Origin: Minisyncoccota bacterium
GTDB lineage: Bacteria; Patescibacteriota; Minisyncoccia; Phycocordibacterales; UBA1006
Direction: 5' to 3'
NCBI GenBank assembly: GCA_036405175.1
Contig: DASWYC010000002.1
Coordinates: 403,714-467,713, forward strand
DNA length: 64,000 bases
Under the pieces are notes generated by a model, which saw only the letters and a list, made by a program, of their open reading frames with translations, ran no database searches and was not told the DNA's origin. Every line of letters begins with the position of its first letter. Positions within the stretch are counted from its first letter, which is position 1. This document shows positions 1 to 64,000 of this stretch, piece by piece. The position numbers and the translations under genes were made by a program.

Positions 1-2633
1 ATGTGTCCGCCACCAACTCCTCCTTCTGGTCCAAAATCAATCAGGTAGTCTGAACACTTAACCATATCCAAGTTGTGCTCAATTAAAATCACTGAGTTTC
101 CTCGGTCCACTAATCGATTCAAAATACCAATAAGTGTCTTAACGTCATCAAAGTGAAGCCCAACGGTTGGTTCATCCAAAAGATAAATTGATTTTTGCGT
201 CATCGGTAAATAGAGCTCTGAGGCGATCTTTACACGCTGAGATTCTCCTCCGGAAAGCGTATTAGCGGTTTGTCCAAGCTTAATATATGACAATCCAACA
301 TCAACAAGCGTTCGCATACGATCTGCAATTGCAGGAATATCTTTAAAGAATTCATACGCCTCCTCAATAGTCATTTCCAAAATATCGTGAACATTCTTTC
401 CTTTGTATTTAACTTTCAATGTTTCTTTATCAAAACGCTTTCCACCACAAATATCACACTGAACATACACGGTTGGTAAAAAGTGCATTTCAACGGCAAT
501 CTCCCCACGTCCTTCACAGGTCTCACAGCGTCCTCCTTTCACATTGAATGAGAATCGATTTGGCTTCCATCCGCGAATCTTTGCTTCTTCAGTATTTGAA
601 TACAGATCGCGCACAAACGTCCATGCTCCTGTATAGGTTGCCGGATTACTACGTGGTGTTCGTCCAATCTGAGATTGATCAACCATCACCACACGTGAAA
701 TTCCGTTGTCACCAACAAACTGCTCACAATGAACAGGTTTAATTGAACGATACTTGCGATCATAGCGATTCAACAAATTGCGGTGCAAAATTTCATATAG
801 GAACGTAGATTTTCCAGATCCAGAAACTCCAGTAATGGTCACCAAGCGCCCCAACGGAATATCAACGGAAAGACCTTTAATGTTGTGGAGCCGTGCACCT
901 TTTATAGAAATCACTCCCTTGTCCGTAGTACGGCGCTTATCAGGAACATCAATAGTTTCTTCGCCACGCAAATAAGCAAGCGTGAGTGACTTGGTATGAT
1001 TTGTTTTTGCTTCAAGAAGCGGCTGCAAATCTCCCATTGCAATTACGTTTCCTCCATGTACTCCTGCGCCTGGTCCAATGTCGATAATATAGTCAGAAGC
1101 AAAGACAGTGTCTTCATCATGCTCAACCACAATAATAGTGTTTCCAAGATCTCTCAGATCGGTGAGCGTCTTAATGAGTTTTGCATTGTCGCGTTGGTGA
1201 AGTCCAATGGTTGGCTCATCCAAAACATAGAGTGCTCCCACCAATTTAGAACCAAGCTGACTCGCTAAACGAATACGCTGTGCTTCTCCTCCAGACAAGG
1301 TATTCGCGCGACGATTCAAGGTAAGATACTCAAGTCCAACATCAAGTAAGAATTGAAGGCGTGACTCAATCTCATTCAAAAGCGGATCTGCAATTTCTCT
1401 ATCCTTAGGTGAGAGCTCAAGATTTAATACAAAGTCGTGAGCATCTTCAACAGAAAGATTGGTAAAATCAAAAATATTAATTCCTGGTTTTTTCCAATTG
1501 GTTGCATCTTCTGGTGGAAACTGTTCAAATTCTGAAAGTGATTTTTGAAGCTTGATATATTGTGCGTGATCACCCATCATCACAAAGAGAGCTTCTTGGC
1601 GTAAACGTGCACCTTTACATACTTTACAATCCTCATCATGTTCATTACCAAAAAGCGCCTTCTTTCCAAGACCATGACATTCTGGACATGCTCCGTACGG
1701 ACTATTAAACGAGAAGAGGCGAGGCTCAATTTCTGGGAATGAAAATCCGTCCTCTGGACACACCAACTTTGCAGAAAAGGTAGTCTCACGTTTTTGATCA
1801 TCAGTTCCATCAAGTTTTCCAATGATAACCTTCACGAGTCCTTCAGTTTCTTGAATGGCACGTTCGAGCGCTTCACGGGTACGCATTAAAAACTCTTTTT
1901 CATTTCCCTGCAAATCGTTCACATCGATAATGTCACTCACAATATCAATATCGTGTGGCTTGGTTTTAGTGAGTTCAACGCGTTCACGCAAACTTTTCAT
2001 CTCACCATCAATATATGCAAAAGAATATCCACGATTCAAATAGTCATAGAGAAGTTGATAGTATTCCCCTTTGCGCCCACGAACCACCGGTGCCAAAATT
2101 GCAACTTGCGCATCTGAAAGTGAAATCCCAAGAATCTCTTTTCCTTTTTTGGTGCCGAGTTCTTTTTTAATCGTTTCGATGATTGAATTAACAATCTCAT
2201 CGTTCGACATTCGTCTGATTTCATTTCCAGAGATTGGTGAATACGGTTTTCCAACACGTGCATAGAGGACACGAAGGTAATCATAAATTTCCGTAATCGT
2301 TGCAACGGTTGAACGTGGATTGTTTGAACGAGACTTTTGATCAATAGAAATTGCAGGAGAAAGTCCGCTGATTTCATCAACATCAGGACGCTGCATCTGC
2401 TCCAAGAATTGGCGAGCATACGCAGAAAGAGACTCAACGTAGCGACGTTGACCTTCGGCAAAAATGGTATCAAATGCAAGTGATGACTTCCCTGATCCTG
2501 AACGACCGGTAATAGCAATCATCTTTCCGCGCGGCATTTCTACGCTAATATTTTTAAGATTGTGGGTGCGAGCACCCTTGACCACAATCTTATTTACGGG
2601 CTGTTTTTCAATTTTCACAACTTTCTTTGACAT
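1..2633 (-). CDS. uvrA: Excinuclease ABC subunit A (UvrA), 3'-partial (continues beyond window start)
   Basis: Manual minus-strand translation from ATG at 2631-2633 gives '[77 protein letters not shown]...'. Walker A, the UvrA zinc-finger 'CPECHGLGK', the ABC signature and a second ATPase domain '[11 protein letters not shown]' are present. The six-frame track omitted it only because no stop lies inside the window. Confidence 0.95.
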
Positions 2634-2727
2634 CACCTTAGTGTACCGTAGATTAGTTTTTTGGCAAAGTAAAAAGCCCAACCCATATTCGTGATTTGGA
2701 TTGGACTCTTGGACTTTTTCAGTAATT

Positions 2728-3465
2728 CTATACTTCGTAAAAAACGCTAACTAATCTTAATGGTCTGACTACGCTATTACTTTTACGCTTCGTCAGAACT
2801 TTAGAAATGTTACCTTCTGGAGTAACTCCTATCTCACACAAATTAGGTAAAAGTGAAAATGTACCGTAATTGAAGCAAGTATTATCAAAAGCTAACATAG
2901 CTCTAATCTCGAAACCCCCTCCTTTTTTAAAAGATTGAACAAGCCTCAAGTTATCAAAGGAGCTATATCCGACAACTTCATATCCCTTCAATAAAATATT
3001 GCCGGCATCACCACTAGCAATAAGAAGGTTAAATAATAAACTTTGTAGCCCTGGGCCCACAATGCCATTTTGCTTTTGAATAATTTTTTCATGCAACGCA
3101 TTTAAATTATTACATCCTCCTTGTAATCCAGTAGGTAAAAGCTTAATTATAAATGAACGTCCTTGCAATTCTGATATAACAGGTATTTCACGCCTTTCAT
3201 AGAATTCTACGGTCTTCTTATAATCAGAGTTACCCTTAAGATCATACAGGGGAGTATCAACTGAACATGCAGATTTAAATAATCTTGTTGGATTATTCTT
3301 AAACATTCGATCTACAATCCTCTCTTTTCCATACCATTCTGGAATTTTAAAAATACGATTAAAAATTTCATAATCAGGAAATAAATCTTTGTTTATTTCC
3401 TCTTTTTTGCCTGATAAATTTAACCCCCTATCGGCTAACTTCGTTGATTTCAGTGCTGTTCTCAT
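2728..3465 (-). CDS. Hypothetical protein (245 aa), no recognisable domain
   Basis: Intact ORF between uvrA and uvrB in very AT-rich DNA. I recognise no conserved motifs. Confidence 0.5.
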   Translation of the reverse strand: MRTALKSTKLADRGLNLSGKKEEINKDLFPDYEIFNRIFKIPEWYGKERIVDRMFKNNPTRLFKSACSVDTPLYDLKGNSDYKKTVEFYERREIPVISELQGRSFIIKLLPTGLQGGCNNLNALHEKIIQKQNGIVGPGLQSLLFNLLIASGDAGNILLKGYEVVGYSSFDNLRLVQSFKKGGGFEIRAMLAFDNTCFNYGTFSLLPNLCEIGVTPEGNISKVLTKRKSNSVVRPLRLVSVFYEV

Positions 3466-3595
3466 CTCTTTTTAATTAAAAGTGGAAGAAAAAATATCTT
3501 TAGGTAAGTTATCTAGTTTTAAAGGTTGGTTTCTTTATTATTACCCTTCTTCATACAGCCTGTCAACGTGTTAATATCCATATCCTCATAAAACA

Positions 3596-3623
3596 TTGAC
3601 AAAACAACGATTTTATATAGAAT
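3596..3623 (+). promoter_or_regulatory. Sigma70-like promoter for the 3651 gene
   Basis: TTGACA (3596-3601), 16-nt spacer, TAGAAT (3618-3623), about 28 nt upstream of the ATG at 3651. Confidence 0.4.
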
Positions 3624-3650
3624 TGGGTCAAACCTTAAACAAAGTTTGCG

Positions 3651-4283
3651 ATGAAAAATATCATATTCTTATTAATTACTTTCTTACCCTTTTTAAGTAA
3701 CGGGCAGTATTCTTTTATTGAAATTCAGGGTGGATACCCAAAACTCCCACTTTCAATACTTGGAGCATACACGACACCGCCGTCAAAAGATAACATTATT
3801 CTCTCGACTCTCGGTTTGGTGAATGAGAAAAGTATCTGGCTAACAGCCTCCCCAAGCTGGTACATATTAAATTCAAGAAACAGCTTGGTTATGACCATAG
3901 GGGCTGGTGCAGGTGTTCATTATAATCAAATCATTAGAGACGTTCATCCTCATGTTGAATTCTTGACCTCAGGGGTAAAGTCTCAGGGATGTCTTAGGCC
4001 TGAACATGAATTTACCTGGGACATAAGAATTGACTTAGGCTTGGATGGAGACTATTGGCACATGATCAACATAGGCATTCAAACAAAAAGGTGGTTTAGG
4101 CTTACCTTTTACAGCCAAACCAAACTGTTTACAGGCCCACGTATAGATTTGAATTACAAATTCATGTCTTTTTGGGCAGGAGCCGGTATTAGCAAAGATT
4201 TATTTAAAAACATCCCATTAGCCGCAGGATTCCGTCTGACTCCTGGGATATATAAGAATAATCAAAAAGTTTTACCATTTTAA
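3651..4283 (+). CDS. Hypothetical secreted protein (210 aa) with an N-terminal signal peptide
   Basis: N-terminus 'MKNIIFLLITFLPFLSNGQ' is signal-peptide-like. Gly/Ala-rich patches ('TIGAGAGVHY', 'FWAGAGISK'). Has its own promoter. Confidence 0.55.
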   Translation: MKNIIFLLITFLPFLSNGQYSFIEIQGGYPKLPLSILGAYTTPPSKDNIILSTLGLVNEKSIWLTASPSWYILNSRNSLVMTIGAGAGVHYNQIIRDVHPHVEFLTSGVKSQGCLRPEHEFTWDIRIDLGLDGDYWHMINIGIQTKRWFRLTFYSQTKLFTGPRIDLNYKFMSFWAGAGISKDLFKNIPLAAGFRLTPGIYKNNQKVLPF

Positions 4284-4323
4284 GAAAATAAAAATGCGGA
4301 CATCTTGAGATATCCGCATTTTT

Positions 4324-6435
4324 TTATCTCATCCCTTTTATCTTTTTTGGCTTCTTTTCACCTGTAATAGCATCAGCATTCTTTTTTGATCGTCCAAGTT
4401 TTTTAGTAAGCTGAGTAATATCAGCGCCCGCCATTTTTGCTCTGATTAAATTAATTTCATCTCTGATCATCGCAGCTGTTTCAAAATCCAACTGCTCAAC
4501 CGCTTCTTCCATTTGAGACGTTTTAAACGTCACCAATTCTTCCATATCACCTCCATATACTTTTACATCTTCTTCCAATTCACGTGCCAATGCTTTATCG
4601 CGCTCGCTCTTAAGCTTATCGGTAATATCTTTAATAGATTTTTTAATCGTGGTTGGCGTAATGCCATGTTCAGTATTATATGCCTCCTGCAAACCACGGC
4701 GACGGCGTGTTTCAAAAATTGCTCGTTCCATTGAACCTGTAATATGATTTGCATACAAGAGTACTCGTCCCTCACTGTTACGCGCAGCACGTCCGATCAC
4801 CTGAATGAGTGCCGTTTCTGATCGCAAAAATCCTTCCTTATCGGCATCAAGAATTCCAATCAAGGTTACCTCGGGAAGATCAAGTCCTTCACGCAAAAGG
4901 TTAACTCCTACCAAACAATCAAACTCTCCGCGACGAAGCCGTGACAAAATTTCAATACGCTCAATCGTTTCAATATCACTATGCAAGTACTCTGCCTTCA
5001 TGCCGCGATCTTTCAAATACAATGCCAAATCCTCTGCCATCTTTTTGGTGAGCGTTGTTGCAAGTACACGATTTCCTTTTTCAATTTCTCTAACAGCCTC
5101 ATCAATAAAGTCATGCACCTGACCTTTATAGGTTGCCGTTTCATCGATCGGACGAACTTCCAAAAGCGGATCAAGCAGACCGGTTGGACGAATCAACTGC
5201 TCAGCAATATATGATGAGTGTTCACGCTCAAACGGCCCCGGTGTTGCAGACACATAAATACGTTGACCGATAGTTTTTTCAAATTCTTCAAATCTAAGCG
5301 GACGATTATCAAGTGCAGACGGCAAACGGAAACCGTGCTCAACAAGAGACTCTTTACGAGAACGGTCACCTGCATACATACCACGTACTTGCGGAATGGT
5401 TACATGAGATTCATCAATTACCGTTAAGAACTTTGGCTTCCCATTTTTATCACGAGGAAAATATGAGATCAATGTTTCTGGCGCTTCTCCAGGAAGTTTT
5501 CCAGAAAGATGACGTGAATAGTTTTCAATACCTTGGCAAAATCCAAACTCGCGGATCATAGCCATGTCATATGTGGTGCGACGCTTCAAGCGTTCAGCCT
5601 CCAATAACTTTCCTTCATCTAAAAGCTCTTGCACGCGTAATGTCATCTCTTCTTCAATTGCTTTAAGTGCGCGATTGCGTTCATCTTCCGCAACCAAGTG
5701 GTGCTTTGCTGGGAAGATAACAATTTCATCAGGCACGCGCACGATTGATGATGATACTGGATCAATCACTAATACCTCTGCAATTTTTGAACCAATCCAC
5801 GTAATTGCGTAGATGATTTTTTCTGACATCGGCATAATTTCCAATTTTGCACCAATAGCCCGGAAGTGTCCTGGCTTCAAATCAACATTGGTACGTTCAT
5901 AATGAACACGAATCAGATAGGTTAACAGATCGGTACGAGAAACCGTATCGCCAACTTTAATGGTTCGATATTGTTCTTTATATTCCTCTGGCGATCCCAG
6001 TCCATAAATGCAAGAAACCGATGCAACAATAATCACATCATTTCTTGTGAGCAAAGATTGTGTTGAAGCATGACGAAGACGATCAATCTCCTCATTAATC
6101 TGTGCATCTTTTTCAATATACGTATCGGTTACAGAAATATATGCCTCTGGCTGATAGTAGTCGTAGTAACTTACAAAATAGTGAACCTCGTTTTCCGGGA
6201 AGAATTCTTTAAACTCCTGAGCAAGCTGAGCTGCCAATGTTTTATTATGGGCAATAACTAGCGTTGGCATTTGCAGTTCCTGAATCACATTAGCCACGGT
6301 AAATGTTTTACCTGAACCGGTAACCCCCAACAATGTCTGTTCTTTGGTGCCACTATTAATACCCTCAACCAATTTCCCAATTGCCTGCGGCTGATCTCCT
6401 GATGGTTTGTATTCGCTTGTGAGTTTGAACTTCAT
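4324..6435 (-). CDS. uvrB: Excinuclease ABC subunit B (UvrB) with a Lys-rich C-terminal extension
   Basis: 'SGDQPQAI..L..G...GEKEQTLLGVTGSGKTFTVANVI', helicase motifs and the C-terminal UVR domain 'EEAVEQLDFETAAMIRDEINLIRAKM'. An extra tail of about 40 aa 'KKLGRSKKNADAITGEKKPKKIKGMR' follows. Confidence 0.95.
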   Translation of the reverse strand: MKFKLTSEYKPSGDQPQAIGKLVEGINSGTKEQTLLGVTGSGKTFTVANVIQELQMPTLVIAHNKTLAAQLAQEFKEFFPENEVHYFVSYYDYYQPEAYISVTDTYIEKDAQINEEIDRLRHASTQSLLTRNDVIIVASVSCIYGLGSPEEYKEQYRTIKVGDTVSRTDLLTYLIRVHYERTNVDLKPGHFRAIGAKLEIMPMSEKIIYAITWIGSKIAEVLVIDPVSSSIVRVPDEIVIFPAKHHLVAEDERNRALKAIEEEMTLRVQELLDEGKLLEAERLKRRTTYDMAMIREFGFCQGIENYSRHLSGKLPGEAPETLISYFPRDKNGKPKFLTVIDESHVTIPQVRGMYAGDRSRKESLVEHGFRLPSALDNRPLRFEEFEKTIGQRIYVSATPGPFEREHSSYIAEQLIRPTGLLDPLLEVRPIDETATYKGQVHDFIDEAVREIEKGNRVLATTLTKKMAEDLALYLKDRGMKAEYLHSDIETIERIEILSRLRRGEFDCLVGVNLLREGLDLPEVTLIGILDADKEGFLRSETALIQVIGRAARNSEGRVLLYANHITGSMERAIFETRRRRGLQEAYNTEHGITPTTIKKSIKDITDKLKSERDKALARELEEDVKVYGGDMEELVTFKTSQMEEAVEQLDFETAAMIRDEINLIRAKMAGADITQLTKKLGRSKKNADAITGEKKPKKIKGMR

Positions 6436-6477
6436 CTTTACAGGATAGCAAACTTATTTATTCTATTCAACAACACA

Positions 6478-6503
6478 AAAACACACTGATTGCAGTGTGT
6501 TTT
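6478..6503 (-). terminator. Rho-independent terminator after the 6510..7727 gene
   Basis: Stem ACACACTG/CAGTGTGT with loop ATTG, extended by A/T pairs. The minus sense reads hairpin then TTTTTGTGTTG. Confidence 0.5.
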
Positions 6504-6509
6504 ATCCGA

Positions 6510-7727
6510 TTACGGAAGACAGTTTTGATAAATAGCACTTATGGCATGTCCAGTGATATCAAAATTATAGATAGCTCGATTATCATAGGTATTACTACTA
6601 TTCTTCTTTTCAGAAAGATTCTTTTTTACATGTTCCGAGAATAATCCTAGATTAGAAGCTATACTATTCAGATGTCCATCACTGCCATGAGTACAGACAT
6701 AGTACTGTGTTGCATAATTTGTTCTCACTGACCTCAGCTTGTTACTTACATTAAGATAGTGATCATTTACACCTGGTTTCCAATTTGGATTTTCCGTAAG
6801 AATGTCCACAGTAAGCCACAGCGTTAAATCATGGGTTTCTGCGCGATTATCAGCAAATTGCACGATTGACCCAGGAGTATTTTTGAAAGTTTCTACTTTG
6901 AGATTTTTAAAATACGTATCCACATCAATACCGTTTACCGTAATCTTCACATCTTCAATGGTTGGGAATTGCGTAAGAGTGAGTTTAACCTGCTGCTTGA
7001 GCATTTCCACCGAATCACAACCGATAATATTAAACCATGTTTCAACCGACAGTTGCTTAAAATCAATGTTTGCAACTTTGTTTTTAATAGTGATTGATTT
7101 GATTTTTGAGTCAATCCCCATAAAATTGTAACCATCTCGAAGATCGCTATCAGCATCGTTATTAATAAGTGTTTCAAGGGCTTGTCTGGCGATACCAGTT
7201 GTATATGGTCTTTCTGTTGCAGAGGCGGCCCAAAATTTTTCTGCACAAACAGGTGCTGGTTCAGCATCATCAAATAAATACACCTTAAACGAGTTTGTTT
7301 TTGCATTAATTACGAATGAACTCATCAGCTTGTTTGATACTCTAAATACCTTGTTATCTTTCTGAAATAAATAGACACGATCATTTTGCTGAGCATCTAG
7401 ACTCTTCTTACGATACTCTTTAATGATGGTTGCACCTTTTTTCTTTGCCCCAACATATTGCATATCGTCATCAATACCAAAATCTTGGTTATGATATGCC
7501 AAACTGGCATCATATGCTATTACTGATTCATTAATTGATGGGAATACATACTCTGCGGTATAACCACCTCCTTCGGGGATGATCTTGCGAACCTCTGCAC
7601 AAGCATCATATTTAACGGTGAATGGTCCGACATTACATGTTTTTGCATCAGCAAATATCAATTGGGAGCCAACGCCAAAAGAAGCAATTACTATTAAGGC
7701 TATTAAAAACTTTTGAGGTAATTTCAT
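6510..7727 (-). CDS. Secreted protein (405 aa), possibly GerMN-like fold
   Basis: Signal peptide 'MKLPQKFLIALIVIASFGVGSQLIFADA'. The GerMN assignment is tentative, from the 'TTGIARQALETLINND...' region only. Confidence 0.7.
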   Translation of the reverse strand: MKLPQKFLIALIVIASFGVGSQLIFADAKTCNVGPFTVKYDACAEVRKIIPEGGGYTAEYVFPSINESVIAYDASLAYHNQDFGIDDDMQYVGAKKKGATIIKEYRKKSLDAQQNDRVYLFQKDNKVFRVSNKLMSSFVINAKTNSFKVYLFDDAEPAPVCAEKFWAASATERPYTTGIARQALETLINNDADSDLRDGYNFMGIDSKIKSITIKNKVANIDFKQLSVETWFNIIGCDSVEMLKQQVKLTLTQFPTIEDVKITVNGIDVDTYFKNLKVETFKNTPGSIVQFADNRAETHDLTLWLTVDILTENPNWKPGVNDHYLNVSNKLRSVRTNYATQYYVCTHGSDGHLNSIASNLGLFSEHVKKNLSEKKNSSNTYDNRAIYNFDITGHAISAIYQNCLP

Positions 7728-7733
7728 ATCTTA

Positions 7734-7762
7734 ATAATAGAGCGTGAATTGACAAGAGTCAA
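7734..7762 (-). promoter_or_regulatory. Promoter for the 6510..7727 gene
   Basis: Minus sense TTGACT-17 nt-TATTAT, ending about 6 nt before the start codon at 7727 (short leader). Confidence 0.35.
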
Positions 7763-7847
7763 TTTATAATTTCCACTATAGCTCTTTCTCCCCAACTATC
7801 TATTATTTATTTTTATTTCATGAAATTTATGATAGGCTGAAGGAAAT

Positions 7848-8123
7848 TTGGTGTTATTTTTTTACAAACTAAATCAGTTAAAACTCATGAAAAGACTCGT
7901 AATAAAAGTCTTACGCCTGGGAGCAGATGGTTCTCCTCCAGTGGCCGTCACCATTACATCTCCACCTATCTGGAAACCAGAACAAGGTGAGATGGTTTGT
8001 TCGATTGAAGAACCGGACAAAAGTATTAAAGAGATTCCTATGAAGGATCTCATATTGGAGACACAATTTACAACAATCGGTACTGCGCAGAATGGAAACT
8101 TTTTTGAACATCCCTACTTTTAG
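7848..8123 (+). CDS. Small hypothetical protein (up to 91 aa; possible start MKRLV at 7887)
   Basis: ORF followed immediately by a strong hairpin terminator at 8146..8180. No recognisable domain. Confidence 0.3.
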   Translation: MVLFFYKLNQLKLMKRLVIKVLRLGADGSPPVAVTITSPPIWKPEQGEMVCSIEEPDKSIKEIPMKDLILETQFTTIGTAQNGNFFEHPYF

Positions 8124-8145
8124 TGGCATTCTTTATTGCCCCGAA

Positions 8146-8180
8146 AAACGATACAGCTTCACTGCCCTATGTATCGTTTT
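8146..8180. terminator. Bidirectional hairpin terminator
   Basis: AAACGATACA ... TGTATCGTTT stem followed by TTTTTTATCTTT on plus strand. Lies between the plus-strand small ORF and the minus-strand HD gene. Confidence 0.5.
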
Positions 8181-8200
8181 TTTATCTTTATATTTTAAGA

Positions 8201-8779
8201 TTATGAGTTATCAAGCACCGACAAGAATTCAATCAAATTTTGCACATGCTCTTCAAGCGTAACACCCAGCTTTTCACATCCGTATTCAACATCTTCTCGT
8301 TTAATATTTGGCGCAAAGCCTTTGTCTTTGAGCTTTTTTAGTATTGATGACGCTTTAATATCCTTAAACGGAATCGTATTCATTTTTCTATATGCATAAA
8401 AGATTCCACAGATTTCATCGCACGCAATGAGCGCTGCTGCGATTTTTGTTTGCGGTTCAGTTGGGTAACCATTATATCCATAAGCATGCGCTTCAACAGC
8501 ATGAATTAATTCTTCTGGATATCCCCATTCTTTAAACCACTTTAAGGACTCGCCTGGGTGTTCATGGGGATGATTATAAAAATCAAGATCGTGGAGATAC
8601 CCAGCCATAAACCAAAGATGTGAATCTTCTCCAAATTTTTCACCATATCCTTCCATTGCCGTAGCCACCATGAGTGCATGGAGTTTTTGATATTCATCCT
8701 GAACGTGTTCTTGTAAAAGTTTTTGAGCTGCCTCTTTGGTCGGAAGGTTATAATTGGTCATATAGTTAACTGTACTCAA
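8201..8779 (-). CDS. HD-domain phosphohydrolase
   Basis: 'LWFMAGYLHDLDFYNHPHEH' His/Asp metal-binding motif typical of the HD superfamily. 192 aa. Confidence 0.8.
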   Translation of the reverse strand: MSTVNYMTNYNLPTKEAAQKLLQEHVQDEYQKLHALMVATAMEGYGEKFGEDSHLWFMAGYLHDLDFYNHPHEHPGESLKWFKEWGYPEELIHAVEAHAYGYNGYPTEPQTKIAAALIACDEICGIFYAYRKMNTIPFKDIKASSILKKLKDKGFAPNIKREDVEYGCEKLGVTLEEHVQNLIEFLSVLDNS

Positions 8780-8817
8780 AATCCTTCAAAAAGAAAAGTT
8801 CGTGTAGTCCAGAACTT

Positions 8818-9867
8818 TTATAAACACATATTAGCCCACTGTGTATGAATAGCTGCACGAGTTTTGGTTCCAACAACACCATCAGCAGCCAAACCTAACT
8901 TGCGTTGGAGTTTCATCACGGCTAGATGTGTACGGGCACCAAATGATCCGTCAATCTTATCTCCTGCAAGCAGACCCTCATGTGCGAGAATTTTCTGCAA
9001 AACAGTTACCTCTGCACCTCTAAACGACATGCGAAGACGTTGTGTTATATTTGGTTTTTCACATATCTTATTTTTTTCTGCACCAACTTCCTTTTGTATC
9101 TCTTCACCATCTTGAATAATAGTTCTTATAACACCTTCTCTATCATGGATTATATAGATTGGCACACGATTACTCTCACCTTGTGCGTTTATCACTGAAA
9201 CAAGATGAGAACCTTCAGGGATTATAGTAGCAGACGGTGGGCATATTTTTAGTGCACACGGTGCGTATGGACCCATAGGAACAGTAAATGTAATTGTCTT
9301 ACCGTCTGAGCTTAGATTATATTCAGGATTATTTTCAATATTAAAATTTCCAATTTTAATTCTATTTCCTTTTGGAGAAAATCCGCTTCCTGTAATCGTT
9401 GCAATCTCGCCTGGTTTAGCACTACCCGGAGTTACCGACGTGATCACAAGCGGAGTCACTTGCTCATAATTATTGGTAACCGTATACATTATTGAATTGC
9501 TTGTTCCATTTGCATTGGTGATTGCAATATTATATTGACCAGCACTCGTTAGATGAGTCCCAGATTCCACACAGCCAATATTTCCAGCTGCACATTTCAC
9601 ATGAAGAGGAATATTAAAAACGAGTGTCTTTTCGTCCGCTGAACTTGCGGTAATAGTATTAGCTCTTCCGTTTACATTACCAAATGTAATTTTATTATTA
9701 CGCGAAGTGAAACCTGATCCAGTTAATGTAACCATGGCACCTGGCATTCCAGAAGCCGGCTGTATAGAGTTGATCGCCGGAATACTTGATAGATCTCCCG
9801 CATAAACATGTGACGTAACGATTAACCCTCCAAGCACAATAGCTACTATACCAAGAAATCTCTTCAT
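8818..9867 (-). CDS. Secreted protein with two IPT/TIG-like repeats and a C-terminal peptidoglycan-binding domain
   Basis: Signal peptide. Repeats 'PGAMVTLTGSGFTSRNNKITFGN' and 'PGEIATITGSGFSPKGNRIKIGN'. C-terminus 'EVTVLQKILAHEGLLAGDKIDGSFGARTHLAVMKLQRKLGLAADGVVGTKTRAAI' matches the PG_binding_1 pattern. Confidence 0.75.
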   Translation of the reverse strand: MKRFLGIVAIVLGGLIVTSHVYAGDLSSIPAINSIQPASGMPGAMVTLTGSGFTSRNNKITFGNVNGRANTITASSADEKTLVFNIPLHVKCAAGNIGCVESGTHLTSAGQYNIAITNANGTSNSIMYTVTNNYEQVTPLVITSVTPGSAKPGEIATITGSGFSPKGNRIKIGNFNIENNPEYNLSSDGKTITFTVPMGPYAPCALKICPPSATIIPEGSHLVSVINAQGESNRVPIYIIHDREGVIRTIIQDGEEIQKEVGAEKNKICEKPNITQRLRMSFRGAEVTVLQKILAHEGLLAGDKIDGSFGARTHLAVMKLQRKLGLAADGVVGTKTRAAIHTQWANMCL

Positions 9868-9881
9868 ATATCCTAAGTATA

Positions 9882-10985
9882 CTATCTTATTAGCTCTAAA
9901 TTTGTTGTTGCCATCTTATGCTTTATTATCGAAAAATTTGCAGTTGCTGGCGCCTGATTAGTATCGAGCGTATGCATAAATCTCTTGGCAAGAACTTTTC
10001 TTTGACTATCATACAGGGTGAGACTAAATATACAGACATATGTTTGATATTTACGAATTCCTTTAAAGAAAAACCCACTGTATACTTCTTTGATTGAGTA
10101 ATATTGACATCTGTTGAGTGGAACACTTTTAGAAAATGGAAAGTGATAAAAGATTATTGACTCTGGAGTTATTCCAATTCCATAAGGAGTAATAATGTAG
10201 TCCATAACAAGCCAAATTAAGGATAAACCTCCGCACAGACGCCCGAACACATCTACTATCGGTTCAGTATTATGTACATAATATTTCATAAAAACATAGA
10301 ATCCCAGGACTATCAAAAGGGCAAAATTTGGAACAAAAAGACCTATTCCTCTTTGCACATATACTTCTCCTTGTTTTTGCTCAGTCGTCTGAATAAGTGC
10401 ATTTTTCATTCCGTTACTAAAATAGTAACGAGCAACTGCCTCTTCCCATATTTCCTTGTCAACGTACTTTCTTATACAATCAATAATCTTTTTTGCATTA
10501 TCTGAAACAAGATTGATTTGTAGAACTTTCTTGTGCGCATTAATCGTGAGTAGGCTAGAATGAGTATTAAAATTCATTTGCTGGATATCTTGCCAGAGTA
10601 CTTCTTTCTTATTCCCAAAAACTCCTGTTTTTATGATTTTTTGATCTGTACATAGAATTTTGTAGTTCAGAAGATACAATATGAGTAGAATCGCAAAAAC
10701 AGTGTAAAGAGCTCCAAAACCTAATATGATTATCGAATCACCCTCCATTATAGGATTTACTACGAATTTAAAACTAAAAATACAATAAGCCCCAGCCACA
10801 ACGAGTCCCGCAATAAACAACGCACCGCTCGCCTTAACTGCCACCCAATGCTTGGGCTTCTGAGGATGTTCTTGTTGTGGAGATTTAGATGTTCTAAGAA
10901 GTGCAGCCCCAAAACCCCAAACAACGCCAATAGATACAACAACACTTATTACTCGTGCTAGAGTTATTAAAGCTTGGATTTCCAT
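9882..10985 (-). CDS. Polytopic integral membrane protein, function unknown
   Basis: Multiple long hydrophobic segments in a 367-aa ORF. Confidence 0.7.
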   Translation of the reverse strand: MEIQALITLARVISVVVSIGVVWGFGAALLRTSKSPQQEHPQKPKHWVAVKASGALFIAGLVVAGAYCIFSFKFVVNPIMEGDSIIILGFGALYTVFAILLILYLLNYKILCTDQKIIKTGVFGNKKEVLWQDIQQMNFNTHSSLLTINAHKKVLQINLVSDNAKKIIDCIRKYVDKEIWEEAVARYYFSNGMKNALIQTTEQKQGEVYVQRGIGLFVPNFALLIVLGFYVFMKYYVHNTEPIVDVFGRLCGGLSLIWLVMDYIITPYGIGITPESIIFYHFPFSKSVPLNRCQYYSIKEVYSGFFFKGIRKYQTYVCIFSLTLYDSQRKVLAKRFMHTLDTNQAPATANFSIIKHKMATTNLELIR

Positions 10986-10988
10986 ATC

Positions 10989-12191
10989 TTAATTATACCG
11001 TTTCTCAAATTCCTCTCTAAATTGTCCAAGCCTATTTTCCATCATCGCACCGCGAGCTTCTTCAACAAGATTATTAATAAAATATAAGTTGTGCATAGTT
11101 ACGAGTGATGCTGCAGACATTTCTTTGCTTCTAAATAAGTGCGCAATATACCCACGAGCATATCCCGTAGTACAGGTTGGACACCCACATCCAACCTCTA
11201 AAATCTCTTTTGAGTTTTTCATTGACGCATTAAAAATATTGATCGTTCCTTGGCGAGTATACGCATTTCCGTTGCGTGCAATGCGTGACGCCGTAACACA
11301 ATCAAACAAATCGCATCCTTCTTCCATCGCTTTTAAAATATCCGTTGGCTCACCAATACCAAGCAAATGGCGAGGCTTTTCAAACGGCAACATATCATTG
11401 ACCCATCCAACAACGCCAAACATATCGTCTTTATTAAATGAACCACCGATACCAAATCCATCAAATTGTGAACCCTTATCACTCATCACTGCTGCAATAT
11501 CGCGAGCAGATTTTTCACGCAAGTGCTTATGACGTCCACCCTGAATCACGCCAAAGAGCGCTTGTTTACTTTCTGGATCAAGTTCATCGTGCTTATCCAA
11601 GCAACGTTTTGCCCAACGCAATGTTCTATCCATGGCCGCCAATTGATATTCTTCTGACGCATGAGGACTAGTACATTCATCAAATGCAAAAATCATATCA
11701 GCGCCCAAATTCCATTGAATTTCCATTGAGCGTTCTGGCGTAAATCTATGCGATGATCCATCTTTATATGATTTAAAGGTCACACCTTCTTCATCGATGG
11801 TTGCCATTTTTTGGGTACTCGTATTGCGCTTTGATTCAATTTGCTGTGGTTCTCCTGCAGCAACTTTTGAGACGTTTGTTCCAAATGCTTCCCCTAATGA
11901 GAACACTTGGAATCCTCCCGAGTCAGTCATCGTTGGACCATCCCACTGCATAAATTTTGGAAATCCTCCAAATTCTTTCACAACTTCATCTCCAGGTTCT
12001 AAATAGAGGTGATACGTATTTGCCAGCACTACTTGGGATTTGGTTTGCTTAATTTGCTCAACCGTAAGCGACTTTACCGTTGCCTTAGTTCCCACGGTCA
12101 CATACGCCGGTGTCTGAATATCGCCATGTGGTGTATGGATGGTTCCGAGACGTCCTCGTTCGCCAACTCGTTGATGGATATCAAATTTCAT
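10989..12191 (-). CDS. tgt: Queuine tRNA-ribosyltransferase (tRNA-guanine transglycosylase)
   Basis: 'MKFDIHQRVGERGRLGTIHTPHGDIQTPAYVTVGTKATVK...YHLYLEPG...MTDSGGFQVFSL' and the zinc site 'CGCPTCTTGYARGYIAHL'. Start chosen at MKFD (12191), by similarity to the canonical Tgt N-terminus 'MKFELDTTDGRARRG'. The track ORF extends to 12305 through a GC-rich structured region. Confidence 0.9.
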   Translation of the reverse strand: MKFDIHQRVGERGRLGTIHTPHGDIQTPAYVTVGTKATVKSLTVEQIKQTKSQVVLANTYHLYLEPGDEVVKEFGGFPKFMQWDGPTMTDSGGFQVFSLGEAFGTNVSKVAAGEPQQIESKRNTSTQKMATIDEEGVTFKSYKDGSSHRFTPERSMEIQWNLGADMIFAFDECTSPHASEEYQLAAMDRTLRWAKRCLDKHDELDPESKQALFGVIQGGRHKHLREKSARDIAAVMSDKGSQFDGFGIGGSFNKDDMFGVVGWVNDMLPFEKPRHLLGIGEPTDILKAMEEGCDLFDCVTASRIARNGNAYTRQGTINIFNASMKNSKEILEVGCGCPTCTTGYARGYIAHLFRSKEMSAASLVTMHNLYFINNLVEEARGAMMENRLGQFREEFEKRYN

Positions 12192-12261
12192 GGAGTAAGA
12201 ATAGCAAAATTCAAGACTTTTTACCATCTTTGGTTTCCGAAAAAACATCCTCTTCATCACG

Positions 12262-12362
12262 TTCAAGGCAGTCGCGGAAACCGCTATCAAGGAGCGCCGT
12301 TGCAACGCTTCGGCGCGACTATGATGGACAGCTGAGCGTAGGCCCGATAGAGGCCGCTGTCT
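12262..12362. other. GC-rich structured element in the mreC-tgt spacer (candidate ncRNA or tgt 5' leader)
   Basis: A 14-bp long-range helix (CACGTTCAAGGCAG / CTGTCTTGAACGTG) encloses three GC hairpins: GCGG-AAA-CCGC, GCGCCG...CGGCGC and GGCC-CGATAGA-GGCC. GC content is far above the surrounding DNA. Confidence 0.3.
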
Positions 12363-12379
12363 TGAACGTGGTGAAGAAA

Positions 12380-13045
12380 TTAGAATGGATTTTCTTCTTT
12401 TAAAAGCTTCACACTTTGAAGCAATCCACTACGCACTCGCGAACGCACATACACACGTTTGTACACATCACGTGCATCAAATTTAATATCAACTACATCA
12501 CCTAAAAAGTACGATTGATTGCGTACCCAGTTAACCGGATCACCTACTTCAACCTCATAATCGCGTGGCACCAATGCCAAAAAATCCCCATCGCCTCGTC
12601 CATTTAATGTAATAACTTCTTGTGTTGGAATGGTTCCTTTAATCGTATAATTATTACGAGAAATATTTGTCACCACTGCAAACTGATTATTAAACTGCTC
12701 AACAATTCCCACCAAAGAATCCTCGCGCACCACCGCATCGCCAGCCTTCATAACGGTTAGCGGATTAAATTCAACAATGTAGTTTCTAAAAAGCGATTGC
12801 TGGGGATCACGAATAATCATTCCCTCATTTTCCTGTAATTCAACTTTTCCAATCACACCAACTTTTCCTTTCTCTTCAGTAAAACTTTTCTGACTAATAA
12901 GTGACTTGATTTCAAATAATAAATATTGGAGCTTAAATCCCAATGTAAAAAGCACCAACATCAACACAACAAACAAGGCAATGATTCCTTGTTGTTGCTT
13001 AATAAACCCCGGTTCTTTTTTTCTACTGCGCATCGAAAGTTCCAT
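12380..13045 (-). CDS. mreC: Rod shape-determining protein MreC
   Basis: N-terminal TM anchor followed by the MreC beta-domain pattern ('LVGIVEQFNNQFAVVTNISR...GDVV'). Lies directly downstream of mreB and overlaps it by 23 nt. Confidence 0.8.
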   Translation of the reverse strand: MELSMRSRKKEPGFIKQQQGIIALFVVLMLVLFTLGFKLQYLLFEIKSLISQKSFTEEKGKVGVIGKVELQENEGMIIRDPQQSLFRNYIVEFNPLTVMKAGDAVVREDSLVGIVEQFNNQFAVVTNISRNNYTIKGTIPTQEVITLNGRGDGDFLALVPRDYEVEVGDPVNWVRNQSYFLGDVVDIKFDARDVYKRVYVRSRVRSGLLQSVKLLKEENPF

Positions 13046-14126
13046 AGAAGTTCTTCATGATTGGTTCGTATGTATCAAAGTTCTCAATCATTATACCAAT
13101 TCCTTTAATCACTGTTTCAAGCGGATTATTATCAATATGAACTCTCACGCCCATCTCTGATTCAATAACTTCTTTAAGTCCACGCAAATAGGCGCCGCCT
13201 CCAGCAAGAATGATCCCACCGTTCAAAATATCTTGCGCAAGCTCCGGTGGTGCATCACTCAGAACATCTGAAAGTGCGGTAAGAATCTTTTCTACTACCG
13301 TATATACGCACGGATAAATATCTTGCGATGAAAGCGAGATCTCACGAGGTAATCCGCTCACAATGTCGCGCCCACGAGCAATACACATTGATTCATCATT
13401 TTCTATAATTGATGCAATTTTAATTTTGATTTCTTCCGCTGTTGAATCACCAACGTACAGTTGGAAATTAAGTCTGAGTGTTTCTTGAATAAGACGCGTC
13501 AGCTCGTCTCCTGCCGTTGAAATACTCTTACCAAGCACAATGCCGCCCATAGAGATAAGTGCCATGTCGGTTGTTCCACCACCAATATCAACAACACAAA
13601 TTCCAAATGACTCTAATACATTTATTTCCATTCCAACCGCAGCCGCAAATGGCTCAGGAACAATATACCCATACTTTGCACCTGTGTGAAGAAGTACATC
13701 CATGAGTGCTTGATTTTGTACTGAGGTGATTGAAACCGGAGCACCAACAATTACACGAGGAGTAACATACAAGAAACTTTTAATGCGTTTAACTGCCTCC
13801 TGAACATAATATCCAACAAGCTCTTCTGCAATTTCAAAATTCCAAATAACACCATCCTTAAGCGGGCGCACCACTTCAATATGTGGCGGTGTTTTTCCAA
13901 GCATTACTTTTGCTTCTTTTCCAATAGCAACAATACGCTGAGTCTTTTTATTAACTGCAATAATAGTAGGTTCACGCATAATAATGCCTTCACCTTCCAG
14001 ATAAACGAGTGAATTTGACGTTCCCAAATCAATACCAATTCCGCGCGAAAAGCGCTTTACAACATTGTCAAATATACTCAACATAGCATTACTATACCGC
14101 AAATTATCCCAAAAGAAACTAGGCAT
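13023..14126 (-). CDS. mreB: Rod shape-determining protein MreB (true start probably the internal Met near 14084)
   Basis: 'GIGIDLGTSNSLVY', 'VVRPLKDGVI', 'VVDIGGGTTDMALIS' actin-fold motifs. Confidence 0.9.
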   Translation of the reverse strand: MPSFFWDNLRYSNAMLSIFDNVVKRFSRGIGIDLGTSNSLVYLEGEGIIMREPTIIAVNKKTQRIVAIGKEAKVMLGKTPPHIEVVRPLKDGVIWNFEIAEELVGYYVQEAVKRIKSFLYVTPRVIVGAPVSITSVQNQALMDVLLHTGAKYGYIVPEPFAAAVGMEINVLESFGICVVDIGGGTTDMALISMGGIVLGKSISTAGDELTRLIQETLRLNFQLYVGDSTAEEIKIKIASIIENDESMCIARGRDIVSGLPREISLSSQDIYPCVYTVVEKILTALSDVLSDAPPELAQDILNGGIILAGGGAYLRGLKEVIESEMGVRVHIDNNPLETVIKGIGIMIENFDTYEPIMKNFYGTFDAQ

Positions 14127-14168
14127 TTTTCAAAAAATACGGGATAACTAAGTAGCTATTTTGTCAAT

Positions 14169-15299
14169 TTATACACGACCAAATCGCTGCTGTTTTTCAT
14201 GCTGATCACGAGAAATTCGCAACAGTACTCCAATAATAATTCCCTCAACAATAATATGTGATCCTCCAAAACTCATAAACGGCAAGGTGATTCCGGTTAC
14301 CGGCACCAATCCAACATTCATACCAATATTTACCATCGCATGGAATCCAAAGAAAAGTCCAGACCCAATAGCAAAGAGTGCATCAAAGTTACTCATGGCA
14401 AATCGTGAAAGACGATAGATGCGTGAGAGCAACAAAGCCCACACCCCAACCACCAAGAGTGAACCAACGAATCCCCATTCTTCCGAGAAGCTGGCAAAGA
14501 TAAAGTCGGTTTTATGTTCTGGCAAAAAGTTTAAGCGTGATTGTGTTCCATTTCCAATTCCCTTTCCAAATACTTTTCCTGACCCAACAGCAATCGTTGA
14601 TTGATAGGCATTGTATCCAGCGCCGCGGATATCAGAAAGCGGTGTTACGAATGTCTTGATACGATCTTTTTGATAGGGTTTGAACACAAATGACCAGAGT
14701 CCCATAAAGAGTACAAATCCAATCCCGAAAAAACTCATAATGTATTTCCATGAAATTCCGGAACTCACCACCATACCAAACCAAATTACCAACAACACAA
14801 TTGATGAGCCAAAGTCTGGCTGAATAAAAATCAAAATGAATTGAATAATTGCGTAGATGAACGTAACTACAATAGTACGGAGTGAATTGATGGCGCGATG
14901 GCGCGTTGCCAGATATTTTGAAATAATAACAATCAACGCAAACTTAGCTAAGTCTGCTGGCTGAAATGAGAAAAATCCTAAATGAAACCAACTTTTTGAA
15001 CCATTTACTACAGCACCAAACGGTAGCAACAAAGCCAACGAAACCATAGCAACGCCATATAATCCCAACACAAACCAATTTGATCTGAGTGTTGATTCAT
15101 TGATATTAAAAAATGCCAACCCAGCAAGCGCTGCAACACCAATATAAAGAAGTTGGCGTAAAAAATCTACCGACAAGAATGTTCCCTCATTAAATGATTG
15201 CAACGTGATTAAGCTAACCAGAGAAAGAAAGAGTGCACACGCTAAGAGTACACTATCAAAAGTACTTTGCTGCTTGATCATAGACAATTTTGAGTACAT
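14169..15299 (-). CDS. rodA: SEDS-family peptidoglycan glycosyltransferase, likely RodA
   Basis: Polytopic protein with SEDS signatures 'QPDFGSSIVLL' and 'GKGIGNGTQSRLNFLPEHKTDFIFASFSEEWGFVG'. Sits beside mreBC. Confidence 0.85.
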   Translation of the reverse strand: MYSKLSMIKQQSTFDSVLLACALFLSLVSLITLQSFNEGTFLSVDFLRQLLYIGVAALAGLAFFNINESTLRSNWFVLGLYGVAMVSLALLLPFGAVVNGSKSWFHLGFFSFQPADLAKFALIVIISKYLATRHRAINSLRTIVVTFIYAIIQFILIFIQPDFGSSIVLLVIWFGMVVSSGISWKYIMSFFGIGFVLFMGLWSFVFKPYQKDRIKTFVTPLSDIRGAGYNAYQSTIAVGSGKVFGKGIGNGTQSRLNFLPEHKTDFIFASFSEEWGFVGSLLVVGVWALLLSRIYRLSRFAMSNFDALFAIGSGLFFGFHAMVNIGMNVGLVPVTGITLPFMSFGGSHIIVEGIIIGVLLRISRDQHEKQQRFGRV

Positions 15300-16018
15300 G
15301 AAAGCATCACATTAGTTACTAGCAATTTTGGCTCTGTGCTCACTACGGCAGTAGTTGATCGTGTATCTTTTTCTGCAAAATACACTGGAACTTCGTATAC
15401 TTTCTGAATCACCTCTTTTTCTCCGCGATAATTTCCTGTCACAAATACGGTATATGTTTGCTTTTGAGGAATTGCTGGTAAATAAATTTGAATTGGAACA
15501 GTAATTGAGCGGGCAAACTTTGAATCGGCTACAGAAAATAATTTAGTAGTAAAAATCTTTTGCTCCCCTTCAGGGGCCACAAATGTTGGCACTCCAAGTG
15601 ACACACTTGTTGGAATAATCATTGCAGGTTCTTGTGTTGTCGTTTTAGGAGTAAGGACAACAAGCGTAGTATCGAGTGGTGCAATGTCAACGTTCTTAGT
15701 AATGCTTTCGATAAATACTCCAGCTTGTGTATATACGTCAAAGCTGAGCTCACTACCCTTATATCCAAATGGAAGCGTATTGGTAATTTCCTGAATGAGC
15801 ACTTTATGCTTTTGTGCATTCTCGGCAATAACAACTTTTCCAAAGGCAACTTTTTTGCCTTCATAACAACGCACATCGGTCACACCTTTTAAGCATTCTG
15901 GAAGTCCAACAATTTTTTCTGAAATAACCGTTCGATGATACACATAAAAACCTCCACCAAAAATTAACAGAAGGATGAGTAAAATTTTAAGCCGAGAGCC
16001 AAATGCCCATGATGACAT
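15278..16018 (-). CDS. Membrane-anchored hypothetical protein (246 aa)
   Basis: Single N-terminal TM 'LKILLILLLIFGGGFYVY', extracytoplasmic remainder. First gene of the rodA-mreBC operon, overlapping rodA by 22 nt. Confidence 0.6.
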   Translation of the reverse strand: MSSWAFGSRLKILLILLLIFGGGFYVYHRTVISEKIVGLPECLKGVTDVRCYEGKKVAFGKVVIAENAQKHKVLIQEITNTLPFGYKGSELSFDVYTQAGVFIESITKNVDIAPLDTTLVVLTPKTTTQEPAMIIPTSVSLGVPTFVAPEGEQKIFTTKLFSVADSKFARSITVPIQIYLPAIPQKQTYTVFVTGNYRGEKEVIQKVYEVPVYFAEKDTRSTTAVVSTEPKLLVTNVMLSCTQNCL

Positions 16019-16081
16019 AATGGCTTTAGTATAGCATTATTGAATGAAAAATCTGTAAGATGCTACGTGGGTGTTTGCAAA

Positions 16082-16115
16082 GACGAGGCCGAAAACCTTC
16101 GGTTTTCGGCCTCGT
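16082..16115 (-). terminator. rRNA operon terminator (bidirectional hairpin)
   Basis: 16-bp stem GACGAGGCCGAAAACC-TTCG-GGTTTTCGGCCTCGT with T-rich flanks on both sides. About 50 nt downstream of the 5S 3' end. Confidence 0.5.
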
Positions 16116-16166
16116 TTTCTTTAACAAAAAAATCACACTCTCGTGTGAATCTTTGCGTTATAATTT

Positions 16167-16278
16167 TAAACCTGGCGACAACCTACTTTCCCCTATTACG
16201 AGTATCATCGGCTCATATGGGCTTAACTTCTGGGTGCGGAATGTGTCCAGGTGTTTCCCCACTGACATATCACCAGAT
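16167..16278 (-). rRNA. rrf: 5S ribosomal RNA
   Basis: The reverse complement aligns from memory to bacterial 5S: 'CCTGGCGACAACCTACTTTCCC...CGGCTCATATGGGCTTAACTTCTGGGTGCGGAATG...CCAGGTG'. Confidence 0.85.
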
Positions 16279-16405
16279 TTAAAATTACAACAAACGTAAC
16301 CCTCCATATTCTTCGTTTACAAAACACTTTGATTTGATGCGTAATATCTCTTAAACACACTTTTTCGGTAAAATTACTTGAAGCGAATTTTGTTTATGTA
16401 CAAAA

Positions 16406-19430
<3,025 letters not shown>

Positions 19431-19542
19431 CTTAACTCCTATTAGGAGTTTTATACATAATTATATGACTTGCGTCACACAATTGCGTTTACAATTTAAC
19501 CACTACGAGTAATTTTACTTACTTAATATACTTAGTTCTCAA

Positions 19543-19571
19543 TTATTACGTTTCAATTTGGCAATTTGCAA
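19543..19571 (-). promoter_or_regulatory. Candidate rRNA promoter
   Basis: Minus sense TTGCAA-17 nt-TAATAA(T), about 100 nt upstream of the 23S 5' end. Confidence 0.3.
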
Positions 19572-19908
19572 AAGATTATTTTGCTTGATTCCCTCGTGAC
19601 ATATTTAAAATATGTACGAGTGTTTGCTCGATGTTTTGATATTAAACGTTGAATATGGAGTTGGTAACGTACAGACTGTATTATCGCAAGTTGCTCGATC
19701 CTAGAATGACCCCATTCTATAACAGTATTGTTCAGGATTCCGCAAACCTGTCGACGTTACCACACAGTCGTGAGAGAGATTATACACGAATTCTTTTTTA
19801 GTGCAAGCGTTTTTTTAAAAGAGTTTCCACAGGGTTTTATGAAGGGTTACGAGCGTATTTTTAGAGTAATTTTCGATTCAAAAAGTGGGTCAAATTTGAA
19901 TATAAAAT

Positions 19909-19935
19909 GTGCCCGAAACCTGCGATTTCGGGCAC
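19909..19935 (-). terminator. Terminator after trmD and the small ORF
   Basis: GTGCCCGAAA-CCTGCGA-TTTCGGGCAC, followed in minus sense by a T-rich tract. Confidence 0.5.
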
Positions 19936-19948
19936 TCAACTTTCATCA

Positions 19949-20197
19949 TTAATATCCAGCTTTCTTTTTAAGTTCATTCCATTCAGTAAGGAGTTTTTCT
20001 TTAGTGGTTGAGTAAAAATGTGCTTCATATTTGTCATATTCTGCAAGCGTATGTGCATCAACCATAAGAGAACTAAGTTCGCCACTATCTGCCAAAAGAG
20101 ATAGTTTGAAAAGATCATCTGCTAATTCTTCTTGCTCAACCTCGGGATCAATCATCATTAAATACTTTTCAATTATTTCAATAATCTCTTTTGTCAT
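19949..20197 (-). CDS. Small acidic hypothetical protein (82 aa)
   Basis: ORF immediately downstream of trmD, in the position where rplS is usually found. It does not resemble L19. Confidence 0.5.
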   Translation of the reverse strand: MTKEIIEIIEKYLMMIDPEVEQEELADDLFKLSLLADSGELSSLMVDAHTLAEYDKYEAHFYSTTKEKLLTEWNELKKKAGY

Positions 20198-20203
20198 ACA
20201 TGA

Positions 20204-20857
20204 TTAGTTTTCTGCTCGCCACTTTTCAATATTGGCATGATGCCCAGACAGCAGCACATCTGGAACATTATATTCTTGTCCCTGCCATTCAAATGATTCT
20301 GGCTTGGTATAAAACCTTTCACTTGCTATACGCGTTCCTTCTTCAGACAATTCATTACCTAGTACATCTGGAATAAATCGAGCAACTGCATCGGTGATCA
20401 TAAGTGCCGGCAATTCGCCACCGGTCACCACAAAATCTCCAAGAGAAATTTGAAGCGGCTGCAAAACCTCCATTACACGATAATCAATTCCTTCATAGCG
20501 TCCGCACAAGAAAATAATATCAGTGTAGGTTTGTGAAAATTCCTGTGCATGATTTTTGTTAAATAATTCTCCACGAGGTGAAAGATTGATCACTAAAATT
20601 TTTGCGTCAGGATTTTTTGCAAGAATATGTTTTTTAGCAGATTCGTATGCACGCAAGATCGGCTCTGCAGTCATCACCATGCCAGGCCCACCGCCATACG
20701 GAGAATCATCAACCTTCCCATGCTTATTTTCTGCAAATGCACGAATATCAGTTGTTGTGTAAGTAATTAACGACTTCTTTACTGCCTGAGCAAGGATGCC
20801 TTCATTAAAATAGCCTGAAATCATTCCGGGAAAGAGCGTGAGAAAGTGAAAATTCAT
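20204..20857 (-). CDS. trmD: tRNA (guanine37-N1)-methyltransferase
   Basis: 'MNFHFLTLFPGM...', 'DDSPYGGGPGMVM' and 'RYEGIDYRV' are characteristic of the SPOUT TrmD family. Confidence 0.92.
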   Translation of the reverse strand: MNFHFLTLFPGMISGYFNEGILAQAVKKSLITYTTTDIRAFAENKHGKVDDSPYGGGPGMVMTAEPILRAYESAKKHILAKNPDAKILVINLSPRGELFNKNHAQEFSQTYTDIIFLCGRYEGIDYRVMEVLQPLQISLGDFVVTGGELPALMITDAVARFIPDVLGNELSEEGTRIASERFYTKPESFEWQGQEYNVPDVLLSGHHANIEKWRAEN

Positions 20858-21070
20858 AATACCTATAGGTTATAGCACATCTGGACAGATTAGTAAGCAT
20901 AAGGCGTATTGGGGATTATAGCCTTGCAATTATAATATTATGTGGTATTATAATCTAAAATTAACAATAAAATTCGTGATGATTCAAAAAATATCGTCCC
21001 ATACTATAATCTTCGAAACTTTTTTACTGCCTGCTCTACGGTAGACGATAGTAAGTGTCTACTAGAATAA

Positions 21071-21940
21071 ATGTATTTGTTCACCAAATTTGTCTTAATA
21101 TTTTTTAAAACTTTATGTATCATGAAAAAATTAAACATTGCTTTTTTGTTTATGAATATTCTCTTTATGGGGGTTATTGTTTTTGGCTTCCACAAAGGAT
21201 ATATCTCTTTATCATTTTCGAAAGATAGAGAAGTTATTTCATCAAACACCACCCTTTCAAACGAAAACAAATTGTTTAAATTTGTAGCAACGGAGACGAT
21301 CGCAAGTGCAAGCTTCGGGGATATACCGGGCTCAGTGGCAAATCCACATGGAGGTACGCCATACTACGATGAAGAAGCAGATGTGAAGAGGTGGGAATCT
21401 CAGCCGACAACAGTTCAAGAAATTATGGAAGCTGATCAGCGAGGGCGCCATCAAAGCTTTCTAAAGTCAGGACTTGGAATGACAACTTGGAGTACTCCAG
21501 AACAGGAATACTCACCTAAGGTTAAAGTAACAATATTGAGGGGTTCTTCTGCAAACGATCTTTGGGCAGACCTTTCAGTTAAAGGAATGACAAGCAACGG
21601 AAGTATCGTAGAATATACCAAGCTTTTATCGGCCCTTGGAGTAGATGGCTCTGAGAAAAATACTCTTTTGAGAGAACTTCATGCAGCTCTTACAGAATGC
21701 ATTAAAAATTATAGTAACCCTGCAAAGTATAGATGGTATTATGCGAACGATGGAAATGACATAGTAGGGATTCAATGCCGAAGACTCACCGAGAGTACAC
21801 CTTTTTTCTCAGCAAATTTGAATACTTTTCTTTATAAATTAGAACGTAGTTCCAAAAAAGCAGACCGAAAAGGAAGAAAAAACAAAAAACATAAAAAAGT
21901 CTTGGATAACACACCAAAGATAATAGCAATAAATTCATAA
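21071..21940 (+). CDS. Hypothetical membrane-anchored protein with a Lys/Arg-rich C-terminus (likely start MKKLN at 21118)
   Basis: Hydrophobic N-terminus 'LNIAFLFMNILFMGVIVFGF'. C-terminus 'KKADRKGRKNKKHKK'. Flanked by AT-rich DNA and oriented opposite to its neighbours. Confidence 0.6.
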   Translation: MYLFTKFVLIFFKTLCIMKKLNIAFLFMNILFMGVIVFGFHKGYISLSFSKDREVISSNTTLSNENKLFKFVATETIASASFGDIPGSVANPHGGTPYYDEEADVKRWESQPTTVQEIMEADQRGRHQSFLKSGLGMTTWSTPEQEYSPKVKVTILRGSSANDLWADLSVKGMTSNGSIVEYTKLLSALGVDGSEKNTLLRELHAALTECIKNYSNPAKYRWYYANDGNDIVGIQCRRLTESTPFFSANLNTFLYKLERSSKKADRKGRKNKKHKKVLDNTPKIIAINS

Positions 21941-21964
21941 TCTTAATATTTTTTAGAATATAAC

Positions 21965-21999
21965 TAAAAAATCCCCTGATTTAATCACGGGATTTTTTG
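21965..21999. terminator. Bidirectional terminator
   Basis: AAAAAA-ATCCCCTGA-TTTAA-TCACGGGAT-TTTTTT (one mismatch). Lies between convergent genes. Confidence 0.5.
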
Positions 22000-22010
22000 T
22001 TGCCTATTTT

Positions 22011-22334
22011 TTATTCCAATTCGCTACGCAAATCATCCATAGCACTATCAACATCGCTTGCAGCAACATCGGCCATAGTGCTGTAGCCTTGTGGCTCATT
22101 AATCTTAAGATTTACACGAGCATTATGCTTCATTCCAACAACACGCAACAATGTTCTGATTGCTTTTGCGGTTGCCCCGCTGCGACCAATAACCTTTCCC
22201 ATGTCGCCCCCTGGATGCACATCAAGCATTAAAAGAACGCCCATTTCGTCAACCTTTTTTGTCACCTTTACGTCTTCTGGCTTATCAACAAGTTCCTTTA
22301 CAATATAAGTGAGAAATTCAACAGCTTTATCCAT
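22011..22334 (-). CDS. khpA: KH-domain RNA-binding protein (KhpA/YlqC family)
   Basis: 'VKELVDKPEDVKV....VLLMLDVHPGGDMGKVIGRSGATAKAIRTLLR' is a type-II KH motif with the GxxG loop. Confidence 0.8.
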   Translation of the reverse strand: MDKAVEFLTYIVKELVDKPEDVKVTKKVDEMGVLLMLDVHPGGDMGKVIGRSGATAKAIRTLLRVVGMKHNARVNLKINEPQGYSTMADVAASDVDSAMDDLRSELE

Positions 22335-22422
22335 ATCATTTGAGGTAATTAACGTAATAATGAGAGTAGTCTCTTCTTCATAATACTAATGTATGTATGC
22401 TTGGTCAACATGAGGAAAACTC

Positions 22423-22908
22423 TTACTCTTCTGCCTCGTGAACCAACTCATCAAACACAGAAAGTACGTCTGGATGCTGCGAGTTAGTATAGAAGTAATA
22501 ATACGCAACAGGATTTGGACAATACACCGCTGCGTCAGGGTTTACTGCTGCAAACTTTTCACAATCTGCTTTTTTATAGTCTGATGGAATTACATAACTA
22601 ATAGCATCTGCTGGATTATCCTGCCAAAGCGGCGAAATAGTGAAACGAGAGTTTGCTGACTTCCATGTTGTCAAACATGCATCAACACAGTTTGATCCTG
22701 CCTCCTGAAGTCCTGCACGCCACTCCGCCGGGTACTGAATAGTCTGATTATCTATGTTGATTGTCTTCCAGTTATGAATCTGCGGCTCATTACTTACGGG
22801 AATCGGTTCGTGGTAACCGCGTAGTTTCCAAACAATAAATCCAATCATCAGTACCACAATCACGCCAATGGTTCCAAAAAATACTTTCTTGTCTTTCATA
22901 CTCTGCAT
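22423..22908 (-). CDS. Membrane-anchored hypothetical protein (161 aa)
   Basis: N-terminal TM 'FFGTIGVIVVLMIGFIVW', Cys-containing extracytoplasmic domain. Confidence 0.6.
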   Translation of the reverse strand: MQSMKDKKVFFGTIGVIVVLMIGFIVWKLRGYHEPIPVSNEPQIHNWKTINIDNQTIQYPAEWRAGLQEAGSNCVDACLTTWKSANSRFTISPLWQDNPADAISYVIPSDYKKADCEKFAAVNPDAAVYCPNPVAYYYFYTNSQHPDVLSVFDELVHEAEE

Positions 22909-23043
22909 TATTACTTACGGTTATGAATTTATTATAGCGGTTTATTCATGAATTATTGATTATGAAGAAGGCAAAAACTACCGATTTTCGTCATCGGAGC
23001 CACCTTGATTTTATTGCCATCTATGGCATACTTAAGTAACTAT

Positions 23044-23268
23044 ATGAATCCGATCACGATTATTCAAATCATCCTTGCAATTATCCTTATCGTACTTGTT
23101 CTTATCCAGCAAAATGAATCTGGAATTGAAGGAGCGCTTGGAGGAGGACTTTCTGTTACCGCTCAACACCATAAGCGTCGTGGATCTGAAAAGACTATTT
23201 TCACCGCAACATTTGTTGTTGCCGCCCTCTTCATTATCTCAGTAGTTCTTTCTTTGATTCCGTTTTAA
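23044..23268 (+). CDS. secG: Preprotein translocase subunit SecG (track ORF begins at 23005)
   Basis: Two TM helices with a Gly-rich loop 'QQNESGIEGALGGGLSVTAQHHKRRGSEK', typical of SecG. Confidence 0.7.
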   Translation: MNPITIIQIILAIILIVLVLIQQNESGIEGALGGGLSVTAQHHKRRGSEKTIFTATFVVAALFIISVVLSLIPF

Positions 23269-23306
23269 GGCTCCTCAAAAATTGGTTTTAGTCTATAATA
23301 CTAAGC

Positions 23307-24794
23307 ATGTACACCATGCTTAGTATTATTTTTGACAAACTCAGCCGATTCTCTCCTATCAAAAAGCTTTGTTTTATTCTCTTTGGTATCCTTGCAACAA
23401 CAAGCTTGGTTGTTGTTTTGATAATGGCACCTCGCGTTCTTCTTGCGCGCGAACCAATCAAAGGCGGGCGTATTAAGATTGCCCTCAATAGTTCAGTAGA
23501 AATTCCACTTCCCTATCAAGAGCAAACGTTGGCTGATCTTATGATAAGTCGGTTAGTATTTGGACAGGCAGGTTTTATACGAGAAGGAGAACTCATTCCT
23601 GATCTTGCAGAAAGTATTACAATCGAAGAAGGCAATACCATAATTACTCCTCATGCCCATATTTCTTTTCACAATGGAACCCCTATTACCGCAGAAGACA
23701 TCATGTATTCTTTAAATGAAGCATTTAATAAAAGCACTATCTCAAGTATTCCTCAAATTGAAATTACTAACACTGGCGTGATCATTCATTCATTTACCAA
23801 CACATCACCATACTTCCGTGAGATTATTGAGGCACCCTGGATATCTGAAGAATTATTTAAGCAAACTCCGCCAATCAAACGCATCAGTAATCTTGAAGCG
23901 ATTCTTGCTTCAGGTTCTGGTCCTTACAAAATCACCAGCTCACCAACAAGTACTCATATTACTTTGCGTCATGTTCGCAATTATCCAGGACCATACTTTG
24001 CCTACAGTATTAATCTTTCAACGCATGCAGATATTTCTAACTCGCATACGCTATCACGTAATGAGGTAGTCGTGCAGGAATCAGAATCTCTTGTATTGCC
24101 TCAGCTTCCCGAAGATACAGAACCGCTTATGCTTCCGACAAAAAAGATTATTGGTCTTTTGATTGGCAAAAAGTTACCAACGGAACAAATTACTCCTATT
24201 ACATCGTTGATTCGTTCAACAGAACTCCACAACAAAGCGCTTGGAACATCGCAGTTCAGCATGATTCCATTTGATACCAAGATTCCAGAAGCATCTGTAG
24301 CACCTTCAAACCCTGCACGATTTGAACTTCTCTATCCTGAAAATTTATACTTCAAAACACTTGCAGAACGTATTCAACAGCAGGCACAAGAGCAATCTAT
24401 TGCCCTCACTATTACGCCGGTAAAAAACTATAATCTTAAGGCGCTTATTGAACAGCGCAACTTTGATGCACTTTTGTACGGTTACGAAATTAATACCCCA
24501 ACCGATATTCAACTCTTCTTTAAAGGTACCAATACCTATCCGGTAGGACTTAATATATTTGGTATTAACAGTTCAGAAATTGATACCTTAGTCAGTGGAA
24601 TTGTGCCGTCTCAATATTCTTCACTTAATGAAAAACTCCTTGCAACAAAAGCGTTTATTCCTTTTCTTTCTCCACACACGCTCATCTTTGCAAAAAAGTC
24701 AGTTCGTGGTATAGTTAATTACGATAAAGATAGATCACTTGATCTCTCTCAAGAACCTCGCTTTTGGTACACATCTGAAAAATTTATCTGGTAA
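23307..24794 (+). CDS. Extracellular solute-binding protein, family 5 (OppA/DppA-like), orphan
   Basis: N-terminal anchor, then 'GGRIKIAL....PDLAESITIEEGNTIIT...FHNGTPITAEDIMYSL', matching the SBP_bac_5 N-terminal signature. No permease or ATPase genes nearby. Confidence 0.7.
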   Translation: MYTMLSIIFDKLSRFSPIKKLCFILFGILATTSLVVVLIMAPRVLLAREPIKGGRIKIALNSSVEIPLPYQEQTLADLMISRLVFGQAGFIREGELIPDLAESITIEEGNTIITPHAHISFHNGTPITAEDIMYSLNEAFNKSTISSIPQIEITNTGVIIHSFTNTSPYFREIIEAPWISEELFKQTPPIKRISNLEAILASGSGPYKITSSPTSTHITLRHVRNYPGPYFAYSINLSTHADISNSHTLSRNEVVVQESESLVLPQLPEDTEPLMLPTKKIIGLLIGKKLPTEQITPITSLIRSTELHNKALGTSQFSMIPFDTKIPEASVAPSNPARFELLYPENLYFKTLAERIQQQAQEQSIALTITPVKNYNLKALIEQRNFDALLYGYEINTPTDIQLFFKGTNTYPVGLNIFGINSSEIDTLVSGIVPSQYSSLNEKLLATKAFIPFLSPHTLIFAKKSVRGIVNYDKDRSLDLSQEPRFWYTSEKFIW

Positions 24795-24860
24795 GTAAGA
24801 TTGGTAATCCCCGCGAGTTCTCATCAGTGCTTTTATTAGCTATTAGAAATTATTTTATTT

Positions 24861-26888
24861 ATGAACAATCATCCACAAGGTGACGATCGGCGCGAGAATT
24901 CTCACAAGAATAAAGATGGGAAATTCCATACGCGTGTATTCCGCAAGGAAGAATCGACGGTCACCAAGCCAACACTCCATAAGAGTTTTGTGCAAAAAAA
25001 CAATACACCTAATAAGCAGGCGATTGCATCTGCATTTGTTGAGAAAAAGAAATTTGAACCTCGCCAGCAGCAGAATCGCAATAATCATCATCGCGGTCAT
25101 CAACAGCGTGATCATCATGATAACAATCACAACGAGGATTCTCATGACAATCTTGTGTCAGTTGAACCATTTGGAACAGAAGGTGTTGATCGCTTCCCTG
25201 TTGCAGAAAAAGATGTGGTACGTGTAGTACCTGTCTGCGGTGTTGAAGGTATTGGAACCAACATGTTCTTTATTGAATACAATGACCAGATCGTTGTGCT
25301 TGATGCAGGACTTGGGTTTGCCACTGAAGCTACTCCGGGAATTAATTACACTATTCCTGATGTTTCATATCTTAAACTCCACAAGCATAAGATTAAGGCT
25401 CTCGTGATTACTCACGGTCACCTTGACCACGTAGGAGGAATTCCATTTGTAATGGAAGCTATGGGAATGCCACCAATTTATACCCGTGAATTTGGTGCCC
25501 TCTTTATTAAGAAAAAACTTTCTGAATATCCTCATCTTAAAAACGTTGAAATTCGTGTAGTTGAAAAAGACGACGGCTATTTGAAACTTTCAGAAGATTT
25601 GAAAGTTAGATTCTTTGGACTTACTCACTCAATTCCTGACTCAACCGGGGTTATTATCATGACGCCGCTTGGAGGCATTCTTTCAACGGGAGACGTTCGT
25701 GTAGAGTCACGCAATGGAGAAGTATATCCAAGCGAATACGAACAGTATGCATTCCTTAAGAACGAAAATATCTTACTTGGAATGATCGACTCTACCGGTA
25801 TTGAAAAAACTGGCTGGTCAATTCCAGAAGATACCGTAGTTGAAAATGTTGATCACATTATTAAGGATGCTCCTGGACGTCTCTTTATTTCTTGTTTTGC
25901 ATCTCAGGTTGAACGCATTATGCAGTTTGCCGAAAGTGCTAAGAAATACGGAAAGTATGTGTTCTTTGATGGACGCTCGCTTCAATCAAATATGGCAATC
26001 GTTGATTTCCTCAAATTGAGCGATTTCCAACACGTATATCCAATTGAAGACGTTGATAAATATCCACCTCATAAAGTTGTGATTATTTTGACCGGCTCAC
26101 AAGGAGAAAAGTTTGCATCGCTTGATCGTTTGATTAATAAGTCTCATCGTTTCTTGCGATTCCAACCAACAGATACTGTAGTTCTTTCATCATCAATTGT
26201 TCCAGGGAATGATTATTCTGTGGCACAGCTGAAGAATGCATTGTATCGCAACCTTGAGCGCGTTATTACTTATAACGATACTCAGGTTCACGCGTCAGGA
26301 CACGGAACTCGCGAGGAGTTGTTGTGGATTCACCGTCAAATCGGGTATAAATATTTTGCACCAGTACACGGAGAACCGTACATGACTCGCCTCCATGCAC
26401 GCCTAGCAAAAGAAATCCTTGGTGTTCAAAAAGATAATATCTTGGTGTGTGACAACGGATCAGTAATGGAATTCCGCAACAATGGAGAAATTGTTGGAGC
26501 GGTACTTGATAAAAAACTTCCAACTGAAAGAATTATTGTTGATGGAAGTTATGTTGGACCAATGCGCCAAGTAGTGATTGATGATCGTATCCGTCTTGGA
26601 GAATCAGGAATCTTTACTATTGTGGTAACGCTTGACCCTAAGAGCTTACGCTTTAAGAAGTCTCCGGACATTCTCTCACGAGGAACTGTATACTTGCGTG
26701 ACTCACAAAAGCTTCTCAATAACTTGAGAAATCTTACCAAGCGTACTATTGAGTATTATCTTGCTAACTGCAACGGAAATCCTGATTTTGATGAAGCCAA
26801 GAAAATACTTGGTGACAAAGTTGCAAAATACATTGCACAGAAAATTGATAAAGAACCTATTGTCATTCCGGTGATTATTAGTGTTTAA
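24861..26888 (+). CDS. rnj: Ribonuclease J with a basic/His-rich disordered N-terminal extension of about 120 aa
   Basis: Metallo-beta-lactamase motif 'VITHGHLDHVGG', beta-CASP and C-terminal domain. N-terminus 'NRNNHHRGHQQRDHHDNNHNEDSHDN'. Confidence 0.92.
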   Translation: MNNHPQGDDRRENSHKNKDGKFHTRVFRKEESTVTKPTLHKSFVQKNNTPNKQAIASAFVEKKKFEPRQQQNRNNHHRGHQQRDHHDNNHNEDSHDNLVSVEPFGTEGVDRFPVAEKDVVRVVPVCGVEGIGTNMFFIEYNDQIVVLDAGLGFATEATPGINYTIPDVSYLKLHKHKIKALVITHGHLDHVGGIPFVMEAMGMPPIYTREFGALFIKKKLSEYPHLKNVEIRVVEKDDGYLKLSEDLKVRFFGLTHSIPDSTGVIIMTPLGGILSTGDVRVESRNGEVYPSEYEQYAFLKNENILLGMIDSTGIEKTGWSIPEDTVVENVDHIIKDAPGRLFISCFASQVERIMQFAESAKKYGKYVFFDGRSLQSNMAIVDFLKLSDFQHVYPIEDVDKYPPHKVVIILTGSQGEKFASLDRLINKSHRFLRFQPTDTVVLSSSIVPGNDYSVAQLKNALYRNLERVITYNDTQVHASGHGTREELLWIHRQIGYKYFAPVHGEPYMTRLHARLAKEILGVQKDNILVCDNGSVMEFRNNGEIVGAVLDKKLPTERIIVDGSYVGPMRQVVIDDRIRLGESGIFTIVVTLDPKSLRFKKSPDILSRGTVYLRDSQKLLNNLRNLTKRTIEYYLANCNGNPDFDEAKKILGDKVAKYIAQKIDKEPIVIPVIISV

Positions 26889-26899
26889 TGCATCAGACT

Positions 26900-26947
26900 G
26901 ATGGCATCAAAAAATTAGCACATTCGTGCTAATTTTTTGATGCCATC
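26900..26947. terminator. Bidirectional terminator, long perfect hairpin
   Basis: GATGGCATCAAAAAATTAGCAC-ATTC-GTGCTAATTTTTTGATGCCATC. Lies between convergent rnj and the GNAT gene. Confidence 0.6.
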
Positions 26948-26978
26948 TTCTTTATTCAGTTTCATAAAAAAGAACTCA

Positions 26979-27545
26979 CTACCCAGTGAGTTCTTTTTTG
27001 AGATAGACAAGAGTATTCTCGTCATTGAGTTGATGCCATACGAATTTAAATCCGCTTACCAAAGCAAGATTTCGCGATATCTCATTGTCTTTATCAATCT
27101 TTGAAACAATGAGGGTATTCGGCTCTTTAACCGAGTCAACCCTATCAACAATCTTTCGTGCTTCGTTGAGGATGTGCTTCATCATTCCTTTTCTTCGCAT
27201 ACTGCGAATAATAACGTATTCAAGGGAAGCAGCTCGGCTTATTGTTTGTCCATATTGCTCAGATATGAAATAAATATTAAACATTCCGACGGGAATTTCT
27301 TCGTAGAAGATTACAAAACATTTCCATGATTCTTTATCGGTAAGGTTTTTATACTTTTCAATAAAACTTTGTATGCTGCTTGCAAGGATAAAGTCCCGCC
27401 CCAAGAAAACCCTTTCTTGTTCGAGCAAGTCTGCACGTAGCGCGCTAATAAATCCCTTATGCTGACGCGAAAGTTCGTCCAGCCGGATATCTTCGTTGAT
27501 TTCTATTGTCATGTTATTTGTTTTTAATTTCCTCCACAATAGCAT
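26979..27545 (-). CDS. GNAT-family N-acetyltransferase (probable start MTIEI at 27512)
   Basis: 'LEYVIIRSMRRKGMMKHILNEARK' resembles acetyl-CoA-binding motif A (R-x-x-G-x-G/A). Confidence 0.55.
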   Translation of the reverse strand: MLLWRKLKTNNMTIEINEDIRLDELSRQHKGFISALRADLLEQERVFLGRDFILASSIQSFIEKYKNLTDKESWKCFVIFYEEIPVGMFNIYFISEQYGQTISRAASLEYVIIRSMRRKGMMKHILNEARKIVDRVDSVKEPNTLIVSKIDKDNEISRNLALVSGFKFVWHQLNDENTLVYLKKELTG

Positions 27546-27572
27546 ACTTATCAGGAATGGTAAACTATATCC

Positions 27573-28745
27573 ATGCGTAAAGTTTTTTCTCAGTCTATGA
27601 TTCTGGCACTTTTTGTGGCATTTTTGTATGAATCAGAAAGCGCCCTGCTTTCCTATATTAACTCAACATTTTTGACAGAAAACTTCAATCTAAGTGCTGA
27701 TCAGGTAGGATTATTGTTTAGTGCAGGGTCTATTATCTCGCTTATCCTGCTATTTATTGCCCCAAAATATATTTACAAATTTGGAAAGCAAAAGATTCTT
27801 GTTACGTTTTCTTTAATAACAGCTCTTTGTGTATTCTTAGTTTCAAGTATTCCATTTCCGCTGGCGGCATTTATGTTTATTCTGTTCTTAGCAGGAAACC
27901 AGATTATTTGGTATCTGATTGATCTTGAAGTTGAAGATGAAACACCTGTTAAAGATACTGGGCGCATGCGAGGAGTTCTATTTACCCTTCTAAATTTTTC
28001 CTGGCTCATCTTTCCTGCGCTTGCTGCGCGACTTATTGGGCATGGAATCTCACTTTCTGCATTTTATACCTGGACAGCCGTTGCGCTCGTCACCATTGCA
28101 ATCACCACCCTTCTTCAACCAGATTCTAGAATGACACCAAAGATCTCACCATCTCAGGTTTCATATGCCCATATTCTTGAATTCTTTAAGAGCACCGAGC
28201 GCAATATACTGTTTGGTGTTCACCTTATTTTAAAGATTTTCTATGCAGTGATGATTATTTATACACCGCTCTACTTGCGTGAAGTACAAAACATTCCCTG
28301 GTCGCAAATTGATGGTATCTTTTTTGTAATGTTACTACCATTTGTACTGTTAGAATTTCCGATTGGTTATCTTGAAGATAAAAAATTTAAAGAACACTTT
28401 TTCTTACGTATTGGTTTTGTGGTTATGTTTATTTCGCTTATTGTATTTGTCTTAACTACTTCACCCAAGTGGATTATATGGGCACTTATTTTATTCAGCA
28501 CCCGTATTGGAGCAGCACTCATTGAAGTGAGTGCTGAGTCTGCATTCTTTAAAAAAATTAAACGTTCTGAGATTGAATTTATATCAGTATTTAGAAGTGC
28601 AACACCTATTGCCTTTATTGTGACACCGATTTTTGCATCAGTTCTTATTTCTTCATCAAGTCAGATTTTAGCTGCGTTTACTATCCCAATCGTACTAAGT
28701 GGTTTAGGATTCTATAAATCGTGGCAGCTTTCTCGATTAAAATAA
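27573..28745 (+). CDS. MFS transporter
   Basis: About 12 hydrophobic helices in 390 aa with a cytoplasmic-loop motif 'DTGRMRGV'. Confidence 0.75.
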   Translation: MRKVFSQSMILALFVAFLYESESALLSYINSTFLTENFNLSADQVGLLFSAGSIISLILLFIAPKYIYKFGKQKILVTFSLITALCVFLVSSIPFPLAAFMFILFLAGNQIIWYLIDLEVEDETPVKDTGRMRGVLFTLLNFSWLIFPALAARLIGHGISLSAFYTWTAVALVTIAITTLLQPDSRMTPKISPSQVSYAHILEFFKSTERNILFGVHLILKIFYAVMIIYTPLYLREVQNIPWSQIDGIFFVMLLPFVLLEFPIGYLEDKKFKEHFFLRIGFVVMFISLIVFVLTTSPKWIIWALILFSTRIGAALIEVSAESAFFKKIKRSEIEFISVFRSATPIAFIVTPIFASVLISSSSQILAAFTIPIVLSGLGFYKSWQLSRLK

Positions 28746-28746
28746 T

Positions 28747-29523
28747 CTAAGTAATTTTATAAAAACGATTGAAATTTTGAAGTATTATTTCTTCAAGAGA
28801 TTCTTGAGGGATTCCTTTTACTTCTGCAATATGTCTGTATACTTCTTCAACATATTTTGGATAACAGGTCTGCCCACGATACTTTTTTGGTGAAACAAAT
28901 GGTGCGTCAGTTTCAAAAAGCATTCTATCGAGCGGTACATATTTGAGAACTTCATCAAATTCAGCAGTTAATGTAACGACACCGGTGAATGAAAGCATGC
29001 ATCCGCAATCAAGAAATCTTTGAGCATAGTTTTTATTACCAACATAAAAATGAATTTGTGCACCTTTCCAGCGTGAATCGCTAGTATAATCTGCAAATAC
29101 TCTAAGAGTTTCCTCATATGCATCTAGTGTAAACTTGGTTGAACGTGTATGAATCATGAGTGGCTTGTTATATTTGAGCGACTGTTCAATCTGTGCTCTA
29201 AAAACTTGCTCCTGGTCTGCAATTACGGTAGATTTTTCATCTCTAAAGAAATCAAAACCACACTCACCAATTCCGATTACTCGTGATTGATTAATAAGTT
29301 CATCAATAAATGAAATATCTTTCCCGTCACAAATATCACTTGGATGAATACCCACCGTGGCAAAAATATTTTGATTTTGTGCAGCCAACTTAGCGGCATA
29401 TTCTGAGGTTTCTTTATTAATTCCAACGCACACCATCTGCATATCTACATGACTCTGTAGAACCTCTGCCTCTTCATGTGTAAGTGGTGCCAAATTTAAA
29501 TGACAATGTGAATCCAAAAGCAT
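28747..29523 (-). CDS. tatD: TatD-family metal-dependent hydrolase/DNase
   Basis: 'MLLDSHCHLN', 'GIHP', 'IGECGFDF', 'HTR', 'ETDAPF' metal-ligand motifs. Confidence 0.9.
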   Translation of the reverse strand: MLLDSHCHLNLAPLTHEEAEVLQSHVDMQMVCVGINKETSEYAAKLAAQNQNIFATVGIHPSDICDGKDISFIDELINQSRVIGIGECGFDFFRDEKSTVIADQEQVFRAQIEQSLKYNKPLMIHTRSTKFTLDAYEETLRVFADYTSDSRWKGAQIHFYVGNKNYAQRFLDCGCMLSFTGVVTLTAEFDEVLKYVPLDRMLFETDAPFVSPKKYRGQTCYPKYVEEVYRHIAEVKGIPQESLEEIILQNFNRFYKIT

Positions 29524-29526
29524 ACA

Positions 29527-30963
29527 CTATTTACGTTCAAAGAGCGGTGTTGCGGGCATCGTATTAATACTAATAGCAAGCAAAATCTGATGAGCGGCAC
29601 CAGGAATAAGTGGTGTCAAATGAGTAGCAACTTTATAGAGTTTCTGCACCAATTCCTTAATCATTGCTTTTCCTTTTTCTTCGTCTTCTTTCACAACTTT
29701 AAATGGAGCTTGTTCAGAAATATAAGTATCAATTTCTTTAATCCAACTAAATACCAAATCGTAAGCTTTTTGAGAATCCAAATCTTCCTCCATAAGACGT
29801 ACAAATTCTGGATCAAATTCAGGAGTATCTTGGGGCATATCATGCGCCTGCAACCAAGTTTCTGAAAGCTTCATAATACGATTAGTAAGATTTCCAATAC
29901 CATTTACCAAATGAGCGTTATACCATTCTGCTGCATACTTGTGACTAAAGTCAGAATCTTCAAACATTGAAAGATGACGAATGAGCATATAACGGAGGGC
30001 ATCCAACCCATACGCTTCAATAACTTCTGCTGGTGCTACAACATTGCCTAAAGACTTAGACATCTTTATACCGCCCTCGGCCATAATAAATCCGTTATCG
30101 ACCAAATACTCTGTTGGCTTAATACCAATAGATAGGAGCATTGATTGCCACATTGCTGTTTGCTGACGCAGATTATCTTTACCAAAAAATTGATAGGTGG
30201 TTCCTTCATTCCAAAATTCATCAAACTGTTGCCCATCCGGCCAACCAAGTGTTGAGATATAATTTACGAGCGCATCAAACCATACATACATCACCTGCGA
30301 GTCATCTCCGGGAACCAAAATTCCCCACGGCATTTTTTCTCTTGATCGCGATATTGAAAAATCCTGAAGACCGCGCTCAATAAATGATGTGATTTCTTTT
30401 TGACGATGTACGGGAAATACTACTGACTTTTTATCAGTATACATTTTAAGAAGCTTATCCTGAAACTTTGAAAACGCAAAGAAATAATTTTCTTCCTGAA
30501 TAATTTCCAGATCACGATTAGGGTGAAGCGGACAACGCCCATCAACAAGTTCCGAATCGGTTTTTTCAAGCTCACATCCGACACAATACTTTGCATTATA
30601 GGTAGCTTTATAAATATATCCGGCAGCTTCGCAGCGCTTCCAAAACTCTTGGGCAGCTAAAATATGATGGGTGTCGGTGGTACGAATAAAATGAACAGAA
30701 GTGTGGATACCAAGCTCCTCAAGAAGTTGTTTAAACTTTGCTGCATTAGTATCTACATAGTCTTGAACAGGAACTCCTTCTTTTTCTGCAGCCTCCCAGA
30801 GCTTTTTTCCATGCTCATCGGTTCCCGTACTAAAAAACACGTTATGTCCTTTTTGGATATAATAGCGCGCCAACACATCAGCACGAATAATTTCCTTAGC
30901 AAAACCAATGTGTGGCTCTGCATTAACATATGGAAGGGTTGTGGTGATGTAAATATTTTTCAT
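29527..30963 (-). CDS. metG: Methionyl-tRNA synthetase
   Basis: 'ITTTLPYVNAEPHIGF' (HIGH region) and 'KMSKSLGNVV'. Confidence 0.92.
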   Translation of the reverse strand: MKNIYITTTLPYVNAEPHIGFAKEIIRADVLARYYIQKGHNVFFSTGTDEHGKKLWEAAEKEGVPVQDYVDTNAAKFKQLLEELGIHTSVHFIRTTDTHHILAAQEFWKRCEAAGYIYKATYNAKYCVGCELEKTDSELVDGRCPLHPNRDLEIIQEENYFFAFSKFQDKLLKMYTDKKSVVFPVHRQKEITSFIERGLQDFSISRSREKMPWGILVPGDDSQVMYVWFDALVNYISTLGWPDGQQFDEFWNEGTTYQFFGKDNLRQQTAMWQSMLLSIGIKPTEYLVDNGFIMAEGGIKMSKSLGNVVAPAEVIEAYGLDALRYMLIRHLSMFEDSDFSHKYAAEWYNAHLVNGIGNLTNRIMKLSETWLQAHDMPQDTPEFDPEFVRLMEEDLDSQKAYDLVFSWIKEIDTYISEQAPFKVVKEDEEKGKAMIKELVQKLYKVATHLTPLIPGAAHQILLAISINTMPATPLFERK

Positions 30964-30967
30964 AGAT

Positions 30968-32176
30968 TTACTTTACAATATCGATTTTTGCAAATCGCTT
31001 TTTACCGATCTTTAAAATACATGAAGTATCCATCGTTGCTTTTGGATCAGAAATGGTGGATTCTTCATCTCCTACAACTTTTACCGCTCCTTCTTCAACA
31101 AGACGGCGCCAATCAGTTTTTGATGAAACCACCCCACCTTCAATCAAAACCTCTGCAAGCTCTTTACCGCTATTTACCACGAAAGTTTCAATATCATCAG
31201 GAATACCGCCTTTTTGGAATGCAGTTGACCATGACTCTGCTGCTTTTTCGGCAGCTTCTTTTGAGTGGAAAAAGGTAACAATTTCAAATGCCAATTCTTT
31301 TTTGAATTGCATCGGATTTTCTCCAGCCTCTATAGCTGATTTAATTTCTGCAATGCGATTCATTGGAACCCGAGTAATTGATTCAAAATAATTCAAAATA
31401 ACATCATCAACTACTGACATTACCTTTCCATACATATCTTCTGGAGTTGCATTAATTGGAATATAGTTCTTAAGACTCTTTCCCATTGGACGACCGTCTG
31501 CACCAAGAAGAAGTTTCATGGTGATGATTGATTGAGGATCTTGTTTATGCTGTTCCATTAAATGACGTCCCATCAAAAGATTAAAGGTTTGATCAGTTCC
31601 CCCCAATTCAACATCACAGTTGAGTGCAACAGAATCGTAGCCCTGCATAAATGGATACAAAAATTCATCAAATCCAATTGGCTTTCCTTCTTGATAACGA
31701 AGCTTAAACGTCTCGCGATCAAACATTTTTTGAAGCGTTACGGTTTTAGTCATCTGAATAACTTGCAAGAATGTAAGCTTTGAAAGCCACTCTGAGTTGT
31801 AACGAATAGTGGTTTTTGATTCATCAACCGTCTTAAAGAATTGGTTTTTAAATCCCTGCATAAACTCTCCAATTTGTTCTGTTGAAGTTTCTGAACGCTG
31901 ATCAACTTTATCTGAGTGATCACCAACAAGGGTGGTGTAATCTCCGATAATGAGTGTTACTTCATGACCAAGATCTTGGAAATCACGCAACTTACGATGA
32001 ATTACCCCATGACCAAAGTGAAGATCTGACCCGGTTACATCCGTTCCCAATTTAAAGTGAAGCTTCTTTCCTGAAAGGAGTTTTTTTCTAAGTTCTTCAC
32101 CTCCAAAAACTTCGTGAACACCACGTGTTAAAAGCTCATCGAGCTCTGATTCTGTAGGAATACGGACGTTTGACAT
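30968..32176 (-). CDS. tyrS: Tyrosyl-tRNA synthetase with a C-terminal S4 domain (track ORF extends to 32194)
   Basis: 'HFGHGV' HIGH-like, 'KMGKS' KMSKS-like, C-terminal S4-like 'SKTDWRRLVEEGAVKV'. Forms an operon with metG-tatD. Confidence 0.88.
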   Translation of the reverse strand: MSNVRIPTESELDELLTRGVHEVFGGEELRKKLLSGKKLHFKLGTDVTGSDLHFGHGVIHRKLRDFQDLGHEVTLIIGDYTTLVGDHSDKVDQRSETSTEQIGEFMQGFKNQFFKTVDESKTTIRYNSEWLSKLTFLQVIQMTKTVTLQKMFDRETFKLRYQEGKPIGFDEFLYPFMQGYDSVALNCDVELGGTDQTFNLLMGRHLMEQHKQDPQSIITMKLLLGADGRPMGKSLKNYIPINATPEDMYGKVMSVVDDVILNYFESITRVPMNRIAEIKSAIEAGENPMQFKKELAFEIVTFFHSKEAAEKAAESWSTAFQKGGIPDDIETFVVNSGKELAEVLIEGGVVSSKTDWRRLVEEGAVKVVGDEESTISDPKATMDTSCILKIGKKRFAKIDIVK

Positions 32177-32214
32177 ATATATGTATAGTAGCAATTTTTA
32201 GCTTAAAAATCAAA

Positions 32215-32242
32215 AACACTCACCGCCCTACGCGTGAGTGTT
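32215..32242 (-). terminator. Terminator of the giant gene
   Basis: AACACTCAC-(10-nt loop)-GTGAGTGTT directly abuts the stop codon. The minus sense is followed by TTTTGATTTTT. Confidence 0.55.
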
Positions 32243-35200
32243 TTATTGTGTTGGTGGAGTTGGCGTGGCGCCAGTATCCCCTCCAGTTGATCCAGAATCT
32301 CCAGATCCACCAGTAGTTGAGCCTGAGTCACCACCAGTAGTTCCGGTAGTACCTGAACCTGATCCAGTATCACCGCTTGGCTGACTTCCAGAATCCCCTG
32401 TTCCAGTGTCACCAGATGGTGTTCCTGTATCGCCAGTTGACCCCGAATCTCCAGATGGAGTTCCAGAATTATCTCCTGTTCCTGAGCCACTTCCATCGCC
32501 ACTTGGGGCGCCTCCGTCAGTTGGAGGCGGAGTTGGTGTGCCACCTCCCCCATTTCCGTTATCTGCATTTACCTGCATACTCTTAAGTTTCATCAATTCG
32601 TCGCGAGTCACACAAACATCGTCAATACACAATTCTTTGGTTTCAACTTTATCTCCCTTAACGGTCTTAGCATAGAAGTCGGTAATTCCGTTTTCAACAT
32701 TTCCAAACCATGCAATCAAATTAGTTCTGAAGGTTGAAGTAATGTTTCCGATATCTTGAATTGCTTTTGTTAAGAGTGGAACCACGCGAGTATAATCAAC
32801 ACTCCACGTATTCTTAAGATCTCCCGCAGCAATACTTGCTGATGAGCTTCCTACATATACTGCATCTGGGAATACGGTTGCAAGCTGTTGTGCCAAGAAT
32901 CCGGTCTGGCGAGTATGTGTTGAATCATAAGTATACTCATAATCGCGAACTTGAATATTCATTACACTTTCAAGTGAATAACTGGTTTCATTAATATTCT
33001 GCTTAAGACGTACGTCCGACGGTGTTGCAATAGAACAAGTATTGGTTGCGTAGTTACAACTTACTCCCTGCATTGCAGTTCCTGATGCTTTTGAGAACAT
33101 AAGTGGCCATCCAGTCCCTGTTGTTGCATCAATACGAATATTTACTCCTCCTCCAGTTGAAGTAAGTGATGACGCTGTGTTATAAAACTGACTAAGATAA
33201 TTTGCAGCGGTGGTTGCAGTGTTATTCTTAACTTCGAGTGGCGCTGTTGCTGAACCAGTAGTAATTCCTCCTCCAATTCCTACATTTCCATTAGCGGCAA
33301 TTGACATTCGCAACGTACCAGTCGTGGTGGTGGTATTTATCGCAGTAAAGAAATCAATAGCAGTTGCAGCATTCATGAGCGAAGTTCCACCTCCAATAGA
33401 AAGTGAATTGAATAAATCTCCCGGATTTCCAAAGATCATCGCCATTGGCTCTTCTGCATTTGTATAATGATACGCACCAATACGCGCAGATTTAGCAGTT
33501 GTATTAGTACGACTTGTAGTTCCATTACCATCAGCTCCAAGCACCAAGGTAAGTGCTGATGAAGAAATATCAAGTCCTCCGTTTGTTGAAGATGGTGATG
33601 TGGTATTGATTCCCACATTTCCGTTATGATCAATACGCATACGTTCAGTTGTTGTAGTGGTAGTGTTTGCAGTAGTTGAGAATGTAAGTGCAGTTCCGCG
33701 AGCTGAAGCTGCAGTCCATGCTTCTGTTGCAACAGCAGTTACGTTTGCTCCAATATATTCAGCATAGGTAGAAGAATCAGTGGTTCCAAATTCAAGGCGC
33801 CCAACAGCAGCAGAGAGTGTTGCATTTCCGCTCGTGAATGAGCGAAGCATACGAGCAGTATTTGCTGATGATGAGTTAACTACCAAAGCAACGCTCGGTG
33901 CGGTTGTCCCAATTCCAACGTTTCCAGTTGTTCCATCAACATCAATTCCAACCGATGATCCATTATAGAGTTTAAGCCCATTACCTCGCAAACGAAGTGG
34001 CAAGTAAGCTGCTCCACTGCGGTTATATGCAAGGATTTCTCCTGATCCTCCTGTATAGCTCATTTCAAGACCTGAGCCTGATGCTGGCACATTGGCACTT
34101 ATTGTACGAATAGTTCCATTTGTATCAAGAGTTGCTCCCGGTGTGGTTATTCCAATTCCAAAGTTACTTCCATTGTTAATGTAACTGCTTCCTGAATATG
34201 GGAAGAACGCCCTATTAACACCCCCGTCAGTAACCGCAAGACCAGTACCACTTACATATGAATACCGATTATTTATGCCATCATATGCAAAGAAGTAGTT
34301 ATTAGTTGAACCATTACTTGCATATATTCCCCCTCCGGTAGAAGCAATAAAAATGTTTCCGTTTGATTGAGGAGTAAATGTTGTGTAATTTGATGCGTCA
34401 TATGACATTCGAGTAGTTCCTGTTACCTCTAATTTAGCACCAGGATTTGTAGCTCCAATTCCAACGTTTCCTCCACCGAGAACGGTCATGAGTGGATTTC
34501 CAATAGTATTGCTTACCTGAAGAATTAACTCACTGCTACCTAATGCAGTACGATTATTGCCACCATTGTGCTTATATCCGACAAGGTTAATAGCAGCTGT
34601 GGTTGGAGTTGAACCCCCATGATACCCCACAAGAGCAAATGGAGTTCCGGTATTAGACCCCCCAGCAGTAAACCCGGCCAGTTGAACACCTCCGGTCGTT
34701 CCTGAGTATGATGCCCATTGCCCTATAGTGTTCGCACTCAAACCAGGACTAAATACTGTACCTGAGTAATCCGGCAAGGCTACATCAGCATCCGAAATTC
34801 TGAATGCAGGATTCTGTCCTAGAGATGAGGCTACTTCGAGGTTTGCACTTGGTGTTGCTGTTCCAATTCCTACATTTCCATTACCCAGAACCGCTAATCT
34901 TGTTCCACCACTTAGAGAATATGCAGCATTCGTATGTGCACTTACCCAAGGAAGAACAGTGGTCATACTTGTATTGCTTGCAATAGCAGAAATCACCTGT
35001 GTTTCTCCATCACTAGTCATCGTGATAGTATCTCCTACCTTAAATATATTTTGAAATTGTGTACCTACACCGGTAATTGTTGTACCTCCAGCAGAGTTTG
35101 AAACAGTTCCAAGATCTGTCGTCCCCTGAACAACTTGAAGCTTAGTCACCGGAGCAGTTGTTCCGATTCCTACATTTCCTGAAGATGAAAGGGTTAAGAG

Positions 35201-38200
35201 ATTAATACCTGCATTAGGACTAGTGAATCTTACATCTTTCGCTCCACTAAATGTACCATTACCAAACTGAAGATAGTTTGCATTACTATCAGACGTATAC
35301 GCAAGATCTCCGGATGGAGTTTGAATATGGAATGTTTTTTGTGGACTCGTAGTACCAATACCGACTGACCCAGATTCAAAAATTGCCGCATAGTTATTTT
35401 GTGCTCCTGACGCAGAGGCATACAATCCAACATTGGTAAGTGCATTAGCTCCCGTTGAACGTGTTGCAGTGTTGTTGAAGTATCCAGCCCATGCAGTAAG
35501 TGCGCCAGCCGTGGTATTGAATGTTGAGCCCGGATTGCTACTTTCAAATGTTATACGGTTTGCAGTTTGAGCGGTAATTACATCAGAAACATCCAACTTA
35601 GCACTTGGATTAACTGTTCCTACTCCAATATCTCTTCCGCCTACCCAAAGTGTACTTCCATTGCTGTTTCTCAAATCTGCGAGTACATGGCTCGTTGATG
35701 CTCCTGAATCAACAATGAAACGTGCGTTGTTTGGTGAACCTTCAATCGCGTTAGTTCCACTAATCTTAAGTCCACTATCTACAATTTCTAACTTCTTAGC
35801 AGGCGCCGCTGTTCCAAGTCCCATATAGCCACCACTGGTTAAGGTTAACAAGTTACCACTGTTAAGATCGCCGCTCGTTCCAATCTTGAATTTATCTGAG
35901 TCGCTATTATCAATTCCCATGGTGTAACGTGTTGAGCTCGTAAGCAAGAAGTGCATTGAAGCATCTCCCGTTCCACTTTGTTCAATCGTAATTCCGTTGG
36001 CAGTACTCGTTGCGGTATTTGATTCAGAAACATGGAAGCGTGATGAAGCAACCGCTGGACCAAGTGCGAGATTACCGCTTGCAAGAATCATCGCATCCGT
36101 ACCTCCACTATTCTGGAAACGAATCCCTGCATTTGCTGAATAAATAACCAAACCTCCGCTTGTTGCAGCTGAAGTTTGAAGGACCATTGAGTCTGCCCAA
36201 CCAGATACGCCGGTATAGGCTCCACTTGTTGCAGAAATGAGTCCGCTTGCACTGTCGCTATTAAAACTCATGATTGCTCGTGCAGCTGTTCCGGTATTTG
36301 GGTTGCTGAGGACTATATCACCATCACCATTTACATCTTCACGAACATTCAACTTAACAGTCCCAGGACTATTCATTCCGATTCCAACATTTCCTGTTCC
36401 TTGCCCAGCAAGAATAACATTACCGTTATATTGGAATTCAAGTGCAGCACCTGAGTTAAGGAAGGTATCTGCATCGTTATTTGCAACAAATCCAAATTGT
36501 GCATTTGCAGAAGAACCGTTATTGAACGAACTACTCATCTTGAATGAGGTTGCTCCGGCCACCGTAGTTGGAACATTAGTGAGCAACAATCCTCCTCGGT
36601 ATGCGGTTGAGCCTGATGTACGAATTTGTGCGTAGTTACCGTAGCCTGCCGCAGCACCTGTTACTACATCGAATACGTTATTAGGTGAGGTTGTCCCTAC
36701 TCCAACATTATTATTTGCAAGCACAGTAAGAGCTCCATTTGATGTTCCTCCTCCATCCAAGTAAAGTGCTCCAGCTGCGCGAACACGCATAGTAGTTTCA
36801 CCATTAAGAGTGTAAATTGCACCGGTTTCTGTTCCATCATCACGGAAACGCAATACAGTATTAGCAGTACCAGTTCCATTAAGACTCAATTGGTCCCCTG
36901 TGCCTGAAACAACTGAGAGCTTTGCAACGGTTGGATTTATATCTCCGAGTCCTGTATTTCCTCCCTGGATACGCATTGCTTCTGCAAATCCAGAACTTGC
37001 GAGTCCATTGGTTGTTGTTCCAAAGCGAAGTGCTGACCCTGTCTTGGTATAGATAGCTGGATCTGCTGCTGAGTTAGCAAGCATAGTAATTGGCGCATTA
37101 CCGTTTGCATCCACTGATGACATTACTTCTCCACTTGCGGTATACACATGAAGTTTATTAGCTGGACTAGTGGTTCCAATTCCAGCACTTCCTGCAACAT
37201 ATACTGAACCCATTCCAACCTTCGCATCTGGCACAGTATCAATAGTTGTTCCGGTTACTGAGAATCTAAACGCTCCATATTCTCCACTTACATTTCCATT
37301 AGGATAATATCCAAAATCTCCCCATCCAACACCAGCACCATTAAATCGAATATTTCCAGATGATTCGTTTGCAGTATACCCAGTAGTGCTTTCTGCTGGA
37401 GCAGCATTAGTACCTGAGCCAATGAACAAACCTACTGTATTCTTTGGAGACAAGAATGATGGAGCTGAACTCGTTGAATTATTTAATACCCCACTTGAAT
37501 AGACGCTAAATGCATCAGTTGCAGCATTAATTTGAAGTGATCGTGTGGGCGTAGAGGTTCCAATTCCAACATCTCCATTAAAATATGAATTCAAATCAGA
37601 CTTGAGTACAAAATTTGAATTTGCTTCAGACTGTGCACGTCCATTGGTAACAAATGCAAGATATCCATTTGTTTGATTTGCAGCTATATATGAGGGTCCT
37701 GTGTTGCGGGTAAACATCAAAGTGGTTCCTTCAAGTTGTGCACTAAATCCTCCACTTGCAACTTCAAGAGTTGCAGTTGGCCCTGCCGTTCCGATTCCAA
37801 CCTTTCCGTTTGCCTGAACACGCATAATTTCTGAACCTGAAACAAACCAACGTTGAACCGTATTGTTTGCATTATTGTTTGAAACTTCAACGCGCAAACC
37901 GTTTGATGATGTTCCAGTATCGGTGTTAGTAAAGGTAGATACATAGCCCCCAGCAATACCCTTTTCAACGTGAAGAGGTGAAGAAGGCGTAGTTGTTCCG
38001 ATTCCAATATTACCTGAATCAAGGATTCTCAAACGCTCACCTCCTGCATTACGGAATACAAATGGTAATCCACCTGTACTATATGCGGTTGAGATACCCG
38101 CAAGACCATTTGCCTGATCCACAAAGAGTCCAACACGTCTATTATTGGTACCGTCGTTAATACCAACACCATACGCAGCAGCACCTGCTGATGTTTGAAC

Positions 38201-41200
38201 GTTAAGGACTTGAGGATTAAGTGATACACCTGCTCCGTCAATAATAGGAAGATTATTTCCAGCTCCAACATGAAGAGGTGCGAATGGTGCGCTGTTTCCA
38301 ATTCCAACATTTCCAGTTGTTCCAACAATGCGCATACGCTCAGTGAGTGCAGTATCGGTTGTGACTGCACGAGTTGAGAACGCAAGATCTCCAACGGTAT
38401 TTGTTCCACCGTTTGTTAAGAGCCCTTTAATCGCAGCATATCCAAGTGATCCAGCCGTTACTGATTGAGCATTTCCAAATGTAATTGCTCCTCCTGAACC
38501 GGCAGTTGCAACGTTACCGTTAAGTGCAAGAACTGATCCACGTGCCCCAGCATCAGTCATTGCGGCGGTGAGCTGTGTAGTTCCATAATTTTCAACTCCG
38601 GCACTTGGCGTAGTGGTTCCAAATCCAACTTCACCAGTAGAGTCAATTACCATTCGTGCCACAGCATCAGTATTGTCGTAAATTGAGAAGTTTGCTGATG
38701 AATCAATTCCAAGACCATAGGTTCGAGACGTCTGCGAAGAGGCCTGAAGTGTGAGTGCATTGTTTGATGCAGCTCCTGTATTGATTTGAAGTTTTCCGGT
38801 TGAAGGAGTTGCGGTTCCAACTCCAACATTTCCATCAGTCACCACGAAGAATGGCGTGGTATTGAGGTTGTCCGCAATACGGAGCAAAGATGCATCGCTA
38901 CCACTATTACCTCCAGTAATCAACATTCCTGTTGCGGTTCCTCCTCCGTTACTAATATGAAGATTGTAAACAGAATTAGAAGATGCACTAATATGCAAGT
39001 TTGAGTCAGGCGTTGTTGTTCCGATTCCAACTTTTCCAGTATTATCAATAATTAATTGATTAGGACTTGCCCATGTACCAAAGACAAGGTTATCTGCAGC
39101 AGAGATTGTAATAGCTCTATCAGTCATACTTGTTCTACTCAAACGGAGATGCCCACCAGTATCATCTGCTATATGCAACTTGCCTCCTGGAGCACTGGTT
39201 CCAATTCCAACATTTCCCTGATCAAAGATCGCTGCGTAATTAAGCTGAGCACCTGATGCAGAAGCGTAGAGTCCAACGTTAGTTAGCTGATTAGCACCCG
39301 TTGAACGTGTTGCGGTGTTATTGAAATATCCAGTCCATGTAGTAAGCGCACCTGCTGTAGTATTGAACGTTGAGCCAGGGTTGCTACTTTCAAATATCAT
39401 GCGGTTTGCTGTTTGTCCTGTAGCGACTTCAGAAACATCAAGTTTAGCTCCCGCTGTGGTAGTTCCAATTCCAACATTTCCTCCACTTGCTTGAAGGCTC
39501 AAATCATACGCGGTTGCAGTTCCATCAACGCGTCCTGCTTGAATCCATCCTTTTCCACTAGCGCCAACTCCAAAGTTGATTCCATAAAGACGATTATCGT
39601 TTGATACTGTGAGCCCAACAGCAGCTCCCGATCCAAGTGTCATGTTTTCTGCATTTGCTGCTGCAGAAATCTGAAGACGTGAAGAAGGAGCGTTTGTCCC
39701 AATTCCAATTCCAACGTTTCCACTACTATCAATTAACATTCTTGTTGAACCAGTTGTTGTGGTTGTGTTTGCTGCAGTACTAAAGAAAAGAGTGGTTGCG
39801 GTGTTCATGCTTGAGGTTCCACCTCCAATAACAACATTGTTTGCACCCGCAGAACTTGAGGCAACAATAATAGCGAGAGGTTCTTCTGCATTAGTAGCAT
39901 GAGGTACTCCAATACGGGCTTCCTTAGTGGCTCCGTTGGTTCGTGTTGTATTAGAACCATCAGCTCCCACAATCAAACCAATTCCTCCTGATGCAATATC
40001 AAGCCCTCCATTAGTGGTAGTTGGTGAATTAGTTCCAATTCCCAAGCGACCATTGGTGTCATCCCAGAAAAACTTACCATTGTTTTGTGAAAGTGTTCCA
40101 CCTGATCCAGCAAACACTACTGATCCTTGCGTGAAACCAGTTGGTGTAATGTTTCCATTGAAAGTTGTTGCATATACGTTTGCGTAACGCTTAAGAGCTG
40201 ATCCAAGGTTATTAGCATTGTCAGAAGCTGGCCCAACGTTTCCTGAAACTTCAAGCTTGAAGGTTGTTGGAGTAGAGGTTCCAATCCCCACATTTCCACC
40301 AAAGTCATTAATTACCAAATTCCCCCCACTTGCTTGACCTCCATTATTTACCTGCATACGGTAGTAGGTATCACCCGTTGCTGCGCCTGAAGAGAACTGC
40401 ATTGATGTTCCTGTAGAGTTGATAAGGAAATCATTGTTCATAAGGGTAAGCGAACCTGATTGCCCTGATGCATTTCTAATATCTACACGACGCAATATTC
40501 CACTACCTGATACTCCAATTCCCACATTACTAAAACTGTTAATGCGCATTGCTTCGGTCATTACTCCTGCACTTGTTTGTGATGAAAGCTGTAAATAACC
40601 CGATGGACTTCCTGGTGTTCCATTCTCTTTACGTCCTGCAATAGATGCAAATGCGCCTACTACTCCCGAAGCAACCTGTCCTCCAAAACCAAGAGAGCCT
40701 CCTTTATCTCCTGCCTGCGAATCACTTGATTCAATAAATGCAATATTGTTTCCGGAGGCGGTAGTAGCGTTTGGAGCTTGAACGTCAAACTTTGAACCAT
40801 TGTTCATGGTCGTTGTTCCAATTGCAAAATTACCAGCAAAGTAGGATTGTCCTCCAGCTGAGTAGATTGAGTAATTAGTTGTTCCTGCAGTTTGATTATC
40901 AAGATACAAACCATATGCCGTTCCAATCGTTCCTCCTCCAGTATTATTTACGTTACGTGCCCACAATGAACGAGCGTTAGTAATTGCTCCACTTCCAGTG
41001 TTATTAACTCGTCCTGCAACCCCCGTCGCTGTTCCAAGTGTTACATTGCCAGCATGAGAAACATACCCATACAATGAGCGAAGATCCATATTGGTCATAT
41101 CTTGATTTTCAGCAGGATCCGTATAAAGTGCGTAGAGCGTGTTGTATCCAAAATTAACTCCACTTGCACGTGCACCGGTCATATCAAAAACTGGACTGAA

Positions 41201-44200
41201 TTGATTTGCAACAAATGAATCACTAGCAGAATATGCATTTGGATTAAACTGAATAGTTGGAGAATTTTTAATTGCGAAGAGGTGTGATGTGGCATCATTT
41301 GGGTCAAGTGTTGAAGTATTAAATACCATGCTTGGTGTCTGATACAGTGCACCGCTTGCATCAATTGCAAGTTTTGTGTTTGCGTTTGCATCTTTCCACT
41401 GCTGCAAGTCACCTGTTTGTCCAGTTGTTCCACCTACAATCAATCCAACGGTTCCAGAAGCGGCAGTCTTTACCTCAAGCTGAGCCCCTGGAGTTTGTGT
41501 TCCAATTCCAACCGTACCAGTCTCAGTAACACGCATACGCTCTGCACTGTTGGTAACAATGAGCAATGGATTGGCTTGATACGTGATAATATACGCCTTT
41601 TCACGGTATACGGCAGCAGTTGCATTTGCATTCCCGTATCCAACAGACATTCTCTGAACACCAGCATCATCAAAGTATCGCATCGATGAAAAACCTGTAT
41701 CGTTTGTATTCTGTACAGCTAGAGGTACTGACCCAGGAGCATTAGCGACAACATGAAGTGCATATGCTGGAGTAGTAGTTCCAATTCCAACGTTTCCGGC
41801 GCTCGTATCAACAACAAATTGATTAGAGTTCACTACAAAGTCTCCAGCTCCAGAAAGACTTACATTTAGGTTTTGCCCAGCTGCAGGAGTCACGGTAAGT
41901 GCACCTGATGAAATAATTGCTGGTGTTGAAATATTTGTTGTGAATACCGGAGTTGTTCCAAATACCAAAGCACCGGTTCCAGTCTCGTCTGAAATCTGTG
42001 TTGCAATACCTGACGAGAGTGTTGTGGCAGTAAATGCACTTGCACCGTTACCAATCACAATACCTGTAAGTCCGGTTGTGCCAGTTCCTCCTTGATCAAC
42101 GCCCACGGTTCCTGTTGAAGTAAGATTTTTTGACGCATCAGTAAATACAACCTTACTTGCAGTAAGTCCTGAGAAGTTAATGGTTCCACTTGAGCTAATT
42201 CCGGTTGCTGCTGAAATTGCCCCAGAAGAGTTTACCTGGAATTGAGATGATGAACCTACTGAGAAATAACCTGAAGGCGATGTTGTCCCTACTCCAACGT
42301 TCCCATTATTGAGAATAGTGATTCTTGGTGAAGAATTTACTCCAAATTGAAGTGCAGTATTTCCATGAAGAACCATTGCATCAGCAATTTCACCCGAAGG
42401 AAATATTGTTGATCCTCCAACATATCCAACGTATCCTCGAAGTGCATTACTTTCATGGAAGCCAACTCCCCCAGCTACATGACTACTATTTAGCTTTACT
42501 GTTATATAACTACTAAAAGCACTTGAAATATTTAATGGCGCTGTTACATCAGGAGTAGTCCCAATTCCAACATTTCCGGTAAAGCTTCCAGTACCCGCAA
42601 CGGTAAGTTTTTGCGCAGCAGAAGTTGTTCCGATTCCAACATTTCCACTTACATCAACAATGAATGGAGTTGAATCTGCGTAGGTTCCATCATCATTCAC
42701 ACGAAGTGCGTATGCGTTAGTTCCGGTTGAGCTGGTTGTTAGATTGAGCGCAGTGTTATCTGCAGCACTTGTTCCAGTAATTCCTATTGAAAGCGCTGAG
42801 CCTGATCCCATTCCTCCCCAATTCCATGTTTGTGTGTAAATGGTGTTATCGATTGAATTAGATGCAACTGCTGGAGTAAGTGCTGAGATTGGCGATGTTC
42901 CTGCGCCCCACATTGGTACACCACTATTCACCATGAGTACTTGTGATCCTGATCCGATTGGAAGACGAATGTAATCAGTTCCGTTGTAGTACATCATGTC
43001 TCCATTTGCATCTGAGCCCAATTGAATCTTGGTTCCATCAACAGCATTATTTGCAATTTTTTGCGTTGTAACGTTAAGGTCTGCGATCTTTGGTGTGGTC
43101 ACTGCTCCATCCTGAATCTTAATGGTGGTTACCGCATCGGTTGCGAGTTTGATTGCAGTAACAGCAAAATCCGCAAGTTTTGCGGTTGTTACATTGCTGT
43201 CTAAAATCTTTGCGGTAATCACAGAGTCTGCCGCAAGCTTTCCTGCAGTGATTGCAAGGTCATCAATTTTTGCAGTAGTAACATTCAAGTCTTTAATCTT
43301 TACCGTCTCAACAGCATCGGTTGCAAGTTTAATTGCGGTTACTGCTCCATCTGCAATTTTTTGCGTTGTGATGTTAAGATCTGCAATTTTTGCAGTAGTA
43401 ACATTCTGATCTAAAATTTTTCCGGTTGTAATTGCATTATTTGAAATGGTGAATACTCCGCCGGTTGTAATGGTTGCATCACCACTCATGGTTGCAGTAA
43501 TCAAATTACTTGAAGCATCGGTGAACACCATACTTGATGGTGAAAGTCCGGTGAGGGTAAGTGTTCCGCTTGCGTTAATAGTGTTTGCAATTACGTTTCC
43601 ATTTGAATCAACCTGGAACTGTGAAGTTGTCCCCACTGAGAATGTTGAGGCTGGCGTATCAGTCCCCACACCAACGCGCTGATTTTGTGTATCAACATTG
43701 AGTACCGTTGCAAGCCCACCTGCAGTTAAGAACTGGAATGTGTCTGTTCGATTACTCTGTGGAACAAACAACCCCTGAGGTGTTGTTCCATTAAATCCAA
43801 ATGTTGTTACACCAGCAGATGAAACAGAGTTTGTATTCTCATTTCCTCCATCGTACTGAACACGCAACTGTGGTGCTGATGTTGAGGTGATCGTAATTGA
43901 GTTTGAGTTAGTGATTCCTCCTGCATATACGTTTCCTGAATTATCAACGCGATAGAGCACGGTATCTCCTGCTGCATTCCAATAGGTAATAAAATCTCCT
44001 GATGGTGCAACATCTGTTGCACGCTGTGCATTAAGCAATACATTACCGTTTGCATTTTGTTTCAGCGCAAGTGTTGTGCCAGTAGTGTTGGCGTTAATAC
44101 CAATGCGCCCATCTGCAAATACAGTGAGTCCAGAATCTGCACTATTGTTTGCCTGTATACGTGCAACAACACCAGATGTTGATGATCCGGTGTTGGCTAC

Positions 44201-45397
44201 GTCAAGAAGTCCGCGCGTACTATTCAAGCTGGTACTGTCCGAAGAGATCCTCAAGATACTCCCAGCCGTGAGAGCACTAGCTCCAAGTTCAAGTGCGTTT
44301 TCTGTTGTGGCTGTTGACCAGTTCCATGTTTGCGTGAAGTTCGTGTTGTCGATAGTGTTGGTTGTAATAGCACCTGTGAGTGATGAGATTGGTGACGTTG
44401 TATCTTCCCATGATGGAATTCCTCCGGTAAGCCCTAGCACTTGCCCGTTAATTCCTGCAGGCAATCGAACATAATCGGTTCCATCGTAGTACATGATGTC
44501 TCCAACGGCATCTGCACCAAGCTGAATCTTTGCACCAGTAACTGCATTATCCAAAATCTTGTTGGTGGTAATAGCCCCATTCCCAATTGCATTGGTAAGA
44601 ATGCTGTTATCTGCAAGTTTATCTGCAGTAATAGCTTGTGTTCCAATTTTTGAGGTGATTACTGAGTAGTCATCGAGCGCAAAGCTATTTACTGACTTAT
44701 TCGCAAGCTTTTCTGCGGTAATGGTGTAATTTACAATTTGGTCAGCGGTAATGCTGAGCTGAGAAAGCTTTGAAAGCGAAATGCTTCCGTCTGCAATTTT
44801 GTCTCCTGTGATTGAACCGTCCGCAAGCTTTGATGAAGTTACTGCAAGATCTGCAATTTTTTGCGTTGTTACAGCAAGGTCAGCAAGTTTCTGAGTAGTT
44901 ACTGATCCATTAGCAAGCTTAGCGGTAGTTACCGCAAGATCTTTGATGCGCTGAGTTGTAACAATGAGTGTATTTGGATTTGAAGAAGTATTTTGTGAGG
45001 CTGTTGTCTTTGGGAGCTGGGCAGCAATGTCACTAATGGTTTGTGAAGTTGGCTTAGTATTCTTTACTTCAGTGTTTTTAATACTTTGGGCAACTACAGC
45101 ATTTGAGTTTTTTGCATTTGGATTAAGCACTAATACGTTTTGTGAAGCAATTTGCTGAGTTCCCTTTGAGGTTAATACGCTTACGGTCTTTGAATTTGAG
45201 TTGAACGTTAAACTTCCTGCGTTTACTGGCTGGAATTTATTTATATCCTGATTTGATGAAGAAATTACATTGAGTGAGTCTGCAGCTGAAGAGTTTTGAG
45301 CGTATGTAACAGGAGTAATTTGCACTGAAAGAAAGAGCACAAGAGTGAGTAATGCGATGAAATTTTTTATAGTTTTATTGCAACGCATTAGGCTCAT
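32243..45397 (-). CDS. Giant secreted cell-surface protein (4,384 aa) with a tail-fibre-like architecture
   Basis: Single uninterrupted ORF. Signal peptide 'MSLMRCNKTIKNFIALLTLVLFLSVQITPVTYA'. Two blocks of 11-residue repeats ('DLAVTTQKIADLAVTSSKLADGSITGDKIADGS', 'NVTTAKIADLNITTQKIADGAVTAIKLATDAV'), each ending in '..MYY.GTDY.RLP.G..GQVL'. Many modules carrying 'GNVGIGTTxP'. C-terminal endosialidase-chaperone-like domain 'SDVRLKQNINETSYSLESVMNIQVRDYEYTYD...RQTGFLAQQLATVFPDAVY'. Final G/S/T/D/P low-complexity tail. Confidence 0.9.
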   Translation of the reverse strand: MSLMRCNKTIKNFIALLTLVLFLSVQITPVTYAQNSSAADSLNVISSSNQDINKFQPVNAGSLTFNSNSKTVSVLTSKGTQQIASQNVLVLNPNAKNSNAVVAQSIKNTEVKNTKPTSQTISDIAAQLPKTTASQNTSSNPNTLIVTTQRIKDLAVTTAKLANGSVTTQKLADLAVTTQKIADLAVTSSKLADGSITGDKIADGSISLSKLSQLSITADQIVNYTITAEKLANKSVNSFALDDYSVITSKIGTQAITADKLADNSILTNAIGNGAITTNKILDNAVTGAKIQLGADAVGDIMYYDGTDYVRLPAGINGQVLGLTGGIPSWEDTTSPISSLTGAITTNTIDNTNFTQTWNWSTATTENALELGASALTAGSILRISSDSTSLNSTRGLLDVANTGSSTSGVVARIQANNSADSGLTVFADGRIGINANTTGTTLALKQNANGNVLLNAQRATDVAPSGDFITYWNAAGDTVLYRVDNSGNVYAGGITNSNSITITSTSAPQLRVQYDGGNENTNSVSSAGVTTFGFNGTTPQGLFVPQSNRTDTFQFLTAGGLATVLNVDTQNQRVGVGTDTPASTFSVGTTSQFQVDSNGNVIANTINASGTLTLTGLSPSSMVFTDASSNLITATMSGDATITTGGVFTISNNAITTGKILDQNVTTAKIADLNITTQKIADGAVTAIKLATDAVETVKIKDLNVTTAKIDDLAITAGKLAADSVITAKILDSNVTTAKLADFAVTAIKLATDAVTTIKIQDGAVTTPKIADLNVTTQKIANNAVDGTKIQLGSDANGDMMYYNGTDYIRLPIGSGSQVLMVNSGVPMWGAGTSPISALTPAVASNSIDNTIYTQTWNWGGMGSGSALSIGITGTSAADNTALNLTTSSTGTNAYALRVNDDGTYADSTPFIVDVSGNVGIGTTSAAQKLTVAGTGSFTGNVGIGTTPDVTAPLNISSAFSSYITVKLNSSHVAGGVGFHESNALRGYVGYVGGSTIFPSGEIADAMVLHGNTALQFGVNSSPRITILNNGNVGVGTTSPSGYFSVGSSSQFQVNSSGAISAATGISSSGTINFSGLTASKVVFTDASKNLTSTGTVGVDQGGTGTTGLTGIVIGNGASAFTATTLSSGIATQISDETGTGALVFGTTPVFTTNISTPAIISSGALTVTPAAGQNLNVSLSGAGDFVVNSNQFVVDTSAGNVGIGTTTPAYALHVVANAPGSVPLAVQNTNDTGFSSMRYFDDAGVQRMSVGYGNANATAAVYREKAYIITYQANPLLIVTNSAERMRVTETGTVGIGTQTPGAQLEVKTAASGTVGLIVGGTTGQTGDLQQWKDANANTKLAIDASGALYQTPSMVFNTSTLDPNDATSHLFAIKNSPTIQFNPNAYSASDSFVANQFSPVFDMTGARASGVNFGYNTLYALYTDPAENQDMTNMDLRSLYGYVSHAGNVTLGTATGVAGRVNNTGSGAITNARSLWARNVNNTGGGTIGTAYGLYLDNQTAGTTNYSIYSAGGQSYFAGNFAIGTTTMNNGSKFDVQAPNATTASGNNIAFIESSDSQAGDKGGSLGFGGQVASGVVGAFASIAGRKENGTPGSPSGYLQLSSQTSAGVMTEAMRINSFSNVGIGVSGSGILRRVDIRNASGQSGSLTLMNNDFLINSTGTSMQFSSGAATGDTYYRMQVNNGGQASGGNLVINDFGGNVGIGTSTPTTFKLEVSGNVGPASDNANNLGSALKRYANVYATTFNGNITPTGFTQGSVVFAGSGGTLSQNNGKFFWDDTNGRLGIGTNSPTTTNGGLDIASGGIGLIVGADGSNTTRTNGATKEARIGVPHATNAEEPLAIIVASSSAGANNVVIGGGTSSMNTATTLFFSTAANTTTTTGSTRMLIDSSGNVGIGIGTNAPSSRLQISAAANAENMTLGSGAAVGLTVSNDNRLYGINFGVGASGKGWIQAGRVDGTATAYDLSLQASGGNVGIGTTTAGAKLDVSEVATGQTANRMIFESSNPGSTFNTTAGALTTWTGYFNNTATRSTGANQLTNVGLYASASGAQLNYAAIFDQGNVGIGTSAPGGKLHIADDTGGHLRLSRTSMTDRAITISAADNLVFGTWASPNQLIIDNTGKVGIGTTTPDSNLHISASSNSVYNLHISNGGGTATGMLITGGNSGSDASLLRIADNLNTTPFFVVTDGNVGVGTATPSTGKLQINTGAASNNALTLQASSQTSRTYGLGIDSSANFSIYDNTDAVARMVIDSTGEVGFGTTTPSAGVENYGTTQLTAAMTDAGARGSVLALNGNVATAGSGGAITFGNAQSVTAGSLGYAAIKGLLTNGGTNTVGDLAFSTRAVTTDTALTERMRIVGTTGNVGIGNSAPFAPLHVGAGNNLPIIDGAGVSLNPQVLNVQTSAGAAAYGVGINDGTNNRRVGLFVDQANGLAGISTAYSTGGLPFVFRNAGGERLRILDSGNIGIGTTTPSSPLHVEKGIAGGYVSTFTNTDTGTSSNGLRVEVSNNNANNTVQRWFVSGSEIMRVQANGKVGIGTAGPTATLEVASGGFSAQLEGTTLMFTRNTGPSYIAANQTNGYLAFVTNGRAQSEANSNFVLKSDLNSYFNGDVGIGTSTPTRSLQINAATDAFSVYSSGVLNNSTSSAPSFLSPKNTVGLFIGSGTNAAPAESTTGYTANESSGNIRFNGAGVGWGDFGYYPNGNVSGEYGAFRFSVTGTTIDTVPDAKVGMGSVYVAGSAGIGTTSPANKLHVYTASGEVMSSVDANGNAPITMLANSAADPAIYTKTGSALRFGTTTNGLASSGFAEAMRIQGGNTGLGDINPTVAKLSVVSGTGDQLSLNGTGTANTVLRFRDDGTETGAIYTLNGETTMRVRAAGALYLDGGGTSNGALTVLANNNVGVGTTSPNNVFDVVTGAAAGYGNYAQIRTSGSTAYRGGLLLTNVPTTVAGATSFKMSSSFNNGSSANAQFGFVANNDADTFLNSGAALEFQYNGNVILAGQGTGNVGIGMNSPGTVKLNVREDVNGDGDIVLSNPNTGTAARAIMSFNSDSASGLISATSGAYTGVSGWADSMVLQTSAATSGGLVIYSANAGIRFQNSGGTDAMILASGNLALGPAVASSRFHVSESNTATSTANGITIEQSGTGDASMHFLLTSSTRYTMGIDNSDSDKFKIGTSGDLNSGNLLTLTSGGYMGLGTAAPAKKLEIVDSGLKISGTNAIEGSPNNARFIVDSGASTSHVLADLRNSNGSTLWVGGRDIGVGTVNPSAKLDVSDVITAQTANRITFESSNPGSTFNTTAGALTAWAGYFNNTATRSTGANALTNVGLYASASGAQNNYAAIFESGSVGIGTTSPQKTFHIQTPSGDLAYTSDSNANYLQFGNGTFSGAKDVRFTSPNAGINLLTLSSSGNVGIGTTAPVTKLQVVQGTTDLGTVSNSAGGTTITGVGTQFQNIFKVGDTITMTSDGETQVISAIASNTSMTTVLPWVSAHTNAAYSLSGGTRLAVLGNGNVGIGTATPSANLEVASSLGQNPAFRISDADVALPDYSGTVFSPGLSANTIGQWASYSGTTGGVQLAGFTAGGSNTGTPFALVGYHGGSTPTTAAINLVGYKHNGGNNRTALGSSELILQVSNTIGNPLMTVLGGGNVGIGATNPGAKLEVTGTTRMSYDASNYTTFTPQSNGNIFIASTGGGIYASNGSTNNYFFAYDGINNRYSYVSGTGLAVTDGGVNRAFFPYSGSSYINNGSNFGIGITTPGATLDTNGTIRTISANVPASGSGLEMSYTGGSGEILAYNRSGAAYLPLRLRGNGLKLYNGSSVGIDVDGTTGNVGIGTTAPSVALVVNSSSANTARMLRSFTSGNATLSAAVGRLEFGTTDSSTYAEYIGANVTAVATEAWTAASARGTALTFSTTANTTTTTTERMRIDHNGNVGINTTSPSSTNGGLDISSSALTLVLGADGNGTTSRTNTTAKSARIGAYHYTNAEEPMAMIFGNPGDLFNSLSIGGGTSLMNAATAIDFFTAINTTTTTGTLRMSIAANGNVGIGGGITTGSATAPLEVKNNTATTAANYLSQFYNTASSLTSTGGGVNIRIDATTGTGWPLMFSKASGTAMQGVSCNYATNTCSIATPSDVRLKQNINETSYSLESVMNIQVRDYEYTYDSTHTRQTGFLAQQLATVFPDAVYVGSSSASIAAGDLKNTWSVDYTRVVPLLTKAIQDIGNITSTFRTNLIAWFGNVENGITDFYAKTVKGDKVETKELCIDDVCVTRDELMKLKSMQVNADNGNGGGGTPTPPPTDGGAPSGDGSGSGTGDNSGTPSGDSGSTGDTGTPSGDTGTGDSGSQPSGDTGSGSGTTGTTGGDSGSTTGGSGDSGSTGGDTGATPTPPTQ
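42940..43450 (-). repeat. 33-bp tandem coding repeats (11-residue protein repeats, block 2)
   Basis: Recurring 'gcaatttttgcagtagtaacattc...', 'gcaagtttgattgcagtaacagc...' units. The plus-frame ORF 43122..43409 is itself periodic. Confidence 0.6.
44400..44950 (-). repeat. 33-bp tandem coding repeats (11-residue protein repeats, block 1)
   Basis: Recurring units such as 'gcaagctttgatgaagttactgcaagatctgcaatttttt'. The opposite-strand ORFs in the track show the same periodicity. Confidence 0.6.
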
Positions 45398-45466
45398 AAT
45401 TTACCTCTTAATTGTACCATTTTTTATGGCTAAATTTAGAACACAAATTCATATACTGTGGATATA

Positions 45467-45496
45467 TTGACATGCTTTTTAACGTTTATTTATAAT
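45467..45496 (+). promoter_or_regulatory. Near-consensus sigma70 promoter for the CPBP protease gene
   Basis: TTGACA (45467-45472), 18-nt spacer, TATAAT (45491-45496). The divergent giant-gene promoter candidate shows an extended -10 'TGGTACAAT' on the minus strand, and 'AAGAGG' precedes the giant ATG. Confidence 0.45.
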
Positions 45497-45594
45497 GCTT
45501 TTTTAAGTGCTACAACTTTGCGTTGTGATGATGATCATGATAAAAAAACTTTATCAATTTTTTAGCAAAAAATTCACCCAAAAAGTGGAGATTT

Positions 45595-46293
45595 TTGTAC
45601 CAAAAAATACTCAAAAGTGAGTATGGTACGATTACAGTGATGAATCCAACACTCACCGATGCAATTCAGAAGATTCAAACGAGTAAAGCAGAAATTTTTA
45701 CTCACATTTTGGTGGTGTTTGTACTCCCTATCGTATTTATTAAGACGCAAATTCTTGCAATTGAGTATCGAGTACCCGTTTTAGTAGCACTTATTACCCT
45801 GTTGTGTGCAATTGTGCTCCGAGAAAAGTGGACATTTAGCATGTTGGGACTCAAAACAGGAACATTTAAAAAATATTTTCTTCCCTATGCACTCTTTACC
45901 GTTGCTGGAGTTGCTTTTATCATCAGCATGGCGCATGGACTTGGATATAAAGGCATTCCTCATTGGTGGTCATACCCGCATTTTATCTATCTTTTTTTCA
46001 TTGTATCCCTCTTTCAAGAGATCGGCTATCGTGCATATCTTATTCCAGCACTCGGGAAAATAACCAATGACCCAATCTGGATTCTGCTTTTAAATACAAT
46101 ACTTTTTACCCTATTACACACTATTTTCCCTAACATGATCGTTGGTCTTCCGGTTGCATTTGTTGGCGGTCTTGGGTTTGCACTCATGTACATGAAATAT
46201 CCAAATCTTCCTCTTGTTGTTTTAAGCCATTCAGTGCTTAACTTCTGTGCAGTTCTTTATGGATTTTTTGTAGTTCCAGGTGTTACCTACTAA
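45595..46293 (+). CDS. CPBP-family intramembrane metalloprotease (CAAX protease/Abi family); possible start MNPTL at 45640
   Basis: Polytopic. Motif 1 'FQEIGYRAYL' (EExxxR-like), motif 2 'LFTLLHTIF' (FxxxH), motif 3 'SHSVLNF' (HxxxN). Confidence 0.8.
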   Translation: MYQKILKSEYGTITVMNPTLTDAIQKIQTSKAEIFTHILVVFVLPIVFIKTQILAIEYRVPVLVALITLLCAIVLREKWTFSMLGLKTGTFKKYFLPYALFTVAGVAFIISMAHGLGYKGIPHWWSYPHFIYLFFIVSLFQEIGYRAYLIPALGKITNDPIWILLLNTILFTLLHTIFPNMIVGLPVAFVGGLGFALMYMKYPNLPLVVLSHSVLNFCAVLYGFFVVPGVTY

Positions 46294-46312
46294 AAGTATT
46301 GACATCTTTTGC

Positions 46313-46340
46313 AATGCAATTACGTTGCATTTTTTATTTT
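46313..46340 (+). terminator. Terminator of the CPBP gene
   Basis: AATGCAA-TTACG-TTGCATT followed by TTTTATTTT. Confidence 0.45.
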
Positions 46341-46349
46341 GCAACTTAT

Positions 46350-46380
46350 TTGCAAAATAAAATCGAGAGTAAAAACTCTC
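46350..46380 (-). terminator. Terminator of the 46406..46843 gene
   Basis: GAGAGT-AAAA-ACTCTC. The minus sense is followed by GATTTTATTTT. Confidence 0.4.
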
Positions 46381-46405
46381 AATTTTACATAGAACGTACC
46401 TAACA

Positions 46406-46843
46406 TTATAGTGCCAAAACGGGTATAAAATTACCCCTAAACGCGGGTTCTTCGGAAGTACCTTCGCTTAATTCGCCTGATTTTACAACAAAATCTTCAC
46501 CTTCCTGAAAGACCCCAACTTCATTTCCTCCTCCACCGGACCAGCACTGTATACGAGATACTTCATTTTGATCAGCAGGTTCACTTAAAATTCCCGTCTT
46601 ACCTTTAGGTACTTCTTGGCAACTTCCTTCAAAAGTTCCAATAATATGTTCTGTATTATTTACCACTAATACAACTTCTGTTTGGGGCATACCGTATTGC
46701 TCTGGTTTTTGATTAAACCTCCAGACATAGCTAGCGCGTCCAAGTTGATCTGATATTGCGGGTGCATTCACCTTCTTTTTGATAACAAGATACACTATTG
46801 CAACAATTACTACTAAAATAATAAGCCAAAGAATCTTTTTCAT
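46406..46843 (-). CDS. Small membrane-anchored hypothetical protein (145 aa)
   Basis: N-terminal TM 'ILWLIILVVIVAIVYLVI'. Extracytoplasmic domain with Cys pair and 'SGGGGNEVG'. Confidence 0.55.
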   Translation of the reverse strand: MKKILWLIILVVIVAIVYLVIKKKVNAPAISDQLGRASYVWRFNQKPEQYGMPQTEVVLVVNNTEHIIGTFEGSCQEVPKGKTGILSEPADQNEVSRIQCWSGGGGNEVGVFQEGEDFVVKSGELSEGTSEEPAFRGNFIPVLAL

Positions 46844-46855
46844 AGTATAAATTTA

Positions 46856-47266
46856 TTATTTACCCACCGTCCGCATCATTTGGGCTCGTATAATGCCGAC
46901 AATATCGTACTGATGCCAGTGATCACTCGACAGAGCTTCCACCGGGACCATCAGGCCTTGTACGTTTATTTTATTTGCCTTTTGTGCACGCTGAAATTCC
47001 TTTTCAGGAATCCCGCTTACATCAAGCGCGTAATATTCTCCGCTTGTCGACTTCATCCCTTGAGCACATTCTTTAGTTTGAGGAGTTTTAGTGTCGCCTT
47101 TCTGTGGTAAACACCCCACCTTACCAGTTACTGCAATTGGTTCTTCGGTAGAAACAAATTGAGCACTTGCAAGCTTTTTATTGAGCCATACAAAGAGAGA
47201 AATACCGAGCACGATAACAATAGCAAGGAACGCAAGTGATTGGTAGCGCTGGCCATCAGATTTCAT
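46856..47266 (-). CDS. Small membrane-anchored hypothetical protein (136 aa)
   Basis: N-terminal TM 'LAFLAIVIVLGISLFVWL'. Same architecture and similar Cys/Lys-rich segment ('GKVGCLPQKGDTKTPQTKEC') as its neighbour. Confidence 0.55.
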   Translation of the reverse strand: MKSDGQRYQSLAFLAIVIVLGISLFVWLNKKLASAQFVSTEEPIAVTGKVGCLPQKGDTKTPQTKECAQGMKSTSGEYYALDVSGIPEKEFQRAQKANKINVQGLMVPVEALSSDHWHQYDIVGIIRAQMMRTVGK

Positions 47267-47373
47267 ACTTCTATTGTACTATGTCCCACCCTTCACCAAA
47301 TCCCATTCATTTCTTACTAAGTGGAAAACCAAAAACCCACCGTACGGTGGGTTTTGATGTCGATATATAGTTT

Positions 47374-48723
47374 TTATCGTACCAAGTAGAACACTCCTGT
47401 TGCATAGGTTGTTGCATTCTTGTCTTGATCGGTTGACGTTACTTTAAAGTAGTAGAATGTGTTGCGATTAAGACTGCGGAGTGATACAGCATGGCTTCTG
47501 GTAAGGCGTCCTTGCGATACAGTCTTGGTGGTTGAATCGGTAAAGTCTGGTGAAGTACTGTACGTAATTACATCAGTAGTCGCCTCGTTAGTTGACCAAC
47601 GAATCGTTGCTGCACGTGACGTATAGCTTGGCGCTGCAGAAAGATTATAGATAATTGGTCGTGAAGTATTTGGGGTTGGTGTTGGATTTACTGATGCTCC
47701 TGCCGTAAAGCTTCGTTCATCAGATTGTCCAACATTATTTGCCTGATCAGTTCCTCCTACACGATAGAGATATCCACGTCCTTCGGTAAGTCCACTAATG
47801 GTTACCTTGTGACTTGTAGTAAATTCTCGTGATTCGGTTGCAGTTTTGGTGTCATTAAGGAGTCCAAACATACGACTATTGGTGTTGTTTTCACGATACC
47901 ACACAACACTAGTAGTTGGCTCATTTGTAGTCCATGTAATGGTTGCTGAACTATTTGAGATATTAGTTAGCTGAACATTACTAATTACAGGACTCATGGT
48001 GTCATTTGGATTGTTTACCGTAGTCCATCCAATGGTATCTGAGGTTACTGAATTTCCACTTCTGTCGGTTGCAACAATTTTTACTTGATAATCAGTTTGA
48101 GCATTAAGGTCCACCAATGGAATTACATGTGATGTTGCAGCTGGTGATGATTGAACCATCTGAGTTGAGGTGCTGCCACGTACGTTATACGTTGCAGTTA
48201 TGGTTACTGGCTCATTAGCAATCACATTAACTGATGCTTTTGAGGTTGTTACGCCGGTTACCGTAAAGGTATTGATCACAGGAAGTCCATTTGAGTTGTT
48301 ATTTGCTGAGGTGGTAAAAGTACGTTCGTTTGAAATACTTGTTGCTCCATCTCTATTTACGCCACCCACCGTAAAGGTGTATTGGGTATTTGGTTGTAAA
48401 TTATTAACTTTGATACGATGCTCGGTGCGATATCCAGTGCTTCGTTGAGCAGCTGCACTAAGCGCCACTTGATAGGTTATTGCATTGCTATTATTTGAGA
48501 GACGATACCAAACTAAACTTGTAGTTGGCTCTGAAGTTCTCCAAGAAATAATTGCAGAATCTTTGGTAACATTTGTTACTTCAATACTGTTATTAATGCT
48601 GGTTACGATTGTTGAATTGTTTTGCGCATGAATGAGCTGAGGTAATACAAGAAGGCTCACGGCAACTAACATGCTTGCCATAAAAATACGCAAAAAATTA
48701 AAACTGGTTGATGATGTAGTCAT
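47374..48723 (-). CDS. Secreted protein with three fibronectin type III-like domains
   Basis: Signal peptide. Three repeats with the FN3 pattern 'SAIISWRTSEPTTSLVWYR...QPNTQYTFTV', 'ATITWTTNEPTTSVVWYR...GRGYLYRV', 'ATIRWSTNEATTDVITYS...NTFYYFKVTS'. Confidence 0.7.
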   Translation of the reverse strand: MTTSSTSFNFLRIFMASMLVAVSLLVLPQLIHAQNNSTIVTSINNSIEVTNVTKDSAIISWRTSEPTTSLVWYRLSNNSNAITYQVALSAAAQRSTGYRTEHRIKVNNLQPNTQYTFTVGGVNRDGATSISNERTFTTSANNNSNGLPVINTFTVTGVTTSKASVNVIANEPVTITATYNVRGSTSTQMVQSSPAATSHVIPLVDLNAQTDYQVKIVATDRSGNSVTSDTIGWTTVNNPNDTMSPVISNVQLTNISNSSATITWTTNEPTTSVVWYRENNTNSRMFGLLNDTKTATESREFTTSHKVTISGLTEGRGYLYRVGGTDQANNVGQSDERSFTAGASVNPTPTPNTSRPIIYNLSAAPSYTSRAATIRWSTNEATTDVITYSTSPDFTDSTTKTVSQGRLTRSHAVSLRSLNRNTFYYFKVTSTDQDKNATTYATGVFYLVR

Positions 48724-48883
48724 ACGATAATTTACTTAAAATTAAGCTATTACATATTCGACCTACATCATAGATGACGATCTTGTTTTGATGATATGTC
48801 ACTAAAAAATCGTACGGAAACTTTTTATGGAAAGTGTCAATAAAGCCTTTATTTTCATGCAAATTTCATAATTTAAATAAATC

Positions 48884-48913
48884 ATAAACCCCTTCATATA
48901 CAAGAGGTTTATA
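48884..48913 (-). terminator. Terminator after the 48926..49522 gene
   Basis: AAACCCCTT-(8 nt)-AAGAGGTTT, one mismatch. Confidence 0.35.
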
Positions 48914-48925
48914 TCCTTTTGAATA

Positions 48926-49522
48926 TTATTTTTTGAAATACAATTGCTTAATCTCCTTGCCTGCATTAGAAATAATAACAACTTCTAGCACTGGACTGAT
49001 AAATGAAAATCGGGAGATGTTTTCTATTTTCACTTTTTCAGCGTCCTCTCTGTCTTCTAAGGCAATCAAAGCCAGATGTGGAGAGTATTCACTCATGACA
49101 TACGGATATCCATATTTATCAATGTATAGTTGCTCAGTTTGAGAGTATAACCCTCGATGTTCAACATATGTGCTTCTTACCAAATCTCCCCTAAGCTTAT
49201 TGAGAGCCTCAACAATTTTGAGGTGCACTCTTTCAACTGATGAACTTTTCTGATACTTAATTCCCACATATTCATTTTTAATATTCACACTAGTAGGAAC
49301 AAGCTCAATATCTCCTACTTCCGATGCAATTCTTTGCAGTGCTTCGATTACACTTTCTATATCGTTTTGTAAAACTTTGCATTGATAAATAGTTATGTGC
49401 GGATCAGCAAGACGCGACTTAATTACATATTGAGACTCGAGCAATTCCCTCACCTTTAGTAATTCATTCTGAGCAGACTGAGGTACACCAAATGTAACCG
49501 TTATCAAGCAGGTTGTATCCAT
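48926..49522 (-). CDS. Hypothetical protein, possibly 2H phosphoesterase (LigT-like) fold
   Basis: First motif 'PHITIY' (H-x-T-x) near residue 41. Second His motif is the degenerate 'PHLALIA' about 108 residues later. Spacing fits the 2H superfamily, but the second motif lacks Ser/Thr. Confidence 0.45.
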   Translation of the reverse strand: MDTTCLITVTFGVPQSAQNELLKVRELLESQYVIKSRLADPHITIYQCKVLQNDIESVIEALQRIASEVGDIELVPTSVNIKNEYVGIKYQKSSSVERVHLKIVEALNKLRGDLVRSTYVEHRGLYSQTEQLYIDKYGYPYVMSEYSPHLALIALEDREDAEKVKIENISRFSFISPVLEVVIISNAGKEIKQLYFKK

Positions 49523-49526
49523 ATAC

Positions 49527-51062
49527 CTATTCTACAGTAAGCGATTGCCCAGTCATTACGGCTGGTTTTTCTAATCCAAGCAATTTAAGAATGGTTGGTG
49601 CAAGCCATCCAATGTCTCCTCCATCTTTTAAAGTAAGTCCTTCTTTGGTGACAATGCACGGTACTTGATTAATAGTATGCGCCGTATGTTTATTGCCTTC
49701 TTCATCAATATTCATTTCTGCATTTCCATGATCCGCAGTAACAATAGCAATACCATCGCTTGATTCAATATACTCAATTAAGCGCCCTAATTCTCTATCA
49801 ACTGCTTCTGCAGCCGCAACAATAGCTGGTATATTTCCCGTGTGACCTACTACGTCTGCGTTAGGAAAATTCACCACCAAGAAATTAACTCCATTTCCTA
49901 ACTGTTCAATACACGCATCGACGATCTCTTTTGCCATCATTTCTGGCGCCTCATCATGCGTTTTGATATCAGTACGGCTTTCAATCTTTACATGATGTTC
50001 ATTTTCTTGGATCATGTCACGCTGTCCATTCATAAAGAATGTAACGTGCGGAAACTTTTCCGATTCAGAAATATGAGCCTGAGAAAGCCCGGCTTGTGCA
50101 ATTTCTTGCGCTAAGGTTGTCTCAATGTTAATTGGTGGAAATGCAACAAATGTATCAAATTCATCAGCATATTGAGTCATCGTAACAATCAGAAGATTAA
50201 ATTCTTCACGTTTTTTCAAGAACTCTCCTACAATTTGACGCATTCTATCGGCTCGGAAATTTAAGCAAATAATTGCATCATTTTCATTAATTAAATACTT
50301 TTTACCAAGTGCGTGCTGAATTTGGTAGTGCTCCATGTATTCGTCTACCTTTCCTGTTGGATCCTCATCATACTGAGCATCCATGATATTTGCAACTATT
50401 TGCGTATCACTGATATCATAAGCTTTCCCTTCTCCTTTAAACATAATATTAAGAACACCCTCAATACGATCCATATTTCCTGCACGATCCATGCCATAGT
50501 AACGTCCACCAACCGATGCAATTACTCCAACACCCGCTTTTGTAATTTCTGCTTCAAGATTCTGCAAATATCCTTTTGCAGTTTTTGGTAACGTATCGCG
50601 ACCATCGGTAAATACATGAAGAATTACTTGCTCTTTAGTGAGTCCAGCATCTTTACAAAGTTTTAAAAATGCAAATAAGTGATCTTGATGTGAGTGCACG
50701 CCGCCGTCAGACAACAGCGTAATTAAGTGAATCTGAGAATTAAATTGCTTAACATGACTGAGTGCAGTAATAAATGCCTCATTCTCAAAGAACTCACCGT
50801 TATCAATAGCTTTTTTGATTTGCACCAAGTCGGTATCAAATGCTTTTCCGGCACCAATTACCGTATGACCAATTTCACTATTCCCCATCTGCCCGTCCGG
50901 CAACCCCACATGGAGTCCTGACGCATGCAACAGTGTATGAGGATACTGCTTCCACAGACGATCAAAATTTGGCGTATGGGCAGTTGCTAAGGCATTATTG
51001 GTTGGGTCTTCACGGTGTCCCCAGCCATCAAGGATAATAAGAGCAGCTTGGTTGGTTTTCAT
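49527..51062 (-). CDS. gpmI: 2,3-bisphosphoglycerate-independent phosphoglycerate mutase
   Basis: 'ALIILDGWGHRED' N-terminus, 'ADHGNAE', 511 aa. Confidence 0.92.
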   Translation of the reverse strand: MKTNQAALIILDGWGHREDPTNNALATAHTPNFDRLWKQYPHTLLHASGLHVGLPDGQMGNSEIGHTVIGAGKAFDTDLVQIKKAIDNGEFFENEAFITALSHVKQFNSQIHLITLLSDGGVHSHQDHLFAFLKLCKDAGLTKEQVILHVFTDGRDTLPKTAKGYLQNLEAEITKAGVGVIASVGGRYYGMDRAGNMDRIEGVLNIMFKGEGKAYDISDTQIVANIMDAQYDEDPTGKVDEYMEHYQIQHALGKKYLINENDAIICLNFRADRMRQIVGEFLKKREEFNLLIVTMTQYADEFDTFVAFPPINIETTLAQEIAQAGLSQAHISESEKFPHVTFFMNGQRDMIQENEHHVKIESRTDIKTHDEAPEMMAKEIVDACIEQLGNGVNFLVVNFPNADVVGHTGNIPAIVAAAEAVDRELGRLIEYIESSDGIAIVTADHGNAEMNIDEEGNKHTAHTINQVPCIVTKEGLTLKDGGDIGWLAPTILKLLGLEKPAVMTGQSLTVE

Positions 51063-51190
51063 AGGATTTTATTGTACACGATTGAGGATGAATAAGAAAT
51101 CTTTAAAATTAGGGAGTTTTGTTGACAAGCACAACGATACATAATACTGTGAAATAAATTTCTATTTTCAAATTAAAAATCTCATTATAT

Positions 51191-51748
51191 ATGGCGACCC
51201 AATCTATTAAAACAGAATTTACTCGGAGTGTTCCGATACTGCTTTCTAATGATTATTTATCAATTAAAGAACTTGAGAAGTTCTTCACCGATGGAAAGAT
51301 AGTCTGGGTTCACTCAGGACTAAGATTATTATTGGAAATTCTTTTTAAGAAAGAATACCCCCTGCCTTCTCATCTGAATAATGAATCGCGCCACTGGCAT
51401 ACTAATAATAGCCGTGCTCCCGATCGCTTGATATATCCACAAATCGGTGAAGTATCTTACGACGTATTTCAAGAGTATGGATGGCGAGAACTTATGACAA
51501 GATTATTTTTTCTGAGGCAAGCCATCGAGAAACAAATCAATGGAAATCCAGGAGAGCTTCTTGTTAATAAGCAAGGCAATATTACTCAACATAACATTAT
51601 TCTGAGGATTAAACTCAACAGAGGTCAGCCTCTTACATTAGAGGTCCGCTGGAGTACCGAAGAAAAAAAGTGGCTCTTATACAGCTGGCTCCCTCGTATA
51701 TGGGAAGCTGAAACTCAAATTCTTTCTTCTCATGTTGATCTTAGATAA
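51191..51748 (+). CDS. Hypothetical protein (185 aa)
   Basis: ORF between gpmI and eno on the opposite strand. No recognisable domain. Confidence 0.5.
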   Translation: MATQSIKTEFTRSVPILLSNDYLSIKELEKFFTDGKIVWVHSGLRLLLEILFKKEYPLPSHLNNESRHWHTNNSRAPDRLIYPQIGEVSYDVFQEYGWRELMTRLFFLRQAIEKQINGNPGELLVNKQGNITQHNIILRIKLNRGQPLTLEVRWSTEEKKWLLYSWLPRIWEAETQILSSHVDLR

Positions 51749-51843
51749 AGTTGACGCTCTTATTTTTTACAATAGCCTTGCAATTTTTGTGGGGCTATTT
51801 ACTATCAAAAAAACCATCTTTCGATGGTCTTTTTGTTTTCAAA

Positions 51844-53127
51844 TTATTTGAATGGATTTTCAAACACAGCCGCACTGCCAAGTTGTTCTTCAATACGGAG
51901 CAACTCGTTGTATTTTGCAACACGATCAGTTCGTGAGAGTGATCCAGTTTTAATCTGCCCTGCTCCCAATCCTACTGCTAAGTGTGCAATAGTCGTGTCT
52001 TCAGTTTCTCCACTTCTGTGTGAGATGATTGCGGTAAATCCAGCATCGTACGCCATCATAACCGCATCAATAGTTTCTGAGATGGTTCCAATTTGATTAA
52101 TCTTAACTAAGATTGAGTTTCCTGCCTTTTCAGCAATTCCACGCGCAAGACGTTCAGTGTTGGTAACAAAGAGATCATCTCCCACCAATTGCATCTTTCC
52201 GCCCATTTGCTCGGTCATCTGTACATACCCTGCCCAATCATCTTCTGATAATCCGTCTTCAATAGACACAATTGGATAATGATTTGCCCAATCAGCATAG
52301 TATGCAACCATTTCTTCGGTAGAAAGTTTTTTATCATCGCGTTCAAGGTTATAAATTCCATCTGCATACAATTCTGTTGCCGCAACATCAAGTGCAAATG
52401 CAATATCTTTTCCAACAGTGTATCCTGCTGCGGTAATTGCTTCACTCACAAGCTCAAGTGCTTCTTCATTACGCTTTACCTGTACCGCATATCCTCCTTC
52501 ATCTCCAACAGAAGTTGAGAACCCCTTTGCGCTCAAAACTTTTTTAAGAGCGTGGAATACTTCTGCTCCCATTTGGATTGCCTTACTGAAGGTTGATGCG
52601 CCGATTGGCACAATCATAAATTCCTGCATATCAGTAGACATGGTTGCATGCTTTCCTCCGTTCAATACATTCATGAGCGGCATTGGCAATTTCATGCCAA
52701 CTTGCTTTGGCGCAAGAGCATTAAAGTATGAGTAGAGGGTAACTCCTTCACACACTGCTGCAGCATGAGAAAATGCAGCAGAAACTCCTAAGATTGCGTT
52801 TGCTCCCAAGTTTGATTTTGTTGCAGTTCCATCAAGAGCAATGAGCGCCTCATCAAGAGAACGCTGGTCAAATGCTTTTCCAATAACAGCGTTCTTGATG
52901 GTAGACTTTACGTTTTCTACGGCTTTCTGCACGCCTTTTCCAAGATAGCGAGATTTGTCGCCATCACGGAGCTCAAGTGCTTCATGACTTCCAGTTGATG
53001 CTCCACTTGGGACAGCAGCGCGGCCAAATGAGCCATTTTCAAGGGTAATATCCACCTCAACGGTTGGATTTCCGCGTGAGTCCAAGATCTCACGTGCGGT
53101 AATGTTTGAGATTGTATGTTGCTTCAT
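51844..53127 (-). CDS. eno: Enolase
   Basis: '[18 protein letters not shown]', '[10 protein letters not shown]', '[15 protein letters not shown]'. Confidence 0.95.
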
Positions 53128-53172
53128 AGGAGACTAGTATACACTACCTAGCTTAAAAATTGGAGTCTTTTA

Positions 53173-53448
53173 TTAGGAGTTTTTTGTTGGCGAATTTTTG
53201 TCTTTTGTAGTACCCCAGCGCCACTCTGGCTTTCCACCAGTTTTATACGCAATAGTAATGAGCGTAGTGGTAAGAATTATTACTGGCAAGATAAAAAGTA
53301 TGCCGAGCTCTTTTTGCTCTTGAGGATTAACCGCAAGCCCTAGTCCAATAATAAGAATCAAATAAATGGAAACCGTCAGCCATCCTTCCCATGATGCAGG
53401 CTTCCATCCATACCCATACTCTTTAAGTTTGAACCATTTCTTTTTCAT
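53173..53448 (-). CDS. Small two-TM membrane protein (91 aa)
   Basis: Two hydrophobic helices, Trp-rich N-terminus. Confidence 0.5.
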   Translation of the reverse strand: MKKKWFKLKEYGYGWKPASWEGWLTVSIYLILIIGLGLAVNPQEQKELGILFILPVIILTTTLITIAYKTGGKPEWRWGTTKDKNSPTKNS

Positions 53449-53450
53449 AG

Positions 53451-54293
53451 TTACATTGTATCAATAATTGCAACAATTGCCTTGTGGTCAGAAACTTCTT
53501 CAACTAATGCGACTTGGCGCACTTTGTAATTAGGTGTTGTAAACAGACCGTCTACCACCACTTCAATCCCCTTTGCGGTGTGATACGTTGGATCAAGTGT
53601 TGAAGTAACTTCTAATGGAATATTATCGTGCAACTTTTGTGAAAGTTGTGAAAAAATTTCTCCACCACGCGGCGCATTAAAATCTCCGCAGAAAATATAC
53701 TCGTCTAACTTTTTAAGATGATTCATCATGGTTACCAGATCTGTGCGCTGTGCTTCATCTGGCTCCCCTTTTGGTGTCCAGGTAAAGTGTGTAGTAGCAA
53801 TGGTGAACTTTTTAGCATCAACTTCAACATCCGCATGGATCACCACCCTACCTTCCGTCGTTCCGCGCCCGTGTGAATTATGTATATGTAGCTCATTCTC
53901 AAAAAGCGGTAAATAATAAAAAGTTTCGGAATTAGAAAGAGGAGTTTTAGATAATATAGCAATACCTGTGTTTCCCATGATGTATTCATCTGAATTTATG
54001 GATCCCGTAGCAACACCGTCCGCAATACTGTAATGATTCTCTCTGATTCGCTCATCGCTTGGCAATGCGTATGCAATTTGTGACATAGGTGCAAATAAAA
54101 CATGCGGGTATCCTAGAACTTGTTGGAGATATGAAATATCTGATTCAAAGACCTCTTGCAAGCAAAGAACATCTGCGGATTCATTTTTTAAGAATGGAAT
54201 GTTCCGTTCAAAGTGCTTATTTAATTCAATATTAAGAGAAATCAACTTGAGCATATTAGTCAAAAGTCTAGCATCGTTCTCTATAACTGTCAT
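53451..54293 (-). CDS. Endonuclease/exonuclease/phosphatase (EEP) family protein
   Basis: 'VLCLQEV', 'GIAILSK', 'TTHFTW', 'CGDFNA', 'SDHKAIVAII' catalytic motifs. Confidence 0.8.
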   Translation of the reverse strand: MTVIENDARLLTNMLKLISLNIELNKHFERNIPFLKNESADVLCLQEVFESDISYLQQVLGYPHVLFAPMSQIAYALPSDERIRENHYSIADGVATGSINSDEYIMGNTGIAILSKTPLSNSETFYYLPLFENELHIHNSHGRGTTEGRVVIHADVEVDAKKFTIATTHFTWTPKGEPDEAQRTDLVTMMNHLKKLDEYIFCGDFNAPRGGEIFSQLSQKLHDNIPLEVTSTLDPTYHTAKGIEVVVDGLFTTPNYKVRQVALVEEVSDHKAIVAIIDTM

Positions 54294-54362
54294 TTTGTAC
54301 TAGATTTTAAGCACCATTTTGAGCTTTGAAAAAAGGCTTTTTTACCGTATACTAAAACCCTT

Positions 54363-54449
54363 GGAGAGTTGGCCGAGTGGTCGAAGGCACCTCACTGCTA
54401 ACGAGACGAACCTTAACCGGTTCCGAGGGTTCGAATCCCTCACTCTCCG
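54363..54449 (+). tRNA. tRNA-Ser (anticodon GCU), class II with a long variable arm
   Basis: Acceptor GGAGAGT/ACTCTCC, D-arm GCCGAGTGGTCGAAGGC, anticodon loop CTGCTAA, long variable arm, T-arm GGGTTCGAATCCC. Close match from memory to E. coli tRNA-Ser. CCA is not encoded. Candidate promoter TTGAAA-16-TATACT lies just upstream. Confidence 0.8.
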
Positions 54450-54537
54450 CATCTAATAGCTAGCACCAATCCCATACAAGAAATGCTTTTTAAGCCTGGA
54501 TAGGGTGGTAATTCTTTGAAACTGATATACTGAATGC

Positions 54538-55092
54538 ATGTTATATCTTATAGGTGGAGCACCTCGTTCTGGAAAATCACTGTTGGCCCAACGATTGCTC
54601 AAAGAAAAACAGGTTTCTTATTTCCCTACGGATGCCCTGATTGGCACCCTGACATTTGCTGCTCCTGAATTTAATATCAATCATGATCTTTCTTTTAAAG
54701 AAAAATCAGAAAAAGTATGGCGATTCACTGAACATCTCTTTAATCATTTTCTTCACGAAGAAGAGTCATATACTGTTGAAGGTGATTGTTTATTACCTTC
54801 GCAGATTAGCGATTTTAAAAATAAACATAATAAAGAGATTCGATGCTGCTTTATCGGATACACCTCATTATTACCACAAGAAAAGCTGAAATACGTGAGA
54901 GATTTTAACAGAGGCGAAACTGATTGGACCAATGAACAGACGGATGACATCCTCCTTGAGATGATTGAACGAATGATTGAATATAGTAAATTCCTCAAAG
55001 AAGAATGTGTTAAATATAATATTGAATTTTTTGATATATCAGATGATTTTATAGTAACCCAGCAAAAAGCATTTCAGTATTTAACATCGTAG
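54538..55092 (+). CDS. P-loop small-molecule kinase-like protein (chloramphenicol-phosphotransferase/zeta-toxin-like fold)
   Basis: Walker A 'LIGGAPRSGKSLLAQRL' at the extreme N-terminus. Size (184 aa) and layout resemble CPT-type kinases. Confidence 0.6.
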   Translation: MLYLIGGAPRSGKSLLAQRLLKEKQVSYFPTDALIGTLTFAAPEFNINHDLSFKEKSEKVWRFTEHLFNHFLHEEESYTVEGDCLLPSQISDFKNKHNKEIRCCFIGYTSLLPQEKLKYVRDFNRGETDWTNEQTDDILLEMIERMIEYSKFLKEECVKYNIEFFDISDDFIVTQQKAFQYLTS

Positions 55093-55170
55093 TCAAATGC
55101 TATGTACGCATCATTTCAAAATAAAAATATACGATCAATCGTGTATTTTTAGTATAGAAATATTTTTAAT

Positions 55171-55578
55171 TTACGCTTGAGGGATTTTTGTAGCATCCAT
55201 ATAGAAAATTTCCCAGGTATATCCATCAAAATCTTCGATGGTTCGCTGTTGCATAAATCCGTAGTCTCTCATTTCATTTGGCTCTGTCCCACCCGCATTC
55301 AATCCGTTCATCATGATGCGGTTAACCTCATCAACACTCTCAACTGACAGTGAATAAAGGGCTGCAATATTCGTTATGGTATGTGCAATAGGCTTATTGG
55401 TGAATGTCTGAAATTTTTCACGAGTCATGATCATTACAAAAATCTCTTCACTCCACACCATGCACTTTGCGGTATCATCTGAAAATTGAGGATTGTTTGA
55501 GAACCCTAACGCAGTATAAAAATCCATAGATTTTTGGAGATCCTGCACTGCAAGGTTAATGAAAATTTGTTTTGCCAT
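55171..55578 (-). CDS. VOC-family protein (glyoxalase/bleomycin-resistance fold)
   Basis: 135 aa with paired beta-alpha-beta-beta-beta modules, 'FYTALGF' and 'GYTWEIFYMD'. Confidence 0.7.
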   Translation of the reverse strand: MAKQIFINLAVQDLQKSMDFYTALGFSNNPQFSDDTAKCMVWSEEIFVMIMTREKFQTFTNKPIAHTITNIAALYSLSVESVDEVNRIMMNGLNAGGTEPNEMRDYGFMQQRTIEDFDGYTWEIFYMDATKIPQA

Positions 55579-55590
55579 ATATAAATCTAA

Positions 55591-56025
55591 TTACTGCTGT
55601 TGATAATTTGCATCAAAATCAACCATCCATTCAATACCGTACTTGTCTCTGAACATTCCAAAGTATGAACCCCATGGACTATTATCCATAGGAACTTCAA
55701 CGGTTCCACCCGCTGAAAGTCCGTTAAAGATCCTGTCAGCTTCTTCTTTGCTTTCGCAGTTTACTGAAATCTTGCTTCTGTTTTCGTTTTCATTCGTGCG
55801 ACCCATAAACTCCGGCACGTCATTTCCCATCAAAATATTTTTTCCAATAGGTAGTGAAATATGCATGATTTTATCCATCTCATGTTCTGCTGGAGTGAAT
55901 CCAGGATTTGCAAGGTCTTTGAAACGACTCACGTTTGAGAACTCTCCACCAAACACTGATTTATAAAAAGTAAATGCTTCTTCCGCATTGCCATTAAAGT
56001 TAATATATGGATTGATTGTTGCCAT
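55591..56025 (-). CDS. VOC-family protein (PhnB/YjdN-like)
   Basis: 'INFNGNAEEAFTFYKSVFGGE', 'GGTVEVPMDNSPWGSYFGMFRDKYGIEWMV'. Confidence 0.7.
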   Translation of the reverse strand: MATINPYINFNGNAEEAFTFYKSVFGGEFSNVSRFKDLANPGFTPAEHEMDKIMHISLPIGKNILMGNDVPEFMGRTNENENRSKISVNCESKEEADRIFNGLSAGGTVEVPMDNSPWGSYFGMFRDKYGIEWMVDFDANYQQQ

Positions 56026-56083
56026 ACTATATATGATTAGCTTACGTTTAATATCGTGATTGTATCACTCTTATAAGAATATT

Positions 56084-56815
56084 CTAATTACCACTTTTTT
56101 CATACTGTTCCACCAGTTTGGCAAACTTTTCAACTTCTTCAATAAAGTTCTTTTGACGATCATTAGCTACTTCTTTGATATTTTCTGCAATCTGATAAAG
56201 TCCTTCAAATGTATCAGAAATAATACCAATCTCTTTTACTGGAATATCATATCTATCTTTAAGATATCTATATTCCCTTCTAAGACCTTCGAGTGGATTC
56301 TCATCGTGGCGAACAAGTTTTTTAATTGCACCAAATAAGAACCCCGAACAAAAATCAATATTATACTCTTTAGTAAGTACTGCATCTTGCGGATTTAATC
56401 CTAGAGTTCCCATTTGCATCAAACTGTCATTGCCAAACAAGTTCTTGCTTTCATTGGTAATAAATGATGACGATTCTGGGCATAGATAAAAATCAACACT
56501 TAAAAGTCGATCTTCAGTTCTATATATCACCGCAGAAAAGATTCCGTTAATGGGAGCATTTTGATGGGGTTCAATCACCCTCAGAATATTTCCAACTTTT
56601 TCAAACAGCTCAATCCTCTTTTCCATTACTGAAACAAATTCCTCATCTTTAAAAGTAATCCAAATATCAAGATCGCTATAGGGATCCGGATTTCCTCGTG
56701 CCACTGATCCAAGAATATGTGCTTCTGCGGCGATAGGTTCAAATGTTTCTTTTATTAAAGCCAGGACTCTTTCTCGATCGTGATTCAAGGCTTCCCAAAA
56801 TTCAGCTGGCTTCAT
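56084..56815 (-). CDS. Nucleotidyltransferase of the kanamycin nucleotidyltransferase (ANT(4')) type
   Basis: 'AHILGSVARGNPDPYSDLDIWITFKDEEF' closely parallels the KNTase active-site segment 'GVYGSLGRQTDGPYSDIEMMCVMSTEE' (from memory). A helical C-terminal domain follows. Confidence 0.75.
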   Translation of the reverse strand: MKPAEFWEALNHDRERVLALIKETFEPIAAEAHILGSVARGNPDPYSDLDIWITFKDEEFVSVMEKRIELFEKVGNILRVIEPHQNAPINGIFSAVIYRTEDRLLSVDFYLCPESSSFITNESKNLFGNDSLMQMGTLGLNPQDAVLTKEYNIDFCSGFLFGAIKKLVRHDENPLEGLRREYRYLKDRYDIPVKEIGIISDTFEGLYQIAENIKEVANDRQKNFIEEVEKFAKLVEQYEKSGN

Positions 56816-56915
56816 AATTAGTATCTTACCAGAAAAGTATTCTGTTATATAAATCTCGCCCCCCTACAGATTATTAGAATAGAAAAACACCCTATGATCA
56901 TGCTACACTTTTCTT

Positions 56916-57794
56916 ATGAAAAAATATTTTTTGCTCCCCATTGTACTCATAAGCTTTGCTTTTGGATTCACATTTTATCAATCAGTAGTGGCTGCCGAGA
57001 TTCAACCAACAACTATTAAAATCTATCCGCCAAAAACTGATGTTCAATTTAAGAGTTCTTTATTTGGAATTTCATTTAAGCATGCTGGGAATTATCTTAG
57101 TTCAACCGAGCATTCAAAACAGCAACGCGCTGCGCTTTGCAAACTAACACCAACTATCACCCTTAAACAATGCGAAGAGGCGCATCTTAAAACTCTTATT
57201 GATCAGCTTGATCCGTTCTGTAAAGGAGAATTAGACTACGCCCAATGTATAAATATCTACAAAGAATCAGCTGGCTTTATTCCCGCAACACAAGAAGAAG
57301 ATCGCATAAAGTTTTATCTCAACCAAGAAAATTTTAACGAAAAGATAGACACATACATAGCCCTTGAGCTTCTTACGATAAATGAGCCCATTATAACTGG
57401 ATACTACGGTCATAATAATTGGTGCGAGTTTAAAGCAAACGGAGAAAGAATTGTGAAGGTATGTACCCAGGAAGTTGAAGGATCAAGTCCTATCATAAAA
57501 ACAATAACTGCAAAACTTATTAAGAAAAATAAATACGGAGTTTCATTTTATAAAATCCCACAGCAAAGCTCGTCAGATCCTTCAATATACTGTGGTCTTT
57601 CTCCTAAGAATTTCATAGTTTGTTTTGATGTTGAGCTCAATAACTTTACCGAAGAAGAAATTAATTCTAAAGATGCTGTTTGGTTTACCAAACAGCGAGA
57701 TATTCGTAGCGATGCATTGCTTAAGTCGATAATTGATTCCTTCAGATTTGACAATCCTAAACAAGGAAAAGCGTATTTGGAGAGCCTTAAGTAA
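56916..57794 (+). CDS. Secreted hypothetical protein (292 aa), Cys-containing
   Basis: Signal peptide 'MKKYFLLPIVLISFAFGFTFYQSVVAAE'. Confidence 0.6.
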   Translation: MKKYFLLPIVLISFAFGFTFYQSVVAAEIQPTTIKIYPPKTDVQFKSSLFGISFKHAGNYLSSTEHSKQQRAALCKLTPTITLKQCEEAHLKTLIDQLDPFCKGELDYAQCINIYKESAGFIPATQEEDRIKFYLNQENFNEKIDTYIALELLTINEPIITGYYGHNNWCEFKANGERIVKVCTQEVEGSSPIIKTITAKLIKKNKYGVSFYKIPQQSSSDPSIYCGLSPKNFIVCFDVELNNFTEEEINSKDAVWFTKQRDIRSDALLKSIIDSFRFDNPKQGKAYLESLK

Positions 57795-57845
57795 AGCTTA
57801 AAAACTCTTTTAAAATAGTAATTTAATGCTATACTCACCACATAT

Positions 57846-58301
57846 ATGAATAAAACCCTCAAAGTAATTCTTATTGTTCTTGGTGTTATTGTTGGTATCT
57901 TTATCATTGGTATTGCATTAAGCTCTTTTGCTTCTCATAGTTCAGAAAAGCTTTCACAAAAGATTGATGTTTCTGTTGTAAGAACCGATAAGGCTGATTC
58001 TGTATCAGATGTTACCTACTCTATTACCAATACTTCAGAAAAGACTTTGAAGCTCAACAGTATTGATATTAATATGAAAGCGTTTGAGCAAGCAGAGCTT
58101 GTGAATGTTAATGAGCAGCGAACCGATGAATACACTACCTTTGGAATGAGAGCATTTGAGTTTATGAAAAAGATCGAGCCAGGCGAAACAGCAAGTATTG
58201 TATTTACGTTTAAACGAAGAACTCCTACCACTCAATTTATTGATACCGATATTTGTATGTCTCAAGGAGGTATTTGCATGGGAAGATCTTTTGATCTCTA
58301 G
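57846..58301 (+). CDS. Membrane-anchored hypothetical protein (151 aa)
   Basis: N-terminal TM 'LKVILIVLGVIVGIFIIGIAL'. Confidence 0.5.
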   Translation: MNKTLKVILIVLGVIVGIFIIGIALSSFASHSSEKLSQKIDVSVVRTDKADSVSDVTYSITNTSEKTLKLNSIDINMKAFEQAELVNVNEQRTDEYTTFGMRAFEFMKKIEPGETASIVFTFKRRTPTTQFIDTDICMSQGGICMGRSFDL

Positions 58302-58317
58302 TATTCTCTATTTTTAA

Positions 58318-59535
58318 TTACTTACTATTACGTTCTTCTTTAATGAGAAGAAGTGAAAACATCAAAACAATTACAAACACAATACCTATTACAAAATAGG
58401 CAGTTTGATATGAATAATTGGTTACGAGTGAACTCATATACAGTGCAAAGAGTCCTGTAAAAAGAGCTTGTATGAGGCGATTTACTGATAATAACATTGT
58501 CTTAGATTTTGAATTGCCTATAAAATCAAGCTGATACTGAGCTGACGCAGAACCAAGCCCGAGTCCATTAATACTTGGAATAAAAAAGAGTCCTGCAATC
58601 AACCATTTATTATTGACGAATCCGATTACTATAAAACTTAATGCATATATAATGGTCCTCATGATGAGGAACTGCCTGAATGACAGCTTTCGATAAATAT
58701 AATCATTCACGAGAAGCGTACTTGAAATGAGGAGTCTTGAGATTGACCACAATACTCCAATTGTTGAAACTGAAAATCCTGCGAGCTTTTGATACGTATT
58801 TCTATAGCCATCAGTTACTCCCAGCATTATTCCTACGATCAAGCTCATAATAAAAATATATTTAGCCCACCCTACATTCCACCATTCCTTAAGCGTATGT
58901 TTAAAATTACCTAATCCAATTTCTTTAACACGCTCTTCTTTCCCGCCAGGTTCGGTGAGTAGCAACACTGCAACAAGTCCAACGACATCAACAGCAAGCG
59001 CAATACTAAAAGCAAGCTTAAAGTTAAAATCTGAAATACTAGAAAGTATCAATACAAATATAATTGGTACCGCAAAGCCAACAGATTGTACTCGACCCAT
59101 TATTTTTGAAAACTTATTCTCGCTCTTAAGACTCTTTAATGTATCGTGCATGAAAGCAATTTCAGTACCACTTACCGCGGCAACGCCAAACGCTAAAAAG
59201 ACTGCTCCAAACACAAACCAAGTGGCACTATCGGCAAACACATAACAAGCCGTTGAAAGAACCATAAAGACTCGCGCAAATATAAGTGCATTTTTATGTC
59301 CAATCTTATCCGATAAATATCCGCTTGGTATCTCTAATAAAAATCCTGCAAATTCACCAATCATTGTTAAAAGACCAATGAGACGCTCGGTGGCTCCAGG
59401 CATGGTAAGCAGATAAATAGAAAGAAAGGTTGTATATACTCGCTTATTAGTAATAGTATGAACAGCTAATTGCCAGATGTTGTTTTCAACTTTCTTAGCG
59501 AATACATTCATAATATTTTTACGAATATGCATCAT
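58318..59535 (-). CDS. MFS transporter
   Basis: 12 predicted helices in 405 aa. Confidence 0.75.
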   Translation of the reverse strand: MMHIRKNIMNVFAKKVENNIWQLAVHTITNKRVYTTFLSIYLLTMPGATERLIGLLTMIGEFAGFLLEIPSGYLSDKIGHKNALIFARVFMVLSTACYVFADSATWFVFGAVFLAFGVAAVSGTEIAFMHDTLKSLKSENKFSKIMGRVQSVGFAVPIIFVLILSSISDFNFKLAFSIALAVDVVGLVAVLLLTEPGGKEERVKEIGLGNFKHTLKEWWNVGWAKYIFIMSLIVGIMLGVTDGYRNTYQKLAGFSVSTIGVLWSISRLLISSTLLVNDYIYRKLSFRQFLIMRTIIYALSFIVIGFVNNKWLIAGLFFIPSINGLGLGSASAQYQLDFIGNSKSKTMLLSVNRLIQALFTGLFALYMSSLVTNYSYQTAYFVIGIVFVIVLMFSLLLIKEERNSK

Positions 59536-59651
59536 TTCCTAAACTATATCATGCGCAAATCTCCCACGACTGATACTAGAATTTTCTAGGAACAACAAAA
59601 AGCAGGAAGATATAGTACCTTCCTGCTTTAAATTAATACCTCATACGGTGT

Positions 59652-61613
59652 TTACCACTTACCACCACCACCTCCGCCACCAAAGTTTCCACCACCAAAT
59701 CCTCCAAAACTGCTACCGCCGCTTAAGCTGCCTCCCATAGGTGTTGAGTTTGTAGAGTAATACGAACGATTTGATGAACGAGCACTGCTGGCGCTGGACT
59801 TATCTGACTTAGCCTTCTTTATAGCCTGTTCGGCATTTTTATCAGCTTCCTCAAGATTTTTATGGACAAGAATCCAATCAACTCTTGATTCAGCTGCAAG
59901 CCTTTCAGCTTCAGTGAGATAGTTTTGGGCATCCCGAGCAAGATTCCTTGCTGTTGTACCCACATCACTATCTTTCACTTCTTTCTGGGCCTCTGTCACA
60001 ACTCCTTGAACTTCGGAAAGTCTGGTTACATACTTTGACTGTTTGCTTAGCAGCTCATTTACACGGGCTACTGCTGCGTCATACATATGCCCCAAACTAT
60101 CAATTAATTCTTTAATTGTCGCAGCTCGAAGAGCTGCATCAGTATATACTCCACGACTGTTACCCAGAACCTTGAGCTGAACGTTGCCAATTAACTCATT
60201 GGCACGAGCTATTTTATTTTCAAAGATAATCAAGGTATCAAGACCCGCCATTACAGTACTTGGATACTTACCAAGACTATCCATAACTTCCATATACTGA
60301 GCAACTTGTCGAGTAAAAAACTGTTGTTTTTTTAAAAACTCATTCATCTCTTCGACGTATTGTTTCTCAGCATCAATTTCTGATTGAATAGTTTTTTGTA
60401 ACTGGGTAATCCTTTCAGCAATCACATACGCTTTTAAGAAACAGGTACGCTTTGAGTCATGATCAGTAATTACAAGCTCTTTTGCAATCTCTGATTGAAT
60501 GAGTACCAATGCAGCACGTTCAGCATTAAAGTTATGCTTTTGTACTTCAGGTGATAATAATAACCCCTCAACCTTCTTCGCAAGCTCTTTGGTATCTTTA
60601 ATTGCTTGCTCGGCAGCAGTGTCGTAGAGTTTTACATCGTCCCTAATCTTGGCAAGCGCTCTGTCAACTTTATCGTATTGCTCAAGCTGAGCTTGCACAC
60701 GCTCAAGGTCCTTTTCTGAGATAAAGAAGCGCAAGACAAAGAATCCGGGAAGCGAATTAAGTGCTTCTATTGAATCTTCTTTTGCTTCCCAATATTCAGT
60801 AAATAGAGACTCTGAATCGTTTTTTGCCCAATTGGGCCACAACGGGTCTTCAACAACTTCATCAGCTACGATGTTGTTGTAATAAGTTTGCAATTCTTTT
60901 CTTCTTTTTGTAATCCGTCTGAATCGACGGATAATTACAATTGGCAAAGCAATAATACTTGCAAAAATCAAAAGAGCAACAATGCCACTAAATATTTTTT
61001 CAGTTAGTCTTTCGCGCTCAATTTTTCTTTGTCGAGCTTGTTCTTGCTTAAAGCGCTCGCGTTCGTCCCAAGAAATAGATGTGAGTGTTTTTTGAATCTC
61101 ATCAATTCCTGACTGCACGCCTTTGTCGTATTCTCCGACTTTAAAGTACGGAACAACTACATCCTGACATATGTGATTACATATCACATCAGTGAGATCA
61201 GCCTCAATTCCAGCACCTGTCGCAATGAACATGCTGCGCGATGTTCTTGCAATAAAAAACACAATACCGTTATTGAGACCCCTTTGACCCACTCCCCATT
61301 GCTTGCCAATGGCGATAGCTTCATCAGAGCCGTCTGCAATAGCATCCTCAACGATCACAACAGCAATCTGTATTGAGGTTCTATTGTCATAATTAATTAA
61401 CTGCTGTTCAAGACTTTCTCGAGTCTCAGCAGAAAGGAGCCCAATATAGTCGTTCACTAATCGTTGAGGATTAGGTTTTGGAGGGATTACTTGCGAGTAC
61501 CCCAATAGAGTAATGACCAACAAGGTCACAGTAGTGATAAATCTGATTTTCATTTTTGTATATTTATTAAAGAGTTTTATTATTTTGAGTTGACGCTTGG
61601 ATACCCCAAACAC
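59652..61613 (-). CDS. TPM-domain protein (YgcG-like) with a long coiled-coil insertion and Gly-rich C-terminus (probable start MKIRF at 61553)
   Basis: TPM signature 'VNDYIGLLSAETRESLEQQLINYDNRTSIQIAVVIV...NGIVFFIARTSRSMFIATGAGIE', TM 'IFSGIVALLIFASIIALPIVII', about 380 aa helical segment, terminal 'GGFGGGNFGGGGGGGKW'. Confidence 0.8.
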   Translation of the reverse strand: MFGVSKRQLKIIKLFNKYTKMKIRFITTVTLLVITLLGYSQVIPPKPNPQRLVNDYIGLLSAETRESLEQQLINYDNRTSIQIAVVIVEDAIADGSDEAIAIGKQWGVGQRGLNNGIVFFIARTSRSMFIATGAGIEADLTDVICNHICQDVVVPYFKVGEYDKGVQSGIDEIQKTLTSISWDERERFKQEQARQRKIERERLTEKIFSGIVALLIFASIIALPIVIIRRFRRITKRRKELQTYYNNIVADEVVEDPLWPNWAKNDSESLFTEYWEAKEDSIEALNSLPGFFVLRFFISEKDLERVQAQLEQYDKVDRALAKIRDDVKLYDTAAEQAIKDTKELAKKVEGLLLSPEVQKHNFNAERAALVLIQSEIAKELVITDHDSKRTCFLKAYVIAERITQLQKTIQSEIDAEKQYVEEMNEFLKKQQFFTRQVAQYMEVMDSLGKYPSTVMAGLDTLIIFENKIARANELIGNVQLKVLGNSRGVYTDAALRAATIKELIDSLGHMYDAAVARVNELLSKQSKYVTRLSEVQGVVTEAQKEVKDSDVGTTARNLARDAQNYLTEAERLAAESRVDWILVHKNLEEADKNAEQAIKKAKSDKSSASSARSSNRSYYSTNSTPMGGSLSGGSSFGGFGGGNFGGGGGGGKW

Positions 61614-61707
61614 TCAAACTATTTTTACTAAATCATATTAACATATATAGTAGTTAATGTCAATATACTCACTGGAGCAAAATATTAAAGTATGCTAATA
61701 TCTTTAT

Positions 61708-61998
61708 ATGACTGATTTATGTAACGACGTAGAAAAGTTTGGTAAAGGAATTGGAAGTGTTCCCCGCTATCGCATCGTGGAGGCACTTTTTTCTGGCGGT
61801 AAAACCGTCACTGAACTTGTTAAAAAGACCAAACTGTCTCAGTCGCTCGTTTCGCAACACTTACGAGTTCTTAAAGAGGCTCAATTGGTGCAGGACGAAC
61901 GTCGCGGACAAGAAGTGGTATATACGCTCAATAATAAACACATGATCAGTCTCCTTCAGCGCTTAACACAGGAGCTTAAGCCTCCCAAAAAGCACTAG
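61708..61998 (+). CDS. ArsR/SmtB-family transcriptional regulator
   Basis: 'VEALFSGGKTVTELVKKTKLSQSLVSQHLRVLKEAQLVQDERRGQEVVY' is a winged HTH with the ArsR pattern. Confidence 0.8.
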   Translation: MTDLCNDVEKFGKGIGSVPRYRIVEALFSGGKTVTELVKKTKLSQSLVSQHLRVLKEAQLVQDERRGQEVVYTLNNKHMISLLQRLTQELKPPKKH

Positions 61999-62028
61999 AC
62001 TCATTACTATCTAATCAACTATCTATAT

Positions 62029-62610
62029 ATGAATACACTCGCTATTAAAGTTATTGTTGGAAGTACCCGCGAAGGGCGCTTTGCGGATAAAGCTGCAACA
62101 TGGATTGCAGATGAGCTCAAAAAACAAGAAGGAGCTGACGTAGAGATCCTTGATCTCCGTGAGTATGAGATGCCATTTTTTAACGAAGCCGTAACCCCCT
62201 CATACAAAACAGAACCGTACAAGAATGAAGTAGTGGCGCGCTTCACGCAAAAGATTAACGAAGGTGATGCATTTGTGATTGTTACGCCAGAATATAACCA
62301 TAGTACTTCTGGTGTTCTTAAGAACGCTTTAGATTGGGTATATCAAGAATGGAATAACAAACCGGTGGCATTTGTCAGCTATGGATCAACCGGTGGTGCA
62401 CGTGCTGTTGAACAACTCCGCTTAATTGCAGTTGAACTCCAAATGGCACCAACGCGTAACGCGGTTCATATTCCTGGAGAGCAATACTTTCCTGTTCTTT
62501 TTGGACAAGGATCTGCACAAGAATTATTTGCAAAGATGCAATCACAAGCTGATGCACTTATCTCTCAGCTTATGTGGTGGACCAAAGCACTTAAAAATGC
62601 ACGAAAGTAA
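62029..62610 (+). CDS. NAD(P)H-dependent FMN reductase (flavodoxin-like, YieF/ChrR/ArsH-type)
   Basis: 'IKVIVGSTREGRFADK', 'FVIVTPEYNHSTSGVLKNALDW'. Confidence 0.8.
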   Translation: MNTLAIKVIVGSTREGRFADKAATWIADELKKQEGADVEILDLREYEMPFFNEAVTPSYKTEPYKNEVVARFTQKINEGDAFVIVTPEYNHSTSGVLKNALDWVYQEWNNKPVAFVSYGSTGGARAVEQLRLIAVELQMAPTRNAVHIPGEQYFPVLFGQGSAQELFAKMQSQADALISQLMWWTKALKNARK

Positions 62611-62637
62611 AAAGTAAAACACACCGTACGGTGTGTT

Positions 62638-63015
62638 TTACTTTTTCTTAACATTTTTTAAATTTTCTTCAACTCTAAATTTAACAATCTTTTCGATGAG
62701 TTGTATCGGCATTGGCTCGCTGAGTGGAAATTGCACCGATCCTTTTCCTTGCTTATATTTTGCAAAATCTTTTTTGAATGCGGTAACGCCGTTTGGCGTC
62801 GGATAGAATCCAATATGTTCTTTGAAGGCGGCAAAATATACGAGCGGCTTACCATTTAACTTAAATGCCGGCATTCCATATGCAATAGATTCTTCTGCTT
62901 GAGGTGCATTTTGCTTAACCGTTTTATACACCTGGTTTAAAACTTTTTGAACGTCTTTTGGAAATTCTGCAATATATTCTTTGATCGTTGCAGCAGCAGT
63001 TGTTTTCATGGTCAC
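62638..63015 (-). CDS. DUF1801 (YdhG-like) domain protein
   Basis: 'IAYGMPAFKLNGKPLVYFAAFKEHIGFYP' matches the YdhG-like pattern. Confidence 0.6.
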   Translation of the reverse strand: MTMKTTAAATIKEYIAEFPKDVQKVLNQVYKTVKQNAPQAEESIAYGMPAFKLNGKPLVYFAAFKEHIGFYPTPNGVTAFKKDFAKYKQGKGSVQFPLSEPMPIQLIEKIVKFRVEENLKNVKKK

Positions 63016-63045
63016 AGTATACCAATTTACGCTATACTATGGCTA

Positions 63046-63714
63046 ATGACCAAAACGTATACCCTTCCCAGCTCTTCAGTACAGGTAAAAGTAGTCACTC
63101 CTGATCAGCCAACAAATATGGTAGTAATTCTTCTGCCTGGCATTGGCGGCGGAGCGTTTTCTGATCGCTTCACCACACTTACTCAAGCATGTGTTGAAAA
63201 AGAAATTTCCATCGCTCTTTTTGATGGATGGAGCGGAATCCCTGACGTTAAAGAAAAAACATTTAATGAAATTTATAGCAATCTTGATGAGGCTATTTCA
63301 TTATTAAAAGAACTTGGATATGTCTCAATTACGGGTATCGGAAAAAGCTTTGGTGGAGGAATTCTGCTCACTCATCCTTCTCATCAAATTACAAAAAAAG
63401 TTCTTTGGGCTCCGGCGATTGGTATTAGTGAATCCGACTCAACACTAGAACAATTCAAGAATATAAAGTTAGGAGAAATTGGTTCGTTGTTTGATATTAC
63501 TATTAACAAAGACTTTTTTAAAGATATAGAAACCTCAACTTTAATAATTCATGGAACGCATGATGATCGTGTTCCCCTTTCAAATTCTGAAAAGATTATT
63601 TCTATGATGAATACGGGTGAACTTTTTACAATTGAAGGTGCTAATCATTCCTATAGCAACCCTGAGCACGAACAGCTTGTAATTCAAAAAACTTTAGAGT
63701 TTTTGACTAACTAG
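63046..63714 (+). CDS. Alpha/beta hydrolase (dienelactone hydrolase/peptidase S9-like); track ORF starts at 62947 but overlaps the upstream gene
   Basis: Nucleophile elbow 'GIGKSFGGG' and 'IIHGTHDDRVP' acid/His region. Start chosen at MTKTY. Confidence 0.75.
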   Translation: MTKTYTLPSSSVQVKVVTPDQPTNMVVILLPGIGGGAFSDRFTTLTQACVEKEISIALFDGWSGIPDVKEKTFNEIYSNLDEAISLLKELGYVSITGIGKSFGGGILLTHPSHQITKKVLWAPAIGISESDSTLEQFKNIKLGEIGSLFDITINKDFFKDIETSTLIIHGTHDDRVPLSNSEKIISMMNTGELFTIEGANHSYSNPEHEQLVIQKTLEFLTN

Positions 63715-64000
63715 GTATGAATTCTAAAGATAAAGAACAGCTTCTTACCCGCATCTTTAAACTGCACAAGGTTTTTCACGATGGACAAATTCCTACCATT
63801 GCCAATCATGAAGTTCACCCTGACGTTCCTATTGATAGCCGAGAAAACTATCTCTATTTCACCCTCCCCCCTTCTCTCAACTTTCAACGCCAAAGTCCTG
63901 CTATGTGGAAGTCTGCGTATGCAACATGACACGACCCAGAAACTCAGTATCTTTTCTTCCCGGAGAAAGTAATTGCAACTTCATATGAAAAAGTTCAACA

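Follow-up and report, generated by a model that had tools for sequence, protein, structure and literature searches.

A giant fibre protein of a CPR bacterium carries a peptidase S74 chaperone domain with a predicted self-cleavage site

The C-terminal region of a 4,384-aa protein encoded by an ultrasmall CPR (Patescibacteria) bacterium is a genuine peptidase S74 (ICA/CIMCD) domain with intact catalytic residues. The gene is chromosomal and lies in a cellular, non-phage setting, and we regard it as highly probable that its product is a signal-bearing fibre protein ending in an auto-processing S74 domain. Domains of this type are already known; this one sits at the C-terminal end of a bacterial fibre of unusual length (4,384 residues). 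Besides the length, two features that follow the chaperone core are unusual: a conserved module with a Cys hairpin, and an acidic Gly/Thr/Ser tail of 108 aa.

The gene was located in a window of 64 kb, i.e. the whole stretch of DNA that was analysed, to which all coordinates refer.

32243..45397, minus strand: whole gene, encoding a 443-kDa precursor of 4,384 aa, with the stop codon within the range (ORF list and translation)

Translation of the minus strand yields a single uninterrupted ORF over this range. The plus-strand frame at 32560-33040, the interval singled out by an earlier, sequence-only reading that named no strand, is riddled with stops. An identical 4,384-aa product occurs on three contigs from two independent SRA assemblies (Logan contigs), and the NCBI record HEY1041565.1, derived from a MAG and labelled 'tail fiber domain-containing protein' of a Candidatus Paceibacterota bacterium, is the same product, differing just in the start codon chosen (M4); these concordant records rule out an assembly artefact. 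DNA-level tandem repeats are negligible in the gene, and the tail and modules described below are therefore not simple slippage arrays. Neighbouring genes encode TyrRS, MetRS, TatD, iPGM, enolase, MreB/C, RodA, UvrB, TGT, TrmD and RNase J, and 23S/5S rRNA lies on the same contig. All flanking genes with a Pfam annotation are cellular (housekeeping or envelope), several ORFs having no match; neither a phage gene, among the ORFs scanned, nor a second S74 domain was found elsewhere in the 64-kb window.

At the family level, S74 is the sole Pfam match in all 4,384 aa (E ≤ 0.1), and no NCBIfam model matches the protein. An endosialidase (GH58) or depolymerase function was considered and rejected, as there is no catalytic domain of this kind, such as a sialidase beta-propeller ahead of the chaperone. 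The S74 domain is composed as follows:

32855..33019, minus strand: Pfam Peptidase_S74 core, aa 4127-4181, containing Y4153/Y4155, G4166 and Q4170 (PF13884)
32702..32854, minus strand: remainder of the ICA fold, aa 4182-4232, a strand with the invariant W4198 followed by the long helix 4202-4232 (AF2 model)

The interval 32560-33040 takes in the cleavage motif and all that follows until the structured part of the C-terminus ends (aa ∼4120-4280), and the peptide on which the sequence-only reading was based, PSDVRLKQNINETSYSLESVMNIQVRDYEYTYDSTHTRQTGFLAQQLATVFPDAVY, corresponds to aa 4126-4181 (33022-32855, minus strand). That reading took it for an endosialidase-type C-terminal chaperone, and this assignment was borne out by a match beyond chance. 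PF13884 aligned over its entire length (profile positions 1-58 of 58) with E 7e-12 and 45.9 bits, or 42.4 bits when the whole protein was searched, against a curated cut-off of 22 bits. An exhaustive phmmer search collected 14,571 cluster representatives at E ≤ 1e-3, in which the S-D-x-R-[LIV]-K motif is near-invariant. A family profile was required for comparison with the PDB, because single-sequence phmmer with the C-terminal 385 aa returned just one chance antibody match. The profile matched a tail fibre (8jov, E 2.8e-8), the MyRF ICA (7dc3, 1.9e-6) and the S16 long tail fibre (6f45, 8.5e-6), with φ29 gp12 (3gud) at a non-significant E of 0.47; all four alignments have the S-D-x-R-x-K motif in register.

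The fold pointed the same way. An AF2 monomer model of the S74 region, built from a 122-sequence alignment, reached a pLDDT of 85.3 (a 20-sequence alignment gave 55.8 and was kept out of the fold search) and contains the S74-type arrangement of a beta-rich 'donut' part and then a long helix. Foldseek against the PDB returned significant matches only to the MyRF ICA 7dc3 (E 4.7e-6, TM 0.54/0.65); next in rank, below the threshold, were two intramolecular chaperones, 3gud (φ29 gp12) and 3gw6 (endoNF). The helix 4202-4232 (model residues 96-126, pLDDT ∼90) is predicted to form a trimeric coiled coil.

The residues around the predicted cut, marked here by a slash, were then compared with those of characterised homologues.

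33002..33019, minus strand: catalytic motif S4127-D-V-R4130-L-K4132, with the predicted scissile bond P4126/S4127 between window bases 33020 and 33019 (alignment)
33020..33127, minus strand: strands ahead of the cut, aa 4091-4126, ending …C4114NYATNTC4121SIATP4126 (family alignment A1 and model)

The S, D, R and K of the motif are invariant in 20 relatives (family alignment A1), and 141 of the 150 top-ranking cluster representatives have an SD.R[LIVM]K-type motif. S4127 and K4132 (Ser+5) align with S587 and K592 of MyRF and with the phage motifs, while R4130, Y4153, Y4155 and Q4170 correspond to R590, Y615, Y617 and Q639; all six MyRF residues matter by mutagenesis (PMC8326128). S587/K592 is the catalytic pair of MyRF, as S911/K916 is that of endoNF, and mass spectrometry placed the MyRF cut between P586 and S587, i.e. 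N-terminal to the catalytic Ser (PMC8326128). Likewise, Bd3182 of Bdellovibrio self-cleaves at S782, which is blocked by S782A, and its mature fibre terminates at A781 (PMC10769870). The φ29 gp12 chaperone chain in 3gud starts with 'SDERHK'. Because characterised homologues cut before the Ser, we predict the cut at ATP4126/S4127DVRLK. The earlier placement between S and D was thus one residue off, and no separate downstream Glu/Lys is needed as catalytic partner, this role falling to K4132 inside the motif. The released piece, foreseen as about 250 aa, would comprise the 258 aa from Ser4127 to the C-terminus. The region just ahead of the cut is conserved in alignment A1, where column 11 is always Phe, and is modelled as a beta-hairpin (strands 6-9 and 14-17) bearing both C4114 and C4121. 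After maturation, these residues (aa 4091-4126) would form the fibre's distal end.

Two further elements follow the chaperone core.

32570..32701, minus strand: family-specific extension, aa 4233-4276, consisting of the 'NVENGI…' helix end, a loop, a Cys hairpin (ELC4257IDDVC4262VT) and a short helix (alignment and model)
32246..32569, minus strand: low-complexity acidic tail, aa 4277-4384, of G/T/S/D/P (composition)

In the extension, the W, the N-G and both Cys are invariant or nearly so, and the hairpin strands (149-152 and 155-158) are modelled with a pLDDT of 81-90. The extension has no Pfam family. It is found in 101 of the 141 best relatives, and phage matches end before it. The Gly/Ser/Thr/Asp-rich tail noted by the sequence-only reading is 108 aa long (G36 T22 S18 D12 P11), with no K/R and no anchor motif. 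Comparable tails follow the Cys hairpin in relatives (median 99 aa) and also in a Saccharibacteria homologue. Canonical S74 domains do not need the module or the tail. A related-loci search with the single protein recovered just two remote genome loci, Saccharibacteria being the source of one, and no relatives in IMG/VR (close-relative search); the range of taxa that have the extended cassette is thus sparsely sampled. A search with an extension-only alignment (A3) gave seven short fragments, and a word-indexed homology search gave few or short proteins.

Upstream of the S74 region, the protein consists of a signal-like segment, a duplicated module and a long repetitive body.

45299..45397, minus strand: putative N-terminal signal sequence, aa 1-33, MSLMRCNKTIKN-FIALLTLVLFLSV-QITPVTYA/Q (hydropathy scan)
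44198..44962, minus strand: N-terminal module, copy 1, aa ∼146-400, with ∼10-residue 'LAVTTxKIAD' repeats and a 'GDIMYYDGTDYVRLP…GQVL' domain (internal duplication)
42650..43300, minus strand: N-terminal module, copy 2, aa ∼700-916 (internal duplication)
33128..42649, minus strand: fibre body, aa 917-4090, ∼24-30 modules ending '…eRMRI…GNVGIGTTxPxxxLxV' (motif census)

In a hydropathy scan of the whole protein, 19-residue windows with a mean KD above 1.6 were confined to aa 9-33, with none at the C-terminus. By eye, the segment shows positive charges in its n-region, a hydrophobic core of 13 residues and a VTYA/Q site; cleavage after A33 is putative, and the segment could equally well be a signal anchor that stays uncut. 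An S/T/N/Q-rich, low-complexity stretch follows (aa 34-145). The N-terminal module is evident from an internal duplication (aa 201-400 versus 701-916, 39% identity, E 2e-44; also aa 146-200 versus 736-790). Its second copy has a weak PDB match (9eg4_H, orf16, E 4.6e-4), and aa 649-733 are the stretch that best matches phrog_28766, 'tail fiber protein'. Within the fibre body, aa 2002-2136 and 3284-3422 (57%) and aa 1801-1889 and 3944-4033 (56%) are likewise duplicated. The body (aa 917-4090) matched no Pfam or NCBIfam family; it did match the PHROG tail-fibre families phrog_9942 and phrog_18345 and, by phmmer, crystal structures of the Bdellovibrio MAT fibres, namely 8on4/8oml (Bd1334, E 2.6e-6 and 8.9e-6) and 8ond (Bd2133, E 1e-3), the alignments running over the 'TERMRIDHNGNVGINTTSP' module.

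On this basis we propose the following maturation pathway. The single N-terminal hydrophobic segment suggests N-to-C export through Sec. After the C-terminus has emerged, three S74 domains would associate via helix 4202-4232 and, as in homologues, nucleate the upstream trimeric beta-helical fibre of 'GNVGIGTTxP' modules. In the trimer, the Ser4127-Lys4132 dyad is expected by homology to cut P4126-S4127, releasing a 258-aa, ∼26-kDa acidic fragment (chaperone core, Cys-hairpin module and Gly/Thr/Ser/Asp tail) and leaving a mature fibre of ∼413 kDa per chain, whose new C-terminal tip would be distal to the cell. The fibre would probably mediate contact with, or adhesion to, other cells, a speculative function suggested by its likeness to MAT fibres and to CPR giant surface proteins (PMC8080830).

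Could the gene instead encode a phage or prophage tail fibre or tailspike, a virion component lying in the contig by chance? Its S74 domain and fibre modules do match phage tail-fibre families, and the NCBI name, too, refers to a tail-fibre domain. The setting argues otherwise: the flanks encode aminoacyl-tRNA synthetases and functions in glycolysis and cell shape, as well as rRNA, and no phage gene had turned up among the ORFs scanned in the window. Phage records match the S74 core only, at < 60% identity, none covering 80% of the C-terminal cassette, and the close-relative search of IMG/VR was empty. The protein also has a putative N-terminal export signal, which virion proteins, when assembled in the cytoplasm, are not known to carry. 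We consider a virion origin largely refuted and exceedingly improbable. The protein is accordingly neither a tailspike of a phage nor an endosialidase, a point on which the sequence-only reading needs correcting; it is the product of a chromosomal CPR gene, with a putative signal sequence and without a sialidase domain.

Two other readings accept a cellular fibre and differ in the fate of the S74 domain. It could be a trimerization or folding nucleus that stays uncut, or is cut but remains bound as a cap, the Cys hairpin and tail then being functional at the fibre tip; the conservation of extension and tail in the subfamily would fit this, as it suggests selection beyond that on a throw-away chaperone. 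We think it unlikely, given that every residue known to be necessary for cleavage is conserved here and, as regards the motif, in 141 of the 150 best relatives, and that cleavage occurs in every characterised member whose dyad is intact (endoNF, φ29 gp12, T5 pb1, MyRF and Bd3182; PMC8326128, PMC10769870). Less likely still is that the C-terminal fragment is tethered, e.g. by the tail in the cell wall, and that the S74 cut frees the folded trimeric fibre. This is how the domain acts in MyRF, where it sets an N-terminal trimer free from an anchor at the C-terminus. The putative signal of the window protein also seems cleavable, and its removal would deprive the fibre of an anchor at the N-terminus. 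Against such a release switch, the sequence after S74 showed neither a transmembrane segment nor a sortase motif nor a known wall-binding domain, and the nearest cellular counterparts probably have a cell-proximal N-terminus and a distal C-terminal tip.

Host recognition and attachment in CPR/Patescibacteria are poorly understood, with giant surface proteins as the usual suspects and few mechanistic handles. The presence of S74 alone is routine annotation, already made by NCBI and JGI. The protein offers such a handle in a tractable predicted maturation step, self-cleavage at P4126/S4127, with the binding tip predicted in the residues directly before the cut. Our literature search, which covered mainly papers outside subscription journals, found nothing that links S74 or 'tail fiber domain-containing protein' with Patescibacteria/CPR. 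More tentatively, and on balance doubtful, S74 core, disulfide-type Cys hairpin and acidic Gly/Thr/Ser tail may form a portable cassette for building very long trimeric extracellular fibres after Sec export, common to Paceibacterota and Saccharibacteria proteins with unrelated bodies, and the fibre may be an organelle for reaching and recognising a host cell. As part of this same reading, the 4,093-residue mature fibre would measure ∼170 nm if packed like MAT fibres, at ∼0.4 Å per residue. Reported CPR cell diameters are comparable to this length. If so, the fibre would be a cellular counterpart of the phage tail fibre.

The closest known system is the S74 subgroup of the mosaic adhesive trimeric (MAT) fibres of Bdellovibrio bacteriovorus, to which Bd3182 belongs (Caulton et al. 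2024; PMC10769870). Both are chromosomally encoded bacterial proteins with a signal peptide (putative in the window protein), a long trimeric beta-helical fibre (predicted here), recurring V-G-x-G…P…L loop motifs and a C-terminal S74 domain with SDxxxK, which cuts itself off at S782 in Bd3182 and is predicted to cut itself off here. The MAT capping-loop motif, V-G-G/N-π-x-x-P-x-x-x-L (PMC10769870), resembles the module motif of the window protein, although the spacing is not identical. However, the window protein has about four times the length (4,384 versus ∼1,000 aa) and comes from a CPR bacterium, Bdellovibrio being a Gram-negative predator. Its putative signal is followed by low-complexity sequence and then decapeptide repeats, where MAT proteins have a conserved ∼130-aa beta-rich N-terminal domain immediately behind the signal peptide; the low complexity of aa 34-145 disfavours a shared N-terminal domain. 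The released fragment would also be larger (258 aa versus ∼140 aa in Bd3182) and would include the additional Cys-hairpin module and acidic tail.

The phage chaperones (endoNF CIMCD 3GW6, φ29 gp12 3GUD, T5 pb1 and S16 gp37 6F45) share the Pfam family, the S…K dyad motif, the fold of a beta-rich part and a long trimerizing helix, and the position at the C-terminus of a fibre; the 365 viral matches are named ICA, Peptidase S74 or tail fibre. Identity to the phage domains is 26-37% and only the core aligns (∼110-140 of 174-186 residues), phage versions having neither Cys-hairpin module nor acidic tail. Unlike the phage proteins, the window protein is encoded by a cellular gene, has a putative signal sequence and lacks a sialidase or depolymerase domain. 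The best structural match, the ICA (7DC3) of the eukaryotic membrane-bound transcription factor MyRF, has a site of the same form, P/S-D-x-R-x-K, with the aromatic pair and the Gln kept. MyRF trimerization is driven by a C-terminal triple coiled coil (PMC8326128). Cleavage there detaches a DNA-binding trimer from its anchor in the ER membrane, whereas the window protein has no C-terminal anchor and its N-terminal product would be an extracellular fibre. In sheer size the protein recalls the giant proteins of Vampirococcus lugosii (1,392-4,163 aa; PMC8080830), likewise very large predicted surface proteins of ultrasmall episymbiotic or predatory bacteria; such CPR proteins are thought to mediate host recognition (PMC8080830). 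The Vampirococcus proteins differ in carrying WD40, PKD, integrin, fibronectin and DUF11 domains, no S74/tail-fibre architecture being reported for them (PMC8080830). Through its homology to the prey-recognition fibres of Bdellovibrio, the window protein brings the tail fibres of phages, the adhesins of predators and the giant proteins of CPR bacteria into one architectural family.

An intact S74/ICA domain, the phage-type self-cleaving intramolecular chaperone, ends a signal-bearing, MAT-like fibre (MAT, the mosaic adhesive trimeric fibres of Bdellovibrio) encoded in a CPR (Patescibacteria) chromosome. From the ORF list and translation, the gene runs through window 32243-45397 on the minus strand (4,384 codons) and encloses the stretch 32560-33040 in which a sequence-only reading had located the chaperone; the plus-strand reading of 32560-33040 is riddled with stops. 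The peptide PSDVRLKQNI…FPDAVY corresponds to residues 4126-4181 (window 33022-32855, minus strand). Because the same 4,384-aa product recurs on three contigs from two independent SRA-run assemblies and, apart from a start placed at Met4, has the sequence of NCBI HEY1041565.1 ('MAG TPA: tail fiber domain-containing protein [Candidatus Paceibacterota bacterium]'), an assembly artefact was ruled out. A 121-aa ATG ORF in another frame (32203-32568, minus strand) overlaps the gene's low-complexity tail; it most probably arises from the repetitive, G/C-rich codons there and does not represent a gene.

In Pfam, aa 4127-4181 matched Peptidase_S74 (PF13884, 'Chaperone of endosialidase') significantly over the entire 58-position model, scoring 45.9 bits where the curated cut-off is 22 bits; this was the profile-HMM alignment that the sequence-only reading had proposed as a check. 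PF13884 was also the sole Pfam family found when the whole protein was searched (42.4 bits). An exhaustive phmmer search with aa 4091-4276 yielded 14,571 cluster representatives at E ≤ 1e-3, of which 1,359 reached E ≤ 1e-10, and the S-D-x-[RK]-[LIVFM]-K motif was present in 141 of the 150 best. Invariant in a 20-sequence alignment were S4127, D4128, R4130, K4132, G4166, A4169 and Q4170, as well as W4198, Y4202, P4207, L4208 and Q4214. Among solved structures, the profile of these sequences matched tail fibre 8jov (E 2.8e-8), the MyRF ICA domain 7dc3 (1.9e-6) and the phage S16 long tail fibre 6f45 (8.5e-6); phi29 gp12 (3gud) was a weak, non-significant match (0.47), and the Ser-Lys motif was in register in all four alignments. 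An AlphaFold2 model of aa 4107-4280, built from 122 homologues (mean pLDDT 85.3), had the MyRF ICA domain as its only significant PDB fold match (E 4.7e-6, TM 0.54/0.65; threshold E ≤ 0.001), followed above threshold by the phi29 gp12 chaperone (9.9e-3) and the endoNF CIMCD 3gw6 (0.1). In a viral structure library, 365 proteins matched at E ≤ 1e-3, with names such as 'intramolecular chaperone auto-processing domain', 'Peptidase S74' or tail fibre. By these four independent tests (Pfam, motif, structures by sequence, fold) the C-terminal domain belongs to the S74/ICA family, which bears out its assignment as an endosialidase-type chaperone.

Mature endoNF ends at residue 910, and the crystallised phi29 chaperone chain (3gud) starts 'SDERHK'. 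MyRF is cut between P586 and S587, as determined by mass spectrometry, and cleavage is abolished by S587A and K592A, at residues equal to endoNF S911 and K916 (PMC8326128); in Bdellovibrio Bd3182, the mature fibre could be traced as far as A781, and the S782A substitution prevents processing (PMC10769870). Since these homologues cut before Ser, the scissile bond is predicted at P4126/S4127 (…CSIATP/SDVRLK), in place of the bond between Ser and Asp proposed earlier. The predicted fragment, 258 aa from S4127 to the end (~26 kDa, pI ~4.2), agrees with the ~250 aa anticipated. The Ser-Asp-x-Arg-Leu-Lys motif is likewise present and conserved, whereas the expected downstream Glu/Lys turned out to be the Lys inside this motif. 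Further MyRF residues that affect cleavage (PMC8326128) have counterparts in the HMM alignment to 7dc3: R590 (R4130), Y615/Y617 (Y4153/Y4155), I637 (L4168), Q639 (Q4170) and F666 (W4198).

Outside S74, the protein matched no Pfam and no NCBIfam family; its sequence is nevertheless recognisably that of a fibre, with these features (all minus strand):

N-terminus: signal-like segment with a plausible VTYA33/Q34 site; no other stretch of the protein is hydrophobic
Directly after it: S/T/N/Q-rich linker
aa ~146-400: module copy 1, ~10-residue 'LAVTTxKIAD' repeats and a 'GDxMYYxGTDYxRLP' domain
aa ~700-916: module copy 2, of the same make-up
~3,200 residues after copy 2: fibre body, 24-30 '…ERMRI…GNVGIGTTxPxxxLxV' modules
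aa 4202-4232: long helix
After the long helix: extension, a conserved 'W-x-x-x-x-x-N-G-I' helix end, loop, beta-hairpin, short helix and tail

Several parts of the protein matched the PHROG tail-fibre families phrog_28766, phrog_9942 and phrog_18345, and by plain phmmer the 500 residues that precede the predicted cut matched the MAT crystal structures 8on4/8oml (Bd1334) and 8ond (Bd2133) in an alignment spanning the GNVGI module. The apparent N-terminal fibre module is duplicated ~550 residues further along the chain (aa 201-400 versus 701-916: 39% identity, E 2e-44). This repeat and other large internal duplications (aa 2002-2136/3284-3422 and 1801-1889/3944-4033; 39-57% identity overall) suggest that the protein grew as shorter fibre units were fused or duplicated. 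Of the five Cys in the whole protein, one is in the signal sequence and the others form two pairs. One pair, C4114 and C4121 (C-x6-C, window 33035-33058), lies in a beta-hairpin just before the cut site and occurs otherwise only in the two closest relatives, P0004 and P0005; the wider family is without it.

Canonical S74 fragments are ~100-150 aa. Here, the beta-hairpin of the extension carries two near-invariant Cys (ELC4257IDDVC4262VT), and the Gly/Ser/Thr/Asp-rich tail, correctly recognized from the sequence, is an acidic low-complexity stretch of 108 residues (G36, T22, S18, D12, P11; zero Lys/Arg). This layout recurs in 101 of the 141 best relatives (median tail 99 aa), and phage and viral structural matches end before it. 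A Saccharibacteria protein has the extension near-verbatim ('LIAWFGNVENGISELF…EICIDDVCMTKDQL' and a P/D/T tail) on a quite different body. This protein, a partial product of 873 aa (locus L003, 4-2625, on the Candidatus Saccharibacteria MAG contig CAZKPY010000051.1), joins the same S74 core, 'LIAWFGNVENGI', Cys-hairpin and low-complexity tail to a repeat-rich body ('…SIAIGxxNxATGxxSTALG…') reminiscent, in sequence, of trimeric-autotransporter head repeats; the cassette is therefore modular across CPR phyla. P0003, a 182-aa metagenome fragment, shows 'KVETKELCIDDVCVTKDDL' and an S/T/N-rich tail with no S74 Pfam match in the 100 residues upstream of 'KVETKELCIDDVCVTKDDL', so the Cys-hairpin module may also occur without S74; P0003 is, however, a partial call. 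Our guess is that the extension forms a cap stabilised by a disulfide, with a tail that aids solubility or acts as a spacer, an arrangement that would suit assembly outside the cell.

A prophage tail fibre is contradicted by both the signal sequence and the genomic context. The window is cellular chromosome (~39% GC) with 23S and 5S rRNA, tRNA-Ser, TatD, iPGM, enolase, UvrB, TGT, MreB, MreC, RodA/FtsW, TrmD and RNase J; TyrRS and MetRS lie directly downstream of the giant gene on the same strand, and neighbouring proteins are identical to those NCBI places in a Candidatus Paceibacterota MAG with a 668-kb contig. No phage genes were found among the ORFs scanned in the window, cultured-phage records matched the S74 core only (26-37% identity) with none covering 80% of the 186-aa query, and no close relative was found in IMG/VR. 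The gene therefore encodes a cellular fibre and not a virion part. An S74 domain that does not cleave, or that is kept as a cap, is a conceivable reading but is disfavoured because the catalytic set is completely conserved; a release switch as in MyRF is also conceivable, although the C-terminal anchor is missing.

For a self-cleaving cellular fibre, the homologues suggest that the chain would undergo Sec export, trimerise C-terminally via a coiled coil, fold from C to N as a trimeric beta-helix and be cut at P4126/S4127 in a trimer-dependent manner, which would release the 258-aa fragment and expose the distal tip. MAT crystal structures span 60 Å per 135 aa and 150 Å per ~370 aa (PMC10769870); by rough extrapolation, a mature chain of 4,093 residues packed likewise would reach ~170 nm. 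Host-cell contact is a speculative role, based on MAT fibres and giant CPR surface proteins.

Several other features of the window were observed. A perfect sigma-70 consensus (TTGACA-18-TATAAT, 12/12; 45467-45496, plus strand) lies upstream of ORF 45595-46293, in the 197-bp gap that separates the giant gene from the divergently oriented gene of an Rce1-like/CPBP intramembrane protease; the site facing the giant gene is weak (9/12). Just upstream of the fibre locus (46406-48723, minus strand), ORFs of 145 and 136 aa without Pfam match and a 449-aa protein with fibronectin-III/purple-acid-phosphatase N-terminal-type domains, in which no phosphatase catalytic domain was detected, could be further surface proteins. 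An envelope cluster (6510-15299, minus strand) of a Germane-domain protein, a TIG and PG_binding_1 protein, an unannotated 367-aa ORF, TGT, MreC, MreB and RodA/FtsW indicates a peptidoglycan-bearing cell that encodes rod-shape machinery. The 23S rRNA and adjoining 5S rRNA genes lie at 16170-19445 (minus strand); the 23S, of which 3,039 nt align with a model of 2,925 positions (~110 nt extra), may carry a small insertion. 16S rRNA is absent from the entire 64 kb, and the rRNA genes seem to be unlinked.

Automatic labels on the giant protein and many relatives already read 'tail fiber domain-containing protein', 'endosialidase-like protein' or 'Chaperone of endosialidase', and our literature search found no paper tying S74 fibres to CPR bacteria; the features that merit follow-up are the extended cassette and the protein's extreme length. 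The domain is expected to work like the S74/ICA family, and the closest architecture is the S74 subgroup of Bdellovibrio MAT fibres. Judged by sequence, however, one defining feature of MAT fibres, the conserved N-terminal domain, looks absent, and the released fragment is predicted at 258 aa, compared with ~140 aa in Bd3182.
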